Both the position numbers and the translations under genes were made by a program. A DNA stretch of 64,000 bases. Source: Blasia pusilla. Its lineage: Eukaryota. Positions 1 through 64,000 of the stretch are shown here, one piece after another. The notes under the pieces were generated by a model, which did not search any database, was not told the DNA's origin, and was given only the letters and a program-made list of their open reading frames with translations. Each line of letters opens with the position of its first letter. Within the stretch, counting starts at the first letter, position 1. The stretch lies in assembly GCA_050084515.1 (NCBI GenBank), contig CM114271.1, forward strand, positions 1,488,001 to 1,552,000. Direction: 5' to 3'.

Positions 1-2729
1 CCCACCTCAAGTATAATGGAGACATAAATATGGAAGGAGAAGTAGTAGATACCAAGAGAGCTCATCCATAAAGTCAAGTGTAATCCTAGATAGGGGGAGA
101 AGAAAAACATGGTGCGAGGTCATTGCGGACGGAAAATGGGATCTTATTGAATAATCTTGGGTAGAAAAAAGTTATCTCAAAGAGACCTCTGATGCCTCCA
201 ATGTGAGACCTCAACAACATTAATGACTTAAGAGGGGATGATGTTGCAAAAAGCACCAAAGAGCATCCATGGTTGACTTGAGGGATCACCCATCCACATA
301 TATCAAAGTTAGGATGTTTTGCCGCCAATTAGTTCTAGACTATGGAACGTGTGAAGAAGCCAGAACAAGAAGGGCCTCAGAGAGACATGACTTGCTCCAT
401 CATACCCATAGAGAGATAACCCACACAAAAATCTCACACATCTTCCCCTTCCAACAAGCAATCATGGCGGTCAAATCTCTTCATTTCCTCACTAATGATC
501 CACTCTAACTTTGCTAACTACAAAAGTCTCAACTTAGAAACTCTCAAACTCAAACCCTTGTCTCAAATACCTGGATATGGAGGCATGTTGGAAAATAGGG
601 ATGTGGGAGTCTATAGGGAAACAAAGACCTAGGTGGTCAATAACAAAAGTATACTTTAGAGAGAAAGGGTGCTAAACAATGTTTTGGGATACTTGTATGA
701 AGTCAAAACGAGTGGAAATTTTAAGGGGAAAAAATATGGCACACCATATATTCATGTAGCGAGCAAGGAGCAAGAGTAATTTGAAGTAGAAGGAAGAAGA
801 GGAAAGTTGCATAAAAATCATTGTAATGATATATGAAACCCTAATATTACTTATAGTCAAATAACATGCAATAAAAAAGAAATTAAGTCATCATAGGGAT
901 TGATGCACGTAAAAAAATGAAGACCATCCAAGATGATTGTTTTGATATCCCACACTCTCCATAAGTTACCATGTTGCATGTATATTCCTCATAACTTCGT
1001 TCTCTCGTCTTAAATCCTCATGCTCCATGCCGCCTCCGCTCCTCTCCATCCTTTGTCTCTCCATCTCTGATTAATGGAAAGTAAGGTACAAGCAATAATA
1101 GAGTCCACATTTCACCATGGAATGGGCATCTGAGTGTGCCAACAAGAAATTACATTTGGACAACGAGTAATCTATCTTTTTCCAAGTGTTACAAAATGAC
1201 AAGATGCTTCTATAGTAACTTCCAAAATTTCAAGATTCTTATATAATAGCTTGATCCCACCCACTCATGCTAACTTGGGATGAGATAATGAGAAGAATCC
1301 ATGCCTCTTGGTCATGTTTTGGGATTACAATTTGCAGAAGATCGATGAATGCTTCTTGCTCCCAAAAATTACATGTGCTTTGGATCTTGTTGCCATGGGT
1401 GTGGACTATGAAGTATGTTCTAATAAGTTTGGGTGGTTGTAACATGATCTTATCAACGGATGAAAAAACTTATAGATCCCATAGGTCTTACCATGCATTA
1501 ATTTTTTCTTTAGACTTTTGATGATTGGTGGTGATTTGGTTCAATAGAGGAGATACCATGAAGGATCCATGACCTTTCATATCTATCCCTCTTATGGTTG
1601 GCTTTCTCCTTGCATTGGAGGGTTTTAACATGGAAGAATTATAATAGATGACATTGCATGCATGCTTATATATAATATATAACTTTGAGAAAACAAGATA
1701 TCAAGCACAGATTTTTCTTGCATATCCTACCACTTTCAATTATCCTTTGGATTGAAGTTAGTTGTCAACTATTTCTAAAGATAGTCCACAATGTAGGGAG
1801 CATAAAGCCATATATTGGCACTATTAGATCACTTTTCATCACCTCTTTGTTGTGTGGGTTTTGGACATGCAAGAGCCATAGTGTTGGGAAGAATGAGTAG
1901 CTTCGAGAAGATAGTAGGTGGAGTAGGACATCATCGTCTCGAATGCTATGCATTATACATTGACAATTTACAATCAATGCAAGCCCTGAGTGTAGAAGGA
2001 AAAGGAGAAAGCCACTAACTTTAAAAAAATTGAGAGAGATAGTATATAGAATATATGTAGATGGCATGGTATTATTTGTGTAAGTGTCTCCCCCTTATTG
2101 ACTTGTCAACATTTGGATCATAAATTCTATTTTGATTTATAATTATTGTAGAGTATATGAAGTCTATGTTCTTTATTATAGGATGGATTGGATACGCCTA
2201 TAATGGATTCCTCTCATTGAAATAGAAGGAATGATAAGCCTCGTGCTTAGATATCATCCACACTAATGATAGTGATTCCGAGGGAATGCCTAAACATTGC
2301 TTAAATCCAAATCAAAAGAACCATTTGCCTCAAATAGTAAAGAATCTTGATGTCATCCTTCTCATGCACCATGCAAAAAGTGTATTGAATAAAAGGATTT
2401 TCATGTACATATTTGATAAATTAATATCCAGAGAATGGCACATTAGTTTTGTTTCTTATGAGAAAAATATATCTTCTTAGGCGATGCTATAGAATCTTGT
2501 AGATTCCAATGCTTATAGATATTAAAATTCTTCCACTAAATAATCTTGCACAAATAGAGAAAAGATCTTCGAGGAAATAAAATCACATACATGTTAGTAT
2601 GCCTACTGAGCCAAAAATAAATTCTAAGAATGGATGGAAAGGAGCGTTATCATCCATGAATATGAATAGAGGTAATCATGTCTTTAAAGTTTGGTAGTAC
2701 ATAAAGGAGATTGCTCCAATGAGCACCGA

Positions 2730-3005
2730 GTCGTGCGCATACACATCGCTACACAACATACATCGTTGTCACTGAATGCACATACATACACACACCATCC
2801 TATGCTAACTCATGGAATCCACACAACGAGACGAGAAGTACCAAAATATCTCATATCGCCCCCGATAAGACGAGATCTAGTAGAGCGCCTTCGGAGATAC
2901 TGGAGGACAACCTCAAGAGGTCGAGGATGACATGTTGAGGTTGTCCACCATTATCTCCGAAGACGCTCTACTAGATCTCGCCAATCTATCTTGACAGACG
3001 TGACA
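2730..3005. mobile_element. Solo-LTR-like repeat (family A), internally rearranged
   Basis: Starts GTCGTGCGCATACACATCGCTACACAACATACATCG and ends ACGTGACA. Both ends are homologous to 59424-60087, and the first ~35 bp also match 43461 and (inverted) ~54362-54396. Confidence 0.55.
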
Positions 3006-3598
3006 AGCGGTAACAATGAAGAAGATTTCATTTTATAATCATCTTCGTGAAGGACGTCGCTTCATCCCAAAAGCTATTAAGATGTATTGGGCTATGGGGG
3101 AGAGGTTTGACATTTTTTCTCACTAAGTATGTCCATTTTCTCCACTCAAGAAATGGGTTGCCTTTAGTTGTTGGGCTCTTGTATTATGGGCATCATATCT
3201 CCATTGCTCTACCACATGCCCAAGCCAATGAACTTCTCCAACAAACTCATGCAATAAGAGAATCCACTACTAAAACCCCTCTTGCTAGTAGTCATGTTTT
3301 TTCAATTGTTTTTCAAATTATTTTTAGAGAGGTTAATTTTGGAAGAGAGATTAAATTTTAAGGATTTCCCTCTCTTAAACCTCATTCAAGGGTGACCTAG
3401 CTGCACCCCACATCATTGAGCCCCCCACTCCTTGTTTAACAGGTTTCTATCTCTTTTATTCCCGTCATTCACGTTAGAGAAACTAGTGTTAATTCTCTTT
3501 GTGAAACATGGGAATAATGGCTATCCAGAAACTATTTTGTGGAAGTTTTATGTGAAATGTGACATTGTGCACAAAAACTAGTAATCATACTAACGAAA

Positions 3599-3653
3599 AT
3601 TTTCTGCCCATGTTACGATGACATTTTCTGCCCATGTTATGAAGACATTTTCT
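3599..3653. repeat. 24-bp tandem repeat, about 2.3 copies
   Basis: ATTTTCTGCCCATGTTAYGAWGAC repeated head to tail. Confidence 0.8.
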
Positions 3654-4931
3654 TGTTGCCCCATTACCATATGGAAGACCAATAAGGCTCCCGTGTAACA
3701 AAGGAATACTATTGACTCTTACGATGGCATGGGACAAGGTGGTGCATACCATGAGACTAATCTATGATGTTCGAACACAATATCCTAGCCCAAAACAAGG
3801 ATACTCAATACCACTAGATCATGGGGACTCACCCATTCTTTGAGGCAATGGGGCCATAATGTGCACCAGGGCCCATTGTAAAAATACACGTGTCACCTAT
3901 TATAACATACTTTAATAGCATGAAGCATGACGAGATATATCATTTTCTTCTTTTTCTTTTGTTTTCTTTTTTTAGGGGGGAAGGAGCAGATTATATACCT
4001 TCTAAGAGATAAAATTTTCCTTTTATTTAGTTCTAGCATATTCATCGTTAGTCTTGAAGGGGGAAGGGGAAGGCTTCAGCACGATTTTCAGGCAGGGCAG
4101 CATACAACTTTACATTTGCTTTTCAATTGTAGCCATACATGAAGGAAACATGTTACCAGCATATGTACTGTTTGCTCCCTATCCCATTGGTTGCGTAGTT
4201 TTTCACATGTGTCACTTGATGAGCATGAAATGATTCACCTAGGCAGCACCTGAATAGTGCATACATAGCGAGCACTGCAGCATTGTGATCATACTGAAAC
4301 AGTAAGCCTTCCTCAAATCTGTCGTGTATTCCAAAACAATTTTGTGATACAAATCAGAGAGAGCATTGTAGAGAAACGCTCGACTAAGTCACATACCTTG
4401 ATGAGATAGTCTGTGGAGCTAGAGCTAGAAAGAAATTCAAGGGGGGCGTATAACACTACATCCCTTGACAAGTTCATTATCAAAAGACCCTTAAACTGGT
4501 CTTTTGAGAAAGTGCATTATGCCCAGAGTTGAGGGACTATTGCAATGGCGTGGAAACCACTGTTCTCGGGAAAACAGTCACAGAGCCAACTAAAATCCAC
4601 AACACATGTCGGAGAACTTGGGCATATATCTACCTTCCATAGACTAATAGGCTGGACATGTACATACAGTTTCTTTCCATGTACTCTCCTGGGACCCTGG
4701 CACTGATATTGATTTTGTGCAATGAAGTACCTCTCAAACTGAGAGAGGCAACCTCTCTGGCAATATAACTTACACTAGGCCTCAATATACTGCAATCTAC
4801 AGTAAGTGATTTCTGTCTCCACTATGAACTATGCTAGATCTCATAGAATATACCTTGGGCTCAGGCTACTCCATATGGAGCACTTATCAGATTCATGATG
4901 ACTTTTAAGGTACAGATTGAAGTCTGGAACA

Positions 4932-7900
4932 CTAAACAGGTGACCTGGGGACATTCATCAACAACCAAAAGCCAGCACAAAGTTCTGAGTCGAGAGACTG
5001 CTGCACAGCTATAAAGTGAAGGCCCCTCACGTTATCCTTTGCAGCCTGCCAAGCCATAGCCTCCTCATCAGTCTGCGGGCTTTTCCGCCAGAATGCATAC
5101 CGCCAGCGGTCTGAGACTCCACTGGACAGAATTAAGCAAGACCGAGCAGTGTCCACATCTATTGAGGCAATCTCCAAAGCATTGGTCCAAGCTGTACACA
5201 GCATGCAAGCCAGGGTAAGATATTTGGGCAAAGTGAAGCAAAGCACTTACTCTTCACAATAAATATACACCCTTTTCATGTTAACAATGTTACCCATGAT
5301 GAGAAAAAGGAATAAGTTGTATTAACCACGTCCACCACCACTAGACTCTTTACTTATTGAGACTGGCATTCCATACCAAGAAAACTTCCTAGCGCCTCAC
5401 CACAGATGAATTGATCATTTCAACAACTTCTGAAAAGTCACAGCATACAAAGTCGTGCCCATTCATCTATAGATGAAAGATTTATGGGTAGATCAGTTAA
5501 GTCAGGAGTTGCACCAGATCAAAAACAATAGGGACTAGTCTGCATGCCCATGCTAAAAAAACATACATTTATCTTCTCCCTTCAATTGTGGAAACAAATT
5601 GGTGTCCTTTCCCCACTCTCGCTTCATAAGGGCCTCCTCATTTCAAAACCTCATACTGCACCACCCCCTCATTTGGAAAACCTTAAATCCCACCTCATGT
5701 TGAAAATAAAAAATCCCTCCCTCCTCTATTGAAAGGAAAATTTCACCCTCCTTTCTTATGTAGAAAAAGAAAAACCATGCCTCCTCCAAGTATTTCTATT
5801 TTTTAAATCTCATCTTGCCCATCCTAACATGTGTAATTAATTTCAATTTCTCGTAATTATTCTGTCTTGTAGTTACTTGTGCACGTTTCAATAATAATAC
5901 ACATGGCTCGACAAGAGGCTAACCAGAGGAAACAATTCAAACTGCCCCATACCTCCAACACTAGCCTCAGACACCCCACACAAAACTTAAATCACTGCTA
6001 ATGTGTAATTACTCCAAGGACAGTAAATTCAAGAGCCTACAAGAGCAGACAATCCCCTCAGCAGGAACTCCGCACCTCATGGGAGAAGTGTTAGATATCG
6101 GCATGGAGCTGATTACCAGCGACCCACCTCTATTGACATCAAGGAAGCCACCACCACGAAGTCAAATAGGACAGATAGGTCATTTTGGTGCTTTACTGCA
6201 TGTGTTAGATGTGTCCGTGAACAGGTGTGACTTGTTTGTGAATCAGCAATTGTGGATGTGCATCGCATTTGGGTTTAGGTAGGTCATGCTTCGTTTCACA
6301 GATGCACGTCCACAATTTCTGATTCACTAACAAGTCACACCTGTTCACGGACACATCTAACACATGCAGTAAAGCACCAAAATGACGTATCTGTCCTATT
6401 TGGTTTAGGTAGGACATGCTTCGTTTCACAAAAGGCTCATGTTCAGTAGAAACTCACTTTGACAAGGCCAAATCAAGTAAATTACTGCAAGGTGCACTCA
6501 GGCAATCACTACCTGCAAGAGGTGTTGCCCTTGATGATGCAACAGCTACCCCAGGAATCATGGCATCAGGAGGGATGTCAATGCCCAGCGTCTCCAGATC
6601 CAGGATGCTTCCAAAAGTCTCACCCCTCTCCACGGCTGCAATCTCCTCAAGCACACCTGCACATCATACTGAACCCCTGAGATGATGGAAATCAAATATT
6701 ACATAACCTGAGGCCAATCATAAGAAATTCTTTCTGCATTGACTACACATTTGTCGCAGTGTCTGCACACAACAGTCAACTTCACCACACCCACATACAA
6801 GAGCACGACCATTACACTTCCAGTAGTAGGATCCTGTTACCTCTGACCTACCCAGATCCGGTTGCACAAACCTTGATCGGAACAGCATGACATTAGTGAA
6901 TCCATTGTTTCTGAATTGTACATGTTTGGGATTTCTTGACAGAGAGCACTTGTGCTCTCAATTTTGTACTGGATATTTCACAAACAAGCCTCAGTGACTA
7001 CCTAGACTGACTAACTATCCCAGTTCATACATTCCAAAAACCTCGATACCCAAACCTCAAACAATTCTACAAAATGGAACTACCTGCGAGCTAACAAGAG
7101 GTATGAAGTTCACAGAAGTACATCAACAGGGAGGAACGAGCATGGCTGTGCGCTAAGAACACTCCTCCTTGACAACACCTCAAAAATTGCATGGCAACTC
7201 CCTCTCCCGGATACCCATGATAAAGTACTTGAAACCAGTTCTAGAATCTGAGTATTGATGTGCAGCGAAATAGACTCACCTGAGAAAGGTAATTGAACGA
7301 AGGCCCACTGTTCCCCGCGTAATGTGTCAGGTACATCTACCGGAAGAGGCTGCTCCAGTAAAAGCAGGGGACCCGCACCATCCTGAAAACCCGGATGTTG
7401 TTGATACACGGTCTCGAAGCGCTCTTCGAGCCATCGCACTAGTTGTAGACACTGCATCAAAATCAGGGCACAAAGAGAGAAAATTACACACGACTGAGTT
7501 ACTGATGGTCTAGGGTTTTGCTCATAAACCCTTGACAAAGTAGAGAGCCAGGGAAGAGATGTGCGTGCTCACGAAAGTGTGCTACCTTGGACTGGGTTCG
7601 AAAGTAGGGAGAGAGCATACCCTCTGACTCGGCACAGGCTGAATATCCAGCTCTGTACAGGCCTTGGAGATAATTGTCTGCATTTGAGACCTGCCGCAAC
7701 ACCTCACAACTGATCAATCACCACTAGAAGAAAACGACCCCTTGATGCGTGTTTGAAAGACGTTTCAACATAATGACAAAATTCTACTCGCCCTTCCCGA
7801 ATTTGGTGCATCCACGTGAAAAGTACGGAAAACGAAGTTGATCTGCATGTAAGACAATTCCTCGAGAAACGAGGGGGGCCACTTCACCGGGCCGAATCAT

Positions 7901-8572
7901 CTGACCTGCGAAGAGATTCATTCCGACCAAAACGAGCACAATCTCCTGAATAGAACGGCTGCTGATACGGCGAGATGTGATCGCATACCTGAAAAATCGA
8001 ATTTTCTGTGGTTTCGGAACTCCGAGAGTCTCAATAATGTACACCAATGCATCCCGAAGAGTCCCGCTATTGATGACGTTGTTTGGATAATATCGAGAAA
8101 ATCGGAGCTGTCGCTGGCTGTCACAGACCACAAGCTCCCAAATCTTTTTCCCTCGGGTATCCAGTATCGGTCGAGAGCAGAAATCCAACTCCCATTCAGT
8201 GATAGACGACACGTCCGCATCCTCCGCTACACTCTCTTCTTGCCCATCTCCAAGCTCCGCGCTCCGCTCCACAAGACTGCTCTTCGGCAGCACCTGCAGC
8301 TGCGCATTCCTCAGCCTCTCCCGATTCCTCCCCTCTGCTCCCTTAGGCCACCGATTCCGTCCACAATGTTGACTCAAATCGCCAAAGCTTCGCGGAGAAA
8401 CCAAACTCCTGAGAGTCCCAAAACTCGAGCTCAGCCTGTATGCAAGCCCCAGAGGCGCTGCGCATGGCAAGCGTAGGTACGAAGGTGACGGTGTCGAGGA
8501 CGACGGAGACGCCGAACAGCAGCAAGGGCAACAGGCCCGCGCTTGCAAGCCTGCTCCCATTCCAACCACCAT
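4932..8572 (-). CDS. ATAB2: Tab2/ATAB2-family chloroplast RNA-binding protein (photosystem I/II biogenesis), 5 exons
   Basis: Exons inferred with GT-AG boundaries and consistent phase: 7989-8572, 7621-7690, 7280-7451, 6513-6656, 4932-5191. The spliced product has an S/R-rich transit-peptide-like N-terminus, then WELDFCSRPILDTRGKKIWELVVCD, KIRFFRSQMQTIISKAC, WLEERFETVY, GEQWAFVQLP, GVAVASSRATPLAAWTNALE and GLHFIAVQ...GFWLL, all typical of Tab2. Start chosen at MVVGMG (8572); the ATG at 8560 is an alternative. Confidence 0.93.
6163..6430. repeat. Long inverted repeat (~100-bp arms) in ATAB2 intron 4, with the spacer duplicated downstream
   Basis: 6163-6264 is the near-perfect reverse complement of 6301-6402. 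The spacer TTTGGGTTTAGGTAGGTCATGCTTCGTTTCACA (6268-6300) recurs at about 6399-6430. Confidence 0.92.
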
Positions 8573-8604
8573 CCCCTCAATCTCTCTCCTTTTTTTCTCT
8601 CCCA

Positions 8605-8629
8605 CTCTCTCTCTCTCTCTCTCTCTCTC
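8605..8629. repeat. (CT)n/(GA)n microsatellite in the probable ATAB2 5' UTR
   Basis: Uninterrupted CT dinucleotide run just upstream of the ATAB2 start codon. Confidence 0.85.
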
Positions 8630-9603
8630 GTCGTCCTCACAATCTTCAGGGACACTCCTCACTTCTGCGCAATCAAATCCTCTTCCTCCTTCCTCTCCAA
8701 CGCAATCCCCGTCTCCAAAGCTTTCACTGCATCGCTCAATCACTTCCGTTCTTCGCAGAGCACTCACTGCTGTACAGTATCCTTCACCAGAGGAGGAAGA
8801 AGATAGAATCACAGGCCGGGTGACGAGATCCAGGCCCGGCTCAACGCGGACCCAAAACTCGCAGCCAGCTCGGCCCGGTCTGATCTAGGAGCCTGTGATT
8901 GGTGCGATGAGGTAGAGCCGAGAAAGCGAGGCAACCGCTCCCGTTCGGGTTTTTATTTATATCCGCGTAAAATAAGAAATTTTTTTAATTAACTGAATTA
9001 TTTACTAGTAAGATGCCCGGAAAAAAAAATTTGTTTGAAGAGCTAGTGAGAAATTTGAGTGTTAGTGTATAGTCCGTGAAGGGATAGGACTAATGATGTC
9101 GTACACAAATTCAAAAAAAAATTTGGTTGTCCATAGCATGTGAAATATTTTCTTGTTGTCCAATTGCCACGTGTGAAACGAGAGGAGTTTGCAAATCAAG
9201 AATCCACTCTCCTATAATAATATAGACTAGTTATCATAGGATTGATTTTCATGGTGATACCGGAGAGATCACTACGTGTCCTTTGAACCCAGTATGTATG
9301 ACGCATGACATGGGCATTCGGCTAGCCTAACGGGCCGTTTAGGCTTTCGAGATCGTGGAGTGGAGTGGACCGTACATCATACGGTTCCCTCACGGGTCCT
9401 AACCAGTGTACATAATTCAAAGAGGATGGTGTTAAAAAACCTTCTCAAATGATAATTTTCCTTTCAATTCTTTTCGGGTGTTGACACGTGGAATATTTAA
9501 GAGAATAGTTAAGTAAGCGGGCTCAGGACTTAATGGATGTCTTTCCCCTCACCATAGAAAAAGTGGAGTGGAGCGGACTCTTAAATAGAGGGATTCATAG
9601 ATC

Positions 9604-9731
9604 TGAGAGGGAGTGGCATCTTAAACTCATAAATCCCAAAATTGGCAAAATGCAGCCTCAACATACACACATGTTGAGGCTCCATTTTGCCAATTTTGGG
9701 ATTTATGAGTTTAAGATGCCACTCCCTCTCA
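9604..9731. repeat. Near-perfect 128-bp fold-back (MITE-like or small-RNA hairpin)
   Basis: TGAGAGGGAGTGGCATC...CTCAACAT, loop ACACAC, then ATGTTGAG...GATGCCACTCCCTCTCA; ~61-bp arms with one visible mismatch. Confidence 0.9.
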
Positions 9732-9978
9732 TGTGTGTATGTCATTCAAACCAATTTGGACCCTAAATAGACCTTAGTCATTTTTTTCTTTATTGAGTAT
9801 TTTTCTTTTGCTTAATATTATAGTGTCATGCGAATACGCATCGTTGCCAACATACTCTACACATGAACGACTGGACCACCCCAATATAAAGTTGAATACG
9901 CACTGTAAGCTCTGATGAAATCTACAGTCAATTGTGCTTCATCCAAACAGCCATTCTCATGATTTTGATACACATTGG

Positions 9979-10516
9979 TGTAACAACAAGAGAAAGTATA
10001 CACAAGGATTCCCAAAATGTGTGATCTCCTTATTGATCACTCCTAGCCCATTGTTCAATAGAGAATCCAAGCTCAATACATGCAAGTTGTGTTGTATCAC
10101 GGATCCCAACAAGGGTCTGCAATCCTAAGGAGATAAGCTCCAAATGAGGCTCATCCAAGGTATACCCCCCTGGGCACCTCCATGGGTGATGTGTACACAC
10201 AGCTCACCTCCCTCCTAGCAGGTCACTACCCACCTGTAGTACACCCATACTAGTTCCCTAACAACTACACATGTGGTCCCCTCATGAGACCAACTACCAA
10301 CTAACCCACGACCCTATAAGTCTTAGTGGAGCCATACATGGCTGGGAAGGTCAACCTCTCCAAGGTTGTCACTCCTCATAAAGGGAAGGGAAGGGTGACC
10401 TACACTCGTAGGTCACTTCTTAAGAGCAGATCACACATGACCTCTCAAAATAGGGAAGTACAAGACCCCTCTAAGGCCTCGATATTATCTTGCCCTACGC
10501 CTCATCTACCATGACA
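9979..10516. mobile_element. Possible solo LTR
   Basis: TGTAAC...ATGACA termini around a ~540-bp block that is less AT-rich than its flanks. The flanks ATTGG/ATAGA match only partly as a TSD. Confidence 0.3.
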
Positions 10517-11244
10517 ATAGATTACCAAATCACAATATTTTATAAAAAAAAAAAAGTTTTTCTCAAATTTATTTTATTGGGAAGTAAAAATTTCAATTTT
10601 CAAAAAGTAGAATATCTCAAAGAAAACCAATTCAAGTGTTTAATTTCCAATATGATAGGGAGGTAAGGAATTAATTTCTTAAGAGGAATGGAGATGAGAT
10701 AATGTAGTAGGAGGCTGTTGAAAATGAGATATGAACTGACCTTCCTCCAACCCTCTTCGGAAAATCCTTAAGAAAGTGAAGGGATAGATCGTCTTCATCC
10801 TTCTTTGAAGGGATGAAGATTAGAGAGGGAGAAAATCTCTCTCTATCCAAGTATCTCCACTCCAACCTTCTATGGAGAGATTGAGATAGATAATAATGGA
10901 AGGGAGAAAGGGAGCGTCAAAGATGAGGGATCAAGAGTGGATATAGACTCAGTTGGAGGAAGTCTAATGGAGACAAATGGGCTCTCTCCACAAAGGACTA
11001 GAGAGAATTCCTCCCACCTAATGCATCAAACGTGCACAATAGTACTAATCTTCTATACTCTTAGAAGAGGGACCTTCTTTTTATTTGTTCATAGTTTTCT
11101 TAATGTAAAATGTGTCACTAAGCACAAGACTTCTTTTTAGAAAATTGTCTCAAGCAATATTAACTTTGAGAAATTTTTTACCTTTATGTCGCCACATAGA
11201 AATATTTTTCAATTATTATTAAAAAATGAATCATTAATCATTAT

Positions 11245-11600
11245 TAATGTTGGCATATCTAGGTGTTAAATTTTTATGTTATTCACATGTTTAAGGGTTT
11301 CACATAAGTTGGATTCTTGATAAGTAGGATGGTCGAAGTACCACACACAAGATTCTAATTATGCTTCCGTTGTTATGTTGAGGAAAAAAATTATGTTAAT
11401 TTCATCTTTGGATGAACATTTATGCCAAACAAAATTTATCTTCATCCTTTATTTTTATTATTTGGACTTTAATATCCTCTTTAAGTCAATGTATATGTTT
11501 ATTAGAGGCCACACATGGGAATGGAAGCTACCCCATATGGGGACATTTTATGTAGTCCTATTAGTATTGGATACTATCATGACTTTATACACTTTCACAA
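11245..11600. repeat. Dispersed direct repeat, copy 1 (copy 2 at ~13500-13845)
   Basis: Shared collinear blocks: ATTCACATGT.TAAGG, TTTAAGTCAAT, TATTAGAGGCCACA.ATGGG.ATGGAAG, TATTGGATACTA.CATGACTTT. Confidence 0.7.
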
Positions 11601-13499
11601 TGGTTCACATGTTTTTGTGAAATCTACAAAAAATTACATCCAATTTTGTAAAAATATTTATTTTTCACTATTTTCATATCATTTATTTTCCACTTGAAGA
11701 TTTCTTCCATTTTTAGGTTATTTTCAACATCATAAGACATATTGTTAGTTAGCTTGCTTGTGCTACGCACGGAAACTAAAATTACTAAACACTCCACTCC
11801 TCCCAAAATTAAACCCCATTCCCCCAAGCATAAGATCCTAACCCTCTCATGGAGTAAATCTCCTCTCCTCCTAAAAGTGTTGCTATCAATATCATCTAGC
11901 TTAAGTTCATAAAGAACCTAATCATGAACAAAATATAAAAATGTTACTAATTTGTTTTATTATATTTCTATTTTATGCTACTAGTTAGCATGCGCATGCT
12001 ATGGATCACTTTTGTAGAAGTAGTTAAAAAAAAACTCTTCCTCTTGCCTTCCCAAAAACATTTCCTTCCTTCCCAATTTACATATCCACTTTTTCTTTCT
12101 TAAACGAGTACTAAAATCCCACTTCTCCCTTAAATATCTCCACTCCTGAATCAATATTGAAGTAACCCCCATAACTTTTACTCCCTTCCTAAAATACAAC
12201 GTCCAATTTTCTTTCTTAAAGGAGTGGTATCATCCCCCCTCATCCCTTAAAATAACCCCCACATTTCATTAATTGAACCACATCGTCTCTTCCGAGATTC
12301 AAATTCATTCTCCCTCCCCAAAAATGTCAAACCTGAATTGCTAAAGGGCCTTAAGGGACAAGATTATACACTTATTACAATTTTTTCATATTGAATTACT
12401 AATTTTGTCTTATTATGCATGTAGTGTTAACAATAATAGTATAGATTATGTTTATATATAAAGTTATATATATTTATATAGATAATCATCTCATCAAGAA
12501 GGAACCAAATAAAATCCATATCTTTGTGTTTTGGCGCATATCAAAATACTATACCAAACTAAAGAGAGACAATACGTATCACCAAAACATCATCTAGAAT
12601 TGAGAAAATTAGCTCAAAAATCTTGAAGGGAGTGGATTGTGAGCCAAGAAAAAAATCCTAGTTATGTATATGTTTTTTGGGTTTATATTTGTATTTTATA
12701 GGGCTTTGATATTATTGAAAGCCCTATAAAATGCTTTTAATAGGTCATCATCTTGTTTGAATTTTAGGTAGAAAGATGACATGTGTTACCCTTTAATGCA
12801 CATGACAACGCTTGGAAATCTGAGGAGAGGCTCTTCTTTCTACAATCGAGCCTCTGAAGCGGATGCTAAGGTGTAACTCTATTGATTTTGTGCATGATTC
12901 GGATTTTCTCAATTAGAGGATGGCTCTTACGCGATTATTATTCGATAATTTATAGAGCGGTGTTTCTTAAGTGACTTTATTATGTGCCTTGTTTTGGTGT
13001 CATGATGTACATACATGTGTTATGCGTTAATCTTGAATATTAATTTATCTTTGTATGCATGGCAATGATGTATCTTATATAATGATATGTGTGTAGGCGG
13101 TTTGTCAATAATTGACATACCGCCTACTTCTCTGTTAAATACATCTTTTCAATAATTATTAGAAGTATAAATTATTCATCCATACTATTATGGACAACAC
13201 CACATGCATAATAAGACAAAATAGCAACATTGTATTATTTTGGTGGAAATTTATTTGGGAGGGAATACTATGTCCATGGTCACATGTTTTTAGCATGTTT
13301 TTAGAGAGGGGATAGTATAGGTGTTAATAGTGACAGTTTTATTTACTGGTGGGAGTAGTGGGTAATTAACAAGGAGTGGGAATAGTGGAGAATTTATATG
13401 TAGGAAGAGTGAAGTGTGGAATTTATACACAATGAGGAGTGGGTGTCTTAAAAGAGACTTGGTCACCTCTGCATCGTACAAGCAACATACTAGTCACTA

Positions 13500-13845
13500 T
13501 TGAAGTTGGCATGTCTATGTGTTGAATTTTGATGTCATTCACATGTCTAAGGTTTTTACACATGTTGCATTCTTAATGAATGGGATGATTTGAGTATTAT
13601 ATATGAAATTCTTTAAAAATTTGTTGTTATCTTAGGGAAAAAAATTGATCATGTTTTCATCTTAAGTATGGTATTTTTTTAATTCCCTTTATCCTTTATT
13701 TAAAAGAAATTTCGAACTTAATTTCCCTTTTAAGTCAATAGATATATTATTAGAGGCCACATATGGGCATGGAAGTTGATTGCACAAGGGCTTGTTTGTA
13801 CAACCCTATCAATATTGGATACTAGCATGACTTTGCACACATGGA
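13500..13845. repeat. Dispersed direct repeat, copy 2
   Basis: Collinear similarity to 11245-11600. Confidence 0.7.
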
Positions 13846-16096
13846 ATAGTTAACATTTTTTTAAATATACAAATTTTACTTGCATGTTTATCATGCCATA
13901 ATGCAAAAAATGAAAAACATCTCGCTGTGGATTTGTGTAGGAGATACGTGAGATATATGCATAAGTCAACTCAATTGTTCATGATATTCTTCTATATGCA
14001 TCAACTATATATATATATAATCATTCTAGAAGAACATTAACTTGATTTGTCCAATACCTCTACAATTCGATAAGTGCCATTCATGAAGATTAAATATTTC
14101 TTTCTCAAAGGAATATAATCATAGATTTAACTAGTCATCAAATTTTTGCATGTGTCACAATAAATTTAACCCATACATGCATCACATGGGTTGGATGATA
14201 GTTTTCGAAAAAAGACAATATCTTTATTTTTAGATTCTTGAATGATTACATGCGTTTTGACTTGCACATCATGCAAAATTGAAGTCTTAAATCTACATAT
14301 GAGTATTAGAAAATGCATATATATATATATTATAGTTGCAATACAAAACATCAACTCGATGTTTAAAATGATTGAACATTGAAGTTTTAGGTTAAACATA
14401 AGTTAATTGAAGAAGTGATATATAATGAGAGACAATTTTTTTAATTAGAAGTTGGACTACCAAATACAACCTTCTTTCCATATTAAGGCTATGTCTCATA
14501 AATAAGGATAATTCAAACGTTCTCATCTCTTAGGAGAAAAGAAACTTTGTTAAGAGAACTTTTTTACTCCGAATAAAGAAAAATGGAAGCAAGATTTCTT
14601 TTGAAGATGAAATTCTTGGGAGGGGGCGGTATTTATTTCCCCAAAATAAGGAAAGGAGGATTTTCTAAATGAAGAAGAAAGGAATTGGGAAATAAGGTCT
14701 AGAAACCATGGTTAAGTTTTTCCAAAATTAGAGAAAGAAGTTTTAAAAAAAAGTATGTAGTGCACCTCTTCTTAGTATTTCTAATATTACTTCAAAAAAT
14801 ATAATAAGTTATACAAGCTCAATATTAGAATATGGAAACATGTGGAAGGAAAGGGTCATGTATAGCTAAGTCTATGGCACCCACTTTAGTGGAGATATGA
14901 GAATTGAGTCATGATCGCAAATCCAAGTAGGAGAGACCTTGGTGTAACCCGCCAAAGTGGACATGTATACTAGTTAATTGCAAGACTTGGAAGGAATCAA
15001 CTTCGGAGCTCAAGATTGCATGTGGACAAAGTCGAGGTCCTCCGTTTGACACATGGTGCTACTCCCTGAAAACTCTTTTTGGGGTCCCATAGGTTAGGTT
15101 AGGAGAGTGACATATCATTATGAGTTATTAATAAATAGGGATCAGTGCATGGCACGGTCCTTTGGGGGTTCTAACTAGTGTATTATTGTTCCAAAATGCA
15201 TATAGAACCAAAAGACAAAAATAAACACCTTGACTATCTAAAGAGGAAATGTATGAAAAGAAGGGAAGGCAAATGTCGCAAACCTCATAGCCAAACATGC
15301 GCCAAGGCGGAAGGAACATTGAAATTATAGGGGGCTCACACTATGATGGTTGCGCATTGGAGAGATCTCTTGAAGGAGACACAAGATATGAGACGTGAGA
15401 AAGGTTGATCATTTCATGCATTTATAGTCGCGACGAAGGAAACGTGAAGCAAGATTGGAGAGGAGTCGAGTCTAGGAATATTGGTTACCAAAGAGCTTCG
15501 AAACCGGACATGGAAGGTGATTGGTGTTTGGGTTTTACTATATTTTGGACCACAACTTTCAGATCAAAGATGGGTTTGGGATAACTAAGGTGGCGTTGGA
15601 AAGCTTATGCAAAGCCAGTTCCAACTTACCAAAGATTTAGAAAAGTGCATATGCAAAGGTTGAGAAACTGTCCAAAAAGGACTAAACCAAGAGTTGGGTT
15701 GAGGGCCAAAAGGAGCGGCCCGAGAGTCCTTCTTCCAAAGATAGGGGGAGGGTGGAGAACCCCATAACTACTACTAAGGGGGAGGGTTTCGAAGGGTACT
15801 TGGGACTTGAACTCCACTTGGGGAGCCACGGGGCAAACCGAGGTCACGGTATGGATCGAAAGGTTGACATTGGGATGCAAACCCCTAACCAAGTCCAAGA
15901 GACTGGATTTTGGAGGCCACTCTTGGATTCCAACCCGCAACCCTTTTTTGGGTCTCCATTAGGGACTCATGCAAGATCCATCAAACAGTTGGGACCGCTG
16001 GGCATGCAAACTCTATTTTAGGTGCTTAGACTATCTAGAAAGTATGTCCCAAGTCTAGGAAAACTTGCCCTTATTGGGAAGTGAGGAACTAGGAGG

Positions 16097-18676
16097 TTGA
16101 GCTTGATGAATGGCCAAGTTGAGAACTCGCGGAGTTGGAAGGCTCAAGCGCAGCGAGTTGCACTAGAACTCAAGCTCAAAGAACGTGAGGATGGGCTTGC
16201 GCAACTCCGCCATGCCATGCTAGACCAAGGGAGTGAGGCCGTTGCGGTTCCAGGAGTGGCGGCAGCTGATCCAGTGAATCATGTAGTGGCAAATCAGCAA
16301 GAATCTCCAACTCAAACTCTCTCTTCGGTGGACCGAGCCGTTGAATCCTTACCACAGGTAGAGAGGTGGATATTGAGATGGCCAAAACCTGCAGAACCGC
16401 CAATCTACAATGGCGAGCGGGACCTCAGCATGTTCGAGTTTTGGGAGTTGGAGATGTCACTGTATCTGCAAGGTTTTGACCAAGCGGGATGGTTCATTTA
16501 TGCGTGCTCGCGGTTGGGAGAAATCGCAAGACGTTGGTTGATGGCAATTCAGAGAGAACGTGAAACAGCAAACCAGGCACCCATCGGAACGTGGGAGGAA
16601 CTGCAGCTGTTAATTAGAGCGTGCTTGGTGCCCGCCAATGAGTATGTGGTGCGGCGCAAGGCATTGGAGTCTTTGCGGCAGACTGGCGGTATCCGTGAGC
16701 ACATTTTTTAGTTCTGAAATCTGGCGATGTCATCCGGAATGACGAATGTTGAGGATTTGTGATACCATTTCATCACTGGACTGCAACATTTCTATACCAT
16801 GAAGGTGGAGTAATGGGGAGACAAACTACCGCCACATGCAATGTTCAAGAAGGTGGAAAATGTGGAGTTCGCAAGGCGCAAACACTCAGTTCTAGGACCA
16901 GCGAGGAGTGTTGAGCGTGCACCAAAGTCTAATCAGAGTTGGCGGCCGGTGCGAAGGGGTCACGGGTTCCAAGGTTGCGTCAAATTGGGATCAGCTAGCC
17001 AGTTTAGTACAATAGCGCGCGGAGGTAGCGTCCAACTGCCGCTGAAAACCAGACCTGGTGAATCTTCAGTGGGTTCTGTTGTGTAGAGCGCCGCCCCTAG
17101 GTTTGGCCGAAACACGGCGGCAAGGAGCAAGTCAAGCTCGCCCGGACCTAGGAAAAGGCCCAACTAGGGAGCAGGATCTAGCAGGCCAGCGGATCTACCC
17201 GCCATGTCTGAGGCTCGCCGCTGTTTTCAGTGTGGGCAGCTGGGACACTTCGCCAAAGAGTGTCCCCACGCCACAATGTTCTTTGCGGATGCGAAGCCGC
17301 CAACAGAACCGAGAATGGCGAGTGAGGGGACCAGACTAGCCGCAAGAGCCGCTGATGTGAGCAGAGGTAAGCCCAAAGTCCTTAAAACTTTGAATCGTTA
17401 TTTGCCTTGGGTGCGTGTTTCCATTAAGGGTGAAGCCATGTATTTCTTGTAAGATATTGGCACAAACGTGAACATTTTTAATCATTCAGTTAGTGCCAAG
17501 TTGGGTCTTAGTGTCACCAAGATAGTGCAGCCCATGACAGTTCGATTCGCCCAAGGGTCAATCCAAGTAGATCACAAGTGTTTGGACGAGGCATGGGCAG
17601 TTCTGTTGTTGCACACCTCCATGAAACCTCAAACCAGAAGATGCGCCGATCCACAAACATATGCAAGACCTGTTAGACGAGTACTCGAGTACTCGGACAT
17701 CATGTTGAGTGCGCTTCCCCTTGAACTACCACCCCCACGTGCACTCGATCATAAAATTGACATACAGCCAGACACAAACATCCCTAGCATGGGGCGGGGT
17801 TGGCGTTTGACATGCACGGAGATGGAAGAGTTGAAGACACAACTCATTGAACTCCTGAATAAGAACCATATTCCCCCAAGCATGTCGCCTTACGCCGTGC
17901 CAATCATGTTTGTCGCCAAGAAGGACGAGACTCTTCAAATGTGCGGAGATTACAAGCCCTCAACAAAGTCACCGTTAAAAATAGATATCCCCTCCCGCTG
18001 ATGGAAGAGACCATGGATTGCCTTGCCACGGAGAGATTCTTTACCGAACTTGATCTCAGATTGGGTTATCACCAAATCCAAATTCCTGAAGGCCATTAGT
18101 TTCAAAATCGCGACCAAAATGCACTATGGACTTTACGAGTACGTGGTGCTGCCGTTCGGTTTGACAAATGCCCCCGCCACATTCTGCACGTTCATGAATG
18201 ATTTTTTTTCGTCACTTGTTAGACGTTTGTGTGATTTTTTACCTGGATGATATTATCGTGTTCTTCCCTACTTGGGAGCAACACTTGGTCAACGTCAAAG
18301 AGGTTTTGAAACGCCTTAGGCGCGAGAAACTGTACGTCAAGAAGAGCAAATGCTCCTTTGTCCAGCGAAGTGTGATGTTTTTTGAGTGTTTGATAGACCA
18401 CGACGACATTCACCCAAACCATGCCAAGGTCTTGGCTTTGGTTGAATGGTCGAGACCCAGCAACCTCACTGAGTTGCAAGTGTTTGGCGACATATTTTCG
18501 GAAACATGTGCATATGTTTGCCAAGGTTTTGGTCCGCTCCATGAGTTAACTAGGAAGAACGCATCGTTTCACTGGGCACCCAAATAGGAACAAGCATTTA
18601 TGTCATTGAAACAGATCTAAGCACCGAGCGTGTGTTGGCGCTCCCCAAACTGGCGAACCGTTTGAGATTGATACGA
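16097..18676 (+). mobile_element. Ty3/Gypsy LTR retrotransposon gag-pol, degenerate and truncated within RNase H
   Basis: Gag-like ORF 16097-16711 (PPIYNGERD...WEEL...LRQTG), zinc knuckle CFQCGQLGHFAKEC (~17220), protease remnant FL*DIGT, RT motifs SPYAVPIMFVAKKD, LPFGLTNAPATF and YLDD (~18240), then RNase H start FEIDT cut at ~18676. Many stops and frameshifts. A possible LTR start (TGTAAC) lies at ~14944, but no LTR pair was seen. Confidence 0.9.
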
Positions 18677-19443
18677 ACGGGGGGCTAGTATTCTTGCAGG
18701 AGAGAGGAAGAGAGGAGAGTCTCTCTTCAAAAAAAAGGGCCAAATCCTTACACTCTCTTCAAAACTTTCATCAACTTTTTAGGTTTATCCCCTACTTCAA
18801 ATGCAATAAATCTTTGAAAGAGAGTAAGAAGTGCACCACTTTCGGGGAAAAAGTAACCACATTTTCTCAGACCAAGATGTGAAGATGGAAATATTATCGT
18901 CAACAATTAGTCATGAAAGTGCAGGAGTGTTTTGCTTCTCCCTCTTGCTATAGAGACCAATCTCCCATCATCGAAAAAGTTATAGGTGGAATTTGGGTAT
19001 TGTTGGGCAAAACAAGGAAAGTAAAAGTAAAATTAAAGATGATTTGTGGCAACATACTCGACCAAATTAGGATAGGTCACCAACTCAGATGAGTTGGCAT
19101 CTCTTCGCAGAGTGCAAATAGTTGCTTCCTCTTCCCCTGGAGTGGAAGAATGTTTCGTCCACTCTGCCAAACGGCTCTACCACTCGCCCTTGAAAGCCTC
19201 ACCATATTTCGGATTAAGTTACCTATTCTCGAGCAAAGCTTCACAAGGGTCTTTCTCAATGTCCGGGAATTTTCCCTCCCTCGAAACACAGTCCATAAAA
19301 TATCCTAGGGGCATATTTTAGACCTTTGCTCATATGAGTAGTGGCCTATACTCTAACGGGTTGGACCGACATTTATTCAGAAACCTTTGTTCGTATCAAC
19401 TGGCGGCCCTCAATAGCACTCCTCCACAGGCTTCCTCTAGACA

Positions 19444-20397
19444 TGCAACCCGTCGGAAATTGACAGGTTCCGACTGCTTTCAATCATTCGGACCTAGAAA
19501 CATTAAAAGAACATGGCTCATAAGGAGACCTCAAAAAGGGCTCAGAAGGAGACCTCCAATGGCTGCCTGCAGACAAGTAACCAATCAGAAACCGACATGT
19601 TGCAATTGCAGGCAATCGTCTGGACCTGCAGCCAGCCAATAATCCGGACTGTGGAGAATCTTGGATTCTGAGAGGTTGCATGACAGGAAAAGGATTCATA
19701 AGGGTTAAACTGCTATGCAGACCTATCATGTTCAATAGAGTTTTTACGCATGACATAACCTAGGTACGAAAAAAGTTATAGAGGGAAGGAACCCAAAACT
19801 TCACAATAGTCAATTTAGACATGCAACTTATCCGAATTCAACCAGTTGAATCACATCAAGAAATAAAAAAGGGTTGAAAAGGAGAGCTTCACAAGCTGCA
19901 CCGAGAAATGCAACTTATCGGAATCCGACGGGTTGTAGGGATAAGTTGTCAAGATAAGTTGTGCTGATCTTCCCGTCGCAAATATCGCAAGACCGAGAAT
20001 TTCTCCATACATCTTCAATCATCGACTTCCATTCTCGGCTTGCAACTCGTCGGAATCTAGTAGGTTGGAAGATGGAAAAAAATGACAACCTAAAGGAGAA
20101 ACCAAAACGCGGACCTTTCAAGTCAATAAGAATTAGTTTGCAACTTCTCGTAATTCAAAATATCGCAAACTTAGTTTCTCATTTGCAACCCGTCGGGTTC
20201 CGACCGGTTGCAAACCTTGTCCACTACAATTTGTCGGAATTCAAGAAATTCCAAACTCAGTCCATGGTCCCTCATTTGTAACCCGTTGGAAACTAACAGG
20301 TTGCAAAACCAGGGCTGTGGTCTGCAACTAGATCGTAATCCGACAGTCTGCACAATTGTTCTCTAGTTTGCAACCCATCGGAATCCGACGGGTTGCA
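19444..20397. repeat. Cluster 1 of the 29-bp palindrome TGCAACCCGTCGGA-N-TCCGACGGGTTGCA
   Basis: About 10 degenerate copies, e.g. at 19909, 20184 and 20369. Confidence 0.85.
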
Positions 20398-21468
20398 AAA
20401 TAAACAACATCGAGTATATAGATCAACACAATCGACAAGAACGAGCTTTGTACACAAAGAAGCAAAATAATTCAGCAAAATTTTACAGAAACCATCATTG
20501 TGCAAAAACTTCTTGTCCTTTAATACATTCGAGGGAAGCTTGGAAATTTACATTTGATCTAGTCTATGATTTTTTCAGCATCCTCATCTACAAATTTACT
20601 CCTAACTCTCCTAGGTTCCTGAACAAAAGGAATGTCTTGGGATACAAGCGGCTACTTTGGCCGATTGAAGACGGGGATTGAAAATATTGGGGAATTCGAG
20701 AGCCTTGTCCCCCCCTAGGTACACCATAACAGTCCCATGTAAGAGGATTTCAGTCCCAACGCCTTCCCCGACAATAAATCTTGCGTGCTCTGCAAAGTGA
20801 CACCCATCTAGTATCAATCTGTGCTCCGCTGTTTGAAACCAATAAATGCCAACTCCAAAAAGCTTCAATCAAGCTGGCTCCGATAAATCTTTGAACTCAC
20901 TTGTCATCATCCGAGAGCTCTTGCAGTATTACTGTCAACTTTGCCCTCTCGATTTTCAAAATTGTAGGAAGTGACGATGGTATCACTATCAATGGTGGCT
21001 TTGGAGCTAGAGTAGTTGGCTTTCGAGGCAAGTTGTATACTCCCACAAGCCTCTTGTTATCCGCCTTTGCCTCTTTGCAAAGTTCAAAAAGTTCCGGCCT
21101 TCCCTCAAGGCAGAGAATGTTCCTGCAACTCTGCCAGACACCTCTGATACTCGCCCATGATAGGCCCACTAAGTCAAAGACCAAGTTCCCTCAAGGCAGG
21201 TGACTTCTCCCTTCCTCCAAGTAAGGGGGTCCCTTCCTACATGAAAATTCCTGGGGGGTGGGGGGGATTGTAGAGACTATCTAAGTTGTACCCATCGGAG
21301 CATGGATCCATTGCATCCGGGATTTGGAACACCTAGAAGTTGTGCTTGGGCCTAAAGAAGCAGTAGAAAAATGAGTGGTCCATCTATGAACAAGCAGGTG
21401 GAAAATAATGTCAGAAAAAAGCAAAAGGTAGTAGACCGCTGGTCTACTCTCCATATAGTGACACAATG

Positions 21469-21974
21469 TGCAACCCGTCGGGATCCAACGGGTATCTCAT
21501 TTGGCTAGACACAAGAGTAACCTGTCGGAGTTCGACGGGTTGCTTTACACTCCAACAGGAATCTATGGTGATTAGGAACCCGACGGGTTGCTCAATTGGC
21601 TAGAGAGAACAGCAACTTGTCGGAGTCCGACGGGTTGCTATACAACTCAAAAAGGATTCTTTGCTGATGAGCAACCCACCGAAACCCGACAGGTTGCTCA
21701 TTTTGTTGGACAGAACCACAACCTGTCGGAGTCCGATGGTTGTCTTACAACTTGATCGATGTGCTCCTAGTTGGAAAGTCCATAATATGAAAGCAACCCG
21801 TTGCTTTTAGACGGGTTGCATCACTGCAGACACAAGTGGAAATGCAACTCTACTTGCAACCGGTCAGGTTCCGACGGGTTGCAATCACTGGAGACTAGTA
21901 AGTGAATTTGCAACCTGTTGGGTTCCGACGGGTTGCATGCAGAGATGCAACCCGTCAGATTCCGATGGGTTGTA
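21469..21974. repeat. Cluster 2 of the 29-bp palindrome (putative intron)
   Basis: About 10 copies spaced roughly 37-75 bp apart, e.g. at 21469, 21611, 21854, 21909 and 21946. Confidence 0.9.
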
Positions 21975-23800
21975 TTTTTAAACCATCTCAATTCGTTCAA
22001 AAAAGTGAAGTTGGAAACTTTCGCGGACTTGATTCGTCGCCGATCTGAGTGGGTACTCATTTTTTATGACCCACAATTACGCCGTCCTCCACTTGAGCGA
22101 CCTCTTCACGTATTGAAGGTTGAAGTGGTTGTCTTCGCTCCCTCCACTCAGGACCAAGAAACAACCCCTGTCACTGAGATAAGCGTCATCGAAAGAAAAC
22201 AACAAAGCGATCTGGTCAAAGGAAAGTAGAACATTCCAGTCACGGACAATGTCAACGAATTGTTGTCCCACAAACAAAACCCAGAAGGAAAATCTGCAAT
22301 GAGGAGGTCCATCACCACCTCCTCAATGACCCCATGCACCGTCTAGGGGATGTGACCGTTTCGGAGGAGTTTTTGCCCTTACATGGTCAACTTCTCAATG
22401 GCAATTGTCAAATCGTGAGAACTGAAACTCTGCAGTTCATGGACAAGATGAGTCAGGTGAAGAAGGAAATTTGGCATGCTAGTTGTTTCCTATGTCTGCC
22501 CAAGGATGATGGAGTGTATTCCATATCCTTATCTCCTCCCTCGGACAAACCAAGCGCCTCCCGCTTTCGATTCTCCTGAGTGTGTTGTCGCCTTGTTGGA
22601 GTTTCCGTTACCTCAGACTCCACTGGCGTTTTCTTTGACAAGGACCTGGTCTGGCCTTCTCGCCTATAAGACTTTGCCTCTCGCCTTGAATACTCAACCT
22701 CTTTTCTTGAAGACTTGGCCTCGGAATTCCTGGACCCCCTTGCCTTTGCTTTCAAACCCGCTGTAGATTTGTCCTTGGTGGTGACGACCTTTGCCACAAA
22801 CGTTGTTGTCTCGATGGCTTGCTCCTCCACATCTCCTTCGAAAAATTCGTCCAAGATTCATGTCGTCCCTGGCAGCGACCACTGCATCATAGACCACGCG
22901 CAGATTCTTGTCTGTTATCTCCTCCGGGTCGTTGAAGTCCAACCAGATTTGACAATTTGATACCTCCCAGTCGGACATGCCTTGCCCCTTCTCCATGTTG
23001 GACATGGAGAATCCCTCTCCATCAGGCGGAGAAGCCCATAATTTGCAGGCTACCAAAAATTTTGCCAAGTATTTGCATTCACACAATTTATGAGGTACCT
23101 GTACACCATCCATTGGGAGCTCTTTCTCGGGATGACTCGGCCGCCTGCTCCTGAAGATCCCGCTTCTTCTTTGCGAAATCCAATTTTTGCACGTCTATTT
23201 CCTCGTCCAGATCTGCCTGAGGGAGGATGTGATTCTTGAACATCATCCGGAAGCCTGGGTTTTTTTCGGCTTATCTATGATGTCATCAAGCCACAATTCA
23301 AAATCTTCTACAGCCTCTAGGTTTGCTTCTCTGGAACTGGCTCAATCTTCATCAGCTTCGCTTGTAGACCCACGATCATCAATTTCCCAAGAAAGCGCAA
23401 CGCGTCCTAGAATGACCATTCCCATAGCCAATGGGAGATCAATGGATTTGATACTCCCGGAGGGTGGTAAGTTGCCCGCTTCTGTGCGTCGGTATCCTCG
23501 AGACTGATTTTCATCAATCGGATTTGCCTAAACTCGAATATGCCGGCCAATGCAAAATTGTGCAGACCGTCTAGAGACACTTTCTCTCCAATTTGATGGA
23601 TGAATCTTGGGAGATGAAGGTATTTGCCCAACTCTTCTTCTTTATTTGAGCTCCCTTTGCGAGCATCTCATCGACCCAGGAATCCCTTGTACTCTATCGG
23701 GTGCTAAGCACCTTCTTGACCCTGTCACAATCCTCAATCCAATGGTGGGTGCGTTCCCCTCGGATACAATCCTTCAAATCCAAACACAAGGTTAGAATAC

Positions 23801-24753
23801 TGCAACCCGTCGGTTTCCGTCTGGTTGCACGAGAGAGTCATGAACAGAGAGTGCAACATGTCGGACTCCGATGGGTTGTAACACTCTCGGGAGATTGTAA
23901 GGATGCCCAATCTTTCAGAGTTCGATGGGTTGCAAAAATTTCTTTGACTTGCAATCTCTTTGACAAAAAATGTATATTCTGCAACCCGTCGGAGTCCGAC
24001 GGGTTGCACCTCTGTCAACCCATTGGGGTCCAAAAGGTAACACATTGATGTCCTTTGACATGAAGTGATGTAATCTGTGGGAGTCTGAGGGGTTGCTGAA
24101 TGACTCTTATTCCTTGGATCCAACCTGTTGGACTCCCACGAATTGTAAAATGACTTCAATTCCGAGTCAGGTTTCTGGATGAAAATTGGCCATCGCAATC
24201 CGTTGGACTCCCACGGGTTGTAAAATGACTTCGATTTCGAGTCAGGTTTGTGGATGAAAACTGCCCATAGCAACCCGTCGGAGTCCGACGGGTTGCCCAA
24301 TGGCCCTGTTAAGTAGTAATTTGAAGCCTAAAAGCAAGCTGTCAGACTCCGAAAACTTGCCCTTGGGGGAAAATGCAACCTATCGGAGTCCAACAGGTTG
24401 CTTTCGACCAAAAGTTTCCAAGAAATAGGGTATAGTCCAACAACTCGTCAGACTCCGACGGGTTGCTTTAAGGCCTCGGATGATTTCTTACCCCTCATTG
24501 AGCAACTGGTCGGAGTCCGACGGGTTGCAGAAAAAATTAATCATGCAATCAATTTTCAACCCGTCCAAGTCCGACTGGTTGCAGTATCTTGGATTAATCC
24601 GGGTAACTTGCCTACCAAGCAACCCGTCGGACTCCGACAGGTTGCTGGACTTTACCCAAAACCTCAATGAGGATGGAGTCTAGAGAATCAAATCATTCAT
24701 GCCCATCTTCAATCTTTCCAATTATGCAACCCGTCTGATTCCGACGGGTTGAA
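23801..24753. repeat. Cluster 3 of the 29-bp palindrome (putative intron)
   Basis: About 13-14 copies, including a perfect one at 23980-24008. Confidence 0.92.
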
Positions 24754-26395
24754 GCAATCAAACATAAGGATCAAGAAACTTACGTATTCATTGCATGCAT
24801 TGCCATTTCCATCGTTTCCATGTGATGAGGAAATGGATGGAGCACGACTGACCTCAAGCAGAAATGGGCCTCCAATGAATTTGGGCGCTCCTCTGCAAAC
24901 TGCGTCCATGCCATGTTCTTGTGGTTCCCATCCCAGATGAAGAAGTAGAGGTTCCGCATCCAACTATATTGGGTTCCTTCAATAGCTCTTATGAACTCCT
25001 AGTCTCTCATCCTCGAGAATGTGGCCAAGCCTCCAAGTCTTCTTCCGTCACGAGAGCATGCGTTCCATGTTTATCGCAAGGCTGAACATAGAAGGGAGGG
25101 AAGTTTTCAACGTAGGATGTTGTCGCTACCGACTACTTCAGCTTTGCAATGTCCTCCTCCGACTGAATTTCGCGGACGTACTCCATTGTCCGCAGTCGAC
25201 AAAGTGGAATTCTTGGGGACTTTTGGCCGTCCATCATTGCCATCTTCTTAACAACCTGCCACAATGGCGATAAAGTAAATAAGCGGTTGTTACAATTTTT
25301 TGCCAATTTTTTGCATAATGAGATTTCACATAACCCGTATTCTTCTTACCCGATCAAAGATTGGGTCGGTGTCCAAGCCGGCCAACTGCTCTAGGACAGG
25401 AGCTGGCAAGTCCACGGGAAGCTCATCGATCCGATAAAGGTCGATTTCTTCCAACGGGCTCAATGACGATGACGACTCTTCTCCTGTTTCTTCGAAGATG
25501 TCCACCATCTCCACACATGCGGTCCTCATGACCTCGTCGTCTGTCATTTCAACTGCAATCGTTTCCTCGGTCATTTTTAAATTCATGGTGTCCCCAGACC
25601 TCATCGGAGACATTTCTTGCATCTCAACACTATCCGTTGGACAGGCAAGGCTTTCTTCAATGGCGATGGCTTTTTCCCTTTGAGCTTTCACCAACTCTGC
25701 TTTCGTGATGGAGGCGTCGAGACGCTTTTTCTCGGCTTCTTGTTAGCGACTCTTTCTTCAAGGCCTTTGATGCCTCAGCCTCCGCGTTTTGCTTTGCTAG
25801 CTCCTCCATAGCAAGCTTTGCCAGAACCTCGTGCATGTGCATTTCTGCTTCCCTTTCCCGCTCCTCTAATTCTTGTTGCCTTATCTCATTCGCCGAGCGA
25901 GGACCACGAGATGGAGCTGCAGGAGTCCTGATGGACTTGGGAGTGACGCTCCCTACCTTCGTTGCTTGTGTTTTCTCCCTCGTCATGGTGCATGTTGAGT
26001 CAGTCCTTCTTCCTCATCAATGTTATCTGCTCTTGTGCACGACAGACCCCTCAAAGCTTCGATGGAGTGCCTTAAACCAACTCTCCAAACGTTGTGTGGT
26101 GAAGCGCCCTCACCTTCCAACGGAGGGGCTTGCCTAAACCAAACTCTTGAAGCATCGTGTGCTGGAGCGTCATTACCTTCCAGCGAAGGGGCCAAAGTAA
26201 CCGACATGGTCAGCGGCCAAGGAAACGTTAACAACAAGGAGGAAGAGCTGCAATTGAAATCCCGGAATGAAGAAGGGAAATGAGCAAAATCTCAGCCTTT
26301 TCTACTTTTTGAGTCGTTGATTCGATGGTTCGTTTGTGGGAAGCGTTGCACCGATGGCGACGTCGGCCGCTACGGTGCTTTGCATGTGGGAAACG

Positions 26396-27182
26396 TGCAA
26401 CCCGTCGGCCTCGTCGGACATGCAACCCATCGGTCTCTGACGGGTTGCACGCTTCCCTCGTCTTGGGGTAACAAGGCGAGGTACCCGGGCAACCCGTCGC
26501 TCTCCGACGGGTTGCCTGCTTCCCTTGTCTTGGGGCAACAAGGCGAGGTCCCCAAGAAATCCATCAGTCTACGACGAATTGCACAGTTCCCACCATACTG
26601 CGAAACCGAGGCGCGGTCTCCGAGCAACCTGTCTGTCCCTCACGAGTTGGACCGTTCCCCCGAGAAGGGAAATCGAGGCAAGATCCTCGAGCAACACGTC
26701 GATCTCCAACGGATTGCATGGTTGCCTCGACAAGGAAAATTGCGGCGAGGTCCACTTGCAACCCGTCGGTCCCCGATGGGTTGCACGGTTCACTCGACAA
26801 GTGAAATCAAGGCGAGATCCCCGAGCAACCCGTCAAGGATCGACGGGTTGCACGGTTCCCTCCAAAAGGGAAAGCGAGGCGAGGTACCTTTTCAACCCGT
26901 CGTAGTCCGACGGGTTGCCGTAGGAAATCCATGCGAGGTCATGCGCATCCCGACTCCGACGGAATCAGACAGTTTGCACAAGCAGGGGGTACCGACGGAC
27001 AACCGCGTTCAACCCAAGGGACTCCGACGGGTTGCAAGTCGCACTGGGACTCTGACGAACAGGGGGACTCCGTGGCTTTGCAACCTGTTGGGTTCCGACG
27101 GGTTGCAACTTGTCCGAGTCCCAAAATTTGCAACTCGTCGGACTCCGACAGGTTGCGACTTGTCGGAATCCGACAGATTGAA
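26396..27182. repeat. Cluster 4 of the 29-bp palindrome, partly in a ~67-68-bp higher-order tandem array
   Basis: Copies at ~26422, 26490, 26558, 26625, 26691, 26758, 26825 and 26893, separated by related spacers containing AGGCGAGG(T); further copies extend to ~27180. Confidence 0.9.
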
Positions 27183-27615
27183 CCTTGTTCATGGCTAATT
27201 AACCTTTGGCAATCGGCAAACTTGCAACGAGATCAATCTCAGGGGAATCCAGAGCGTCACACAATCTCACCTACCAACCAACAACTTGTCAGTCGATTTC
27301 TGTCAAGAGAATAACAATCACTATTCACTATAAATTAAACATTTTATTTTTTATTTTATTTTCATTCTCCTCCTGGTGGAATTATTTGGGAATGGATAAT
27401 TATGTGAAACTCACCCGTGGCAATCATCTACGGGCCCTTCCTCAATCACAAATAATTCGACCGCAAGCTCGTGAGTCTTACATAGCAGTGGAGGAAAATT
27501 TCCTCTCATTGCGATTTCTTCTCCAAATTGGAACAACCTTTGTTTCTAAGGATGTTAGGGTAGACGGTACGGAGGACGTCGTAGGTGAGACAGTCTAGCC
27601 AATGATTGTAAAATA

Positions 27616-28229
27616 TGGAATCTCCTACCTCACACCAATGGTCAATACAGAGTTTAAGGCTTGCTTGTGAAGCCCTTTGTTTCCCAAGCATACGGTCTGG
27701 AATTTCCTAGTGCACCGAGCTCTACGTTTGCCACTCCCAGCTCTGTAGATCCGATATCGACTCCAACTTCACACGTTCGTGACAATGTTGTACTTCATGA
27801 AGAGATTCCGGATGTCGTCGACCTCATTGGATTTGTCGAACACCAACCGGGCCTTGCCTCTGCCTACTCGTTGCTCTTGCAAGTTTCGGGCAATAGTTTG
27901 CTATTGTCATTGCCCTTTACATTGTTCAAATACATTCTTGTCGACGAACTCCCACCCACGTACGATGGTAATTGTATTTTTGAGTTGCTTCCACTTGTCA
28001 ATTCTGCTCAAAAGAAGAATGGAGTACACTTGAAGGATATGAACAGAAAATCTGACTGTCAACATTAGTGCAAACTTCAACGAAATAATGTTGACTGTCA
28101 ACATTAGTGCAAACTTCAACAAAATGATGTTTCAATTCCTGTGATATTTGCATTGTTTCTCGCCATCAATGTGCTGGAGCTCTTGAATGTAGAAATTCAA
28201 GTTGCCTACATGTAGAACGCAATGGATGA
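27616..28229 (+). pseudogene. N-terminal fragment of a putative zinc-finger transposase-like protein
   Basis: VDELPPTYDGNCIFELLP...LKDMNRKSDCQH*CK then, after a 39-bp duplication, RHQCAGALECRNSSCLHVERNG*. The CxGxLxCxNxxC pattern resembles the GCM/WRKY-like N-termini of MULE-related transposases. Truncated, with no DDE domain visible. Confidence 0.45.
28053..28130. repeat. 39-bp tandem duplication
   Basis: TGACTGTCAACATTAGTGCAAACTTCAAC.AAAT.ATGT occurs twice. Confidence 0.9.
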
Positions 28230-29382
28230 GTCAATACGTTGCCATTTTCTCCAAAGAATGCACAATCTTTACATGAGATCGGTCCGACCTTACCACTTCA
28301 TTATTAAACTTCCCCTTTTGGCATTCATTTTTGTGTAACATTCATATAAGCTACAATTCCATGTCTGAATCCAGAATATCAACAATTCATATCAGCTCCC
28401 AAATTCATTTATTTTTGAAGCCTTTCATAACCTTATCTTACGTTCTTACCTTCATAAAAGGATGTGACAAAGAAAATTGTGACAAAGAAAATTGCCCGGC
28501 AAATCTACAATCAACATCAAGTGATTTGATCTTGTAGATCGAATGAGGCAACTATGCCAAATTCTTATCCGGTTGCTTTTATTAATCAAACATTTTATTA
28601 TTACAACTTTGTCTTAGTCTTGCCAAATTTCTTTCATCATATTTTCTTATGTTCTATATTATTGTATGATGATAATGCCTTCATCATCATAAAAAGAAAG
28701 TGAATTGTTTTTTCACTCTTCTTTTTATTTTTCAATTTGAATTTATGTATGGTATATTCACAATAATCTGACATACACCCACATTCCTTGCATACTTTTC
28801 TCACAAGTGTTTGTTCGAGATTTATCTCCTGTATGGAACAAGTTAAAATCATTCCTCAATGCTCGCAATTAAAGGCGATTGCAGGAACATGTCAAATTCC
28901 CTAATCCATCTCGATTTCCTCAGCCAGCGAATTAGGTTCTACCTACTCTTAGGGCACATATCAGATGACTTCACAGTTCAGATCACACGGACGATTGGGT
29001 ACAATCAATCATGCGATCAATATCATAAACTGAACAAGAACATGCTGGTTAAAGACTTTCAACACATGATCACAACATAAGCGCAAATGTCCATTCTCCT
29101 GTTCCCAACGAGTCATATACAATCTATCATTCAATTCTTTCTTCACAAAAATTATATCCCGGAAAAGACTCTTAATAATATGTTCATTCCACATGCTTTC
29201 TTACCCTACAATAAAATTCCTCCTATTCCCAGGACACATCAGATAACTTCACATTTGAGATTCCACAATCATTGTGCAGCAACTAGATCCGAGATGACTC
29301 TTGGCCATATAAAATTGTATCAAAAATGATGTCGACAAGACAGTATAACTAGCCGTGCACCTTCACCCTGGATTTTTCACCC

Positions 29383-31727
29383 CTAGGCTGCTCTTTGCGC
29401 AGCTTCTTTTGCCAAAACCTTTTCCCTGGCCTTGGTCTTGGCCTGGGACTTGACGCCCATAATGCCTCCTCCCCATTGCTTGCGGTACTCATCGTACTTG
29501 TCGTTGAAGTTGGCCTATGGAATGCAAACATAAGACGCATACTCGTTTAGGTGGATGGCGAGTAGATATAGCAGTACGATAAATGTGAATCAAAAGACGA
29601 GCAAACTTAGCTGCAAATTCAAAAAGATGAGGATATCACCTTGACTGCTTCCACAATTTTGCTAAAGTCGTGCTTATCCTCGTTCTTCACTGAAGTCAGG
29701 CAGAGTGCCGAAGCAGTCCTGCTGTGAACGATCTGTCCGAGACGGGACTTACCCTTGACGATGGCATAGGGCACGCCCATCTTACGGCACAATGCAGGCA
29801 GCCAAACGACCAGCTCGATGGGATCCACATCATGTGCAATTACGACGAGCTGAGCCTTACCCTGTGCGGAAAGGGAGCAGTAAGCACGCAATTACAATGA
29901 TGGGCGTCTTCCGAGTGCTTTCAAAACAGTGACACACCCTGAGAGGTACTGTTCCACGAGATATCCATAGATCTCAGAGGATATCCACAAACTAACGAGG
30001 ACTCCAACTACCATGACCGGCTTTAAGTGATGGAATCTTAATACCAAAGGTTTCACCAGAGATCACTTGAGTCGACCAAGGATAAAGGCGGGTGCAAAGG
30101 TGGGTGGCGCAAATTGACAGCCAACAGGTGGGTACCTTGAGTTGAAGGGGACACCACGTATATCCAGGTGCGTGAGGTGATGGAGGCTAATGTGGATGCT
30201 CAGTTCTCAGCGACGATTGCCATATCACTTTATTTTGGCCTGATCTTGGTTGGAATACCCGCACTTTGCAACTAAATTCAATTTTTCATCTGAGGATTAG
30301 ACCCAACGCCGGAGCTTTTGCATAGTCAGAGCTGTATTGGTGTCCGGCGAGTGGCTCATCTCCCATTCCATTATGGCATGAGGCAAGACGTCAGAAACTA
30401 CAGCTTCTCTCCTAACACAATCCCGAATAATTTCTAAAATAAAAATCTCTGGAAAACCCTCCTACGGAAGTGAATGGCCCGTGCCACGTTTCAAGCGTTC
30501 ACAAGTACGAGTCCCAGTTATCTAAATAAACGAGTGATACAAAATGCAAAACGTACAGAGTGGGACAAGAGTTGGCTTACCTGCTCAATCAAATACGTCA
30601 CGTGGTTAAGGCCGTACTTCACGACGATGGGTTTCTTTGTTTCCACCGTCTTGCCCTCAGCCTCGGCCTTGGCCTTGTTAAGGAGACGCTCCTTCTTGGC
30701 AGCCTTGTCTTCTGGCCTATATTTCAGGAGCATCTTGAATAAACTCGCAGCTGCAGTAAATCCAGACCCAGTATTAAATTGGAGTAGATCGGACTACTTG
30801 GGATACAGCAGCTCTTCCTTCGACTTCCCCTGATGTCACTAAGGCTGAGACCTACACCTCTACCTGCTCGACGTCTCTACATCTAGTGTGCCTTACTACA
30901 TGCTGATCACAGAACTATGTATCGGAGGCCAGGCACAGTGTAATGTCAAGGGCGAAATCCTGTCGAAAAATGACGGATGGAGATGAGATAAAGTTGTCCA
31001 AAACTGACCTAAATTCTTGTCAAGACACTTCGTGAACTGATTAAGTGCAGGTGGCACTTTCAGTCGCTGATTTAAGACACGGCGTTGCCTTTGAATACGA
31101 ACATACTTGGGCCACTTCACGAAACGGTGAAGATCCTTCTTAGGAGGAAGGGCACCACCAATACCAAACTGCTTAGGGCGCTTCTCAAATAGAGGGTTCA
31201 CCACCTTCTCCTTGACCGCCACCTACATACGACAAACTCAGATTAGTCGGGATTTCTTTGCTCTCTCTGTCTCTCTATCTCTCTCTCTCTCTCTCTGTGA
31301 GGAGGGGAGGAAAACACACCTTTTTCTTCTCAACTGGCGCCGGAACGGTGGGCTTGATGGTACCCCGCTTCGGAGCCTGCGCCAAACGCACACATGGACA
31401 TTGGCATTAGATGCAGCTCTGTCCAGTGCCATGGGGAGACGCGCACACATGGACATTGGCACTAAATGCAACTCTGTCCAGTGGCCACCAAGATGAGATT
31501 GCCATCATCCCTCAGTGGGGATCAAAACACATGAACATTGGCACTAGATGCAACTCTGTCCAGTGCGCCCACTGAGACGCAATTTCCCATCAAAACCCAT
31601 CAAAACCTCCACACGATTCACAGCTTCGCCCATTGGCGCCCCTCAATCCTCAAACTTCAGCCCACCAGAGCACCGATCCACCCATCGCCCAACCGATCCA
31701 CCCGAGGAAGGGAGCGACACGCACCAT
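29383..31727 (-). CDS. RPL7A: 60S ribosomal protein L7a (eL8), 6 exons
   Basis: Exons: 31725-31727 (ATG only, followed by GTGCGT donor), 31320-31376, 31009-31222, 30581-30750, 29640-29861, 29383-29514. Product: MAPKRG...[38 protein letters not shown]...[45 protein letters not shown]...[13 protein letters not shown]...stop. Placement of the ATG exon is inferred. Confidence 0.96.
31389..31570. repeat. Three copies of a ~42-bp hairpin-forming motif in RPL7a intron 1
   Basis: ACACATGGACATTGGCAYTARATGCARCTCTGTCCAGTG at ~31390, ~31445 and ~31527 (third copy has GAACA). Confidence 0.9.
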
Positions 31728-31894
31728 TGCTACTTCTCGCCCAAACACCCACCACGAAGTCGACGAAATTAAAAAGGCATCTCCAACGTCCTCAGTGACC
31801 TAATATCCTCTGGCGAGTTCGACTACTCCACTCTAGCAAAACCCTCCACCGCCGCCGTCCTGCTATGCTATACTATGACTCACCATAGTCATTC

Positions 31895-32031
31895 CTCCTC
31901 CTCTACTATTACTCAACCCTAAAGGCCACCGTGGTTCTCGAGAAAGCAGAACAACGGAGGGTGTGTTCATTTGACCATGGTACAGTTAAGGATTGCAGTC
32001 CCTCTTGCTGCTACTACTCCTCAACCCTAAG
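31895..32031. repeat. About 1.2 copies of the ~108-bp satellite unit, upstream of RPL7a
   Basis: TACTCAACCCTAAAGGCCACCGTGGTTCTCGAGAAAG...GTGTGTTCATTTGACCATGGTACAGTTAAGGAT...CTACTACTCCTCAACCCTAA is the same unit as at 40180-40795. Confidence 0.85.
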
Positions 32032-32779
32032 GGCGAGTCCCCATGGAATCCCCAGCCGAAGGTCGCTTGGGTCCTAGTAGGCCGAACGTCCCGTACTTGT
32101 TCCGGCAAGACGTTTGGCTCTTTCTCGTTACTTCACCCGCGATCGGGTAAGTTGTGTCGGTTTTCGACGTCTGGGATTCCTTACGTACTGTTGGATTCCG
32201 TAACTGAAATCGGACATTCCATCCGCCATCCGGACATAAATCCTACCTGACTGTTCCCCTCTTCCCCCTCAAACCTAATGTCGACGTACCCGTTGTTGAA
32301 GCACTCCACTTTCAAACCAAGACGAAGAAACCAACATGACAAGATGATGCCCGAGTCTTTTTTGATGCCTGAGTCTTGCAGCGTATCGCCTTGCATGGAA
32401 ATCTTACTACAAGCCACGATGCAAGTACGTAAGGAAATATTAGAATCAGAGGAGTCTTCTGCCGCTGGTTTCGCAGTGCAAGGCAATTCCATTACGAGAT
32501 CAAGATCCTCCACTCCAAACAGACGAATCGAGATGATTGAATTGGTCACATCAACATTGAAGTGATGAGTTCGTCAGCTGGCCTACGGCCAGCCTGGGAT
32601 GAGGAAGCTGAGCTAAGCTAGAGTGTCGAGGGGGTTGGGATCTCAATGCGAGATTCAACTCGGATGTGTCGGGCCGGCTAAGATCGCGTCAGGAAGCTCT
32701 TGATGCTTGGTTGGGAAGGCACTTGGCGGCTGCAATCCGGAGCTCTCAACTCTCGTGACCCTCACTTGTCCTAGAAAAC

Positions 32780-33160
32780 GCGATGCAGGTGCGATGAATT
32801 TCGGATGCTCCATTGTAAAGATTACAACTCGACTCCCCCCTCCTCGCAACTCTTGTTGTTGCCAATTCCCCACGCATCGCTTCAGAGAAAGATGCTCACA
32901 TGAGGTGACCCCGCAAGACACCATTTACCGTCAGTTTGAGCATCGTAGTAGATCTCATAACAAGCCCTGCAGTTCAGCCTGTTATGGAAGATTGCAACGG
33001 ATAGGGATGCAATGTGCGTACCGTATCCCTTGCTGTACAGATCGTCATATCCACAAGCACCAACTAAATCCATGCATGAGTGAGGATTCGAACATAAAAC
33101 ACAATAGGAAAAGCACTACAACATCATGCGATCATACTGCCATCAGGCAGCCCATAGCTT
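32780..33160 (-). pseudogene. Alpha-expansin gene fragment
   Basis: VGACGYDDLYSKGYGTHIASLSVAIFHNRLNCRACYEI...KWCL matches the expansin DPBB motif GGACGYGNLYSQGYG...ALSTALFNNG..CGACYEI. Confidence 0.8.
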
Positions 33161-33254
33161 GAACAACAAACTGAGCCGCAATGTCTTCAAAATGCCCTAG
33201 CACTAACTGTTGTTTCTTCGAGGGGCAAAGTCGAGAGATCAAAATTCCTCAACA

Positions 33255-33378
33255 ATGACGTCATTTCCTTGCAAGGCATCCGCACAACCTGGTACTCTAA
33301 AATGCTTGTTGTCACAATGCCTAGCTGATAATTGGACCCATTGCCCCAGCTGAACACTTCTTTGGAGCCTCCACTCAT
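33255..33378 (-). pseudogene. RCC1-repeat gene fragment
   Basis: EVFSWGNGSNYQLG matches the RCC1 repeat consensus V(F/Y)SWGxGxxxQLG, as in plant ankyrin-RCC1-BTB proteins; no surrounding gene. Confidence 0.6.
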
Positions 33379-34049
33379 AGAAATGAGTGTGAATTAAACC
33401 TGAAAGTTTCTTTTTCAATAAACGCTAGCGAGAACTTAAACAGAACGGTCGTCAAGATACGTGGATGAGCATAATAGCTAGAGATCACTCTATTTCCTTG
33501 GACAAAATCACCAAGGAGGCCTACGGAAAAATTCTTAGGTCCATGACACATGTGAGATGTGCAGTTGTTATAGCAGCAGACACTTTGACGGGTTGGGCTG
33601 GGCTGGGCTGGGGTAAGTTGGGATTGTGTTTAGCAATTAGCACTAACTGTTGTTTCTTCGAGGGATCAGAGTCGAGAGATCAGAATTCCTCAACACTTCA
33701 AGACATTGGCTCTTTTGCGGTTGGCTAGTTGGGTTAGTTGAAGGCACTCCAAAGGGAAGAAAGCTTCCAACTAAAACCTTACGTTAAGAGTAACCAAAGT
33801 TAGGACCTAACCCAACATTTTGTTGGAACGAACTGACAGTCAGTCCCAACAGAATTCCTTCTAACAAATTCAGTTCGAGTTGTTGAATCCCAGGTAGTTT
33901 GAGCCCCTCTTTATATATAGGAGGCCCCTCCTCAATAACTCATTGCCCCTTCCATATGTTTCTCCATGCACTCTTTCCTTCATTCTCCTCTTCCTACATA
34001 TCTTGTCATTGTGGTGCGTTCATATCTTCTCTTCTTACCTTCCATTACC

Positions 34050-35251
34050 ATGGATGATGATTTTGAGTTAGATGCGTGCCTTTCTATAATGCTTGTGCTA
34101 TCTCAAATGATTTCCACTTCCACTCTTCATAGTCTCTTATGTTTACATTTGTCGAATATGACAAAGACTTCTTCATGTTCGAGGTTGGGTCTTTGGTATA
34201 TAAAACCAAGATCTATAGGGTTTACAACTCTCTTTATTGATGACAACATTGTGCGGAGAGATAATCCCTTGCGTTTCAAGGAGTTCTTTTGAATCTCAAT
34301 TGGGACATTTGATTTGATTTGTGATATATTGAGAGGTCGCTTGACTTCAAACCCTCCAACGACATTGCAACAATTATCGAATAGATTGTTAAGTGTTAAG
34401 AGACAACTAGCAATCACTCTGCGTCGTCTTGCCACAAGTGATCAATTATTGGGGATTGGAAAACTCTTTGGTCTTGGACGCTCCACTACCGCTAGATTTT
34501 TCCATAGAGTAATCGATGCTCTTGTGGAAGTGGCTCATGGAGTTGTGAGTTGGCCAACTCGAGCACAATTACAAAGAGTCAAAGAAAGCTTTGAAGCATA
34601 ATATGGATTCCTCAATTGTTGTGGTGCAATAGATGCCACTCATTTTCTCATTGACTTACCAACGAGTTCAAATGCCACATCATGGTATAGTCATAAAAGA
34701 GTAAATCTTACCCATGTGCCATGCAAGCTGTTGTGGATTCAGAGTTGCGATTCTTAGATGCATTTGCAGAATATCCACCTTGTATTCATAACACACGACT
34801 CCTTCAAAACTCTGAATTATACAAGAAAGTAATTCAAGGAGAAAGGTATTTGATTGGTCCTTCGGTTCCATTGAGATATAACAAGAGCACTCGAAAGTAT
34901 ATCATTGGTGATGCAGGATATCCGTTATTACCTTGGCTCATTGTCCCTTATCCAAGAGCAATTGGTCGAAAAGAGGAATGGAATTATCTCCATTCTTCCA
35001 TGCCCATGTATGTGGAGAGAGATTTTGGAGGATTGAAAGGAGCATGGCTCGTACTCAACCGACACATTTATCATCCAAACTTAGAGCGATTACCAAAGAT
35101 GATTGTTGCTTGTTGTATCTTGCACAATATCTTGATTGATAGACAAGATCATACACCTGATACTCTCTTTAGGACTGCAAGACCTCATCCACCTGGGTTT
35201 CAAAGTTTTGTACCTAGCAACATAGTCACACTTAATGGAAGAGCTAATTGA
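34050..35251 (+). pseudogene. PIF/Harbinger DDE transposase (HARBI1-like), with stops and a frameshift
   Basis: W...RS...FKEFF*IS..TFD.IC, QLAITLRRLAT, FGLGRST, GF.NCCGAIDATH, MQAVVD...F, IIGDAGYPLLPWLIVPY, VER.FG.LKG.W, ACCILHN. Confidence 0.92.
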
Positions 35252-36244
35252 GATGCTCTTCTTAACCATCTAGTGCCACACATTGAGTAGATGATGTTTG
35301 AAGGATATGACTCAATGTGTGAGTTCAAGATTTCCTACTTTGAAGATATACTGCGAATACTTCTACAAGTGCTTTCATACTTTCAGCTTGCTTGTCTTGT
35401 CCCTCCTTTATGACTTCAATTAAGTTCTTGGTGATGACATCATAAGCTTCATTTGTCGAGTTCTTTCATTCTTTGCCTTTAATCCCGGAAGCAAGGCTTT
35501 TCTTCCTTTTTCGAGCAGGCTCTGGAGGGGAATCTGGCCAAACTCCTTCAACTTTACTGGGTGTGGTCCCTAAAACCAAAACACGGCAAGCTATTAGCAA
35601 CATGCATGTGAAAGACAAGTGGTCTTCAAACATGACAACTTATTAGCAAAGCACATGCAAAAGACATCACAACATGCAAAAGGTTTCAATACATGTATCT
35701 CTTGAAGAGCCATCAATACTATTTAAGTCATCCATGAAGCTATGTTTCCTTTCTTCATGGTGGTCTCCAAAAGCAACTATAGAAAAGAGAAGTGTTAATA
35801 GAGCTATCGTTAAGAAATATTTCCCTATGATACAACTATGCACATTAAATTTTTTTGGAAAACAATCACCCCAAGTTTGGCTTATGGATGAACTTGTTTC
35901 ATGTGGCCCTTCATAATCATTTGATCGAACTCCATGATTTGATTCATCTACCAAGATACATTAATTGTGAGGGGAAGCAATTACATGTGCAAGAAGTAAA
36001 GACGCGAGAAGAAAAAGAGGAAGGATAGGTTACTACATACATGGAGTAGTGCTTGCATGAGTCGTTCGATCTTCTTTGGTTTCACTTCCATCTTGATGAC
36101 ATCCATATTTTTCTACCATTGAATAAGGGGAGATATTGGAAGAGCATAGAAAATAACATATATCTTTATGTAATGACAATTACAGAATATCATTATACAT
36201 TCACATACCTAGCAAGTTGAATAAGTTAATGACTTCATCTACGA

Positions 36245-36691
36245 CTAGAAGGAGTCTAGTATCAAAAGGACACACACCATCGCCCTCAGGATTGACATCT
36301 TGACGTCTAGGAGCCAAGACTCCATGTCTTTATAGAACTCCTCATTGAAGTTAACAGGCAAGTCATTCTTCTTACGAGTAGATCGATCCATATCATAGTA
36401 ACCCAAATCATATACCTTTTTTAATTCCTTGAGAATAGCTGACCATCTTTTTTTACATTGGTTTCCATCTCGAGTGGGGTTATTGACCCCATTAGTCAAG
36501 CAAAAACTAGCCACTTTAGACCACTTTAACTTTCCGGAAGACATCCGGGATTGCTTATTCCCATGCAATTCCATTGTTTACATCTCATATTTCTTGGCCG
36601 CGATCAAAATTTTGATGTGAGTTGAAGACCACGGTGGGAACTTTTATTTGGAAAGTTCAATTACATCTCGAGGAACACATCCTTCACTCAT
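36245..36691 (-). pseudogene. Myb/SANT-like (trihelix) DNA-binding protein, the partner gene of the Harbinger element
   Basis: WSSTHIKILIAAK...KWSKVASFC...RDGNQCKKRWSAILKELKKVYD...LPVNF.EEFY..ME.WL; convergent with the transposase. Further decayed exons probably extend toward ~35300. Confidence 0.85.
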
Positions 36692-38621
36692 GGATATTTG
36701 GGAATCTAGTTTAATTATTGGATGTTCACGCATAGCCATCAACACTACCTTCCACCAAGCGAGGTAATAATATAGGAAGGCACTCGGAATACTGAAATAC
36801 TTTGTCTCCAACTCCGTTCCTTAGCCAAGTCTAACCTGCTAGAGAAAAATTTGACATGTTTATGAGTAATAGCAAAACAACACGAGCATTGACATAAGAA
36901 AAGATAAAAAAAAGTTGCATTGCAACTCCATACACTGCTCTTGAGGTTTCTGATTTCATGGCTATACTGAGATCCGTACTCATTCGTAGAGCCACGAGCT
37001 ATGCACAGTCCATACGTGAAGTGGCGAGAGAAGCAAGACGGCCGCATTGTGTAATCCCATTTGGCTTGGAGGTGTAGGAGGGTGATAGTGTGAGCTCTTG
37101 ACTCAAGGTTACTTGCAAGTCTTGCAAGGCCTCTCACGTAAACCTGGCCTCCCCACCTTGTTTGACAAAAAAAATTTCTTGTTCCCCCCTTTGTATTTGA
37201 TTGGTCCTTCGTAGAGCCACAGGTTGTGCACAGTCCATACGTGAAGCGGCGAGTGAAGCAAGACATACTCTTGATTCAAGGTTTACCTGCAAGGCCTGCA
37301 CATAATTGAACATGTAGTGTTGCTTATGTCCCAATGACTTCTCTCAAGCAAACTCCCCCGCACTTGCAAGGGTAGTAAAATTCCTGGTACAACACACCGG
37401 TGTTAACCATGAGGCCCTTGTAATGTAGGAAGCACTCGTGAACTCTCAGATTAGAGCTCACCTGCAAGGAGTGGATCAGACAGTTTGGATGGGTACTCAT
37501 GTGGATTGAGCATAGTGTTATAGGAACTCTTACTAGCTCTAAGAGCTGAAAAACAATCAGCAAGAGTTGTCTCCATCATGATGAGATTGGTGAATAGGGA
37601 GCTCCTGATTTCCCGCAAGTTTCTTTGGCGCCCACTCACTAGGACCCTCCCTCGTCACTCAAACGCGCGATAGACCCGGAATCGACTGCCTTTACTGCGC
37701 AAAGCAATAAAGGACTTCGGTATTTGATTGAAGTTGGAGGGGCGGTCGGGGAGCTGGAACTTGCATTTAGTTAGGTGCATAGGAATTTGAGCAAGACTAT
37801 TGAACTACTCTTGCAGATTGCGATTGTGCAACAGAGCACGTCTTTGGAGCTGCCAGCCCATATACCCAACTAGTCTCTGATTTTATTTTGCCCCACATGA
37901 GTGTATCCGTCTCTGAGATAGGTTGTGTGCAGTCGATGAATTCTGGCTAAGAGCGAAGCAGTTCTTGTGGTTTCCTCACCGATGATCATCTTGTGTGGAC
38001 GCAAATGCGGGTTGTGTCGTGCGTCAACACAATCCGGTCCTCCTCACGCCTTCCCTTGCGGTTTATTCACACATTTCACGTCTCACAATCCGAACACCAT
38101 CTCCGAGTTTTATGCTCGTTCATTCACACCTTGGTTGAGATCTAGTGAAGAGTTGACAAGAGTGTAAACATAACATACCCTCCGGCCCACTCCCGCTTAT
38201 GTTACAAGAAAAGGCATTCAAGATCTATCTCTATCCCCATCCTTTATTTTTACACTAGACCCTCTACTTTCCTCTCGACAAAAAACGGAGGCAGAGTCAT
38301 ATGGGTACAAAATGGTCCTCCCATCAAGAAGACGCAGCAAGAATAAATAAATGAAAACTGAATATCGTAATGAGTTGAGTCCTCCTGCTCAATGCTTTCT
38401 CTCCAACGTGCAGCGGAACCGCGAGTTCCTTGGAATTTTCACAAACCACAGTTTGGAGCAGCAAAGGGTGCAAAACTTGTGGTGCCTAATCAAAAAACAT
38501 ACAATCGATCCAACTAGCAGGCTGGTATCCAGAAAGAAAGAAGTTAATTAGACCATGTCCTGAATCACTAGCAGACCACAATTCATTTACATGTGGCGTG
38601 TTGTCGTTTATATCTGAAGGA

Positions 38622-38694
38622 CATTCCCAAGCTGCTTCAATCCTTCCCCGATGTTGCACAGCGCATCGGGAAGGATTGAAGCATCTTGGGAATG
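38622..38694. repeat. Short hairpin with ~32-bp arms
   Basis: CATTCCCAAGCTGCTTCAATCCTTCCCCGATG, short loop, CATCGGGAAGGATTGAAGCATCTTGGGAATG. Confidence 0.8.
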
Positions 38695-40179
38695 CTCTCA
38701 ATCAATTAGCAAATGCTCTATATATAGTCTCATTGTGGTTCAACTTCCATAGTTGAATCAGTGTTGAAAACACCCCACAACGAGTGAATGGGTAGTGCAA
38801 TGCAAATTGTGAACGAAGGAACCTCTACAATAGTTTATTCTACATGTGCTTTGCCTCTCGTCCTAGCGACTGCTGCCCAAGATCCACGCACCTGCATGCT
38901 CTAATAGCAAGTGCAAGTAGACTTTGTATCATGGTGTGGATCGACATACACCGCACCGCAATGGGTGGAATTGAAGGAGATTGTAAGTGAATGATGAAAC
39001 TAGGGGCATCCTTGAAGATCATAGAGCACATCAATTATGCATGATGGATGTTTCCTCTATAGGAAGAAGCGTTGGTGAGCTTCATGGGTGTAACAAACGT
39101 AGCTCTATAGAAACCTTGGCACTGGCGCAAACACCAACACGCGGGATGAGAAATTTGTGCATGCTAGCAGCACTTTGAGAACTCTTCTGCAAGTATTGCA
39201 TAAGTAATTAAGTACGATTAAATACGTACGATGGATGTTTCCTCGTCGCAAGAACGAGGAAGAAGCATTGGCAAGGATGATTGCCTGTCGCAAGAACCTC
39301 ACGAAGGTATCATGCAAGAGCTCACAACATCGCGAAACTTAGACAACGACTACAATCCTCATTTCATCCACGATTGCCTTGACTTCAAAGATTAGTATGA
39401 TTTGAGCGAGATCATAGTAATCATGATTCTTTGAAAAATCCGTCTTGAACACCAAAGGAAAAATTTGGAGTCCTCCAATCTTTCATGCAAAATGAAAAAT
39501 GCAAGCCTACTATCCTACAAATCTGACAAGCGTAAATAAAGAAAGGACGTCGTAGAAACATACAAGCACGGAAAACAATTTCATATGTAGCAATGAGGAC
39601 TCCGGTTGGATTTGTTGGACTGCAACATCCCCGTTTGTCAATGAGTGATGATGTCGTGACGGAAGAGATACAAAAGAAAATTCCTTTCCTCGATCCCCAT
39701 TGACACGTTGAAATGGACACTCTAACTCATGACATGCAAGGTGCGTGAGAAAAGAAAAATGACCACTCAAATGCTTGACATAGGAGACTTGTATTGAAAT
39801 TCGGCAAGCGTGGAGCTTCAAACTTGAAATGTGCATACCAAACATGGATCAAGAAAAATACAAGTGCATAGAAAGATTAAATTTTCCCTCTAAAAAATTT
39901 GAAATTTCCCATCGCAAGCATAATGTTTCACCTTTTGCGCAAGTTGAGCCGAATGCCCTTTGTCAACGCAGATGGAAAAGTAACCAAGTATAGCATGTTC
40001 CGTGAGAAACTGAAACTGGCTATAGCATGTGTGCGATCCAAGGATTTTCATTGGAGATACCACGCCGTGATTTTTATGGCGCGGACAGACCAAGGACGAT
40101 GTTTCGTCCGTGAATTTATGATCGTCAATCTGGATGATCAGGGACCCCGCGATCCAAAAATTGGTCCATGGGGATTGGC

Positions 40180-40795
40180 CCTAAAGACTACCGTGGTTAC
40201 CAAAAAAGCATAGCAATAGAGGGTGTGTTCAATTGACCGTGGTATAGTTAAGGATCGTAGTCCCTACTGTTGGTACTACTCCTCAACCCTAAAGGCCACT
40301 GTGGTTCTTGAGAAAGCGGAGCAACGGAGGGTGTGTTCATTTGACCGTGGTACAATTAAGGATCTCAATCCCTCCTGCTGCTACTACTCCTCAACCCTAA
40401 AGGCCATCGTGGTTACCGAGAGACCGAGCAACAGAGCGTGTGTTCATTTGACCGTGGTACAATTAAGGATCGTAGTCCATGCTGCTACTTCTACTCCTCA
40501 ACCCTAAAGGTCACTGTGGTTCCCGAGAGAGCGGAGCAACAGAGCGTGCGTTCATTTGACCATGATACAATTAAGGATCGCATTCCCTGCTGCTACTACT
40601 ACTCCTCAACCCTAAAGACCACCGTAGTTCTGGAGAGAGCGGAGCAATGGTGTGTGTGTACTTTTGTTTGACCATGGTACAATTAAGGATCGCAATCCCT
40701 CATGCTACTTGCTAGTGCTACTACTACTTACTACTACTCCTCAACTGTCAAGGCTACCGAGGTTGTGGAGAGAGTGTGGTATAGTTAAGGATCAC
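40180..40795. repeat. Tandem satellite, ~108-bp unit, about 5.5 copies
   Basis: Unit anchors GCAA at ~40213, 40321, 40428, 40536 and 40644. Units contain TTTGACCRTGGTACAATTAAGGATC and CTACTCCTCAACCCTAAAG, with variants. Confidence 0.95.
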
Positions 40796-40865
40796 AATTT
40801 CGAGGAACGCTCAAATGGGGCATCTCAAAGTATGGGTGTAAGGCGAGACATCCGAGTTTACATTA

Positions 40866-41222
40866 GGGTTTTTTACATCCAATTTATGTTTGCAATGCAT
40901 GGTGTTGGAGGAGTTGGATGCATATCTCGCTATGTTTCATACCGTGGTTGATGTCACATCCTCCGCTCATGCCCTCAATTCACTCAAATGACATGCTCTA
41001 CTTGACTACAACGCTAGCTCCACCTAAAGCCCAACTCAATCTGTTGCCTCACCCAACTCGTTGTTTACTAGTGACTAATGCCAATTGATGATCAAGTATT
41101 GGGTCATTAATCGAGGCAGGGGTCAAGGATGTGACATGGAACATGGTATGAGACATGGCGGGATGTACGTCCACCTCCTCCGACACCCCACGCCGCAAAC
41201 GGAAATTGGATGTAAAAAACCT
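40866..41222. mobile_element. MITE with long imperfect terminal inverted repeats
   Basis: GGTTTTTTACATCCAATTT... pairs with ...AAATTGGATGTAAAAAACC; arm similarity extends ~120 bp. Flanked by TA (or TTA). Confidence 0.7.
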
Positions 41223-42379
41223 TATGGACGTAAAGTCCCATGGAGCATAAAATCATGGTGACGTTTGGGATAGTGCCAGATTTTTTGAATCTAACGCTCT
41301 AAGTCACTTCAAGAGAATGGGGCGTCAATAATGGTTTGCACCCCATCAAAGTAGGGTGCAAATCGTTCAGACACTCATTATCAATCATTCCCTATAACGT
41401 AATAACCAATGGAAAAAATGCATAAAGAGGAGGAAGTAAGCAACCAAAAGAACACAGAGGGGGGAAGATCAATGCCTCAGCAATGCACATTCAAACAAAG
41501 ATTTTTGCTCTTGCAAGCTTCACCCAAAAATCCGCCACTCCCGAATTGGAAGCAACGATTCAATTCAATTCATGAACGCTCTCTGCTTTTCTTTGAACTC
41601 ACTTTGAACTACTATGCACACATGATCTTTGGAGACCATCGGCTAAATTTGTGCATTATTTTAGCCTATGTGCATGCCATTGTTGGAGGCGATTGTAGAA
41701 GTAGTACTAGCTTGTGTCCCAAGAGTGCACAACGAACGTGCCCTATGAGAAGGTTGAAACTTCATACTCTGGTCACGTGCACACTCTCGTCCCAGGATCC
41801 GAATGTATTCTTTATTTTAAGTGTCTAGATCTCATTCAAAGGCAATGCGAGAATTTGAAAATTTTCTACATTAAATTGTAGACTGCTACCTTGGCATTTT
41901 CCTTTCCTTCTTACCTATTGGGACCTCGACATTTCAGCCTCTTGCCTAAGCCCCTCTTGATAAGGTGCCAACAAATTGCTCTTTATGCTTTGTGGCCAAC
42001 AAATTGCTCTTCAGGCTTTGTGGTTGGGGGCTTATGGTAGGGTTGGACCTTGGAAACTTGCTTTTCTTCTTGACATGTTGGGTTATTAGCCTTGATCCTT
42101 CTATAATGACTTGGTCCCCAATATCATAAGTTCAAAATTTATGCACCATATCCGAGGGTGGAAATTTTTTCCATGGTCATCTTCATCGGTGGGGCCATCC
42201 ACTTGTGATGAAGACTTGGTTTGCTAAGAAAATCCTTGTCAAATTGGCTATCAAGGCATTTCCCCTCATGTTCTTGCAATTCTTGTTAGGTAGTTCTTTA
42301 ATACTTGGTTAGATACTCACAATTACCTTATGAGTTGAGAGTGTCAAATGTTGTAAGCTAACGGTAATAAGGGTATTCA

Positions 42380-42750
42380 TGTTGACACTCGCTCAAAGCC
42401 CAAAGAGTGCATCCATTTGGTAGAAGATAAGGCATCATTGATTTAGTTCCTCCTCCAACGACATGTCACTATCAATTTCAGTGTTTGTCAAGAGAACTCT
42501 ATTACTCCTTAGAAGCTATTTGCCCTTCTTGTAGTCTTGCACATATCTATCAAACTTTATCCTGCTATACAATCCAAGTAAGGGATACAAAGTTTGCTTT
42601 TTGTGGGTAAATGTCGGTAGCTTTGAATGTGGTGGCTTTGGATTGCATCCTTCTTCCACTATTTGTCTTCCACCCAGCACTATGCAATGCATCAAAGTTA
42701 TTAGGGTCTTTACAATATTCAAAGATCTTCTCGTAATTCTCATACGACAT
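42380..42750 (-). pseudogene. Decayed Myb/SANT-like transposon protein remnant
   Basis: Across frames: MSYENY.KI..Y.KDP.NF..L...G.KT..G....SK...F / KFDRYVQDYKK / LT..EI...MSLEE.LN..C..FY.MDALFG. The L...CP.F..M..LFG pattern resembles Harbinger-associated DNA-binding proteins. Confidence 0.45.
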
Positions 42751-43671
42751 TCAAAATCTGTCGCTCACACCACACTTCATTGCACTTGTTGCTTATAGCT
42801 TGCAAGTCATTCTATTGTTTGCATGTCTAAAAGTCATAATTTTGTCAGAAGTACTAGTTCTCTCAGATTTCTATTGAAGTTCAAGAGCAATCTATCTTGA
42901 TCCTACATCCTCTCTAACGTTGTAGATTAATTCCTTTACTCAATGTCCACTTGCATATGCACTCGGTTCATTGAATCGGTTCATAATGAATGTGCCTTGC
43001 ATATTGCACACAGTGTGACATGAAATGAGCAAGAGGAAAATCAATAAAGTTAGTAACCACAACTCAAAATCAACAAGACTAAACCGATGAAAATCAATAT
43101 AATTACAATCAATAACCAAATAGCCAAGGGCGCTTAGCATAGAAGGGGGGTCTACGTTTAGCAAATATCCATAACATTTTGCATTAGAGACTTCCAAACT
43201 CAGTTGAAAGAGAGAAGACCATGAAGATAATAGATAAATCAACATTGGAGACTACTAATATGATTGAAAGAGAGAATAATGGGCATAATATATTCATCCG
43301 TCTATTTTATTACACTAACACTTAAGCACAAAAACATGTGCTTTGCCCCTTGAAAGAGAGGACGGTGAGTGCGTGTATGGGAATAAATCTCACCAAGAAT
43401 TGGACATTAAGTATCAAAGAATAAGGCATCGTTCTCCATTGCTTGAAGATGGTGACTCTTTGTCGTGCGCATACATATCGCTACACAACATACATCTCTG
43501 GTCACATCTACACCACACAACACCAATCTTCCCCACACACGGGTTGATCCACACATGTACAAAAATCAACTCATATATATACATGGAGATCACACAACTG
43601 CCCCTCTAGCTGGCAGTTGGATCCCCCAACTCCAGATAGAAAAACATATCTCTCTGACATGACCTACAATC

Positions 43672-43830
43672 CTATACACATCTCGGACACATCCATCGTC
43701 CCGTGGGAACCACATCAAGAGGGGGGGGTCATACATGACATATGCCACCCTCGAGAACAACCATCACATACCAACATGATGGTTGCACCCCTCGCAGATC
43801 CGCACAACATACACCTCAAGCCTGCAAGTA
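43672..43830 (-). pseudogene. PHD finger at the C-terminus of the retrotransposon integrase
   Basis: CMLCGSARGATIMLVCDGCSRGWHMSCMTPP, then after a frameshift LDVVPTGRWMCPRC: a complete C4HC3 pattern with the W.C..C end. Confidence 0.9.
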
Positions 43831-44016
43831 CCACTGCCAAGCTCGGATCCACTATCCTGTCTACGTTCGAAAGATGACATGGCGCACAATTACGCACATG
43901 ATCCTTCCAAACCATACCATCCCGTCCCTCCAACATGAGGACTCCGGTCGGTAATACCTCGCGCACATGTAGGATCGTGTACCTGCAGTAACATCTAGCG
44001 TCGTGGGTGCCGCCTG

Positions 44017-46680
44017 CTATAAATACACATAATCTCCAGGATGAAACCTCCTAATTTGTGGATGATAACCTCCTCCACGAATGGTCTCGTACCTCAATGT
44101 ATCTCTATGCTGAGCAATAGCTAAGTTCTCAAAGGCCATAGGCATAACTCTACGAAAAACCTCCGCCCTCTGAGAACATGCTTGTACCCACACATCTGGA
44201 TCATCAAGATCTAACACCTTTGCCATGTCATGTCGAATTGCTGCAGGTAAATCTGGCTCTCTCCCAAAGAGCAAAAAGTATGGTGAAAATGACGCCAAGG
44301 ATGCTTGTGGACTAAAGCGATAATCCATAGCCAACCATGGCAACTGTAGGTCCCACTCCCTCAATTGTCCCCGCTGCAAGCCATACTTGCGCAATCCTCT
44401 CTTCACCATCTGTACCACTCTCTCGGCCAACCCATCTGTCTCAGGATGATCTCTAGACGTGGTGCGATGATCTATCAACGACTCATCACACAAGGCATGA
44501 AACTCTCCCCTGAACTCGGTACCCTGGTCAGTCAACACCTCCGCCGGTGCACCAAAGGGACTAAGCACACAATCTAGAAACGCATAAGTTGTTCCCTTGC
44601 TTGCCTTGTTCGGTAGTGCCACCAACTCTATCCACTTGGAGAAATGCTCCACCATGACCAACACGTACCTATGATGACGCCCTGTCAATGACAAAGGTCC
44701 CGCAAAGTCTAAACTCCACGGATAACCTAAACCCATAATCGGAAAAGGATGTAATTGCAGAGTGGAAGCATTGAAGGATGCTCGCACTATGTCATATACC
44801 ATACATCTGGCCACAAATTGTTGTACCCCAGTATGCATGCCGCGCCACCAATATTGAATCTGGAGTAAGTTGTAAGTATGCTTCATTCCAAAATGTCCCA
44901 ACTCCTCATGGGCATGTCGCACTACACGTGCTCGGTGGGAAGGATGAGGTACTACTCGTATCCTACCATCTCCCCATACCCACAAAATGTGAGTCCCCTC
45001 CCACCTGAACCTCCTGGCTCTCTCTAGGATCCGATCCCGCTCCTTAGCACTCAGTGTGGTGGCTATGACGCCAATGAGCAAGAACTCCACAACCTCCACA
45101 TCGACATGGATATCACGACCACCTGTCGCCTCCTCACTGACCTCCAGATCCAAAGACTCATCATCCAATCCCCCCACTAAAGTCATCACCTGTGGTTGAC
45201 CTGCCATAATCAACCAACAAAGATAGGCAAATGCATGCCAACCGAGCACCATCTCCTCATCACTCTCTCCTTGCCATCGAGCTCCTGTGTCGTCTCTCTG
45301 ACTCAAACATGGGTTACGACTCAACCCATCTGCATCTTGGTTCAACGGACCTGGCCTATGAACCACCTCAAACTCATACTCATGTAGTAATACAACCCAC
45401 CTGGCAAGCTTTCCCGTAAGCTTGTTGGACTCCATCAACCATCTCAACGGCTGATGATCAGTGATAAGTGTGAAAGGGTTGTCGAATAAATAGCACCTGA
45501 AATGTGCCACGGCCCACACTGGAGCCAAACACTCTCTCTCGTAGGAGCTGTACTTTGCCTCTGCAATGTTGTTTGATCGGCTCGCATATGCCATAACAAA
45601 CTCCCTCTCCTCGTCATCCCTCTGAGTAAGCATTGCTCCTAGATCCAACATGCTCCAATCCGTATGTAATTGGAATGGGCGACCCCTAACTGGTCTCTGT
45701 AAAATGGGTGAGGACTTCAACATGTCCTTGAGCTCCTGAAATGCTTGCTCCTGATCATCTCCCCACAACCAAACATGATCAAGTCTCGTCAACAAGGTCA
45801 AAGACTTTACGATCGTACTAAAACCCTTGACATACCGTTGATAGAAGTTCGCCAGTCCAAGAAATGCTCGGAGTCAACTCACATTTGTAGGGAGTGGAAT
45901 CTGCGCAATAGCCTCTACCTTTGTCCGTTGAACGCCTAACCCACTCGGGTATATGGTGTGTCCCAAATACTCAATCTGCTCTTGAAAGAATCTGCACTTG
46001 CCTGCATATAACTTCAGTCCATGTAACTGCAATCGTCGAAACACCTCCTCCAAGTGTCGCTCATGCTCCTCAACCGTGGAACTCAAGATAAGAATATCAT
46101 CTATCTAACATCGTACAAAATCCAAGGCAGCCATAATCCTATCCATCACTCTCTGAAACTCTGCACGCGCGTTCTTCAACCCAAATGGTAAGAACCGTCA
46201 TTGATACAAGCAATCTCTCCCGAACCGATCTATCCCCCAGAATATTGTCTTCTCCCTGTCCTCCAACCTGATAGGAAGTTGATGATAGCCAGGACGAAGA
46301 TCTAACGTATTGAAGATCTTTGCATGCCCTACCGCATCAAAGATTTCCTCAAGAGTAGGCATGGCGTACCGATCTGATCTTGTCTGTCGGTTGATAGGAC
46401 GGTAATCTCCACACATATGCCTATCCGTCCAATTTCCATACATATCCTTCTTCGTTGGCATGACTGTGGCAGATGCATACTCCCCATATGATAACTCCAC
46501 AAGTCCTGCCTCCAACAAGTCCTGACTCCTTCTGTGAATCAAGGCTCGCTCCATATCAGAATACCTGTAGGGTCGACGAAAGATCGGTGTATCACTAGCC
46601 AAATCAATCTGTATCCCGGGACCCTTCAACGTATCCAAGTCTCTCATATAAAAAGCAAAACAATTGACATGCCCTCTCAA
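44017..46680 (-). pseudogene. Gypsy pol: reverse transcriptase, RNase H and integrase
   Basis: RT: DYRPIN, LDLRPGYHQ, LPFGLKNA, (*)IDD. RNase H: LHTDWS...ITDHQPL. Integrase: HEELGH, SLDFAGP, TDQG, LAER. Frameshifted, with stops. Confidence 0.95.
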
Positions 46681-47034
46681 AAACCTATGGACTCACCGTC
46701 ACTCTCCTCCTATCAACTTGAGATCTATCACAGGCTCCCAAGTCTCCATCGTGACCTCACTCGGAGAGGACGCAACATCCGGCTTTGGTTGCTATGTAAT
46801 CCTAGCCACTTCCGCAACAGCCACTCCACTCTGACCTCCTACACCATGCTCCACATCCAAAAAATGAACATGTGCTACTCTGGTCGCCTTCGCACTCTCT
46901 GCTCGAATGACGTCCCAGGAAGTCCATGGATGCCTATTTCTTCTCATCTCGCCCCCAGCCAATGCTTGTACAGACCCTGTAGGCAATGGTCCAACTCATG
47001 GACGTGACGGCATGGATGACACTCACATCCATCT

Positions 47035-47990
47035 CTACTCAGCCATACCTAGGCTGACTATCCATTTGAAACAGTTGAGGTCCATCGCCTGCCCCAACAC
47101 TTGTCTCCGAGATGCCTCAGTCATCCTTGGCACCGCCGTAGTACCGGTACCGAACCCCATGGCGTGCTCGCGCTCATCTGCTATAGGCTCATCCAATGCT
47201 CCGGTCACCTCACGAAAGGCATGGGATGCTGGGAAACTCACCAACGTAGGTTAGGCTGCCCTCAACTCCCCCACCCTATTGGCCATGGCCAACGGTGGTC
47301 TATCATCCCATGTCACCATCTGAGATCGACGCCCTAAGCCCAAACTAGCATCCACTGTGAGATGTGGTGCTCTCTGGACTCCATTGTATGCTCGACTCAG
47401 TACCTTTGATGGTATCAGGTTTGTCCACCATAGTCATGGACGATGGGCACATGATCCAACTCTCGCTGTATCTAGCAACACAGCAGGTCCCAACCAAGAC
47501 CTCACCTGATGCACACTCGTCATCACACGTGCACGAGTGTCTCCCAACAATGGCATGTTCTCCAAAATGTACGTTTGAGAACATGTATGACTCTCCTGCA
47601 AGTGTCGTACTACTTGCAGCATCTCCCAAAACATCCCTGACCTCAGATCCTACAATCCACATCCTCGGCCAGCTGATGAATGACCCTGACATGGCCATCT
47701 AGCAATCACCAAATGAATGGTCCAACTCTATCCAGATCTTGTGCCCCCACCAAAGAGATGTCGGCGGGTAGTGTATGTTGATATCCCCGTATTGTAGCTA
47801 TCGGCAACAACTCTGGATACCTGTGGACCAATCTCGCCACATGACGTAAAGATACTTGCCGTGCGGTCTCATCTCTCTCCACATAAAGGTAATGATGCAC
47901 CCGTATACCCGCCTGCAATACTACAGCCAATCCGTTGCTAATCCCTCCGAAGAGATCTAACACCCTAACACCCTCCTCTAGGCACTGCCA
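47035..47990 (-). pseudogene. C5-cytosine DNA methyltransferase domain inside the retrotransposon polyprotein
   Basis: Motif I VLDLFGGI; II YVE; III DI; IV LVIARWPCQG (PCQ at ~47686-47694, after a frameshift); V D.RSGMF; VI YILENM; VIII AHRP*LWWTN; IX EREHAMGF; X RRQVLGQAMD. All in canonical order. Confidence 0.9.
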
Positions 47991-49108
47991 CACAACGGGT
48001 GTGGTATCCAATGGGGTCAACGTCTCCACTCCAAGAGCCTGATTGTCAAGTGACTCTCGCTGCTCCGGGATAAAAGCATGACTCCACGCCTGCCTCACGA
48101 GGTCGTCGACACTCCTTTGTAGCTCTCGAGTCGTATCCCACAATGGTGAAGAAGTCTCGCCAACATGGGAAGAGACACCCGCCATGGCCTGTCTCTCCGT
48201 GGGACTATCCGCTACTAGGACATCCTCCACCTGTGCGTTCCCCTCCAACAACTCTCCTGTCTAGCTAACACTACATGTGAAAGCTGTCAATGTGGTCACA
48301 GACTTGCCTCATGATCGACCACCTTGTCTCGCCAACTGCACGGGTAACTGACTCATCCGTGTGTCACATGACCGCCACCTTGGCCGATACGCAACGGTCT
48401 CCTCCTAGAAGTCAAGGATGAATCCTAGGGGATATAACACTATATTCCCCACCAACAAATCGTACAACTGAGTTGGTGTCGTAATCGCACGTGTGCGCAC
48501 CATAGCATTATCCATCGCATGCTCTGGCTGGACTCTGACAACTATCTCATGTCGAGTCATATACTGTGTGGGTGACACGCCCCTAATCGAGGTATGTATC
48601 TGGAAGGGACAAGGCTCAATGTCGGCCTTCCGTAACCCCGACGCTAAACACGCGCCTTCCCTAACATCAAGGGCTCCGCTCTCGAATCAAGTAGGACGCG
48701 CTGCGGGTGGTATACCGTCCCCATGGGACTAATCAAGCGAAATACTCCAACTCAATTATCCAATAACACTACTCCAGGTGTCACCACTACTCGCTCAATG
48801 GCCGGTCGAGCTGGCATATCTACCAACTTTGCCGCCGCCGCATGCCATGACTCTATGGGAAACATCCCGAGCACCGGCTCTAAGGGCAAGTCCACCACCT
48901 CGTCAACTATCCCTAAACAAGAAGCAGTCACCTATCCACGCTCACACAATGTGGCGGCCAGTCAGAACACCTCACCTGGTCCAACTCCCAACATTGCCAA
49001 CTCTATGGCGGAAAATAGTGGAGTCTGACTCACTCTAATGGCCACCTCCAACACTATGTCCGACACTGACTCCACTCGAGTTGGCATAGGAGTTGTCACT
49101 CCAACTCC

Positions 49109-50831
49109 TCATGATGTCGACGTACCTGCCTGAGCTATAGGCACCGTTGGTCGTCGAGGCACCATCGATGGTGTGTGTAGTGCCTCTAACAATGTGAATG
49201 ACTGTGGAACCCTGGCCTGCCGCCCATCGGTCCTCTTTGGTGGGTCAATCTCAACTTCACCTCTCAATGGCTCGGTGCCTCTCGTAGCACCTCGAGTCAC
49301 CACTGCAGCTGCCTCAACCTGGGCTGCACTACACATAAACCCCATACTAGCGAGATCCTCACCCGGGTCAGGGTAAGAGGTAGAAGTTGGAGTCACACTA
49401 GCTGCTCGTAGGTCCGTGCCTTCCCTAAGCTCCATCATCGTCATGGCAGCAATCCTCTGCTCCATCTGATCGATACATGAGAGAAGTGCCGACTCTCGTG
49501 CTCCTACTCCATCTCCTCTGGCTGGTGGTGGTCCTCTACCACCACGTCCAGGAAGAACTCCCCGACCTCCTCCAAGACGACCGCCTGGAGGCCCTCGGCC
49601 TACCTCTAGACATGCCTCTCGACGAAGTTCAAGACACCTATCCCTAGTGTGACCATATGTGTAGCAATAGTCACACCGGTACTGTGTTGGGGCCATCCTG
49701 TGTGGCTTCTGAGCAATCAGAGGCGCTCGTGGTCCTCTCCCATGTTCTGTGTAGTCTCTCTGCCGATGGGCCCCTCCACACGTCCAACAAGACAACATTG
49801 GTCCTTGCTAGGCAACATATGTAAATACGGGTCGTTGCCTCATAGGCTCACGGTACCCACCCTGCTCTCTGGGCACACTAGCCCGCTCCGCTGGTACTGG
49901 TGCTTGCTGTGGCACCTGTGGGGTCACTGTCACTTGTGGACCCGTCGACTCTCGAGAAAATCCAGCCGTCACTACCTACTCCTAACTCATGTTGAGCTCA
50001 TTACACTCAGACAACTCAAAGACCACCTTCAATGTGGGCTTCGCTGTGTGAGTCAGCATCGCATCTCGGACTCTCCACTGTAGTTCGCGGTCCAGAACCC
50101 CGTACCAATACTGGACTGATTGCGCCTCAGTCACTCCATACGTAGCAATGATCAGCCTCCTTATGCGCGTGAATGCCTCTCTCAGACTCTTCACCGATCA
50201 TTGCTAAAAATCCTATATACTCTTCAGCTTGTTGGTGTGTACACTCTAGTAGCTCTTCCCCAAATGTCGGAAAAAACTCCATTGTGGGGCTGAAGCTGAG
50301 TGGCCCTCTACCACCAGAGGTCTCTGCCACATCGCCTGTCTCACTGCCCTCCTCTCCATCTAGTCTCCGAGCTGATGGTGTGGGTCTCTCTCCTCTCACA
50401 ATCCCATCATATGCCTCGCGACCACTAGTGGACACATACCCTGGAGCCCAATACATCCTCCAGGCATCCATCTCTACTTAATATAGTGATCAAAACGCCA
50501 TGTAATCATCCATCGGAGGACCCTCCGAGTGTTGGAACAACCCCTTCCATGCCATGAAAGGGTTGAACCGTGTCGGGGTCCGTATCTCTTGGAAGTCGCA
50601 CCACGTGTCAAACTCCTGGATAAAATCATCTAAGTCGATGGTACCCACTGCACCCGAGAAACGACGCATGTCCCGATGGCCCACGTCGTCCATCTTCTGC
50701 CAAGTGATACTACCTCCTTCTACGATATCGTCACCAGACCCAGTGTCTAGTGATGATGATCCAACCACGGATGGATGTCGAGGTAGCTCCTCACTCGTAA
50801 CTCCTCGGTATCTCACTCCACTCCGTGTCAC
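49109..50831 (-). pseudogene. Gypsy gag with two zinc-knuckle motifs
   Basis: RRFSG...LDDFIQEFDTWC capsid-like segment; CWTCGGAHRQRDY and CDYCYTYGHTRDRC; RG-rich tract. Confidence 0.75.
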
Positions 50832-52889
50832 TCCACTACTAGTGCTTGCACTACCCCGTTCTTCCGAACCCTGGAAGAACGCCGTGATGACAAACCCTGT
50901 CTCACCCGCTCAAGCACTCAAACTCACCGAGAGTCACCCACACTCCTCACTAGCTTACTTAAGCTAACGTCAATCCTGTGATGACACACTCGGCCTCACG
51001 CACACTCAACACTCGGGCTCACCATGAGCCTCCCAGCTAACTCACCTAACCTAGCGACACTCTCGTGTCATACATGCGATCCCTACACGGCAACCGCCGT
51101 ATAGCCACCAACATGCTACACATGAAAAGAGTCTACACTTGTCATCATCACTATACCCACCTAGCACCAGCTACTACCCGATACCCGACACTCTCAATCA
51201 CACACGACAAGTACGGGAAAAGGGACTCGAATGGGTAACCTGATTACGCCCTCCAACCTACGGCACCGTCAACACTCACTCCTCCATGTGACACGATAAT
51301 GTCAGCAACACAACACTCTTCTCGACCAACAGGTCGATCCTCCCGTCAACAGATATGGACAACCCGTTGGCATCATGCGTACTAACACTCCATCGTCAAC
51401 TCTCCCAAATCCCTATCACGCTCGCAAACATCATGTCACGCAAACCTCTTCGCCTATCCCCACACGCGGCCTGTAACCTGACTCAACGCCCTCTGGACTC
51501 AACCATGTCAGCCCATCTACCACACTGTCCGTAGTGCTACCACTGCGCGGGGGGCATCGTAGCCCGTCCGCGCGCTTAGTAACCTCCGGCCGCCTCCGCG
51601 ACCTAAACCTCATATGTACCATATGAGGTACAACCATATGAGAAATATGGCTTAGGAAAGCCATCTTCCTATCTTATTTAGGGTTGGGAAGAACCAAAAG
51701 GCTCTTCCCATAAAAATAGCCCTACCCTTGGTAACCTGCGTGCACAGGTTACCAAAGCCGGATGACCTGGTCAACAAGTCACTCGGTTGTGAAAGACCTC
51801 AACATGAAAGTTGTAGAAACAACGTTCTTGACACAATGGACCTATCCTCAACCTCATCGGACACAATGGGACAAAGCTACACTCAAGATAGTCCGTTGGC
51901 TCCTACGCCCTATCCACGATAGATCTCGGCCTATCGGCTACCCAGATGTGACATCTTTCTCCTAGGAAATATTCACGTCACTATATTTTGTTTTCTCCCA
52001 CTCCCACTCCCACCAATGCAACAAATCAATAAATAACTACATCTTCCCAAAGGTTTTTTTTTTAAGAAAAAGAACAATTGAGAGATTAGCCCTACGTAGT
52101 ATCAAGTTTCATTTCTTTAAGACTCAACGACCGTCTAGCCAACTACATCTCAAGTAGCTTTGAATTTTCCAATGTGGGAAGGATCCAGCTGAAAACACTT
52201 ATGGTGAGATCTTGGGAAATTTGCATAGTACATATAGAACCTACTTTCAAAATTTGCAATAGCAACGCGATTAACATACTCATACAAGGCACGAGTGTTC
52301 ATATCCAATGCGTGTGTATGATGGGATACCACTCATACTATGTTCCACAACATCTCATAAGTTGAGAGTCATAAATAACAACTATAAAACCTTGTAATGT
52401 TGATAATCCCAATATATAAAGTAAAAAGAAAAATTATTTATAGTCTAGGGATAGAGAATGTCAAGGCCCTGATGTCGCCATATGCAAGAGGCTCTAATAT
52501 CCACAAACTTTTCAAATGTTGATGGGAAGTTTATCCCTTGCATGCTTTAGACAAGATCCCATCTCACTATTTGATATTTTTAAAACATATAATCCTTTTT
52601 AATACTTATGTTTTGGTATAAGCTAATGTTTACAATCCCCAAAAAAATCCATACTATGAAGGGAGTGCAAATTTTTTTATGCACGAATGATTTTTTGACC
52701 CACACACATGGTAGTGGGGATGGCAAAAAGATGTTTCAATAACATGTGCAAAAATACAACAACAAAAATTTGGGCAACGCAATTATTTGCCATATATAAA
52801 GCAAGGGATGTACACGAGTGTTTTTTAACTCCCCTTTTCCATTTCTTCACTCATAAGACTTGTCATCCCCATCTTTCCATTTTGAAAAA

Positions 52890-53800
52890 GATTAGAATCC
52901 AATCCTCCATTTTGAATCTTCTTTTATTTAGTACTAGGAGGTGTTTGTGCCACACATGGGTTATGTAAGAGTCCTCTCTTCTATCTGGTTTATGTTGTAA
53001 GGAGGGAGTAGTAAATCTATATAATGTTGCTCTCTTGATATAAGATTGGAAACAATATTGGTTAGATGGAATTAAGTTATTAAAGGGGACATGTGTCACA
53101 ACATGAGTCCATTCCAAAGGACAAGTGTCAAATAGGGAGATTTTCTGGTTGAGACCCCAATCGCTAATAATAATGTAGAATATTTTTTGCATCCTATTTG
53201 GCATAGTGATTTTAGATTGATGAGGTAAGGCATCATTTTCCAAACAAATTAGCAAAGTATTCACTTCACCGATCAGTCTAATTCGATTCTATTAGGTATG
53301 GAGTTGCAACTCCCCTCTCAATAAACATAACCCAAGACCCTCTCTAAACATATAAGCAAGCCCACCATGTAGATAGTATCAACAAGAGAAAATTTTATGA
53401 CTTCTATTATTACACCATGTGTAGAGCATGGGGTGAACACTGTTATTCTTAAAATTCTTTTTTCCAATTCTTTACTTAGAAGACTTGTCATCTTGGCTTG
53501 CATTTTTTTTGGAAAATTTTAGAATCCAATCCTCCATTTTCAAACTCCTTTTATAGAGTACTAATTTTCCCATCTTATAGTGCGTAATGAGTTTAGATTG
53601 ACGAGGTAAGGAACCACTAGCCAATCAAATTAACAAAGTATTCATTTCCATGATCATTCTAATTGGATTATATTGAGTATGCAGATATAACTCCCCTTTC
53701 ACTAAACATAAATCTAGACCCTCCCTTAGCCCACCATCTAGACATTATCAACAAGAGATGGTTTTAAGAAATTTAGACTTCATAAAATCTTCTCTATTAT
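52890..53800. repeat. Local degenerate duplication
   Basis: TTAGAATCCAATCCTCCATTTT at ~52892 and ~53520; TTTAGATTGA.GAGGTAAGG...AACTCCCCT...TAAACATAA...AGACCCTC at ~53211-53400 and ~53592-53790. Confidence 0.7.
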
Positions 53801-54899
53801 CGCATCTTTGTCTTTGCTTCCACTATTATAATTTGGCCTTCTTCTCAATCATGGAAGTAACTCTACTTAGATATGAAGCTCACATAGGTTTCTTAAACCT
53901 TCTTATCCAAGGATTAAGGAGACTATAACTATTCCATAAGTTTCATGGGGGGGGGGGGATTATATTCACTAGCAAAAGATTGTATCAACAACTTTGGATG
54001 TAACAATAGGTGTATTATTTTAAGAATGAGTGAAAATTTTCCATCTATACACCAATTATAAACTAGAGTTCTTCAAGGATAAGGGATATGTCCCATATGT
54101 ACATGGGATAGATAGCAAAACATTTGGACTTGCTCAAGTGACATGTATTAACAACATGTATGCATCAATGCTCGATCTTCTTGCTCTTTGCATCATGTAG
54201 ATGTATGTTACAAGTAGATAGAGATAGATGATTATCTTGAGTTAGAAGAACCTAACCACAAACTACGAGGGCGATAGGAGATATTTTGTTAGTTACTAAT
54301 CTCCATATTTAGATTCCATGGTTGAATGTGTTGGGCGGTACTTTTTGTTTGATTATTGACATCGATGTATGTTGTATAGCGATATATGTATGCATACAAA
54401 AAAAATCATATCTTTTATACCATAATTAAGAGAACCCAGACAAAACTTTGGGGCACATGAGAGTTTAAGACTATTATGTCAAGGATGATTTGTTAATATG
54501 CTCTCAAGCGGGGTGTAGGCACCCACTATCTTCGACCTCTATACTTCAAGGGAAACTTGCAAATACAACTTAATTTGATGAACTTACTATATCATGTAAG
54601 AAAAAGTTGACTTCTTATTTTGGGAAATGACTCTTGATTCACTGTTATAGGTTTAGGATCAAGGAGTTGACATGTGTGTAGAGATTTTGGGGAGAGAGAG
54701 AGGATATATCTCAAGAAAAGAGAGTTTAGGAGCTCATTCTATTTTTCTTTAACCTCATTTCCATGAGGCTGCAGACCTATGGTGCTTCTTGCCTTGTAAG
54801 TAATCCCATACTCTCACCAATGATGTATGCTATGTAGGGATCCGTAAGTGTAGGAAAATCTTCATGTGTTGCTTCCTTTTCGCTTCTCCAACTCTGGCT

Positions 54900-55735
54900 T
54901 AACGTGTGCCGACAAAGGAATCACCTCTCTAACTCCTTGTGACGTCAAGTTACTCATTCTCCATGTGCACTATTGGTCGTTTAGGCACCGTCGATGGTGT
55001 GTGAAATACCTTTGACAATGTAAATAATATGGAACCCTAGCATGTCGCCCATCAATCCCCTTCAGTAGGTCAATCTCAACCCCACCCCATTTGTGGCTCG
55101 ATCAATCTCGTAGCATCCTAAGTCACCATCGCAACAACCTCTACTTGAGCCGCACTACATATAAAACCTATGCAATGGAAATCCTCTTTTGAATCCTTAT
55201 AAGATGTGGAGGAGCCACTTGAAGTAGATGCTCTTGGGTTCGGCTCTATCCTTGATTGTGTCATCTTTCGAATCGAAAATGATAAACAAGCACACACACA
55301 TGTGTCCCCAAGGGATGCTCATCGAAGCAACTTGCTTGCCTACCTGCATTCAATAAATGCCCCTACCCCTTGAGATCTTTCTCATACAAAATTGAAGTAA
55401 AAATGGCTCACACAGTTAACTCCACTCTCGTATCTATATTGAGCCATATCCTCTGCTTGAGGGAATAGTAGAGGATACTAGCACCCTAGTTCCTACCACA
55501 CACAAGCAAGAGAGAGCCTCCAAAGGCTCAACATGAGAAAAATGGCTTGAGAAATCCATCTTTCCCTATCTTGTAGCCCTAGAAAAAGCCTTCCCCAAAA
55601 AATAGCCATCTTCAATAGTAACTTGTATGCACAAGTTATCGAATGATCTTTGACTTGGTCAACAAGTCATATAGCTTAAAAAGAGCAAAAGAGGGGGATT
55701 GTCAAAACGGATGATGTCGACACAATGGACTTGTC
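54900..55735 (-). mobile_element. Second, more decayed fragment of the DNMT-Gypsy family
   Basis: 54982-55175 aligns with ~49155-49350 (GGCACC.TCGATGGTGTGTG...GGTCAATCTCAAC...GCACTACA.ATAAA). 55533-55735 aligns with 51638-51848 (ATGGCTT...CCATCTT...TGGTCAACAAGTCA...GACACAATGGAC). Confidence 0.75.
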
Positions 55736-58700
55736 CATGGTTGAAAAAAATGGACAACTCCGTCTCTATAACAGAAAAATTTGGACATGTCCGCGCATAT
55801 GGATTACAAAAGATGGGGCCCACACTTATAGTTCATGGTGGAAGCGAGGGCAAGGATGGGCGTGGCAACAAGGAGGGAGAGAATGGAGATGGGAGGAGGA
55901 AGAAACAAGAAAGTGCGGATCATGAAGGTAAGTGGGAAGATGAGAAAAAAGGGGGAAATGGGACCAACATAGACAAGTCCTTCTATAGGATGGACGTATA
56001 TTCATAGACATGGGTGTATCCCCGAACATGGACTTTTTCCGTATGCAACCTTGGACTCGTACGTCCCAATACTAGATATTGATGTTCAAAGGGAATAGAC
56101 ATACGAGAGTAAAAAAGGAGGAATATTTTTAGAAGGTGTTTAAGGGAAGGAGGAAGGGTGAGCTTTTTCTTATTTTTCTTCTGAAGGAAGAGATGGGATT
56201 TTGGGAATATAGAACTTTTTCTCCTAAGAGGGATTTTTCTTTTCAAAATAAGAGGTAAGACACTTATTTTTATTGAAATTAAGAAAGTAGAGTGGAAGAT
56301 TTTATAATTAAAAAAATACATGAGTAAAATTTTAAAATAAGGAGGCGATTTAAAAAGAAGGAGTTGGAGTGGGACAACATCTTTAAGGGTATCTTCAAAA
56401 TAAGCTTAAATTTGAAACAAAATATTTATGTAGGAATTACATACTAGTTAGTGGCTGGTAACATGTTATTTTTATTTAAAAAGAAGTTTTATAGTGGTAT
56501 CTATACTACTATTGGGGAATTACCTCCCAATGGTGATACCTCTATGTTTGTCAAACTATCATATGGTATCAAACATGTCCTCTCCTAAGACATGCCAAGT
56601 GCAAATTTTAAAATGTGGGTTAATTGTGTATGATGGGTTTAGTTTTGTATCCTCTGCATACGATCTATCATATGATGCATAGATTGCTTACTAGTTTGAG
56701 GAAGGCGAGTTTAGTATGGAAGGAAATTCTCTTGCAAAACAAATACGAGTTTTTTCAAAGAAGAATTGTGAGTTGTGCTTTTATTTATTGTAGAAAGACT
56801 ATAAAAGGGGTCGTAAAATTATATTTGGTTATATATGAATGGAACATATCATAGTTTCATTTTAATTGCAATTGAAAACATCCATTTTATTTAATCTATT
56901 TTAAGTGATTAATTCTAAAATAAGTATTCTTGCTTCGAAATGAAACATCTTTTGCATTTGATAAAGTTGAAATATTTGAATATTTGTTTGAAAAGAAAAT
57001 CACCTTTACTAGTATTGGCGAATGACTTATTGATTTTCAAATACTGATCTTCTTGATACATGACAATAGGACACTATAAATTTTTTTCATAAAACGGATG
57101 ATAATATATCTTTTTTTTGAAGTTTTGGATAGGATGTTTGGTAGTCCGATGTTGTGCATGGATTGTTCTCTAGTATTTCTTTAAATGAAGAGATATTTAG
57201 CCTGGTAATTTCTAAACACTATATGATATGATGGGATCTCAAGCATATTTCACATGGATTCTTACTAGTATCTAAAACTACTACTTTGGTGCACGTACAA
57301 TGTACTATGTCCAAAATATATCACCATAATTTATTTAGTAGTAATTTTAATTGTATGTCAGTGTATGTAGTTTGTTGAGGGAAGCATCACTTTCCAAAAT
57401 AATCCTAATTTAAATTGAGTGCCGATCCTAAATCTAGATAAGACAACATATTATTCACCTTAGGAAAAGACACTTGTCAAAGATATAGTTCGACGTTGAA
57501 TAATATTTGGCCTTTTGACTTATTATTATCATAGCAAAGGCCGACCAACTATATATGGCAAAGGAATTCTCTCAAATTAAATTGTTAACCATAATCCAAT
57601 GCATTAGGGGCATAGGAGGAATGAAATTATGATGCATGACATGAGTATATAATTAATGTTCCAACATGCATATTGGAAGAGTCATTAGGTAGTAACTTTC
57701 GTTTTTGCAAGATTCCCTACTAGGTTGGCTAATGGAGCAAAAATTATGAAATGAGAAAACTCTTTTAATAATTGATGGCTTGTTCCATATAATAATCTTC
57801 TATGTACACTATTTCATTGCCATGTAATTTTGGAGATCATAAATTGAGTATTTTCAATTAAATACCTCTACAAATATGTTTTCAAGGCATTGGACGAGAT
57901 ATCTTTTAGAATATCAAATACCACAAATCTTGAAGGAAATACATTGGCTATCAATGAGACCATCCATTACTTTGACACAAGTTGCTAACATTATTGTTCC
58001 CTATTAGCTCTTGTTTTAGCTTTGTCTCCATTTTTTCATACAAGTTTCTCTCTCGACGTACTAATTCAGTTATTTTTGCTAGATTGGTTATTCACCTTCC
58101 CAATGCACAAACGGTTATGATGACCACGAGTTTACAAGTGTAGAAAAGCACTATTTTGCATGTGACTACTTTGCAAGTGGAGAAGACCAAAATTAGGACT
58201 CAAAATTTTTGAGAGTTTTTGCAAGAATTTCACAAGTAAGTTATGAGTGAAATAAGAGTAAAAAAAGTGACTCCATAAGCTCACCAAATCTTGCAATCTA
58301 GTTGTAAAGTTGAAAAGAATTACAAGTATTTTTTGAGTACCTTGTAACTCTTTTATAATGAACTATTTTTCAAGTGAAATTTGAGTGTAAGAAAATAGCC
58401 CTTTTGCAATTGACTCGTGTTTGACTTGCAAAGTGCGAATCGTTCTCGTCTTTGCGATTTTCCTACTCGTAATATTGCAATCACTTTACGAGGTAGCTAT
58501 AAGCTACTTGTGGCTTCGAGAATTCATAATATTGTCGTAAATATAGTAATGTAATTGTGAAGATTAATTGTAAGAAGAAATAAGGATCTGCCTTAAAAAA
58601 AAGGAGTTATATTTTCCCATCCTCACAACACCTTAAGAAATGGTAGTTATAAAGGGTATGTTCTATTCTTGGACTCTTAACATCCACTTCTCATTATGCA

Positions 58701-59423
58701 CCATTAATTTGATTTGTCCCCTTGTATGAGGAGAAGCTTAGATTGATGGTTTCGTATTAGACGTTGAAGGAGCCATAGTAATATGAGGTAGGTGGTTTCT
58801 AAAGTAGCGTTAGTCGGATGATTTAACCCTAGTTTCGTAGGGTTCTCGGAAAAATTGTTCTTGTTAATAGAAATGAAGACAAGAGGTTAAAAATCTCAGT
58901 TTATCGAATGATCAAATAGTCGGGGAGTCATATGCATAGTGGTAGCATATTCTCGTATGTCAAGTTATTTTCACGTTTTGGTTGCATCAAAGCTCTATCG
59001 TAAATGCACAGAAGGACTAGACCATTTTGTATCTTCAATATTTGTAATATATTTGTATGATTTAGTGAGATTATGTTCTATATACGCTTTTACCCTTTAT
59101 GATGTAGTGTCAATGACTAATTTTAGTATAGTGCTTATTTAAGACATACTATGCTCTCCAAGAGAATTTAATCAATGCTCAACTATTCCAATTCAACAAA
59201 AAAAGAGGATTCTCTCTCATGGGTCTGTTAAGTACAAAGGACTTCACCTACAAAATTTGTACTTTCTATTTTATGCTTCTTTTTATAGCCATTAAAACCC
59301 TTTCAAAACAATATCTCAAATGAGCACAAAGACTCTATCAAGCTAATAAGTCGAGTAATCAACAAGGAAAATGAGATACACTAATGACCTCATGATTTAT
59401 ATGATGTTATACTTCTATCAAAA

Positions 59424-59600
59424 TATCGTGCGTATACACATCGTTACACAACATACATCGTTGTTACCGAACATACATACATACAAACATGCACGATCCC
59501 ATGCCAACTCATGGCATCCAAACATCGAGACGAGAGGTTCCAAAATATCTGTAATAAATCAAGCAGATCTCTCCATCAACAAGGTCTCATAAATGTGCAT

Positions 59601-59639
<39 letters not shown>

Positions 59640-60087
59640 CAAATCAAACCCACTCTCCTAATGAGAGGCTTGGGTTTCACACACAAGGCAATGAGGACCA
59701 TAGCTCTACTGCCACATGCCAAGAGGTTCATCAAAGAGGGAATGAGCTTTCAAGCTCTCTCTCTCTCTTGGAGGTATACCCCCCTTCCCTCTCCCAAGCT
59801 CTCTCCACAATAACCTATGCTCGCACATCACCTCCTTGGCTTTTGATCTGCTATAGCGGGCTAAGGGTCACTTGCCAAAGTGGAAAATCAACTATATTCA
59901 AAGTGGAAACTAACTTGAAATAGCAAGTTTCTATATACGGCTCCAAATGAGCTGAAAAAAAATGGAAAATTGCTCTCTCAGGTTATATGTGGCTTCAACA
60001 GGTCATCTAGAACTTGTTGAGGTTTTCCTTCAATATCCCCGAAGTCGCTATACTAGATCTCGTGGATCTATCCTAACAAACGTGACA
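59424..60087. mobile_element. Solo-LTR-like repeat (family A), containing a (CT)n run
   Basis: TATCGTGCG...ACGTGACA, with both ends homologous to 2730-3005; flanked by AAAA on both sides. Confidence 0.6.
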
Positions 60088-61549
60088 AAAACTCAATCTA
60101 TCCTTGCAGATTATCCTTTGTCCAACAACATATTAAGATCACGCATGAAATGTAACACTCCTCTCAAGCCAACTACTCACAATTAGTATACTCATGAATA
60201 TTTGATCCATATTGTAACCTCCAAATACATATGCTAACAAAATAAAATTTATTGCTTCATTAAGAGATTGAGAAGTCCTTGAATGTACACATAACTCATG
60301 CTAGCTATGGTCAAGTAATTCCAATTGTATCTCTCACCAAGCGCCACTCGGATAAGATGCTTATTCTCCTCTCTTTCTTGCATTATACTACTCTTCCTAA
60401 TCTCTCAAGTATGCTTTTGCCAAGGTCTTATTCGTCCTATTCTACCTAAGCAGATCCTTCAATCTTACAACTATCTAAATTGTTGGTCTTGAGCATACTC
60501 ACCTCTATGATCCCTACCCATCTGGAACTTGGTGCAAGATTCTAACTACATATGTCTCCTTCTATAACTATACATAACTCTTGTCTCTGTGGAAAGTCCT
60601 CTTGCATAATCATTGTCAAAGGTCCTTGCTTTTCATAAACTATGAAATCCTTGTTGGTTGTCCTCACAAAGATTGCACCAAGTCCCCTTCTTTGTTGCGT
60701 GTCCTCGCCCTTCATAAGGCATGTTCAAAGTCTTTGTACTCGTAGTCCTTACTCCTCACAATGTCTTTGCAAAGACCCAAAACTATCTTTGTTTTAACTT
60801 GTTTTCATGAGGTCCTCAGCTTTGAATACCAATGTTGTAGAGGTCGTAAGTGCCCTTCGTAATAGTCTTCGCCAAAATTTCCTCTTCTATTCTTCAAGAG
60901 GACTATAATCACAAGTCCTCTTCTATCATTCAAAACCCTTTCTACAACTTAGATTCCTACCATTTAGCTATACATGCTAACTAGCTTTAACTCCCACAAA
61001 TTTTTTTGGTTACAATTCTCCAAATCTAAGCATCAAACACATCCAGTAAACATACAACAAAGCAAGAGAAACAAACTTCTATCAAGAAGCTGATCCAATA
61101 TCATCCACTTATAAAGTGAATATTTTGGCGAAGATCAAGATTTTTGGAAGTGTCAATTTTGTAGAATATTCATATAATTAATGTACTTTTAAACATTTAG
61201 GGGATGATTATGAGTAGAAACACTGTATGGCACCAACATCTTCGATCAAAGTGGGAGTATGTGAGTTAATATGTGTAACAGAATCCTTATCGTGGACTTC
61301 GAGATGATTTCTACACATAGGGGAATCATCACACATTTCAAAATGAAAACTAAATACGTAGTCATATGTGATAGCTTTGAGAAAAAAAAAGTGACGAAAT
61401 CATTGAAACATGTTAAAAATGCTGGAGATACAAAATGGCCTAGTCCGTTCGTACACTCACAAAAGAGCTTCGATAGAACCTAAACATGGAGATAACTCGA
61501 CATACGAGAATGCACTATTGTTGCGGCTCTTGACTATTGGACTACTTGG

Positions 61550-63100
61550 GAAATTAAGGTTTCTACCTAATTTTCTTATTTTCTATTTATAGGAAAAAGG
61601 TACCATGCCCGTTCTTGCCATCCATTTTGTAGCTTGCATCAAGCCCACACCTTGCTTATAAAGGCCCGCACTGGCCGACCCTAAGCTTGCTGAAGGCCTA
61701 TGTGTGGCTGACACCGATATGGGTGGACAAGTCCATTTTCGTGCAACCTTGACTCATTGTTGTATACACAAGACACATTTTCCAATGGACAACAGAAAAA
61801 TATCCAATAGTTTGTTATAATAACCAAATGCTAACAACCTTGCGAGGGTGGATGATTCCTGAAAGTTTTGGGTACAAAAAAATCCATGATCCCCTAGGAT
61901 CATTGTAACCTGCGCTAGGATCGTTGCAATTTGTCTGGCACGGAATTGGCCTCTTAGAAGGCATTCCTTACTACTTCAATTTGCCAATAGTATTGACATT
62001 TTAGCGTGGCATAGAGAAATTGGATGTAGATGAGCAAGTATTAGTCATCTCTTCTCTTCTACCATACTCACTTTGAGTTTCTCCATTAGTAACTTTGTAC
62101 CTAGCAAGATAGTCATTTATTTATACATATTTCATGATATCGTAAACCTTATGACATTGGATAGAGCTATGACTACACCATCATGATACAATATATTAGA
62201 TAACCACTATATTGAAAAATAAGCATGAGTAAAATTGACATTAACAAACGGGTTTTTCAATCACACAACTTTAATTCCCTCCATTGGGTGCTATATATCC
62301 AACTTCATACTTTTTAAGTGTCAATAATACATTAAGTGGGACTCTTAGAGCAACTAAGACATATGTGCTTCATCCTCCTCAAAGCATAGGTCTCTATTGG
62401 AGTATAGCTTCTACTTGGATTTTAGGGTAGTATTATTAATCATGGAAGGCCACCCAAATATCTAAATATAGCCAATATCATGAATGTTTGTGATTGCCCA
62501 TCAAACTAAACATTCAACCCTCCATTGTAGATATTTGGGTGAGATAAAATTCAATATATATCTCCAAACTATTTAAAGGCTAGTGCAATTTACAAACATT
62601 GCTATTGGCCTCATTAACTCTAAGATTCTTTCTGCATATGTACTCTAAGAGGAGTTACTTTTTTTAGTACTTCTACTCGTAAAGAAGTGAAGCATACCTT
62701 CCTTCTTATAAAAGCAAGGTTTGTTTGACAATAGTAAGTTCATATTTTTTAAGATTGGAGTGAATTTTATACATGTATGAACTTTTCTTTCTATAAGATA
62801 TGACCTCCTCTAGCATCAATACAAATTTCTACTAATATTGGAGCTTCAATAATGGCCGACATGTCATGGTTAGAGGATACACAAAGTAGAGTTTAGAGAC
62901 GTTTGAACCACTTGGAGATGCAACGGAGCTACCAAAACAATATTTGCATGGATCTAAGATCTTATTTAATGATGTTGTAAAGTAGAGAACATGAAAGGTA
63001 CATACTTACGGAATGCATTTCATAGGCGCTCTCATTATTTCCATTTGGAGAAGGATAGTAGCTTCATTGCACATATTGTATTCTTAATGGAATAGTAAGA
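61550..63100 (-). mobile_element. Highly degraded retrotransposon pol remnant
   Basis: Only faint RT- and integrase-like residues across broken frames. Confidence 0.3.
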
Positions 63101-64000
63101 GGTTACCTTTGTATATTTGTGTATAGCTCATCTCCTAGTATCAATCGTCTTCCCCTATAGTAACAACCTTTGTCTATGAACACTCTTTCCATACTTAAGG
63201 CCAACCACACTTACATGTCAAAATCAAAACACATTGCACAATGGACATAGTGTCAATATCTCACACTTATCGCTACTCAATTTAAATGCTCTTTAAGGTA
63301 GTTAGTTGCTTGTATAACTCGGAATGCAACCCTGAAACATAGGTATGTAGGGTCTATATATCAAGCAACATACTAGCGCATTTCATGCACGCTTATTTAG
63401 GCACAATCTTCTAATTATACTATTGTAATCAAACACAAGAATAACTTTTAACAAAATGTTCAAAACAATCACTCCAAGAAATTGTCACTTCATGATTTTG
63501 ATATTGATGAAGCGCATCTTAGGCAACATATTTTTTCCCCCTAATTTATATCTATTATTATAGAGACATGCTCTCAACAACCAATATGCGGCCACTTTTC
63601 AGGGTTTTGAGTTTTAGAACAATCGGGACTAACACGGCAGGAGGGATAACCAAATTCTTTAACACGGCGAGAATGGATACTATTATGTATTAATGAGAGA
63701 ATTTATAGTAGCACAGATGTAAGCATCCGTGTTACTCTTATCCTATGGTAGAAAACGTGCAGAGTAACTTGCATTCTGCAAGCTCTGCACTTGGAGTCCA
63801 CTTCTTGTAGGGGTCGTAACAAACACCTCCCAAGTTAACTAGACCCCTTTGCCACTTAACTACTAAAAAAAGAAGGGTGTACCAATGGTACTCATAATTA
63901 CAACATCTACCGTTTCCACTTTGATTCCACTATCATTTCACCACTCACAATCTCTTGAGACACGAATTTCATAACAGACTTGTCATTCACATGCATAAGC

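Follow-up and report, generated by a model that had tools for sequence, protein, structure and literature searches.

The closest precedent for the gene family described here is provided by red-algal Plavaka transposons, whose ParB-like and PF01555 accessory genes are separate, as presented in the accessible part of their report (bioRxiv 10.1101/2025.02.11.637652). PAG2 and PAG3 are given in this Bostrychia preprint as accessory genes of red-algal EnSpm/CACTA-type (Plavaka), Mutator, Zisupton and Fanzor-encoding elements, and the ParB-like protein is proposed there to bind the element that encodes it. According to the same portion, these large repeated elements likewise have PF01555 and ParB-like domains as accessory functions, inverted-repeat tandem arrays adjoin the ParB-like gene as in our locus, and most copies are degenerate, as here. 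The red-algal domains, however, reside in separate proteins with other partners (a SET domain; a 2OG oxygenase), whereas the plant family unites both in a single polypeptide whose middle region differs, is without an assigned transposase or element class, and belongs to a bryophyte-type lineage; the likeness to PAG2/PAG3 is one of description only.

Phage and plasmid fusions of ParB_N and N6_N4_Mtase (PF02195 + PF01555) share the order of the plant family, a ParB-like N-domain followed by a beta-class amino-methylase. They are, however, 400-490 aa long with canonical motifs, whereas the plant proteins reach about 1100 aa with an insert of about 500 aa, introns, and degenerate motifs IV and I; unlike these PF02195-defined fusions, the plant family has a ParB part that is missed by Pfam ParB models. 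A bacterial-type permuted amino-methylase domain in eukaryotes, as in the plant family, is also found in Marchantia MpDN4MT1a/b and bdelloid N4CMT, which are single or tandem host genes rather than a many-copy family. In the available text of a preprint (10.1101/2021.02.12.428880), the Marchantia DN4MT1 enzymes carry TSPPY. As far as the sources seen extend, the Marchantia and bdelloid 4mC enzymes retain a catalytic TSPPY/SPP-type motif and were shown to be active, whereas the plant family has [DN]xPx, and the comparison with DN4MT1 proposed in the preliminary description fails at the motif level. The available part of the bdelloid paper presents the Marchantia enzymes as free of added N- or C-terminal domains and N4CMT as having a C-terminal chromodomain; the term ParB is absent from the accessible Marchantia and bdelloid texts.

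The accessible passages of Iyer et al. 2016 (PMC4738411) also trace eukaryotic amino-methylases to phage ParB-linked loci: some chlorophytes and chytrids have chlorophyte-type Dam methylases with a ParB-type HTH at the N-terminus, and haptophyte clade 6 is derived from phage ParB-Tls loci. These clades are Dam/M.EcoKI-like or carry an FHA domain, their ParB element is an HTH in contrast to the ParB/Srx fold here, and land plants are not mentioned for them in those passages. A further likeness, within the part of the report available, is a phage ParB-like protein that activates thymine dioxygenases (PNAS 2026, PMC13229309); it has a ParB N-terminal nucleotide-binding domain with no obvious DNA-binding domain and serves a dsDNA-modifying enzyme, although it is a separate protein with another partner enzyme in a prokaryotic viral system.

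We analysed a 64,000-nucleotide stretch of Blasia pusilla DNA (the window), in which the features of Table 1 were placed. All peptide strings quoted in the preliminary description were located in the ORF list and sequence, on the minus strand and at the positions claimed: IPLCRL...VRE...IAKLK in ORF 25133-25345, FFIWDGNHKNMAW in 24780-24998, DLLIADFPSG in 22148-22342, WNVLLSF...FSFDDAYLSDRGCFLVL in 22077-22322, and VFDLVGLSWASIRGVWQSCRNILCLEG in 20897-21190, with REKSP just upstream of the same ORF.

Table 1. Features of the window copy and its surroundings (window coordinates).
Feature	Positions	Strand	Basis
First coding block; ATG 25986-25984, ends at donor GT 25349-25348	25350-25986	-	ORF list and sequence
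Putative 94-nt intron, GTAAGA...CAG	25256-25349	-	sequence reading
ParB/Srx-like domain exon, IPLCRL...FFIWDGNHKNMAW...AMHAMNT	24784-25255	-	tblastn with P0017, phmmer, fold of a relative
GT of GTAAGT donor, phase 2	24782-24783	-	intron position common to moss relatives
27-nt dyad array within the intron following the ParB exon	23800-24756		dyad scan
Middle coding-like ORFs 22694-23194 and 22453-22857, frames differing	22453-23194	-	ORF list
Methylase-like N-half: DLLIADFPSG motif IV region, frameshift, post-IV strand FSFDDAYLSDRGCFLVL	22077-22342	-	family methylase HMM
Dyad array separating the two methylase-like coding blocks	21468-21977		dyad scan
Last exon: REKSP (motif X-like, shortened), frameshift, motif I region VFDLVGLSWASIRGVWQSCRNILCLEG, stop	20897-21262	-	tblastn, family HMM
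Dyad array 3' of the gene	19439-20400		dyad scan
Last exon, second and diverged copy, RENSRTLRKTLVKLCSRIGNLI...ASGRAVWQSGRNILPLQG	19080-19304	-	tblastn, family HMM
Dyad array 5' of the start codon; part is tandemly repeated in 67-nt units, each carrying one dyad	26397-27156		dyad scan
Highly repeated block, approximate extent, edges not base-precise	18351-28178		contig depth, two DNA runs

Judged from sequence comparison, these motifs are homologous and not fortuitous. The ParB-like exon matches 12 proteins at E ≤ 1e-3 (best 7.4e-9; phmmer, 1.84 billion proteins), and positions 25258-25025 and 25013-24786 align with residues 225-382 of P0017 from the moss Ceratodon purpureus (tblastn, E 7e-13). 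When the family methylase-domain HMM was run against all 2199 window ORFs of at least 20 aa, the three top-ranking ORFs were 22080-22322 (E 0.001), 19080-19304 (E 0.018) and 20900-21190 (E 0.42), all on the minus strand, as the ParB exons are, and 3' of them. Pairwise, the methylase-like N-half scores z 3.1 against P0018 (1 of 200 shuffles), the DLLIADFP piece alone being not significant (57 of 200). The last exon aligns with P0017 1084-1119 (tblastn E 1.7; z 3.2, 1 of 200 shuffles) and its diverged copy with P0017 1066-1112 (tblastn E 0.007; z 8.0). Individually, the methylase-like pieces of the window are weak, at E 0.001 to 0.42. The middle region of the family, found in 72 of 80 related loci, was not detectable in the window with the family central-region HMM; the middle ORFs gave no match to this HMM or to Pfam and no relatives were detected for them. 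The first coding block is K/E- and D/E-rich and showed neither a Pfam match nor detectable homology to the family.

The copy in the window is a pseudogene that makes no functional protein: its conserved domains contain in-frame stops and frameshifts, and its last exon is duplicated. The ParB-like domain is interrupted by an in-frame TAG (25133-25135) and another stop, and its frame shifts near 25010; further frame changes occur at about 25657-25742, 22694-22857, 22148-22342 and 21190. Since the first coding block is read in the overlapping frames 25657-26013 and 25326-25742, one frameshift lies inside it. The broken frames had been explained by splicing, for which three sites only look canonical (donor GT 25349-25348, acceptor AG ending at 25256, donor GTAAGT at 24783), several of the supposed splices being frameshifts or stops. 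The span 20897-25986 given earlier for the gene is borne out at its ATG, but the unit is larger, including the extra last-exon copy and the dyad arrays over 19439-27156.

Intact members of the family exist elsewhere. P0017 (1147 aa; family profile search E 1e-88) and its 57% identical paralogue P0018 lie on two Ceratodon chromosomes, where the annotation treats them as ordinary genes. Intact members such as P0017 begin with an acidic tail, followed by a ParB/Srx-fold domain whose loop reads DGNHR and by a conserved middle of unassigned fold, and end with a C-terminal methylase-like domain. We found 179 relatives in metagenome contigs, many visibly decayed. Among 80 metagenome loci with the ParB part, the methylase-like part was detected in 44 (24 of 53 near-identity groups), each time 1.1-4.7 kb downstream of the ParB part and in the same orientation, so that the collinearity proposed for the two domains holds in other copies. 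Spliceosomal introns occupy shared positions in the relatives' genes, a phase-2 GT donor following ...MHDINK in the window and in all seven moss loci examined. The one 'prokaryotic' match in a search of 185,579 species genomes is a contig that carries introns and is most likely misbinned. We conclude that the span probably holds a pseudogenised member of a multi-copy family of genes, found in bryophyte-type plants, that join a ParB/Srx domain to a beta-class methylase-like domain.

The assignment of the N-terminal part as a ParB/Srx fold, in which the DGxHR motif reads DGNHR, is supported by modelling. The AlphaFold model of the domain from a family relative reached pLDDT 85.7 and pTM 0.79; an earlier fold, from alignment A2, was poor (pLDDT 49.6). 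The best Foldseek rows were Noc, sulfiredoxins, PadC, ParB-CDP, SerK, SbnI and KorB, with a weak best E of 0.022. All eight VIA chains at Z of at least 5 (5.0-7.1) were ParB/Srx-fold proteins, the next row being at Z 3.2, although the tool regards Z values under 8 as common. The top rows of both fold searches thus contain ParB/Srx proteins only, in agreement with the identity first proposed. Across 35 members, no Pfam ParB family matched at E ≤ 1, the commonest weak match being DndB (3 of 35, best E 0.028), and a sequence-profile search of the PDB found no ParB.

The C-terminal domain is, by its sequence, beta-class (motif IV, then X-I) and N6_N4-type amino-methyltransferase-like; the methylase likeness, the beta order and the motif divergence asserted beforehand all hold. 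P0017 (30.4 bits, profile positions 2-217 of 221) and P0018 (35 bits) exceed the Pfam cut-off of 26.7 bits for PF01555, and the family profile aligns with three phage methylases over motifs X-I (hhalign, probability 96.7%, E 3.5e-10). Exon by exon, PF01555 matched in only 2 of 10 cases, below threshold. These scores could be taken to mean that the family is an active transposon-borne DNA amino-methyltransferase, whose intact copies write 6mA/4mC on the element or genome with the ParB part as targeting module, only the window copy being dead. Motif IV reads DQPY in P0018 and DTPF in P0017, D-x-P-F is kept in L045 and L065, and the nearest named Atlas look-alikes are phage ParB_N + N6_N4_Mtase clusters (0.84-0.85, lead level only). 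Against this, motif IV across the family is [DN]xPx, the canonical (D/N/S)PP(Y/F/W) occurs in none of the 15 rows listed, the aromatic position is mostly E, S, G, R or D, and motif I reads xASTGxS with FxGxG lost. Since both motifs are degenerate, catalysis is doubtful, and we think that most members may bind rather than methylate. That any intact member still methylates DNA seems to us rather doubtful, and the active transposon-borne enzyme as a whole unlikely.

The surrounding DNA is highly repeated. The block of about 10 kb around the gene recurs at ≥80% likeness in 4329 and 3755 contigs of two DNA runs, the summed depth being 4-8 in the end bins (18000-18350, 28179-28500) and 5 to 2276 between them, with a dip to 5-34 across 19053-20105. 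Arrays of a palindromic 27-nt dyad, GCAACCCGTCGG-NNN-CCGACGGGTTGC, are interleaved with the gene: 40 half-sites were observed against 0.08 expected, and 22 full dyads against 0, all within 19445-27156. A plant DNA transposon was named earlier as carrier; neither a transposase, terminal inverted repeats nor a target-site duplication was found in the window, nor a transposase, terminal repeats or target-site duplication in related loci, so that the transposon class is unproven. No recurrent neighbouring ORF of at least 150 aa was found across the 80 related loci.

The locus might instead descend from an old, horizontally acquired ParB-methylase gene of the host, non-mobile but repeatedly duplicated, the window holding one decayed paralogue placed by chance in repeat-rich DNA. 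The ordinary annotation of the two Ceratodon genes, the absence of any detected transposase near related loci, and the conserved intron position, which argues for long residence, agree with such a history. It is nevertheless quite improbable in view of the thousands of contigs 80-99% alike over the block in both runs, the many decayed relatives, the dyad arrays, which are typical of mobile elements, and the paralogue pairs that are 76-80% identical across 11-16 kb of DNA, non-coding flanks included. Still further from likely is the remnant of an integrated virus, giant or phage-like, that carried a ParB-methylase gene: although ParB_N + N6_N4_Mtase fusions among the Atlas look-alikes are commonest in tailed phages (a lead only) and the available passages of PMC4738411 derive one eukaryotic methylase clade from phage ParB-Tls loci, no relative is encoded at any of 203 pattern matches in IMG/VR contigs, the introns are spliceosomal and shared in position, and the block showed no further viral gene (ORF list, Pfam).

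In canonical ParB, the HTH domain and not the ParB/Srx domain binds parS, which counts against loading on the dyads. A comparable dyad motif was absent from 50 moss loci of at least 9 kb (11-mer count), where other repeats were seen only in L044/L047 and L068/L069, and the ParB-dyad link hence rests on one lineage and on analogy. The family is real, so far unnamed and little studied. Tentatively, by analogy with ParB on palindromic parS, its protein may possibly serve a mobile or repeated element as an accessory factor: the ParB-like part would load the protein on 27-nt dyad arrays belonging to the element and thereby bring the methylase-like part to the element DNA.

The reading of the window gene as a ParB-like part joined to an amino-methyltransferase-like part, proposed in the preliminary description, is supported by our analysis. 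With the 72-aa exon carrying DGNHK as query, phmmer was run exhaustively on 1.84 billion proteins and retrieved 12 at E<=1e-3, the best at 7.4e-9, all of them short gene-model fragments with a common FF(V/I)WDGNHR..AW, including a hypothetical protein of Riccia sorocarpa. None of 35 family members matches Pfam ParB_N/ParBc (PF02195) at E<=1 or reaches its gathering score, and the only related, recurrent Pfam match is DndB (PF14072), which stays sub-threshold in 3 of the 35 (best E 0.028). Against PDB sequences, phmmer with three window pieces gave chance-level rows only and the profile of the family alignment A2 gave no ParB; of 8 candidates from a word-indexed search of proteins with the read-through N-part of ParB, at the 'longer' lengths, none scored.

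A first fold prediction, from alignment A2 (16 sequences, target P0013), was poor (pLDDT 49.6) and was set aside. The second, computed for the relative L003:434-1036 rather than for the broken window copy, and drawing on 35 sequences, some of them ORFs translated from metagenomes, is confident (pLDDT 85.7, pTM 0.79). Its best Foldseek rows are Noc (E 0.022, prob 0.99), plant and human sulfiredoxins, PadC, ParB-CDP, SerK, SbnI and KorB, with no row at E<=1e-3. In VIA, which is independent of Foldseek, 8 chains reach Z>=5 (5.0-7.1; rmsd 2.6-4.2; 79-101 residues aligned), all 8 having the ParB/Srx fold, and the row below them drops to Z 3.2. Since Z values under 8 are common, as the tool itself warns, three things carry the ParB/Srx case: the top rows are uniform, a gap separates them from the next row, and the DGNHR loop is present. 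Within this WDGNHR loop D, G and N are nearly invariant (at least 90% of the 35 rows share them), most rows also keep H and R, and the window version reads DGNHK. Phosphate-binding loops of the G-x-x-R type are GERR in ParB, GCHR in Srx and DGQHR in DndB; from its position in the model, rather than from a residue-level superposition, we infer that DGNHR may be such a GxxR loop. The claim of a ParB-like N-domain therefore holds at the fold level, on the model of this relative. Canonical partition ParB also has a parS-binding HTH domain following the N-domain, a C-terminal dimerisation domain and a ParA partner.

The profile built from the phmmer matches led to P0017, a 1147-aa protein of Ceratodon purpureus (E 1e-88), and a further search to its 661-aa paralogue P0018. 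These full-length relatives, with 30.4 and 35 bits, respectively, pass the gathering score (26.7) of Pfam N6_N4_Mtase (PF01555), the match in P0017 covering profile positions 2-217 of 221, and thereby bear out the beta-class amino-methyltransferase-like identity. Database names are 'hypothetical protein' and, for P0018, 'DNA methylase N-4/N-6 domain-containing protein'. Comparison of the family profile with three phage beta-class methylases by hhalign yields a probability of 96.7% (E 3.5e-10), in motifs X-I only. The beta permutation, with motif IV N-terminal to X and I, is present in P0017 (IV region at 903-912, X-like at ~1063, I at ~1087) and in the window, where the order on the minus strand is 22342 > 21262 > 21190. 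Phages (22 records) and plasmids (117 records), searched by tblastn with P0018, match it in motifs X-I and nowhere else. Four of these records were inspected, and they encode stand-alone methylases of about 220-240 aa rather than ParB fusions.

Pfam searches with 10 single ORFs of the window returned nothing relevant, none of the 10 passing the PF01555 gathering score, and exon-wise searches on relatives gave PF01555 in 2 of 10, both sub-threshold. What ties the methylase-like pieces of the window to the family is solely the family methylase HMM, built iteratively from P0017, P0018 and fragments of ORFs in related loci. Its top three matches among 2199 window ORFs, listed in the table, correspond to pieces named in the preliminary description and to the duplicated last-exon region. 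Pairwise, the strand piece after motif IV and the motif I piece each reach a z of about 3 (1 and 1-2 of 200 shuffles as good, respectively), and by itself the DLLIADFP piece falls short of significance (57 of 200).

Catalytic motif IV has the form (D/N/S)PP(Y/F/W). Among 15 family rows, those readable at this motif show DTPF, DQPY, DVPF, DIPF, DYPE, DIPE, DVPR, NVPG, NVPS, DILD and DILF, the remainder being truncated or misaligned there; the window has DFPS, and the PP pair is absent from every readable row and from the window. The SAM-binding motif I of the three aligned phage methylases is D-P-F-G-G-S-G (FxGxG, of the DPFxGSGTT type). The family shows D-L-(S/A)-A-S-T-G-A-S, D-C-H-A-M-T-G-E-S and D-W-N-A-S-T-G-T-H, and the window D-L-V-G-L-S-W-A-S; the FxGxG motif is not found in any of these, the relatives keeping one of its glycines and the window none. 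The divergence of the motifs noted previously is thus confirmed at both IV and I. Decay may have affected many of the metagenome copies too, but both intact Ceratodon proteins also deviate at the catalytic motifs. That any intact family member is an active DNA methylase seems to us rather doubtful, if conceivable.

A scan of metagenome contigs with a smaller family alignment, A3, gave 179 relatives, and 80 loci, falling into 53 near-identity groups, were kept. Methylase-like ORFs occur in 44 of the 80 (24 groups), in all 44 on the strand of the ParB-like match and 1.1-4.7 kb downstream of it; a further 7 have no such ORF despite at least 4 kb of downstream sequence, and in 29 the sequence ends too soon for a call. 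The family middle region is present in 72 of the 80. After ...MHDINK, the intron opens with GT in phase 2 at one shared position in 7/7 moss loci and in the window, and paralogue pairs among the moss loci extend over 11-16 kb at 76-80% identity. Since fold matches were obtained and the parts are linked collinearly in other copies, neither outcome named in advance as fatal to the reading, absence of both folds or lack of collinear co-occurrence, was observed.

All peptide strings quoted in the preliminary description lie in minus-strand stop-to-stop ORFs where it had placed them. Its view of the broken frames as introns may stand in part: three canonical-looking splice sites agree with it, but the remaining breaks are stops or frame changes. 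The ParB-like exon contains two stops, one of them an in-frame TAG, and one change of frame. Because these disrupt a single conserved ParB-like domain, and frame changes recur elsewhere in the gene, the window copy is dead, a pseudogene. A tblastn search with P0017 detected, besides the expected segments, an unexpected second version of the last exon; the resemblance between the two is confined to the protein level, and a blastn self-comparison of 17500-29000 shows no long duplication except the arrays. The HMM of the family central region does not match the window gene, and therefore a resemblance of MSDWEVSNCQIWLDFNDPEE to the family W..HL..C.WY.E motif, matched by eye, was dropped as unsupported.

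Coordinates of features in the window (window positions)
Feature	Position	Strand	Remark
Opening ATG of the gene frame	25986	-	sequence reading
Frame change	about 25657-25742		
Splice donor GT	25349-25348	-	canonical-looking, from sequence
Splice acceptor AG	ends 25256	-	canonical-looking, from sequence
P0017 residues 225-382	25258-24786		tblastn, E 7e-13
In-frame TAG	25133-25135		ParB-like exon
Frame change	near 25010		ParB-like exon
Splice donor GTAAGT	24783	-	canonical-looking, from sequence
Frame change	about 22694-22857		
Frame change	about 22148-22342		
Family methylase HMM match	22080-22322	-	E 0.001
Family methylase HMM match	20900-21190	-	E 0.42
Frame change	about 21190		
P0017 residues 1084-1119	21190-21083		tblastn, E 1.7
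P0017 residues 1066-1112	19277-19137		tblastn, E 0.007; second last-exon copy
Family methylase HMM match	19080-19304	-	E 0.018
12-mer occurrences	19445-27156		
Repeated block	18351-28178		
Candidate end motif	18751		
Tandem duplication	28053-28130		two 39-nt units, 95% identity
Tandem duplication	31387-31565		three 42-nt units
LTR-retroelement remnant, truncated	16085-18135	+	gag, then RT to about 18135
PIF/Harbinger-type DDE transposase fragment	34697-35251	+	DDE_Tnp_4 E 4e-18, Plant_tran E 2e-7
Ty3-type LTR retroelement	about 44000-51000		
ORF within the Ty3-type element	47706-48260	-	motif-I-like RVLDLFGGISNGL
Tab2/ATAB2-like RNA-binding protein exon	7784-8884	-	PF06485, E 1e-21

The 12-mer CCGACGGGTTGC occurs 40 times at <=1 mismatch, against 0.08 expected, with all occurrences around the gene. 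Two inverted 12-mers around 3 nt make up a 27-nt dyad, present in 22 full copies in four arrays: one precedes the ATG, one occupies the intron that follows the ParB exon, one separates the methylase-like blocks and one lies downstream of the gene. Neither this dyad nor a comparable motif was found in the related moss loci. The moss-type loci L044/L047 and L068/L069 have AT-rich arrays of their own near the ParB-methylase gene, with 11-mers repeated 13-17 times. Joints between arrays in the contigs of the DNA runs were also considered as deletion derivatives, a reading we rejected; their sides measure 20-45 letters, with a likeness of 80%. Two DNA runs from one organism, with small shares (0.07 and 0.05), supply contigs that cover the block thousands of times in both runs at 80-99% likeness, with a depth of 4-8 in the end bins 18000-18350 and 28179-28500. 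This thousandfold contig cover identifies the block as a high-copy repeat. Two short tandem duplications were also recorded (see table).

Beyond the high copy number, the label of DNA transposon for the block is unproven. The ORFs scanned in the block contain no transposase domain, no termini or target-site duplication were found for it in the window, and a candidate end motif is without an inverted partner. Across the 80 loci, 72 ORFs of >=150 aa include no recurrent neighbour gene; the flanks of locus L018 hold short ORFs only, and no transposase emerged near the moss loci. The PIF/Harbinger-type fragment sits ~6.5 kb outside the block, and no evidence ties the two. The truncated remnant, the second of the LTR type in the window, stops shortly before the block and does not resume beyond it. 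For the ORF located between the gag-like and RT parts of the Ty3-type element, 30/30 PDB matches are DNMT3A/3B/3C- or DRM-type C5 DNA methyltransferases, all sub-threshold (E 0.017-0.99), and there is no Pfam match at E<=0.01; this ORF may represent a DNMT fragment carried by a retrotransposon, and such fragments are known from the literature. The Tab2/ATAB2-like exon belongs to an ordinary host gene of photosynthetic eukaryotes.

As to origin, none of 203 pattern matches in IMG/VR viral contigs is a relative, and among 69 pattern matches in 185,579 prokaryotic species genomes there is one, L081, a 4.7-kb contig of an 'uncultured Synechococcales' MAG with an intron-bearing family copy at 552-4100. 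We rejected it as a prokaryotic family member because its introns are of eukaryote type and it is 98% identical over 1708 bp to the metagenome contig L004; it is probably misbinned plant (eukaryotic) DNA. The nearest named look-alikes in the Atlas, at lead level only, are phage ParB_N + N6_N4_Mtase clusters (0.84-0.85).

The closest precedent for the family is provided by accessory genes of red-algal Plavaka elements. According to a 2025 preprint on this red alga, giant Plavaka (EnSpm/CACTA) and other elements of Bostrychia carry PAG2, which combines PF01555 with SET, and PAG3, which combines a ParB-like domain with a 2OG oxygenase; PAG3 is adjoined by tandem inverted-repeat arrays, and the authors propose that PAG3 binds its own element (bioRxiv 10.1101/2025.02.11.637652). 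The bryophyte-type family differs from PAG2/PAG3 as described there in fusing both modules in one protein and in its lineage. Marchantia DN4MT1 enzymes are described as keeping TSPPY at motif IV (10.1101/2021.02.12.428880), whereas our family is without the PP pair, and the bdelloid N4CMT, shown to be active, has a C-terminal chromodomain (bdelloid paper); neither of these two texts contains the word 'ParB'. According to Iyer et al. (PMC4738411), Dam-type enzymes fused to a ParB HTH are present in chlorophytes as well as chytrids, and phage ParB-Tls loci gave rise to a haptophyte clade. A 2026 PNAS paper (PMC13229309) reports a phage ParB-like protein that activates a DNA dioxygenase on dsDNA. 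Searches of main texts in the literature found no description of the bryophyte ParB-methylase family; relevant sequences could stand in supplementary tables, such as those of the curated Bostrychia elements.

From the anatomy of the locus and by analogy, the ParB-like part would bind the dyads of its own element, a step that we consider possible and yet unlikely. In a fuller model, the element would carry a eukaryotic analogue of the ParB-parS system: a fusion of a ParB/Srx-fold protein with a (pseudo)methylase would recognise arrays of the 27-nt palindrome in promoter, introns and 3' flank, and its nucleotide-dependent loading or spreading would mark, shield or partition the element DNA. This complete scheme appears to us distinctly improbable. 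If true, it would be a self-recognition device of a plant mobile element made from phage parts, independent of the usual small-RNA/5mC pathways.

The analysis defines an unannotated protein family, abundant in bryophyte-type genomes, in which two prokaryotic DNA-handling modules are combined in one intron-bearing gene. For annotation, PF01555 matches in mosses need a check of motifs IV and I before being called active N4/N6 methylases. Together with the red-algal Plavaka genes, the family suggests that large repeated elements of eukaryotes repeatedly draw on one tool kit, in which ParB-like and PF01555 modules go together with arrays of palindromes. It can also serve as a test case for two alternatives, a so far unrecognised origin of plant 6mA/4mC and a former methylase that now acts as a DNA-binding pseudoenzyme.

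Follow-up and report, generated by a model that had tools for sequence, protein, structure and literature searches.

The window, by which we mean the whole 64,000-nucleotide stretch of DNA that was analyzed, contains an 8,493 bp copy of a Ty3/Gypsy-type retrotransposon on its minus strand (positions 43461-51953). The coding order of this copy is gag (with a CCHC zinc knuckle), protease (PR), DNA methyltransferase (DNMT), reverse transcriptase (RT), RNase H (RH), integrase and PHD finger; the order PR-RT-RNaseH-DDE integrase and the gag CCHC motif are as in Ty3/Gypsy. Marchantia proteins covering gag-PR-DNMT and PR-DNMT-RT-RH aligned to the window by tblastn in a collinear fashion, from gag through integrase. 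A Tab2 exon is the one unambiguous host gene of the window. Its identity is 92% with Marchantia polymorpha, 88-89% with Riccia and 83% with Calypogeia, and falls lower for the vascular-plant proteins listed (for instance, 78% for Cryptomeria). This exon marks the host as a complex thalloid liverwort. Since the exon is liverwort-like and the element's named relatives include no vascular plants, there is no longer a surprising case of a DNMT inside a flowering-plant Gypsy. The original prediction that the lineage persisted into its host plant thus stands for land plants, i.e., bryophytes, but the flowering-plant host that it implied does not.

Structure and decay of the element copy

Read directly, the element starts with TGTCAC at 51953 and ends with CGCACGACA at 43461, and both ends coincide exactly with those originally proposed. 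Its 3' terminus closes with ACGACA, and TGTCA...ACGACA ends recur at related loci. The TG...CA ends are flanked by a 4 bp direct duplication, AAGA, read on the minus strand at 51954-51957 (upstream copy) and 43457-43460 (downstream copy). The AAGA can also be read differently: the bases after the downstream copy, GTCACCATCT, look like the element's 5' start, so AAGA could be a vestige of a second A repeat (A2).

The 5' terminal (A-type) region and leader are non-coding and span 50709-51953, upstream of the gag start aligned to residue 12 of the relative protein P0004. Homology of a second family fragment to this region starts near 51850. A 3' terminal B-type repeat occupies 43461-43600, and its end, TGTTGTGTAGCGATATGTATGCGCACGACA, is conserved with the related loci L004, L005 and L008. 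No A2-B2 block follows this repeat, and no repeat pair, including identical long terminal repeats, was found within the window copy; we deduce its split-repeat structure from relatives. In the moss-type relatives L031 and L049, the A and B repeats are split direct repeats arranged as A-coding-B-A-B, with no simple LTR pair. Moss-type relatives also have TG...CA ends, and perfect 4-bp target duplications were found in three of five repeat-bounded related loci; no B repeat was seen in the last 1.1-1.5 kb of the closer relatives L004 and L008. The A2-B2 block of the window copy was probably lost by recombination between B1 and B2.

Gag (49109-50708) was delimited by tblastn to P0004 residues 12-674 and by its CCHC knuckle (49675-49634, minus strand); stops and a single frameshift near 50290 interrupt it. 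The aspartic protease (48405-48760) was assigned from its active-site motif, the P0004 sequence and an Asp_protease_2 match in the relative P0048. Its active site reads LLDSRA (48694-48677) versus LLDSGA in relatives. The RT (45874-46740) was located by tblastn and RVT_1 matches (Pfam E-values 3.3e-12 on 45874-46104 and 0.053 on 46198-46692). It shares a frame with the C-terminal part of the DNMT and has stops at 46701, 46695, 46200, 46107 and 45876, of which that at 46107 falls on the Tyr position ahead of IDD. RNase H and integrase (H2C2 zinc finger and DDE core) lie in an uninterrupted 618-codon frame (44017-45873) that matches RT_RNaseH (1.7e-31), Integrase_H2C2 (1.2e-13) and rve (2.6e-13). 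The C-terminal C4HC3 PHD finger (43669-43813) matches PF00628 (3.2e-6, 27.5 bits, cut-off 24), and a homologous PHD occurs in the Scenedesmus protein P0060. In the window copy a 1-nt shift within a C8 run near 43722 interrupts the finger, and a further frameshift near 44030 parts it from the integrase.

As had been predicted, the copy is broken. We counted 29 in-frame stops, one of them probably native and 28 disabling, and at least five frameshifts; catalytic motifs are altered and the 3' repeat block is absent. With these stops, frameshifts and altered motifs, the copy can carry out none of the steps proposed below for an active element. It is dead, and its enzyme cannot be active.

The methyltransferase domain

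Motif inspection, protein and profile searches and alignment place a C5 cytosine methyltransferase domain of DNMT3 class, with motifs I to X in the usual sequence, at 47038-48044 (minus strand). All motifs named in the original prediction were located in order on this strand: DLFGGI (47957-47940), PCQG (47694-47683), ENM (47562-47554), AHRP (47448-47437), EREHAMGF (47175-47152) and LGQAMD (47097-47080). A single frameshift near 47700-47715 disrupts the domain, as do in-frame stops at 47652, 47436 and 47253. Changes relative to its relatives are AGW to ARW, ENV to ENM, GSRAHRPR to GSCAHRP-stop (the stop replacing the second Arg of the motif VIII RxR) and a deletion of ~9 residues before motif IX.

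The query for the DNMT searches was P0001, a single-frame reading of 47712-47038 in which X replaces each of the three stops. Among 1073 candidate proteins, 37 matched at E ≤ 1e-3. The best matches (5e-88 to 1e-82, 63-66% identity) are a JGI protein and PF00145-bearing proteins of Calypogeia fissa and Marchantia polymorpha; the liverwort matches in this range are transposable-element proteins. Cluster representatives gave 776 matches at E ≤ 1e-3, including 380 at ≤ 1e-10. The motifs are thus no coincidence. Pfam gave no match on five separate DNMT ORF fragments of the window, and P0001 as a whole scored 21.9 bits (E 1.4e-4) against a PF00145 cut-off of 22. Intact relatives, 59-66% identical, reach 35-46 bits and so pass the threshold, and nine of ten uninterrupted relative domains keep PCQ, ENV and HRxR along with the other conserved motifs of the set I, IV, VI, VIII, IX and X.

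In a search of PDB sequences, the family profile ranked DNMT3A (1.2e-25), DNMT3C (1.5e-23) and DNMT3B (3.5e-22) ahead of plant DRM (8e-13 to 1.7e-10) and M.HaeIII/M.HhaI (~1e-8). Among the 57 PDB sequences at E ≤ 1, no chain bears the name DNMT1 or chromomethylase. In Foldseek, the AlphaFold model of a relative (pLDDT 77) matched DNMT3B, DNMT3A and DNMT3C at ~2e-16 (target TM 0.72-0.79), and the tRNA enzyme DNMT2 scored ~20 orders of magnitude worse than DNMT3 in the PDB and fold searches. By profile ranking and predicted fold, the domain is assigned to the DNMT3 class. The catalytic domains of DNMT3A/3B/3C are both its best profile match and its best fold match, and share the motif order I-X. 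Identity to them is ~21-22% in structural alignment, however, and the catalytic loop reads PCQ in the element family versus PCN in these enzymes. Motif VIII is AHRxRxWWTN in the family and AHRARYFWGN in the aligned DNMT3A chain. The element polypeptide also lacks PWWP and ADD domains, its sole reader domain being the PHD finger at the far end of pol. Plant DRM is likewise DNMT3-related and forms the second-best PDB group, but its motif order is rearranged whereas that of the element is not. This fits the PDB alignment, in which family motifs I-VI (profile 83-210) are aligned to DRM residues 228-349 of 357, at its C-terminus.

Related elements and the stop codon after the methyltransferase

The domain order (gag-PR-)DNMT-RT-RH-INT-PHD was found in all 11 related loci examined, and the DNMT sits at the same position in Marchantia, Calypogeia and Closterium proteins. 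Together with the collinear tblastn alignment, this bears out the earlier view that the DNMT lies between PR and RT of one gag-pol. Pfam recognizes CCHC-PR-DNMT-RT-RH-INT on the single protein P0048, and in L004 an uninterrupted ORF of 1359 codons runs from gag through PR to DNMT. In an RT-RH tree of 63 sequences, all 11 elements with the DNMT before RT, including the window copy, form one clade (support 1.0); a DNMT tree of 178 sequences contains a matching clade of 66 (support 0.993). The two trees are congruent, and the charophyte Closterium falls inside the DNMT-before-RT clade in both.

For five diverged pairs with unsaturated dS, dN/dS of the DNMT was 0.13, 0.09, 0.11, 0.175 and 0.157. 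Two young pairs gave 0.91 and 0.35, matching the expectation of neutral decay after insertion, and 70 of 80 related loci also have no uninterrupted DNMT reading. These sequence comparisons show that the methyltransferase domain shares a common history with the RT and has been under purifying selection in active lineages.

Could the methyltransferase segment instead be a host DNMT3 gene or pseudogene, beside or within an ordinary Gypsy and private to this locus? The segment and the protease lie in different frames, with a frameshift near 47712, and Pfam finds nothing in the separate ORF pieces of the segment, as such an insertion might show. The shared position in relatives, the L004 ORF and the agreement of the trees nevertheless contradict this candidate. 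Two findings that the original prediction would have counted against itself, relatives without a DNMT and a target-site duplication of the segment's own, were not made: no repeats or duplications flank the segment, and the sole target-site duplication brackets the whole element. We regard a locus-private insertion as extremely improbable and reject it; the DNMT domain is integral to the element family.

The family ranges over liverworts, Sphagnum, Closterium and chlorophytes, a distribution that is new here. Also new is the PHD finger downstream of the integrase, which is always present in the family (11/11 loci examined). Domain placement differs: streptophyte-type elements have the DNMT before RT, chlorophyte-type elements have it after RNase H.

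At 46786-46794 (minus strand), the window copy has an in-frame TAG followed by CAA CCA, directly ahead of RT and at the site that corresponds to the end of the gag-PR-DNMT ORF of relatives. Gammaretroviruses express gag-UAG-pol through a leaky stop. In those viruses the boundary follows gag, whereas in the element family it follows PR and DNMT. As in tobamoviruses, the UAG separates upstream and downstream parts of a polyprotein, and its context fits UAG CARYYA, described as the type I leaky-stop motif (PMC5382211). The match after UAG is exact in the window copy, L003, L004 and L008; the ten-locus clade to which L005 and L006 belong has CAA CCC, which departs from CARYYA in the last base. In the moss-type clade, DNMT and RT share one ORF with no intervening stop. 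A conserved UAG-CARYYA directly after the DNMT domain in liverwort-like clades, as read from these sequences, is a further new feature.

Origin and possible role of the methyltransferase

A Gypsy element with a DNMT3 is a kind already described, KnitGypsy-Dnmt3 of Klebsormidium nitens (de Mendoza et al. 2018, PMC5890265). As described there, the K. nitens elements match ours in having a Gypsy-type pol with a non-rearranged DNMT3-type domain within the coding region, and to this extent the original prediction of a common kind was right. In the legends of PMC5890265, DIRS elements are described as 'A-coding region-B-A...', and the K. nitens Gypsy is said to have that repeat structure. DIRS-like repeats with a non-DIRS integrase are a further likeness in the relatives L031 and L049. 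Another is purifying selection on the DNMT (Ka/Ks below 0.2 as given in PMC5890265, dN/dS 0.09-0.18 here). Our element differs in its land-plant host, a liverwort, in the UAG-CARYYA stop after the DNMT in liverwort-like clades, and in the PHD after the integrase, the word 'PHD' being absent from the main text of PMC5890265. DIRS, Ngaro and PAT-like elements resemble the relatives L031 and L049 in their A-coding-B-A-B split direct repeats; unlike them, this family has TG...CA ends, duplicates 4 bp of its target and, in place of a tyrosine recombinase, encodes a DDE (rve) integrase with an H2C2 finger. As in chromoviruses, a chromatin-reader module is fused to the integrase C-terminus, but here the reader is a PHD finger, and Pfam found no chromodomain in the integrase and PHD ORFs of the window or in the scanned relatives.

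It is very probable that the window copy is a dead green-lineage Ty3/Gypsy element with DNMT3 and PHD modules, of the Klebsormidium Gypsy-DNMT3 kind and in a liverwort host. The mechanism that we propose with this reading is as follows. The main translation product of an active element would be Gag-PR-DNMT, to which readthrough of the UAG would append RT-RH-IN-PHD. The methyltransferase would work in the element's own life cycle, most likely in de novo methylation of new cDNA or of a fresh insertion, and the PHD finger may read histone tails and so steer integration or methylation.

The likeness to the Klebsormidium elements might be convergent, with DNMT3 captured independently in the bryophyte and green-algal elements. 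Recurrent separate captures of DNMTs by retrotransposons are the published view, as presented in PMC5890265 and a preprint (10.64898/2026.05.21.726589). Such a history would suit the two DNMT positions within the family and the lack of any Klebsormidium sequence, including K. nitens proteins, among the named matches of our protein searches. Yet the DNMT domains of both architectures align with each other (E down to 1e-130), a C-terminal PHD is common to both, and the charophyte Closterium nests in the DNMT-before-RT clade. The unusual combination of A-coding-B-A-B repeats with a DDE integrase also matches the K. nitens element in the legend of PMC5890265. We consider independent capture quite unlikely.

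The role of the domain is a separate matter. It could have been kept for RNA methylation, as a DNA-binding or structural module, or for a slowing of transposition that benefits the host, rather than for methylating the element's DNA. These options are raised in PMC5890265, where the retrotransposon DNMT SymbioLINE is described as not methylating DNA in yeast. The conserved stop, which puts the DNMT in the abundant Gag-PR product apart from RT and integrase, would suit a particle- or RNA-associated role. Retention of the catalytic motifs PCQ, ENV and HRxR in nine of ten uninterrupted domains speaks against a non-DNA role, as do the top sequence and fold matches, which are DNA-acting DNMT3 enzymes in DNA complexes and leave DNMT2 far behind. 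A role other than methylating the element's DNA thus seems unlikely.

More tentatively, and with rather more doubt than confidence, we suggest that Gypsy-DNMT3 is an ancient Viridiplantae-wide lineage present in chlorophytes, Closterium, liverworts and mosses. It would combine a DNMT3 writer with a PHD reader, and DIRS-like split repeats with a DDE integrase, the liverwort DNMT being placed in the abundant Gag-PR product ahead of the leaky UAG-CARYYA stop. Should active copies persist in liverworts, de novo methylation by the element's own enzyme could influence the methylomes of bryophytes, and Marchantia would be a tractable system for asking why a transposon would methylate DNA.

Identity and layout of the methyltransferase domain

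The original prediction placed a C5 cytosine DNA methyltransferase (DNMT) between the protease and reverse transcriptase (RT) of one gag-pol. At 43461-51953, the reading-frame pieces form a chain on the minus strand, and the protease and methyltransferase motifs were all recovered there in order between 48694 and 47080. The protease motif LLDSRA (48694-48677) is followed by DLFGGI (47957-47940), PCQG (47694-47683), ENM (47562-47554), AHRP (47448-47437), EREHAMGF (47175-47152) and LGQAMD (47097-47080), all on the minus strand. That they sit within one gag-pol is borne out by collinear tblastn alignment to Marchantia polymorpha proteins from gag to integrase: residues 12-1261 of P0004 correspond to 50666-46843 and residues 696-1189 of P0009 to 46740-44983. 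Motif I lies in one frame, and motif IV through RT, RNase H and integrase (47712-44017) in a second. Pfam matches the RT (3.3e-12), RNase H (1.7e-31), integrase zinc finger and DDE core (~1e-13) and PHD finger (3.2e-6). Rfam gave no match within the window.

The proposed check against the Pfam DNA_methylase profile (PF00145) gave a weak signal on the copy's own pieces. The joined motif IV-X reading (P0001, 47712-47038, with X at its three stops) matched at E 1.4e-4, with 21.9 bits against a cut-off of 22, and the five separate DNMT ORF fragments had no Pfam match. Of the 1073 candidates in a protein search with P0001, 37 longer proteins matched at E≤1e-3. A JGI protein ranks first (5e-88, 64% identity), and the others include a Calypogeia fissa protein (4e-86, 66% identity), many Marchantia polymorpha proteins (1e-82 downward, 54-63% identity at full query coverage) and, after Marchantia, Sphagnum proteins (44-47% identity). 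An exhaustive HMMER search matched 776 cluster representatives at E≤1e-3, with 380 reaching E≤1e-10; many are 1000-3000 residues long and have the methyltransferase match mid-protein. This homology settles that the segment is a methyltransferase.

A profile built from 20 family members was searched against PDB sequences. The strongest matches were DNMT3A (E 1.2e-25), DNMT3C (1.5e-23) and DNMT3B (3.5e-22), ahead of plant DRM (8e-13 to 1.7e-10), M.HaeIII and M.HhaI (~1e-8) and DNMT2 (1.7e-5); no DNMT1- or chromomethylase-named chain appeared among the 57 PDB sequences at E≤1. The family profile was needed for the DNMT3 matches because single-sequence phmmer against PDB gave only M.HhaI at E ~1. 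In Foldseek, the AlphaFold model of a family member, P0029 (pLDDT 77, pTM 0.76), matched DNMT3B, DNMT3A and DNMT3C best (~2e-16, target TM 0.72-0.79). DRM enzymes have rearranged motifs, whereas the motif order of this family is unrearranged. ESM Atlas returned generic PF00145 clusters only.

History of the domain within the element

The methyltransferase domain is part of the retrotransposon. Pfam reads the domains CCHC, protease, DNA_methylase, RVT_1, RNase H and integrase, in that order, in a single relative protein, P0048. Among metagenome contigs, 418 stretches matched; 289 of them code for a relative, and 80 loci were retained. All 11 of the related loci examined have the order (gag-PR-)DNMT-RT-RH-INT-PHD; family members without the DNMT segment, which the original prediction had named, along with a target duplication around the segment itself, as the evidence that would count against it, were not among them.

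In a FastTree phylogeny of the DNMT domain (178 sequences, 233 columns), the window sequence clusters with Calypogeia, Marchantia and metagenomic sequences (supports 0.71, 0.92 and 0.97), inside a 66-leaf clade (support 0.993). The charophyte Closterium belongs to that clade too, and the DNMT precedes the RT in each clade member whose architecture is known. In an RT-RH tree of 63 sequences, the 11 DNMT-before-RT elements, including that of the window, form one clade with support 1.0. The two clades match, and the two domains thus have a common history. A second architecture, RT-RH-DNMT-INT-PHD, occurs in 'pol' proteins of Scenedesmus sp. PABB004, in Haematococcus and in 49 metagenomic proteins, and the integrase tail and PHD finger of the window element align closely with their Scenedesmus counterparts.

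An uninterrupted DNMT domain of at least 300 residues is present in 10 of the 80 loci, and nine of these ten keep PCQ, ENV and HRxR. We computed dN/dS for pairs drawn from these ten and report individually those with usable dS. The ratio was 0.13 for L003-L004 (dS 0.26), 0.09 for L003-L008 (dS 1.58), 0.11 for L004-L008 (dS 1.46), 0.175 for L002-L005 (dS 1.73) and 0.157 for L002-L006 (dS 1.84). Two very young pairs, L005-L006 (0.91 at dS 0.058) and L031-L051 (0.35 at dS 0.048), show what neutral decay following insertion would give. A further seven pairs gave 0.155-0.243 at dS >2, a range in which dS is unreliable, and the remaining pairs yielded no dS. For the Klebsormidium elements, Ka/Ks is given as <0.2 (PMC5890265). 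What is shown is that selection maintains a DNMT3-class domain within a Gypsy-type element that also has a PHD finger.

The stop after the methyltransferase and the ends of the element

In the liverwort-like locus L004, a 1359-codon ORF (gag-PR-DNMT) ends at TAG and is followed in the same frame by a 931-codon RT-RH-IN-PHD ORF. The stop has a homologous position in L003 and L008, the latter being 76-77% identical to L003 and L004 in this domain (dS near 1.5), and three metagenomic proteins (P0315, P0316 and P0319) end at it. In another clade the first stop lies 94 codons past motif X in 10 of 10 loci (L005, L006, L007, L009, L010, L014, L015, L016, L018 and L026). The Marchantia proteins P0004 and P0008 and the Calypogeia protein P0003 also end after the DNMT domain, and the window has a TAG at 46794-46792, at most one codon from the end of P0004.

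In the window and in 13 of the 14 loci, the stop is followed directly by CAA or CAG; the exception, L001, reads TAG TAG. The type I leaky-stop consensus is given as UAG CARYYA (PMC5382211), and it is matched by the window (46786-46794, TAG CAA CCA), by L003 and L004 (TAG CAG TTA) and by L008 (TAG CAA TCA). The ten-locus clade has a CAA CCC context, with the stop being TAG in five loci and TAA in five. This conservation suggests programmed readthrough between Gag-PR-DNMT and RT-RH-IN-PHD, in which case the methyltransferase would belong to the abundant Gag-PR product. The moss-type clade is without this stop, and L031 has DNMT and RT in one ORF. A stop before the DNMT was considered as a feature of the moss-type clade and rejected: L031 has it through a Trp-to-stop change, a private one absent from most sister copies.

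Neither repeat finding at two sensitivities nor blastn at word sizes 9 and 7 detected a direct repeat pair or LTRs in the window copy, and local alignment for such a pair scored 25 and 26 against shuffle means of 24.6 and 25.9. Among the 40 loci of at least 9 kb, six have repeats of ~280-310 nt (84-94% identity) spaced 8.1-9.6 kb apart. In the moss-type loci L031 and L049, the 3' copy of repeat block A (A2) lies between the members of another repeat pair, B1 and B2 (185 and 164 nt, 94%), which gives the order A1-coding-B1-A2-B2. The termini of related elements are TGTCA...ACGACA. Target duplications of 4 bases are perfect in three of five loci (GGTC, CCAA and AACC); of the other two, one matches at 3 of 4 bases and one has no match. 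The figure legends of PMC5890265 describe the DIRS arrangement as 'A-coding region-B-A...' and the K. nitens Gypsy-DNMT3 as combining a DIRS repeat structure with Gypsy domains.

The window element starts with TGTCAC at 51953 and ends with ...GATATGTATGCGCACGACA at 43461, a 3' end conserved with the B-ends of L004, L005 and L008, and AAGA stands on both flanks. This gives the copy the appearance of A1-coding-B, and the loss of A2-B2 is most simply accounted for by recombination between B1 and B2, which would leave the duplication in place. Alternatively, the 3' flank could be a truncated A2, for the bases past the 3' AAGA (GTCACCATCT) are similar to the 5' start of the element (TGTCACATCT). 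Within the last 1.1-1.5 kb of L004 and L008, no B repeat was seen. Inspection by eye recognised no tRNA-type primer-binding site after the A repeat in the relatives or the window. The metagenome contig L069 (13469 nt) begins and ends with 122 nt that are 99% identical, perhaps because its ends overlap from assembly or because the element exists there in circular or tandem form.

Decay, range and possible role

The window copy had been predicted to be broken, and its coding region indeed has 29 in-frame stops and at least five frameshifts (near 50290, 48640, 47712 and 44030, and at a C8 run near 43722). One of the stops, the TAG at 46794-46792, is probably native. TAG or TGA accounts for 27 of the 29, and 16 fall at Arg, Gln or Trp positions of relatives, in keeping with C-to-T and G-to-A transitions. 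The observed/expected ratio is 0.68 for CpG and 1.50 for TpG. Many decayed copies among L009-L080 each align in one gap-free stretch over the whole DNMT domain yet have 1-11 in-frame stops; together with the TAG and TGA stops of the window, this is the pattern that deamination of methylated cytosines would give. The protease has DSR where relatives have DSG, and the methyltransferase has ARW for AGW, ENM for ENV and GSCAHRP-stop for GSRAHRPR, with ~9 residues absent ahead of motif IX. With these lesions the methyltransferase of the copy cannot work, and the copy is a fossil, of value only as a marker.

Cytosine methylation is the main weapon of hosts against transposons, and a transposon with its own de novo methyltransferase is for that reason a paradox that is still unexplained. 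The domain would be made within the Gag-PR-DNMT product and, after reverse transcription, might methylate the element's cDNA or fresh insertion, with the PHD finger perhaps reading histone H3 and so guiding integration or methylation. Methylation of the element's own cDNA or new insertion was argued by de Mendoza et al. for pol-borne DNMT3 (PMC5890265, Discussion). We lean towards methylation of the element's own copies as the role of the domain, and hold it improbable that the domain acts on something other than DNA or without catalysis.

The only clear host gene seen in the window is the first exon of a Tab2/ATAB2-like gene at 7787-8884 (minus strand; Tab2 is a chloroplast RNA-binding protein; Pfam 1.4e-21). 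Identity of the exon is highest with Marchantia polymorpha (92%), ahead of two Riccia species (89% and 88%) and Calypogeia (83%); it is lower with the listed vascular-plant proteins, for example 78% with Cryptomeria, and is 74% with Physcomitrium. These values place the window in a complex thalloid liverwort that is not M. polymorpha. The element family is present in liverwort, Sphagnum and metagenomic (apparently moss-derived) sequence, with relatives in Closterium and chlorophytes. No vascular plant occurs among the named relatives, which are a minority of all relatives. In two sets of 10 cluster representatives, the names given were Scenedesmus sp. PABB004 and Calypogeia fissa, and neither Klebsormidium nor a vascular plant was named.

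The Klebsormidium precedent invoked by the original prediction is of a published kind (PMC5890265); 'streptophytes (Gypsy-DNMT3)' are cited in 10.64898/2026.05.21.726589, and retrotransposon-embedded DNMT3 'in streptophytes and dinoflagellates' in PMC12344493. No liverwort or moss report was found in the literature searched, though such elements may appear in the supplementary tables of PMC5890265 and PMC12344493. The kind itself is published, and what is added here is its spread through green plants, the PHD finger as a constant feature and the leaky-stop layout. The published streptophyte case is one alga, and occurrence in liverworts and mosses shifts the question to land plants that are genetically tractable, Marchantia among them.

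The family is also represented by a second and far shorter fragment in the same orientation at 54967-55186 and 55533-55669, with 75% identity to 49141-49360 (gag end) and 70% to 51638-51781 (5' leader), most of gag being deleted between. A short repeat in three copies (2730-3006, 59426-60088 and, reversed, 54266-54797) starts with the 35-nt B-end motif of the element (97%, 91% and 84% to 43462-43496). The copies share further sequence with one another, have no coding homology, and may be terminal remnants or non-autonomous relatives. A separate, unrelated Gypsy-like element lies on the plus strand at 16085-18647, with a Retrotrans_gag-like piece (16085-16711), an RT (17753-18647) that is 25-30% identical to the RT of the DNMT family, and no methyltransferase domain. 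A PIF/Harbinger-type DDE nuclease fragment is found at 34697-35251 on the plus strand (DDE_Tnp_4 4e-18, Plant_tran 2e-7). Long open frames of reiterated short peptide units (…NPSxSDGL…) run on both strands at 23734-24327 and 26284-27314; Pfam found no match in 26284-27198, and they probably represent a degenerate tandem repeat rather than a gene. A tandem array of at least five units (period ~108 nt, 72-88% identity) occupies 40179-40774.
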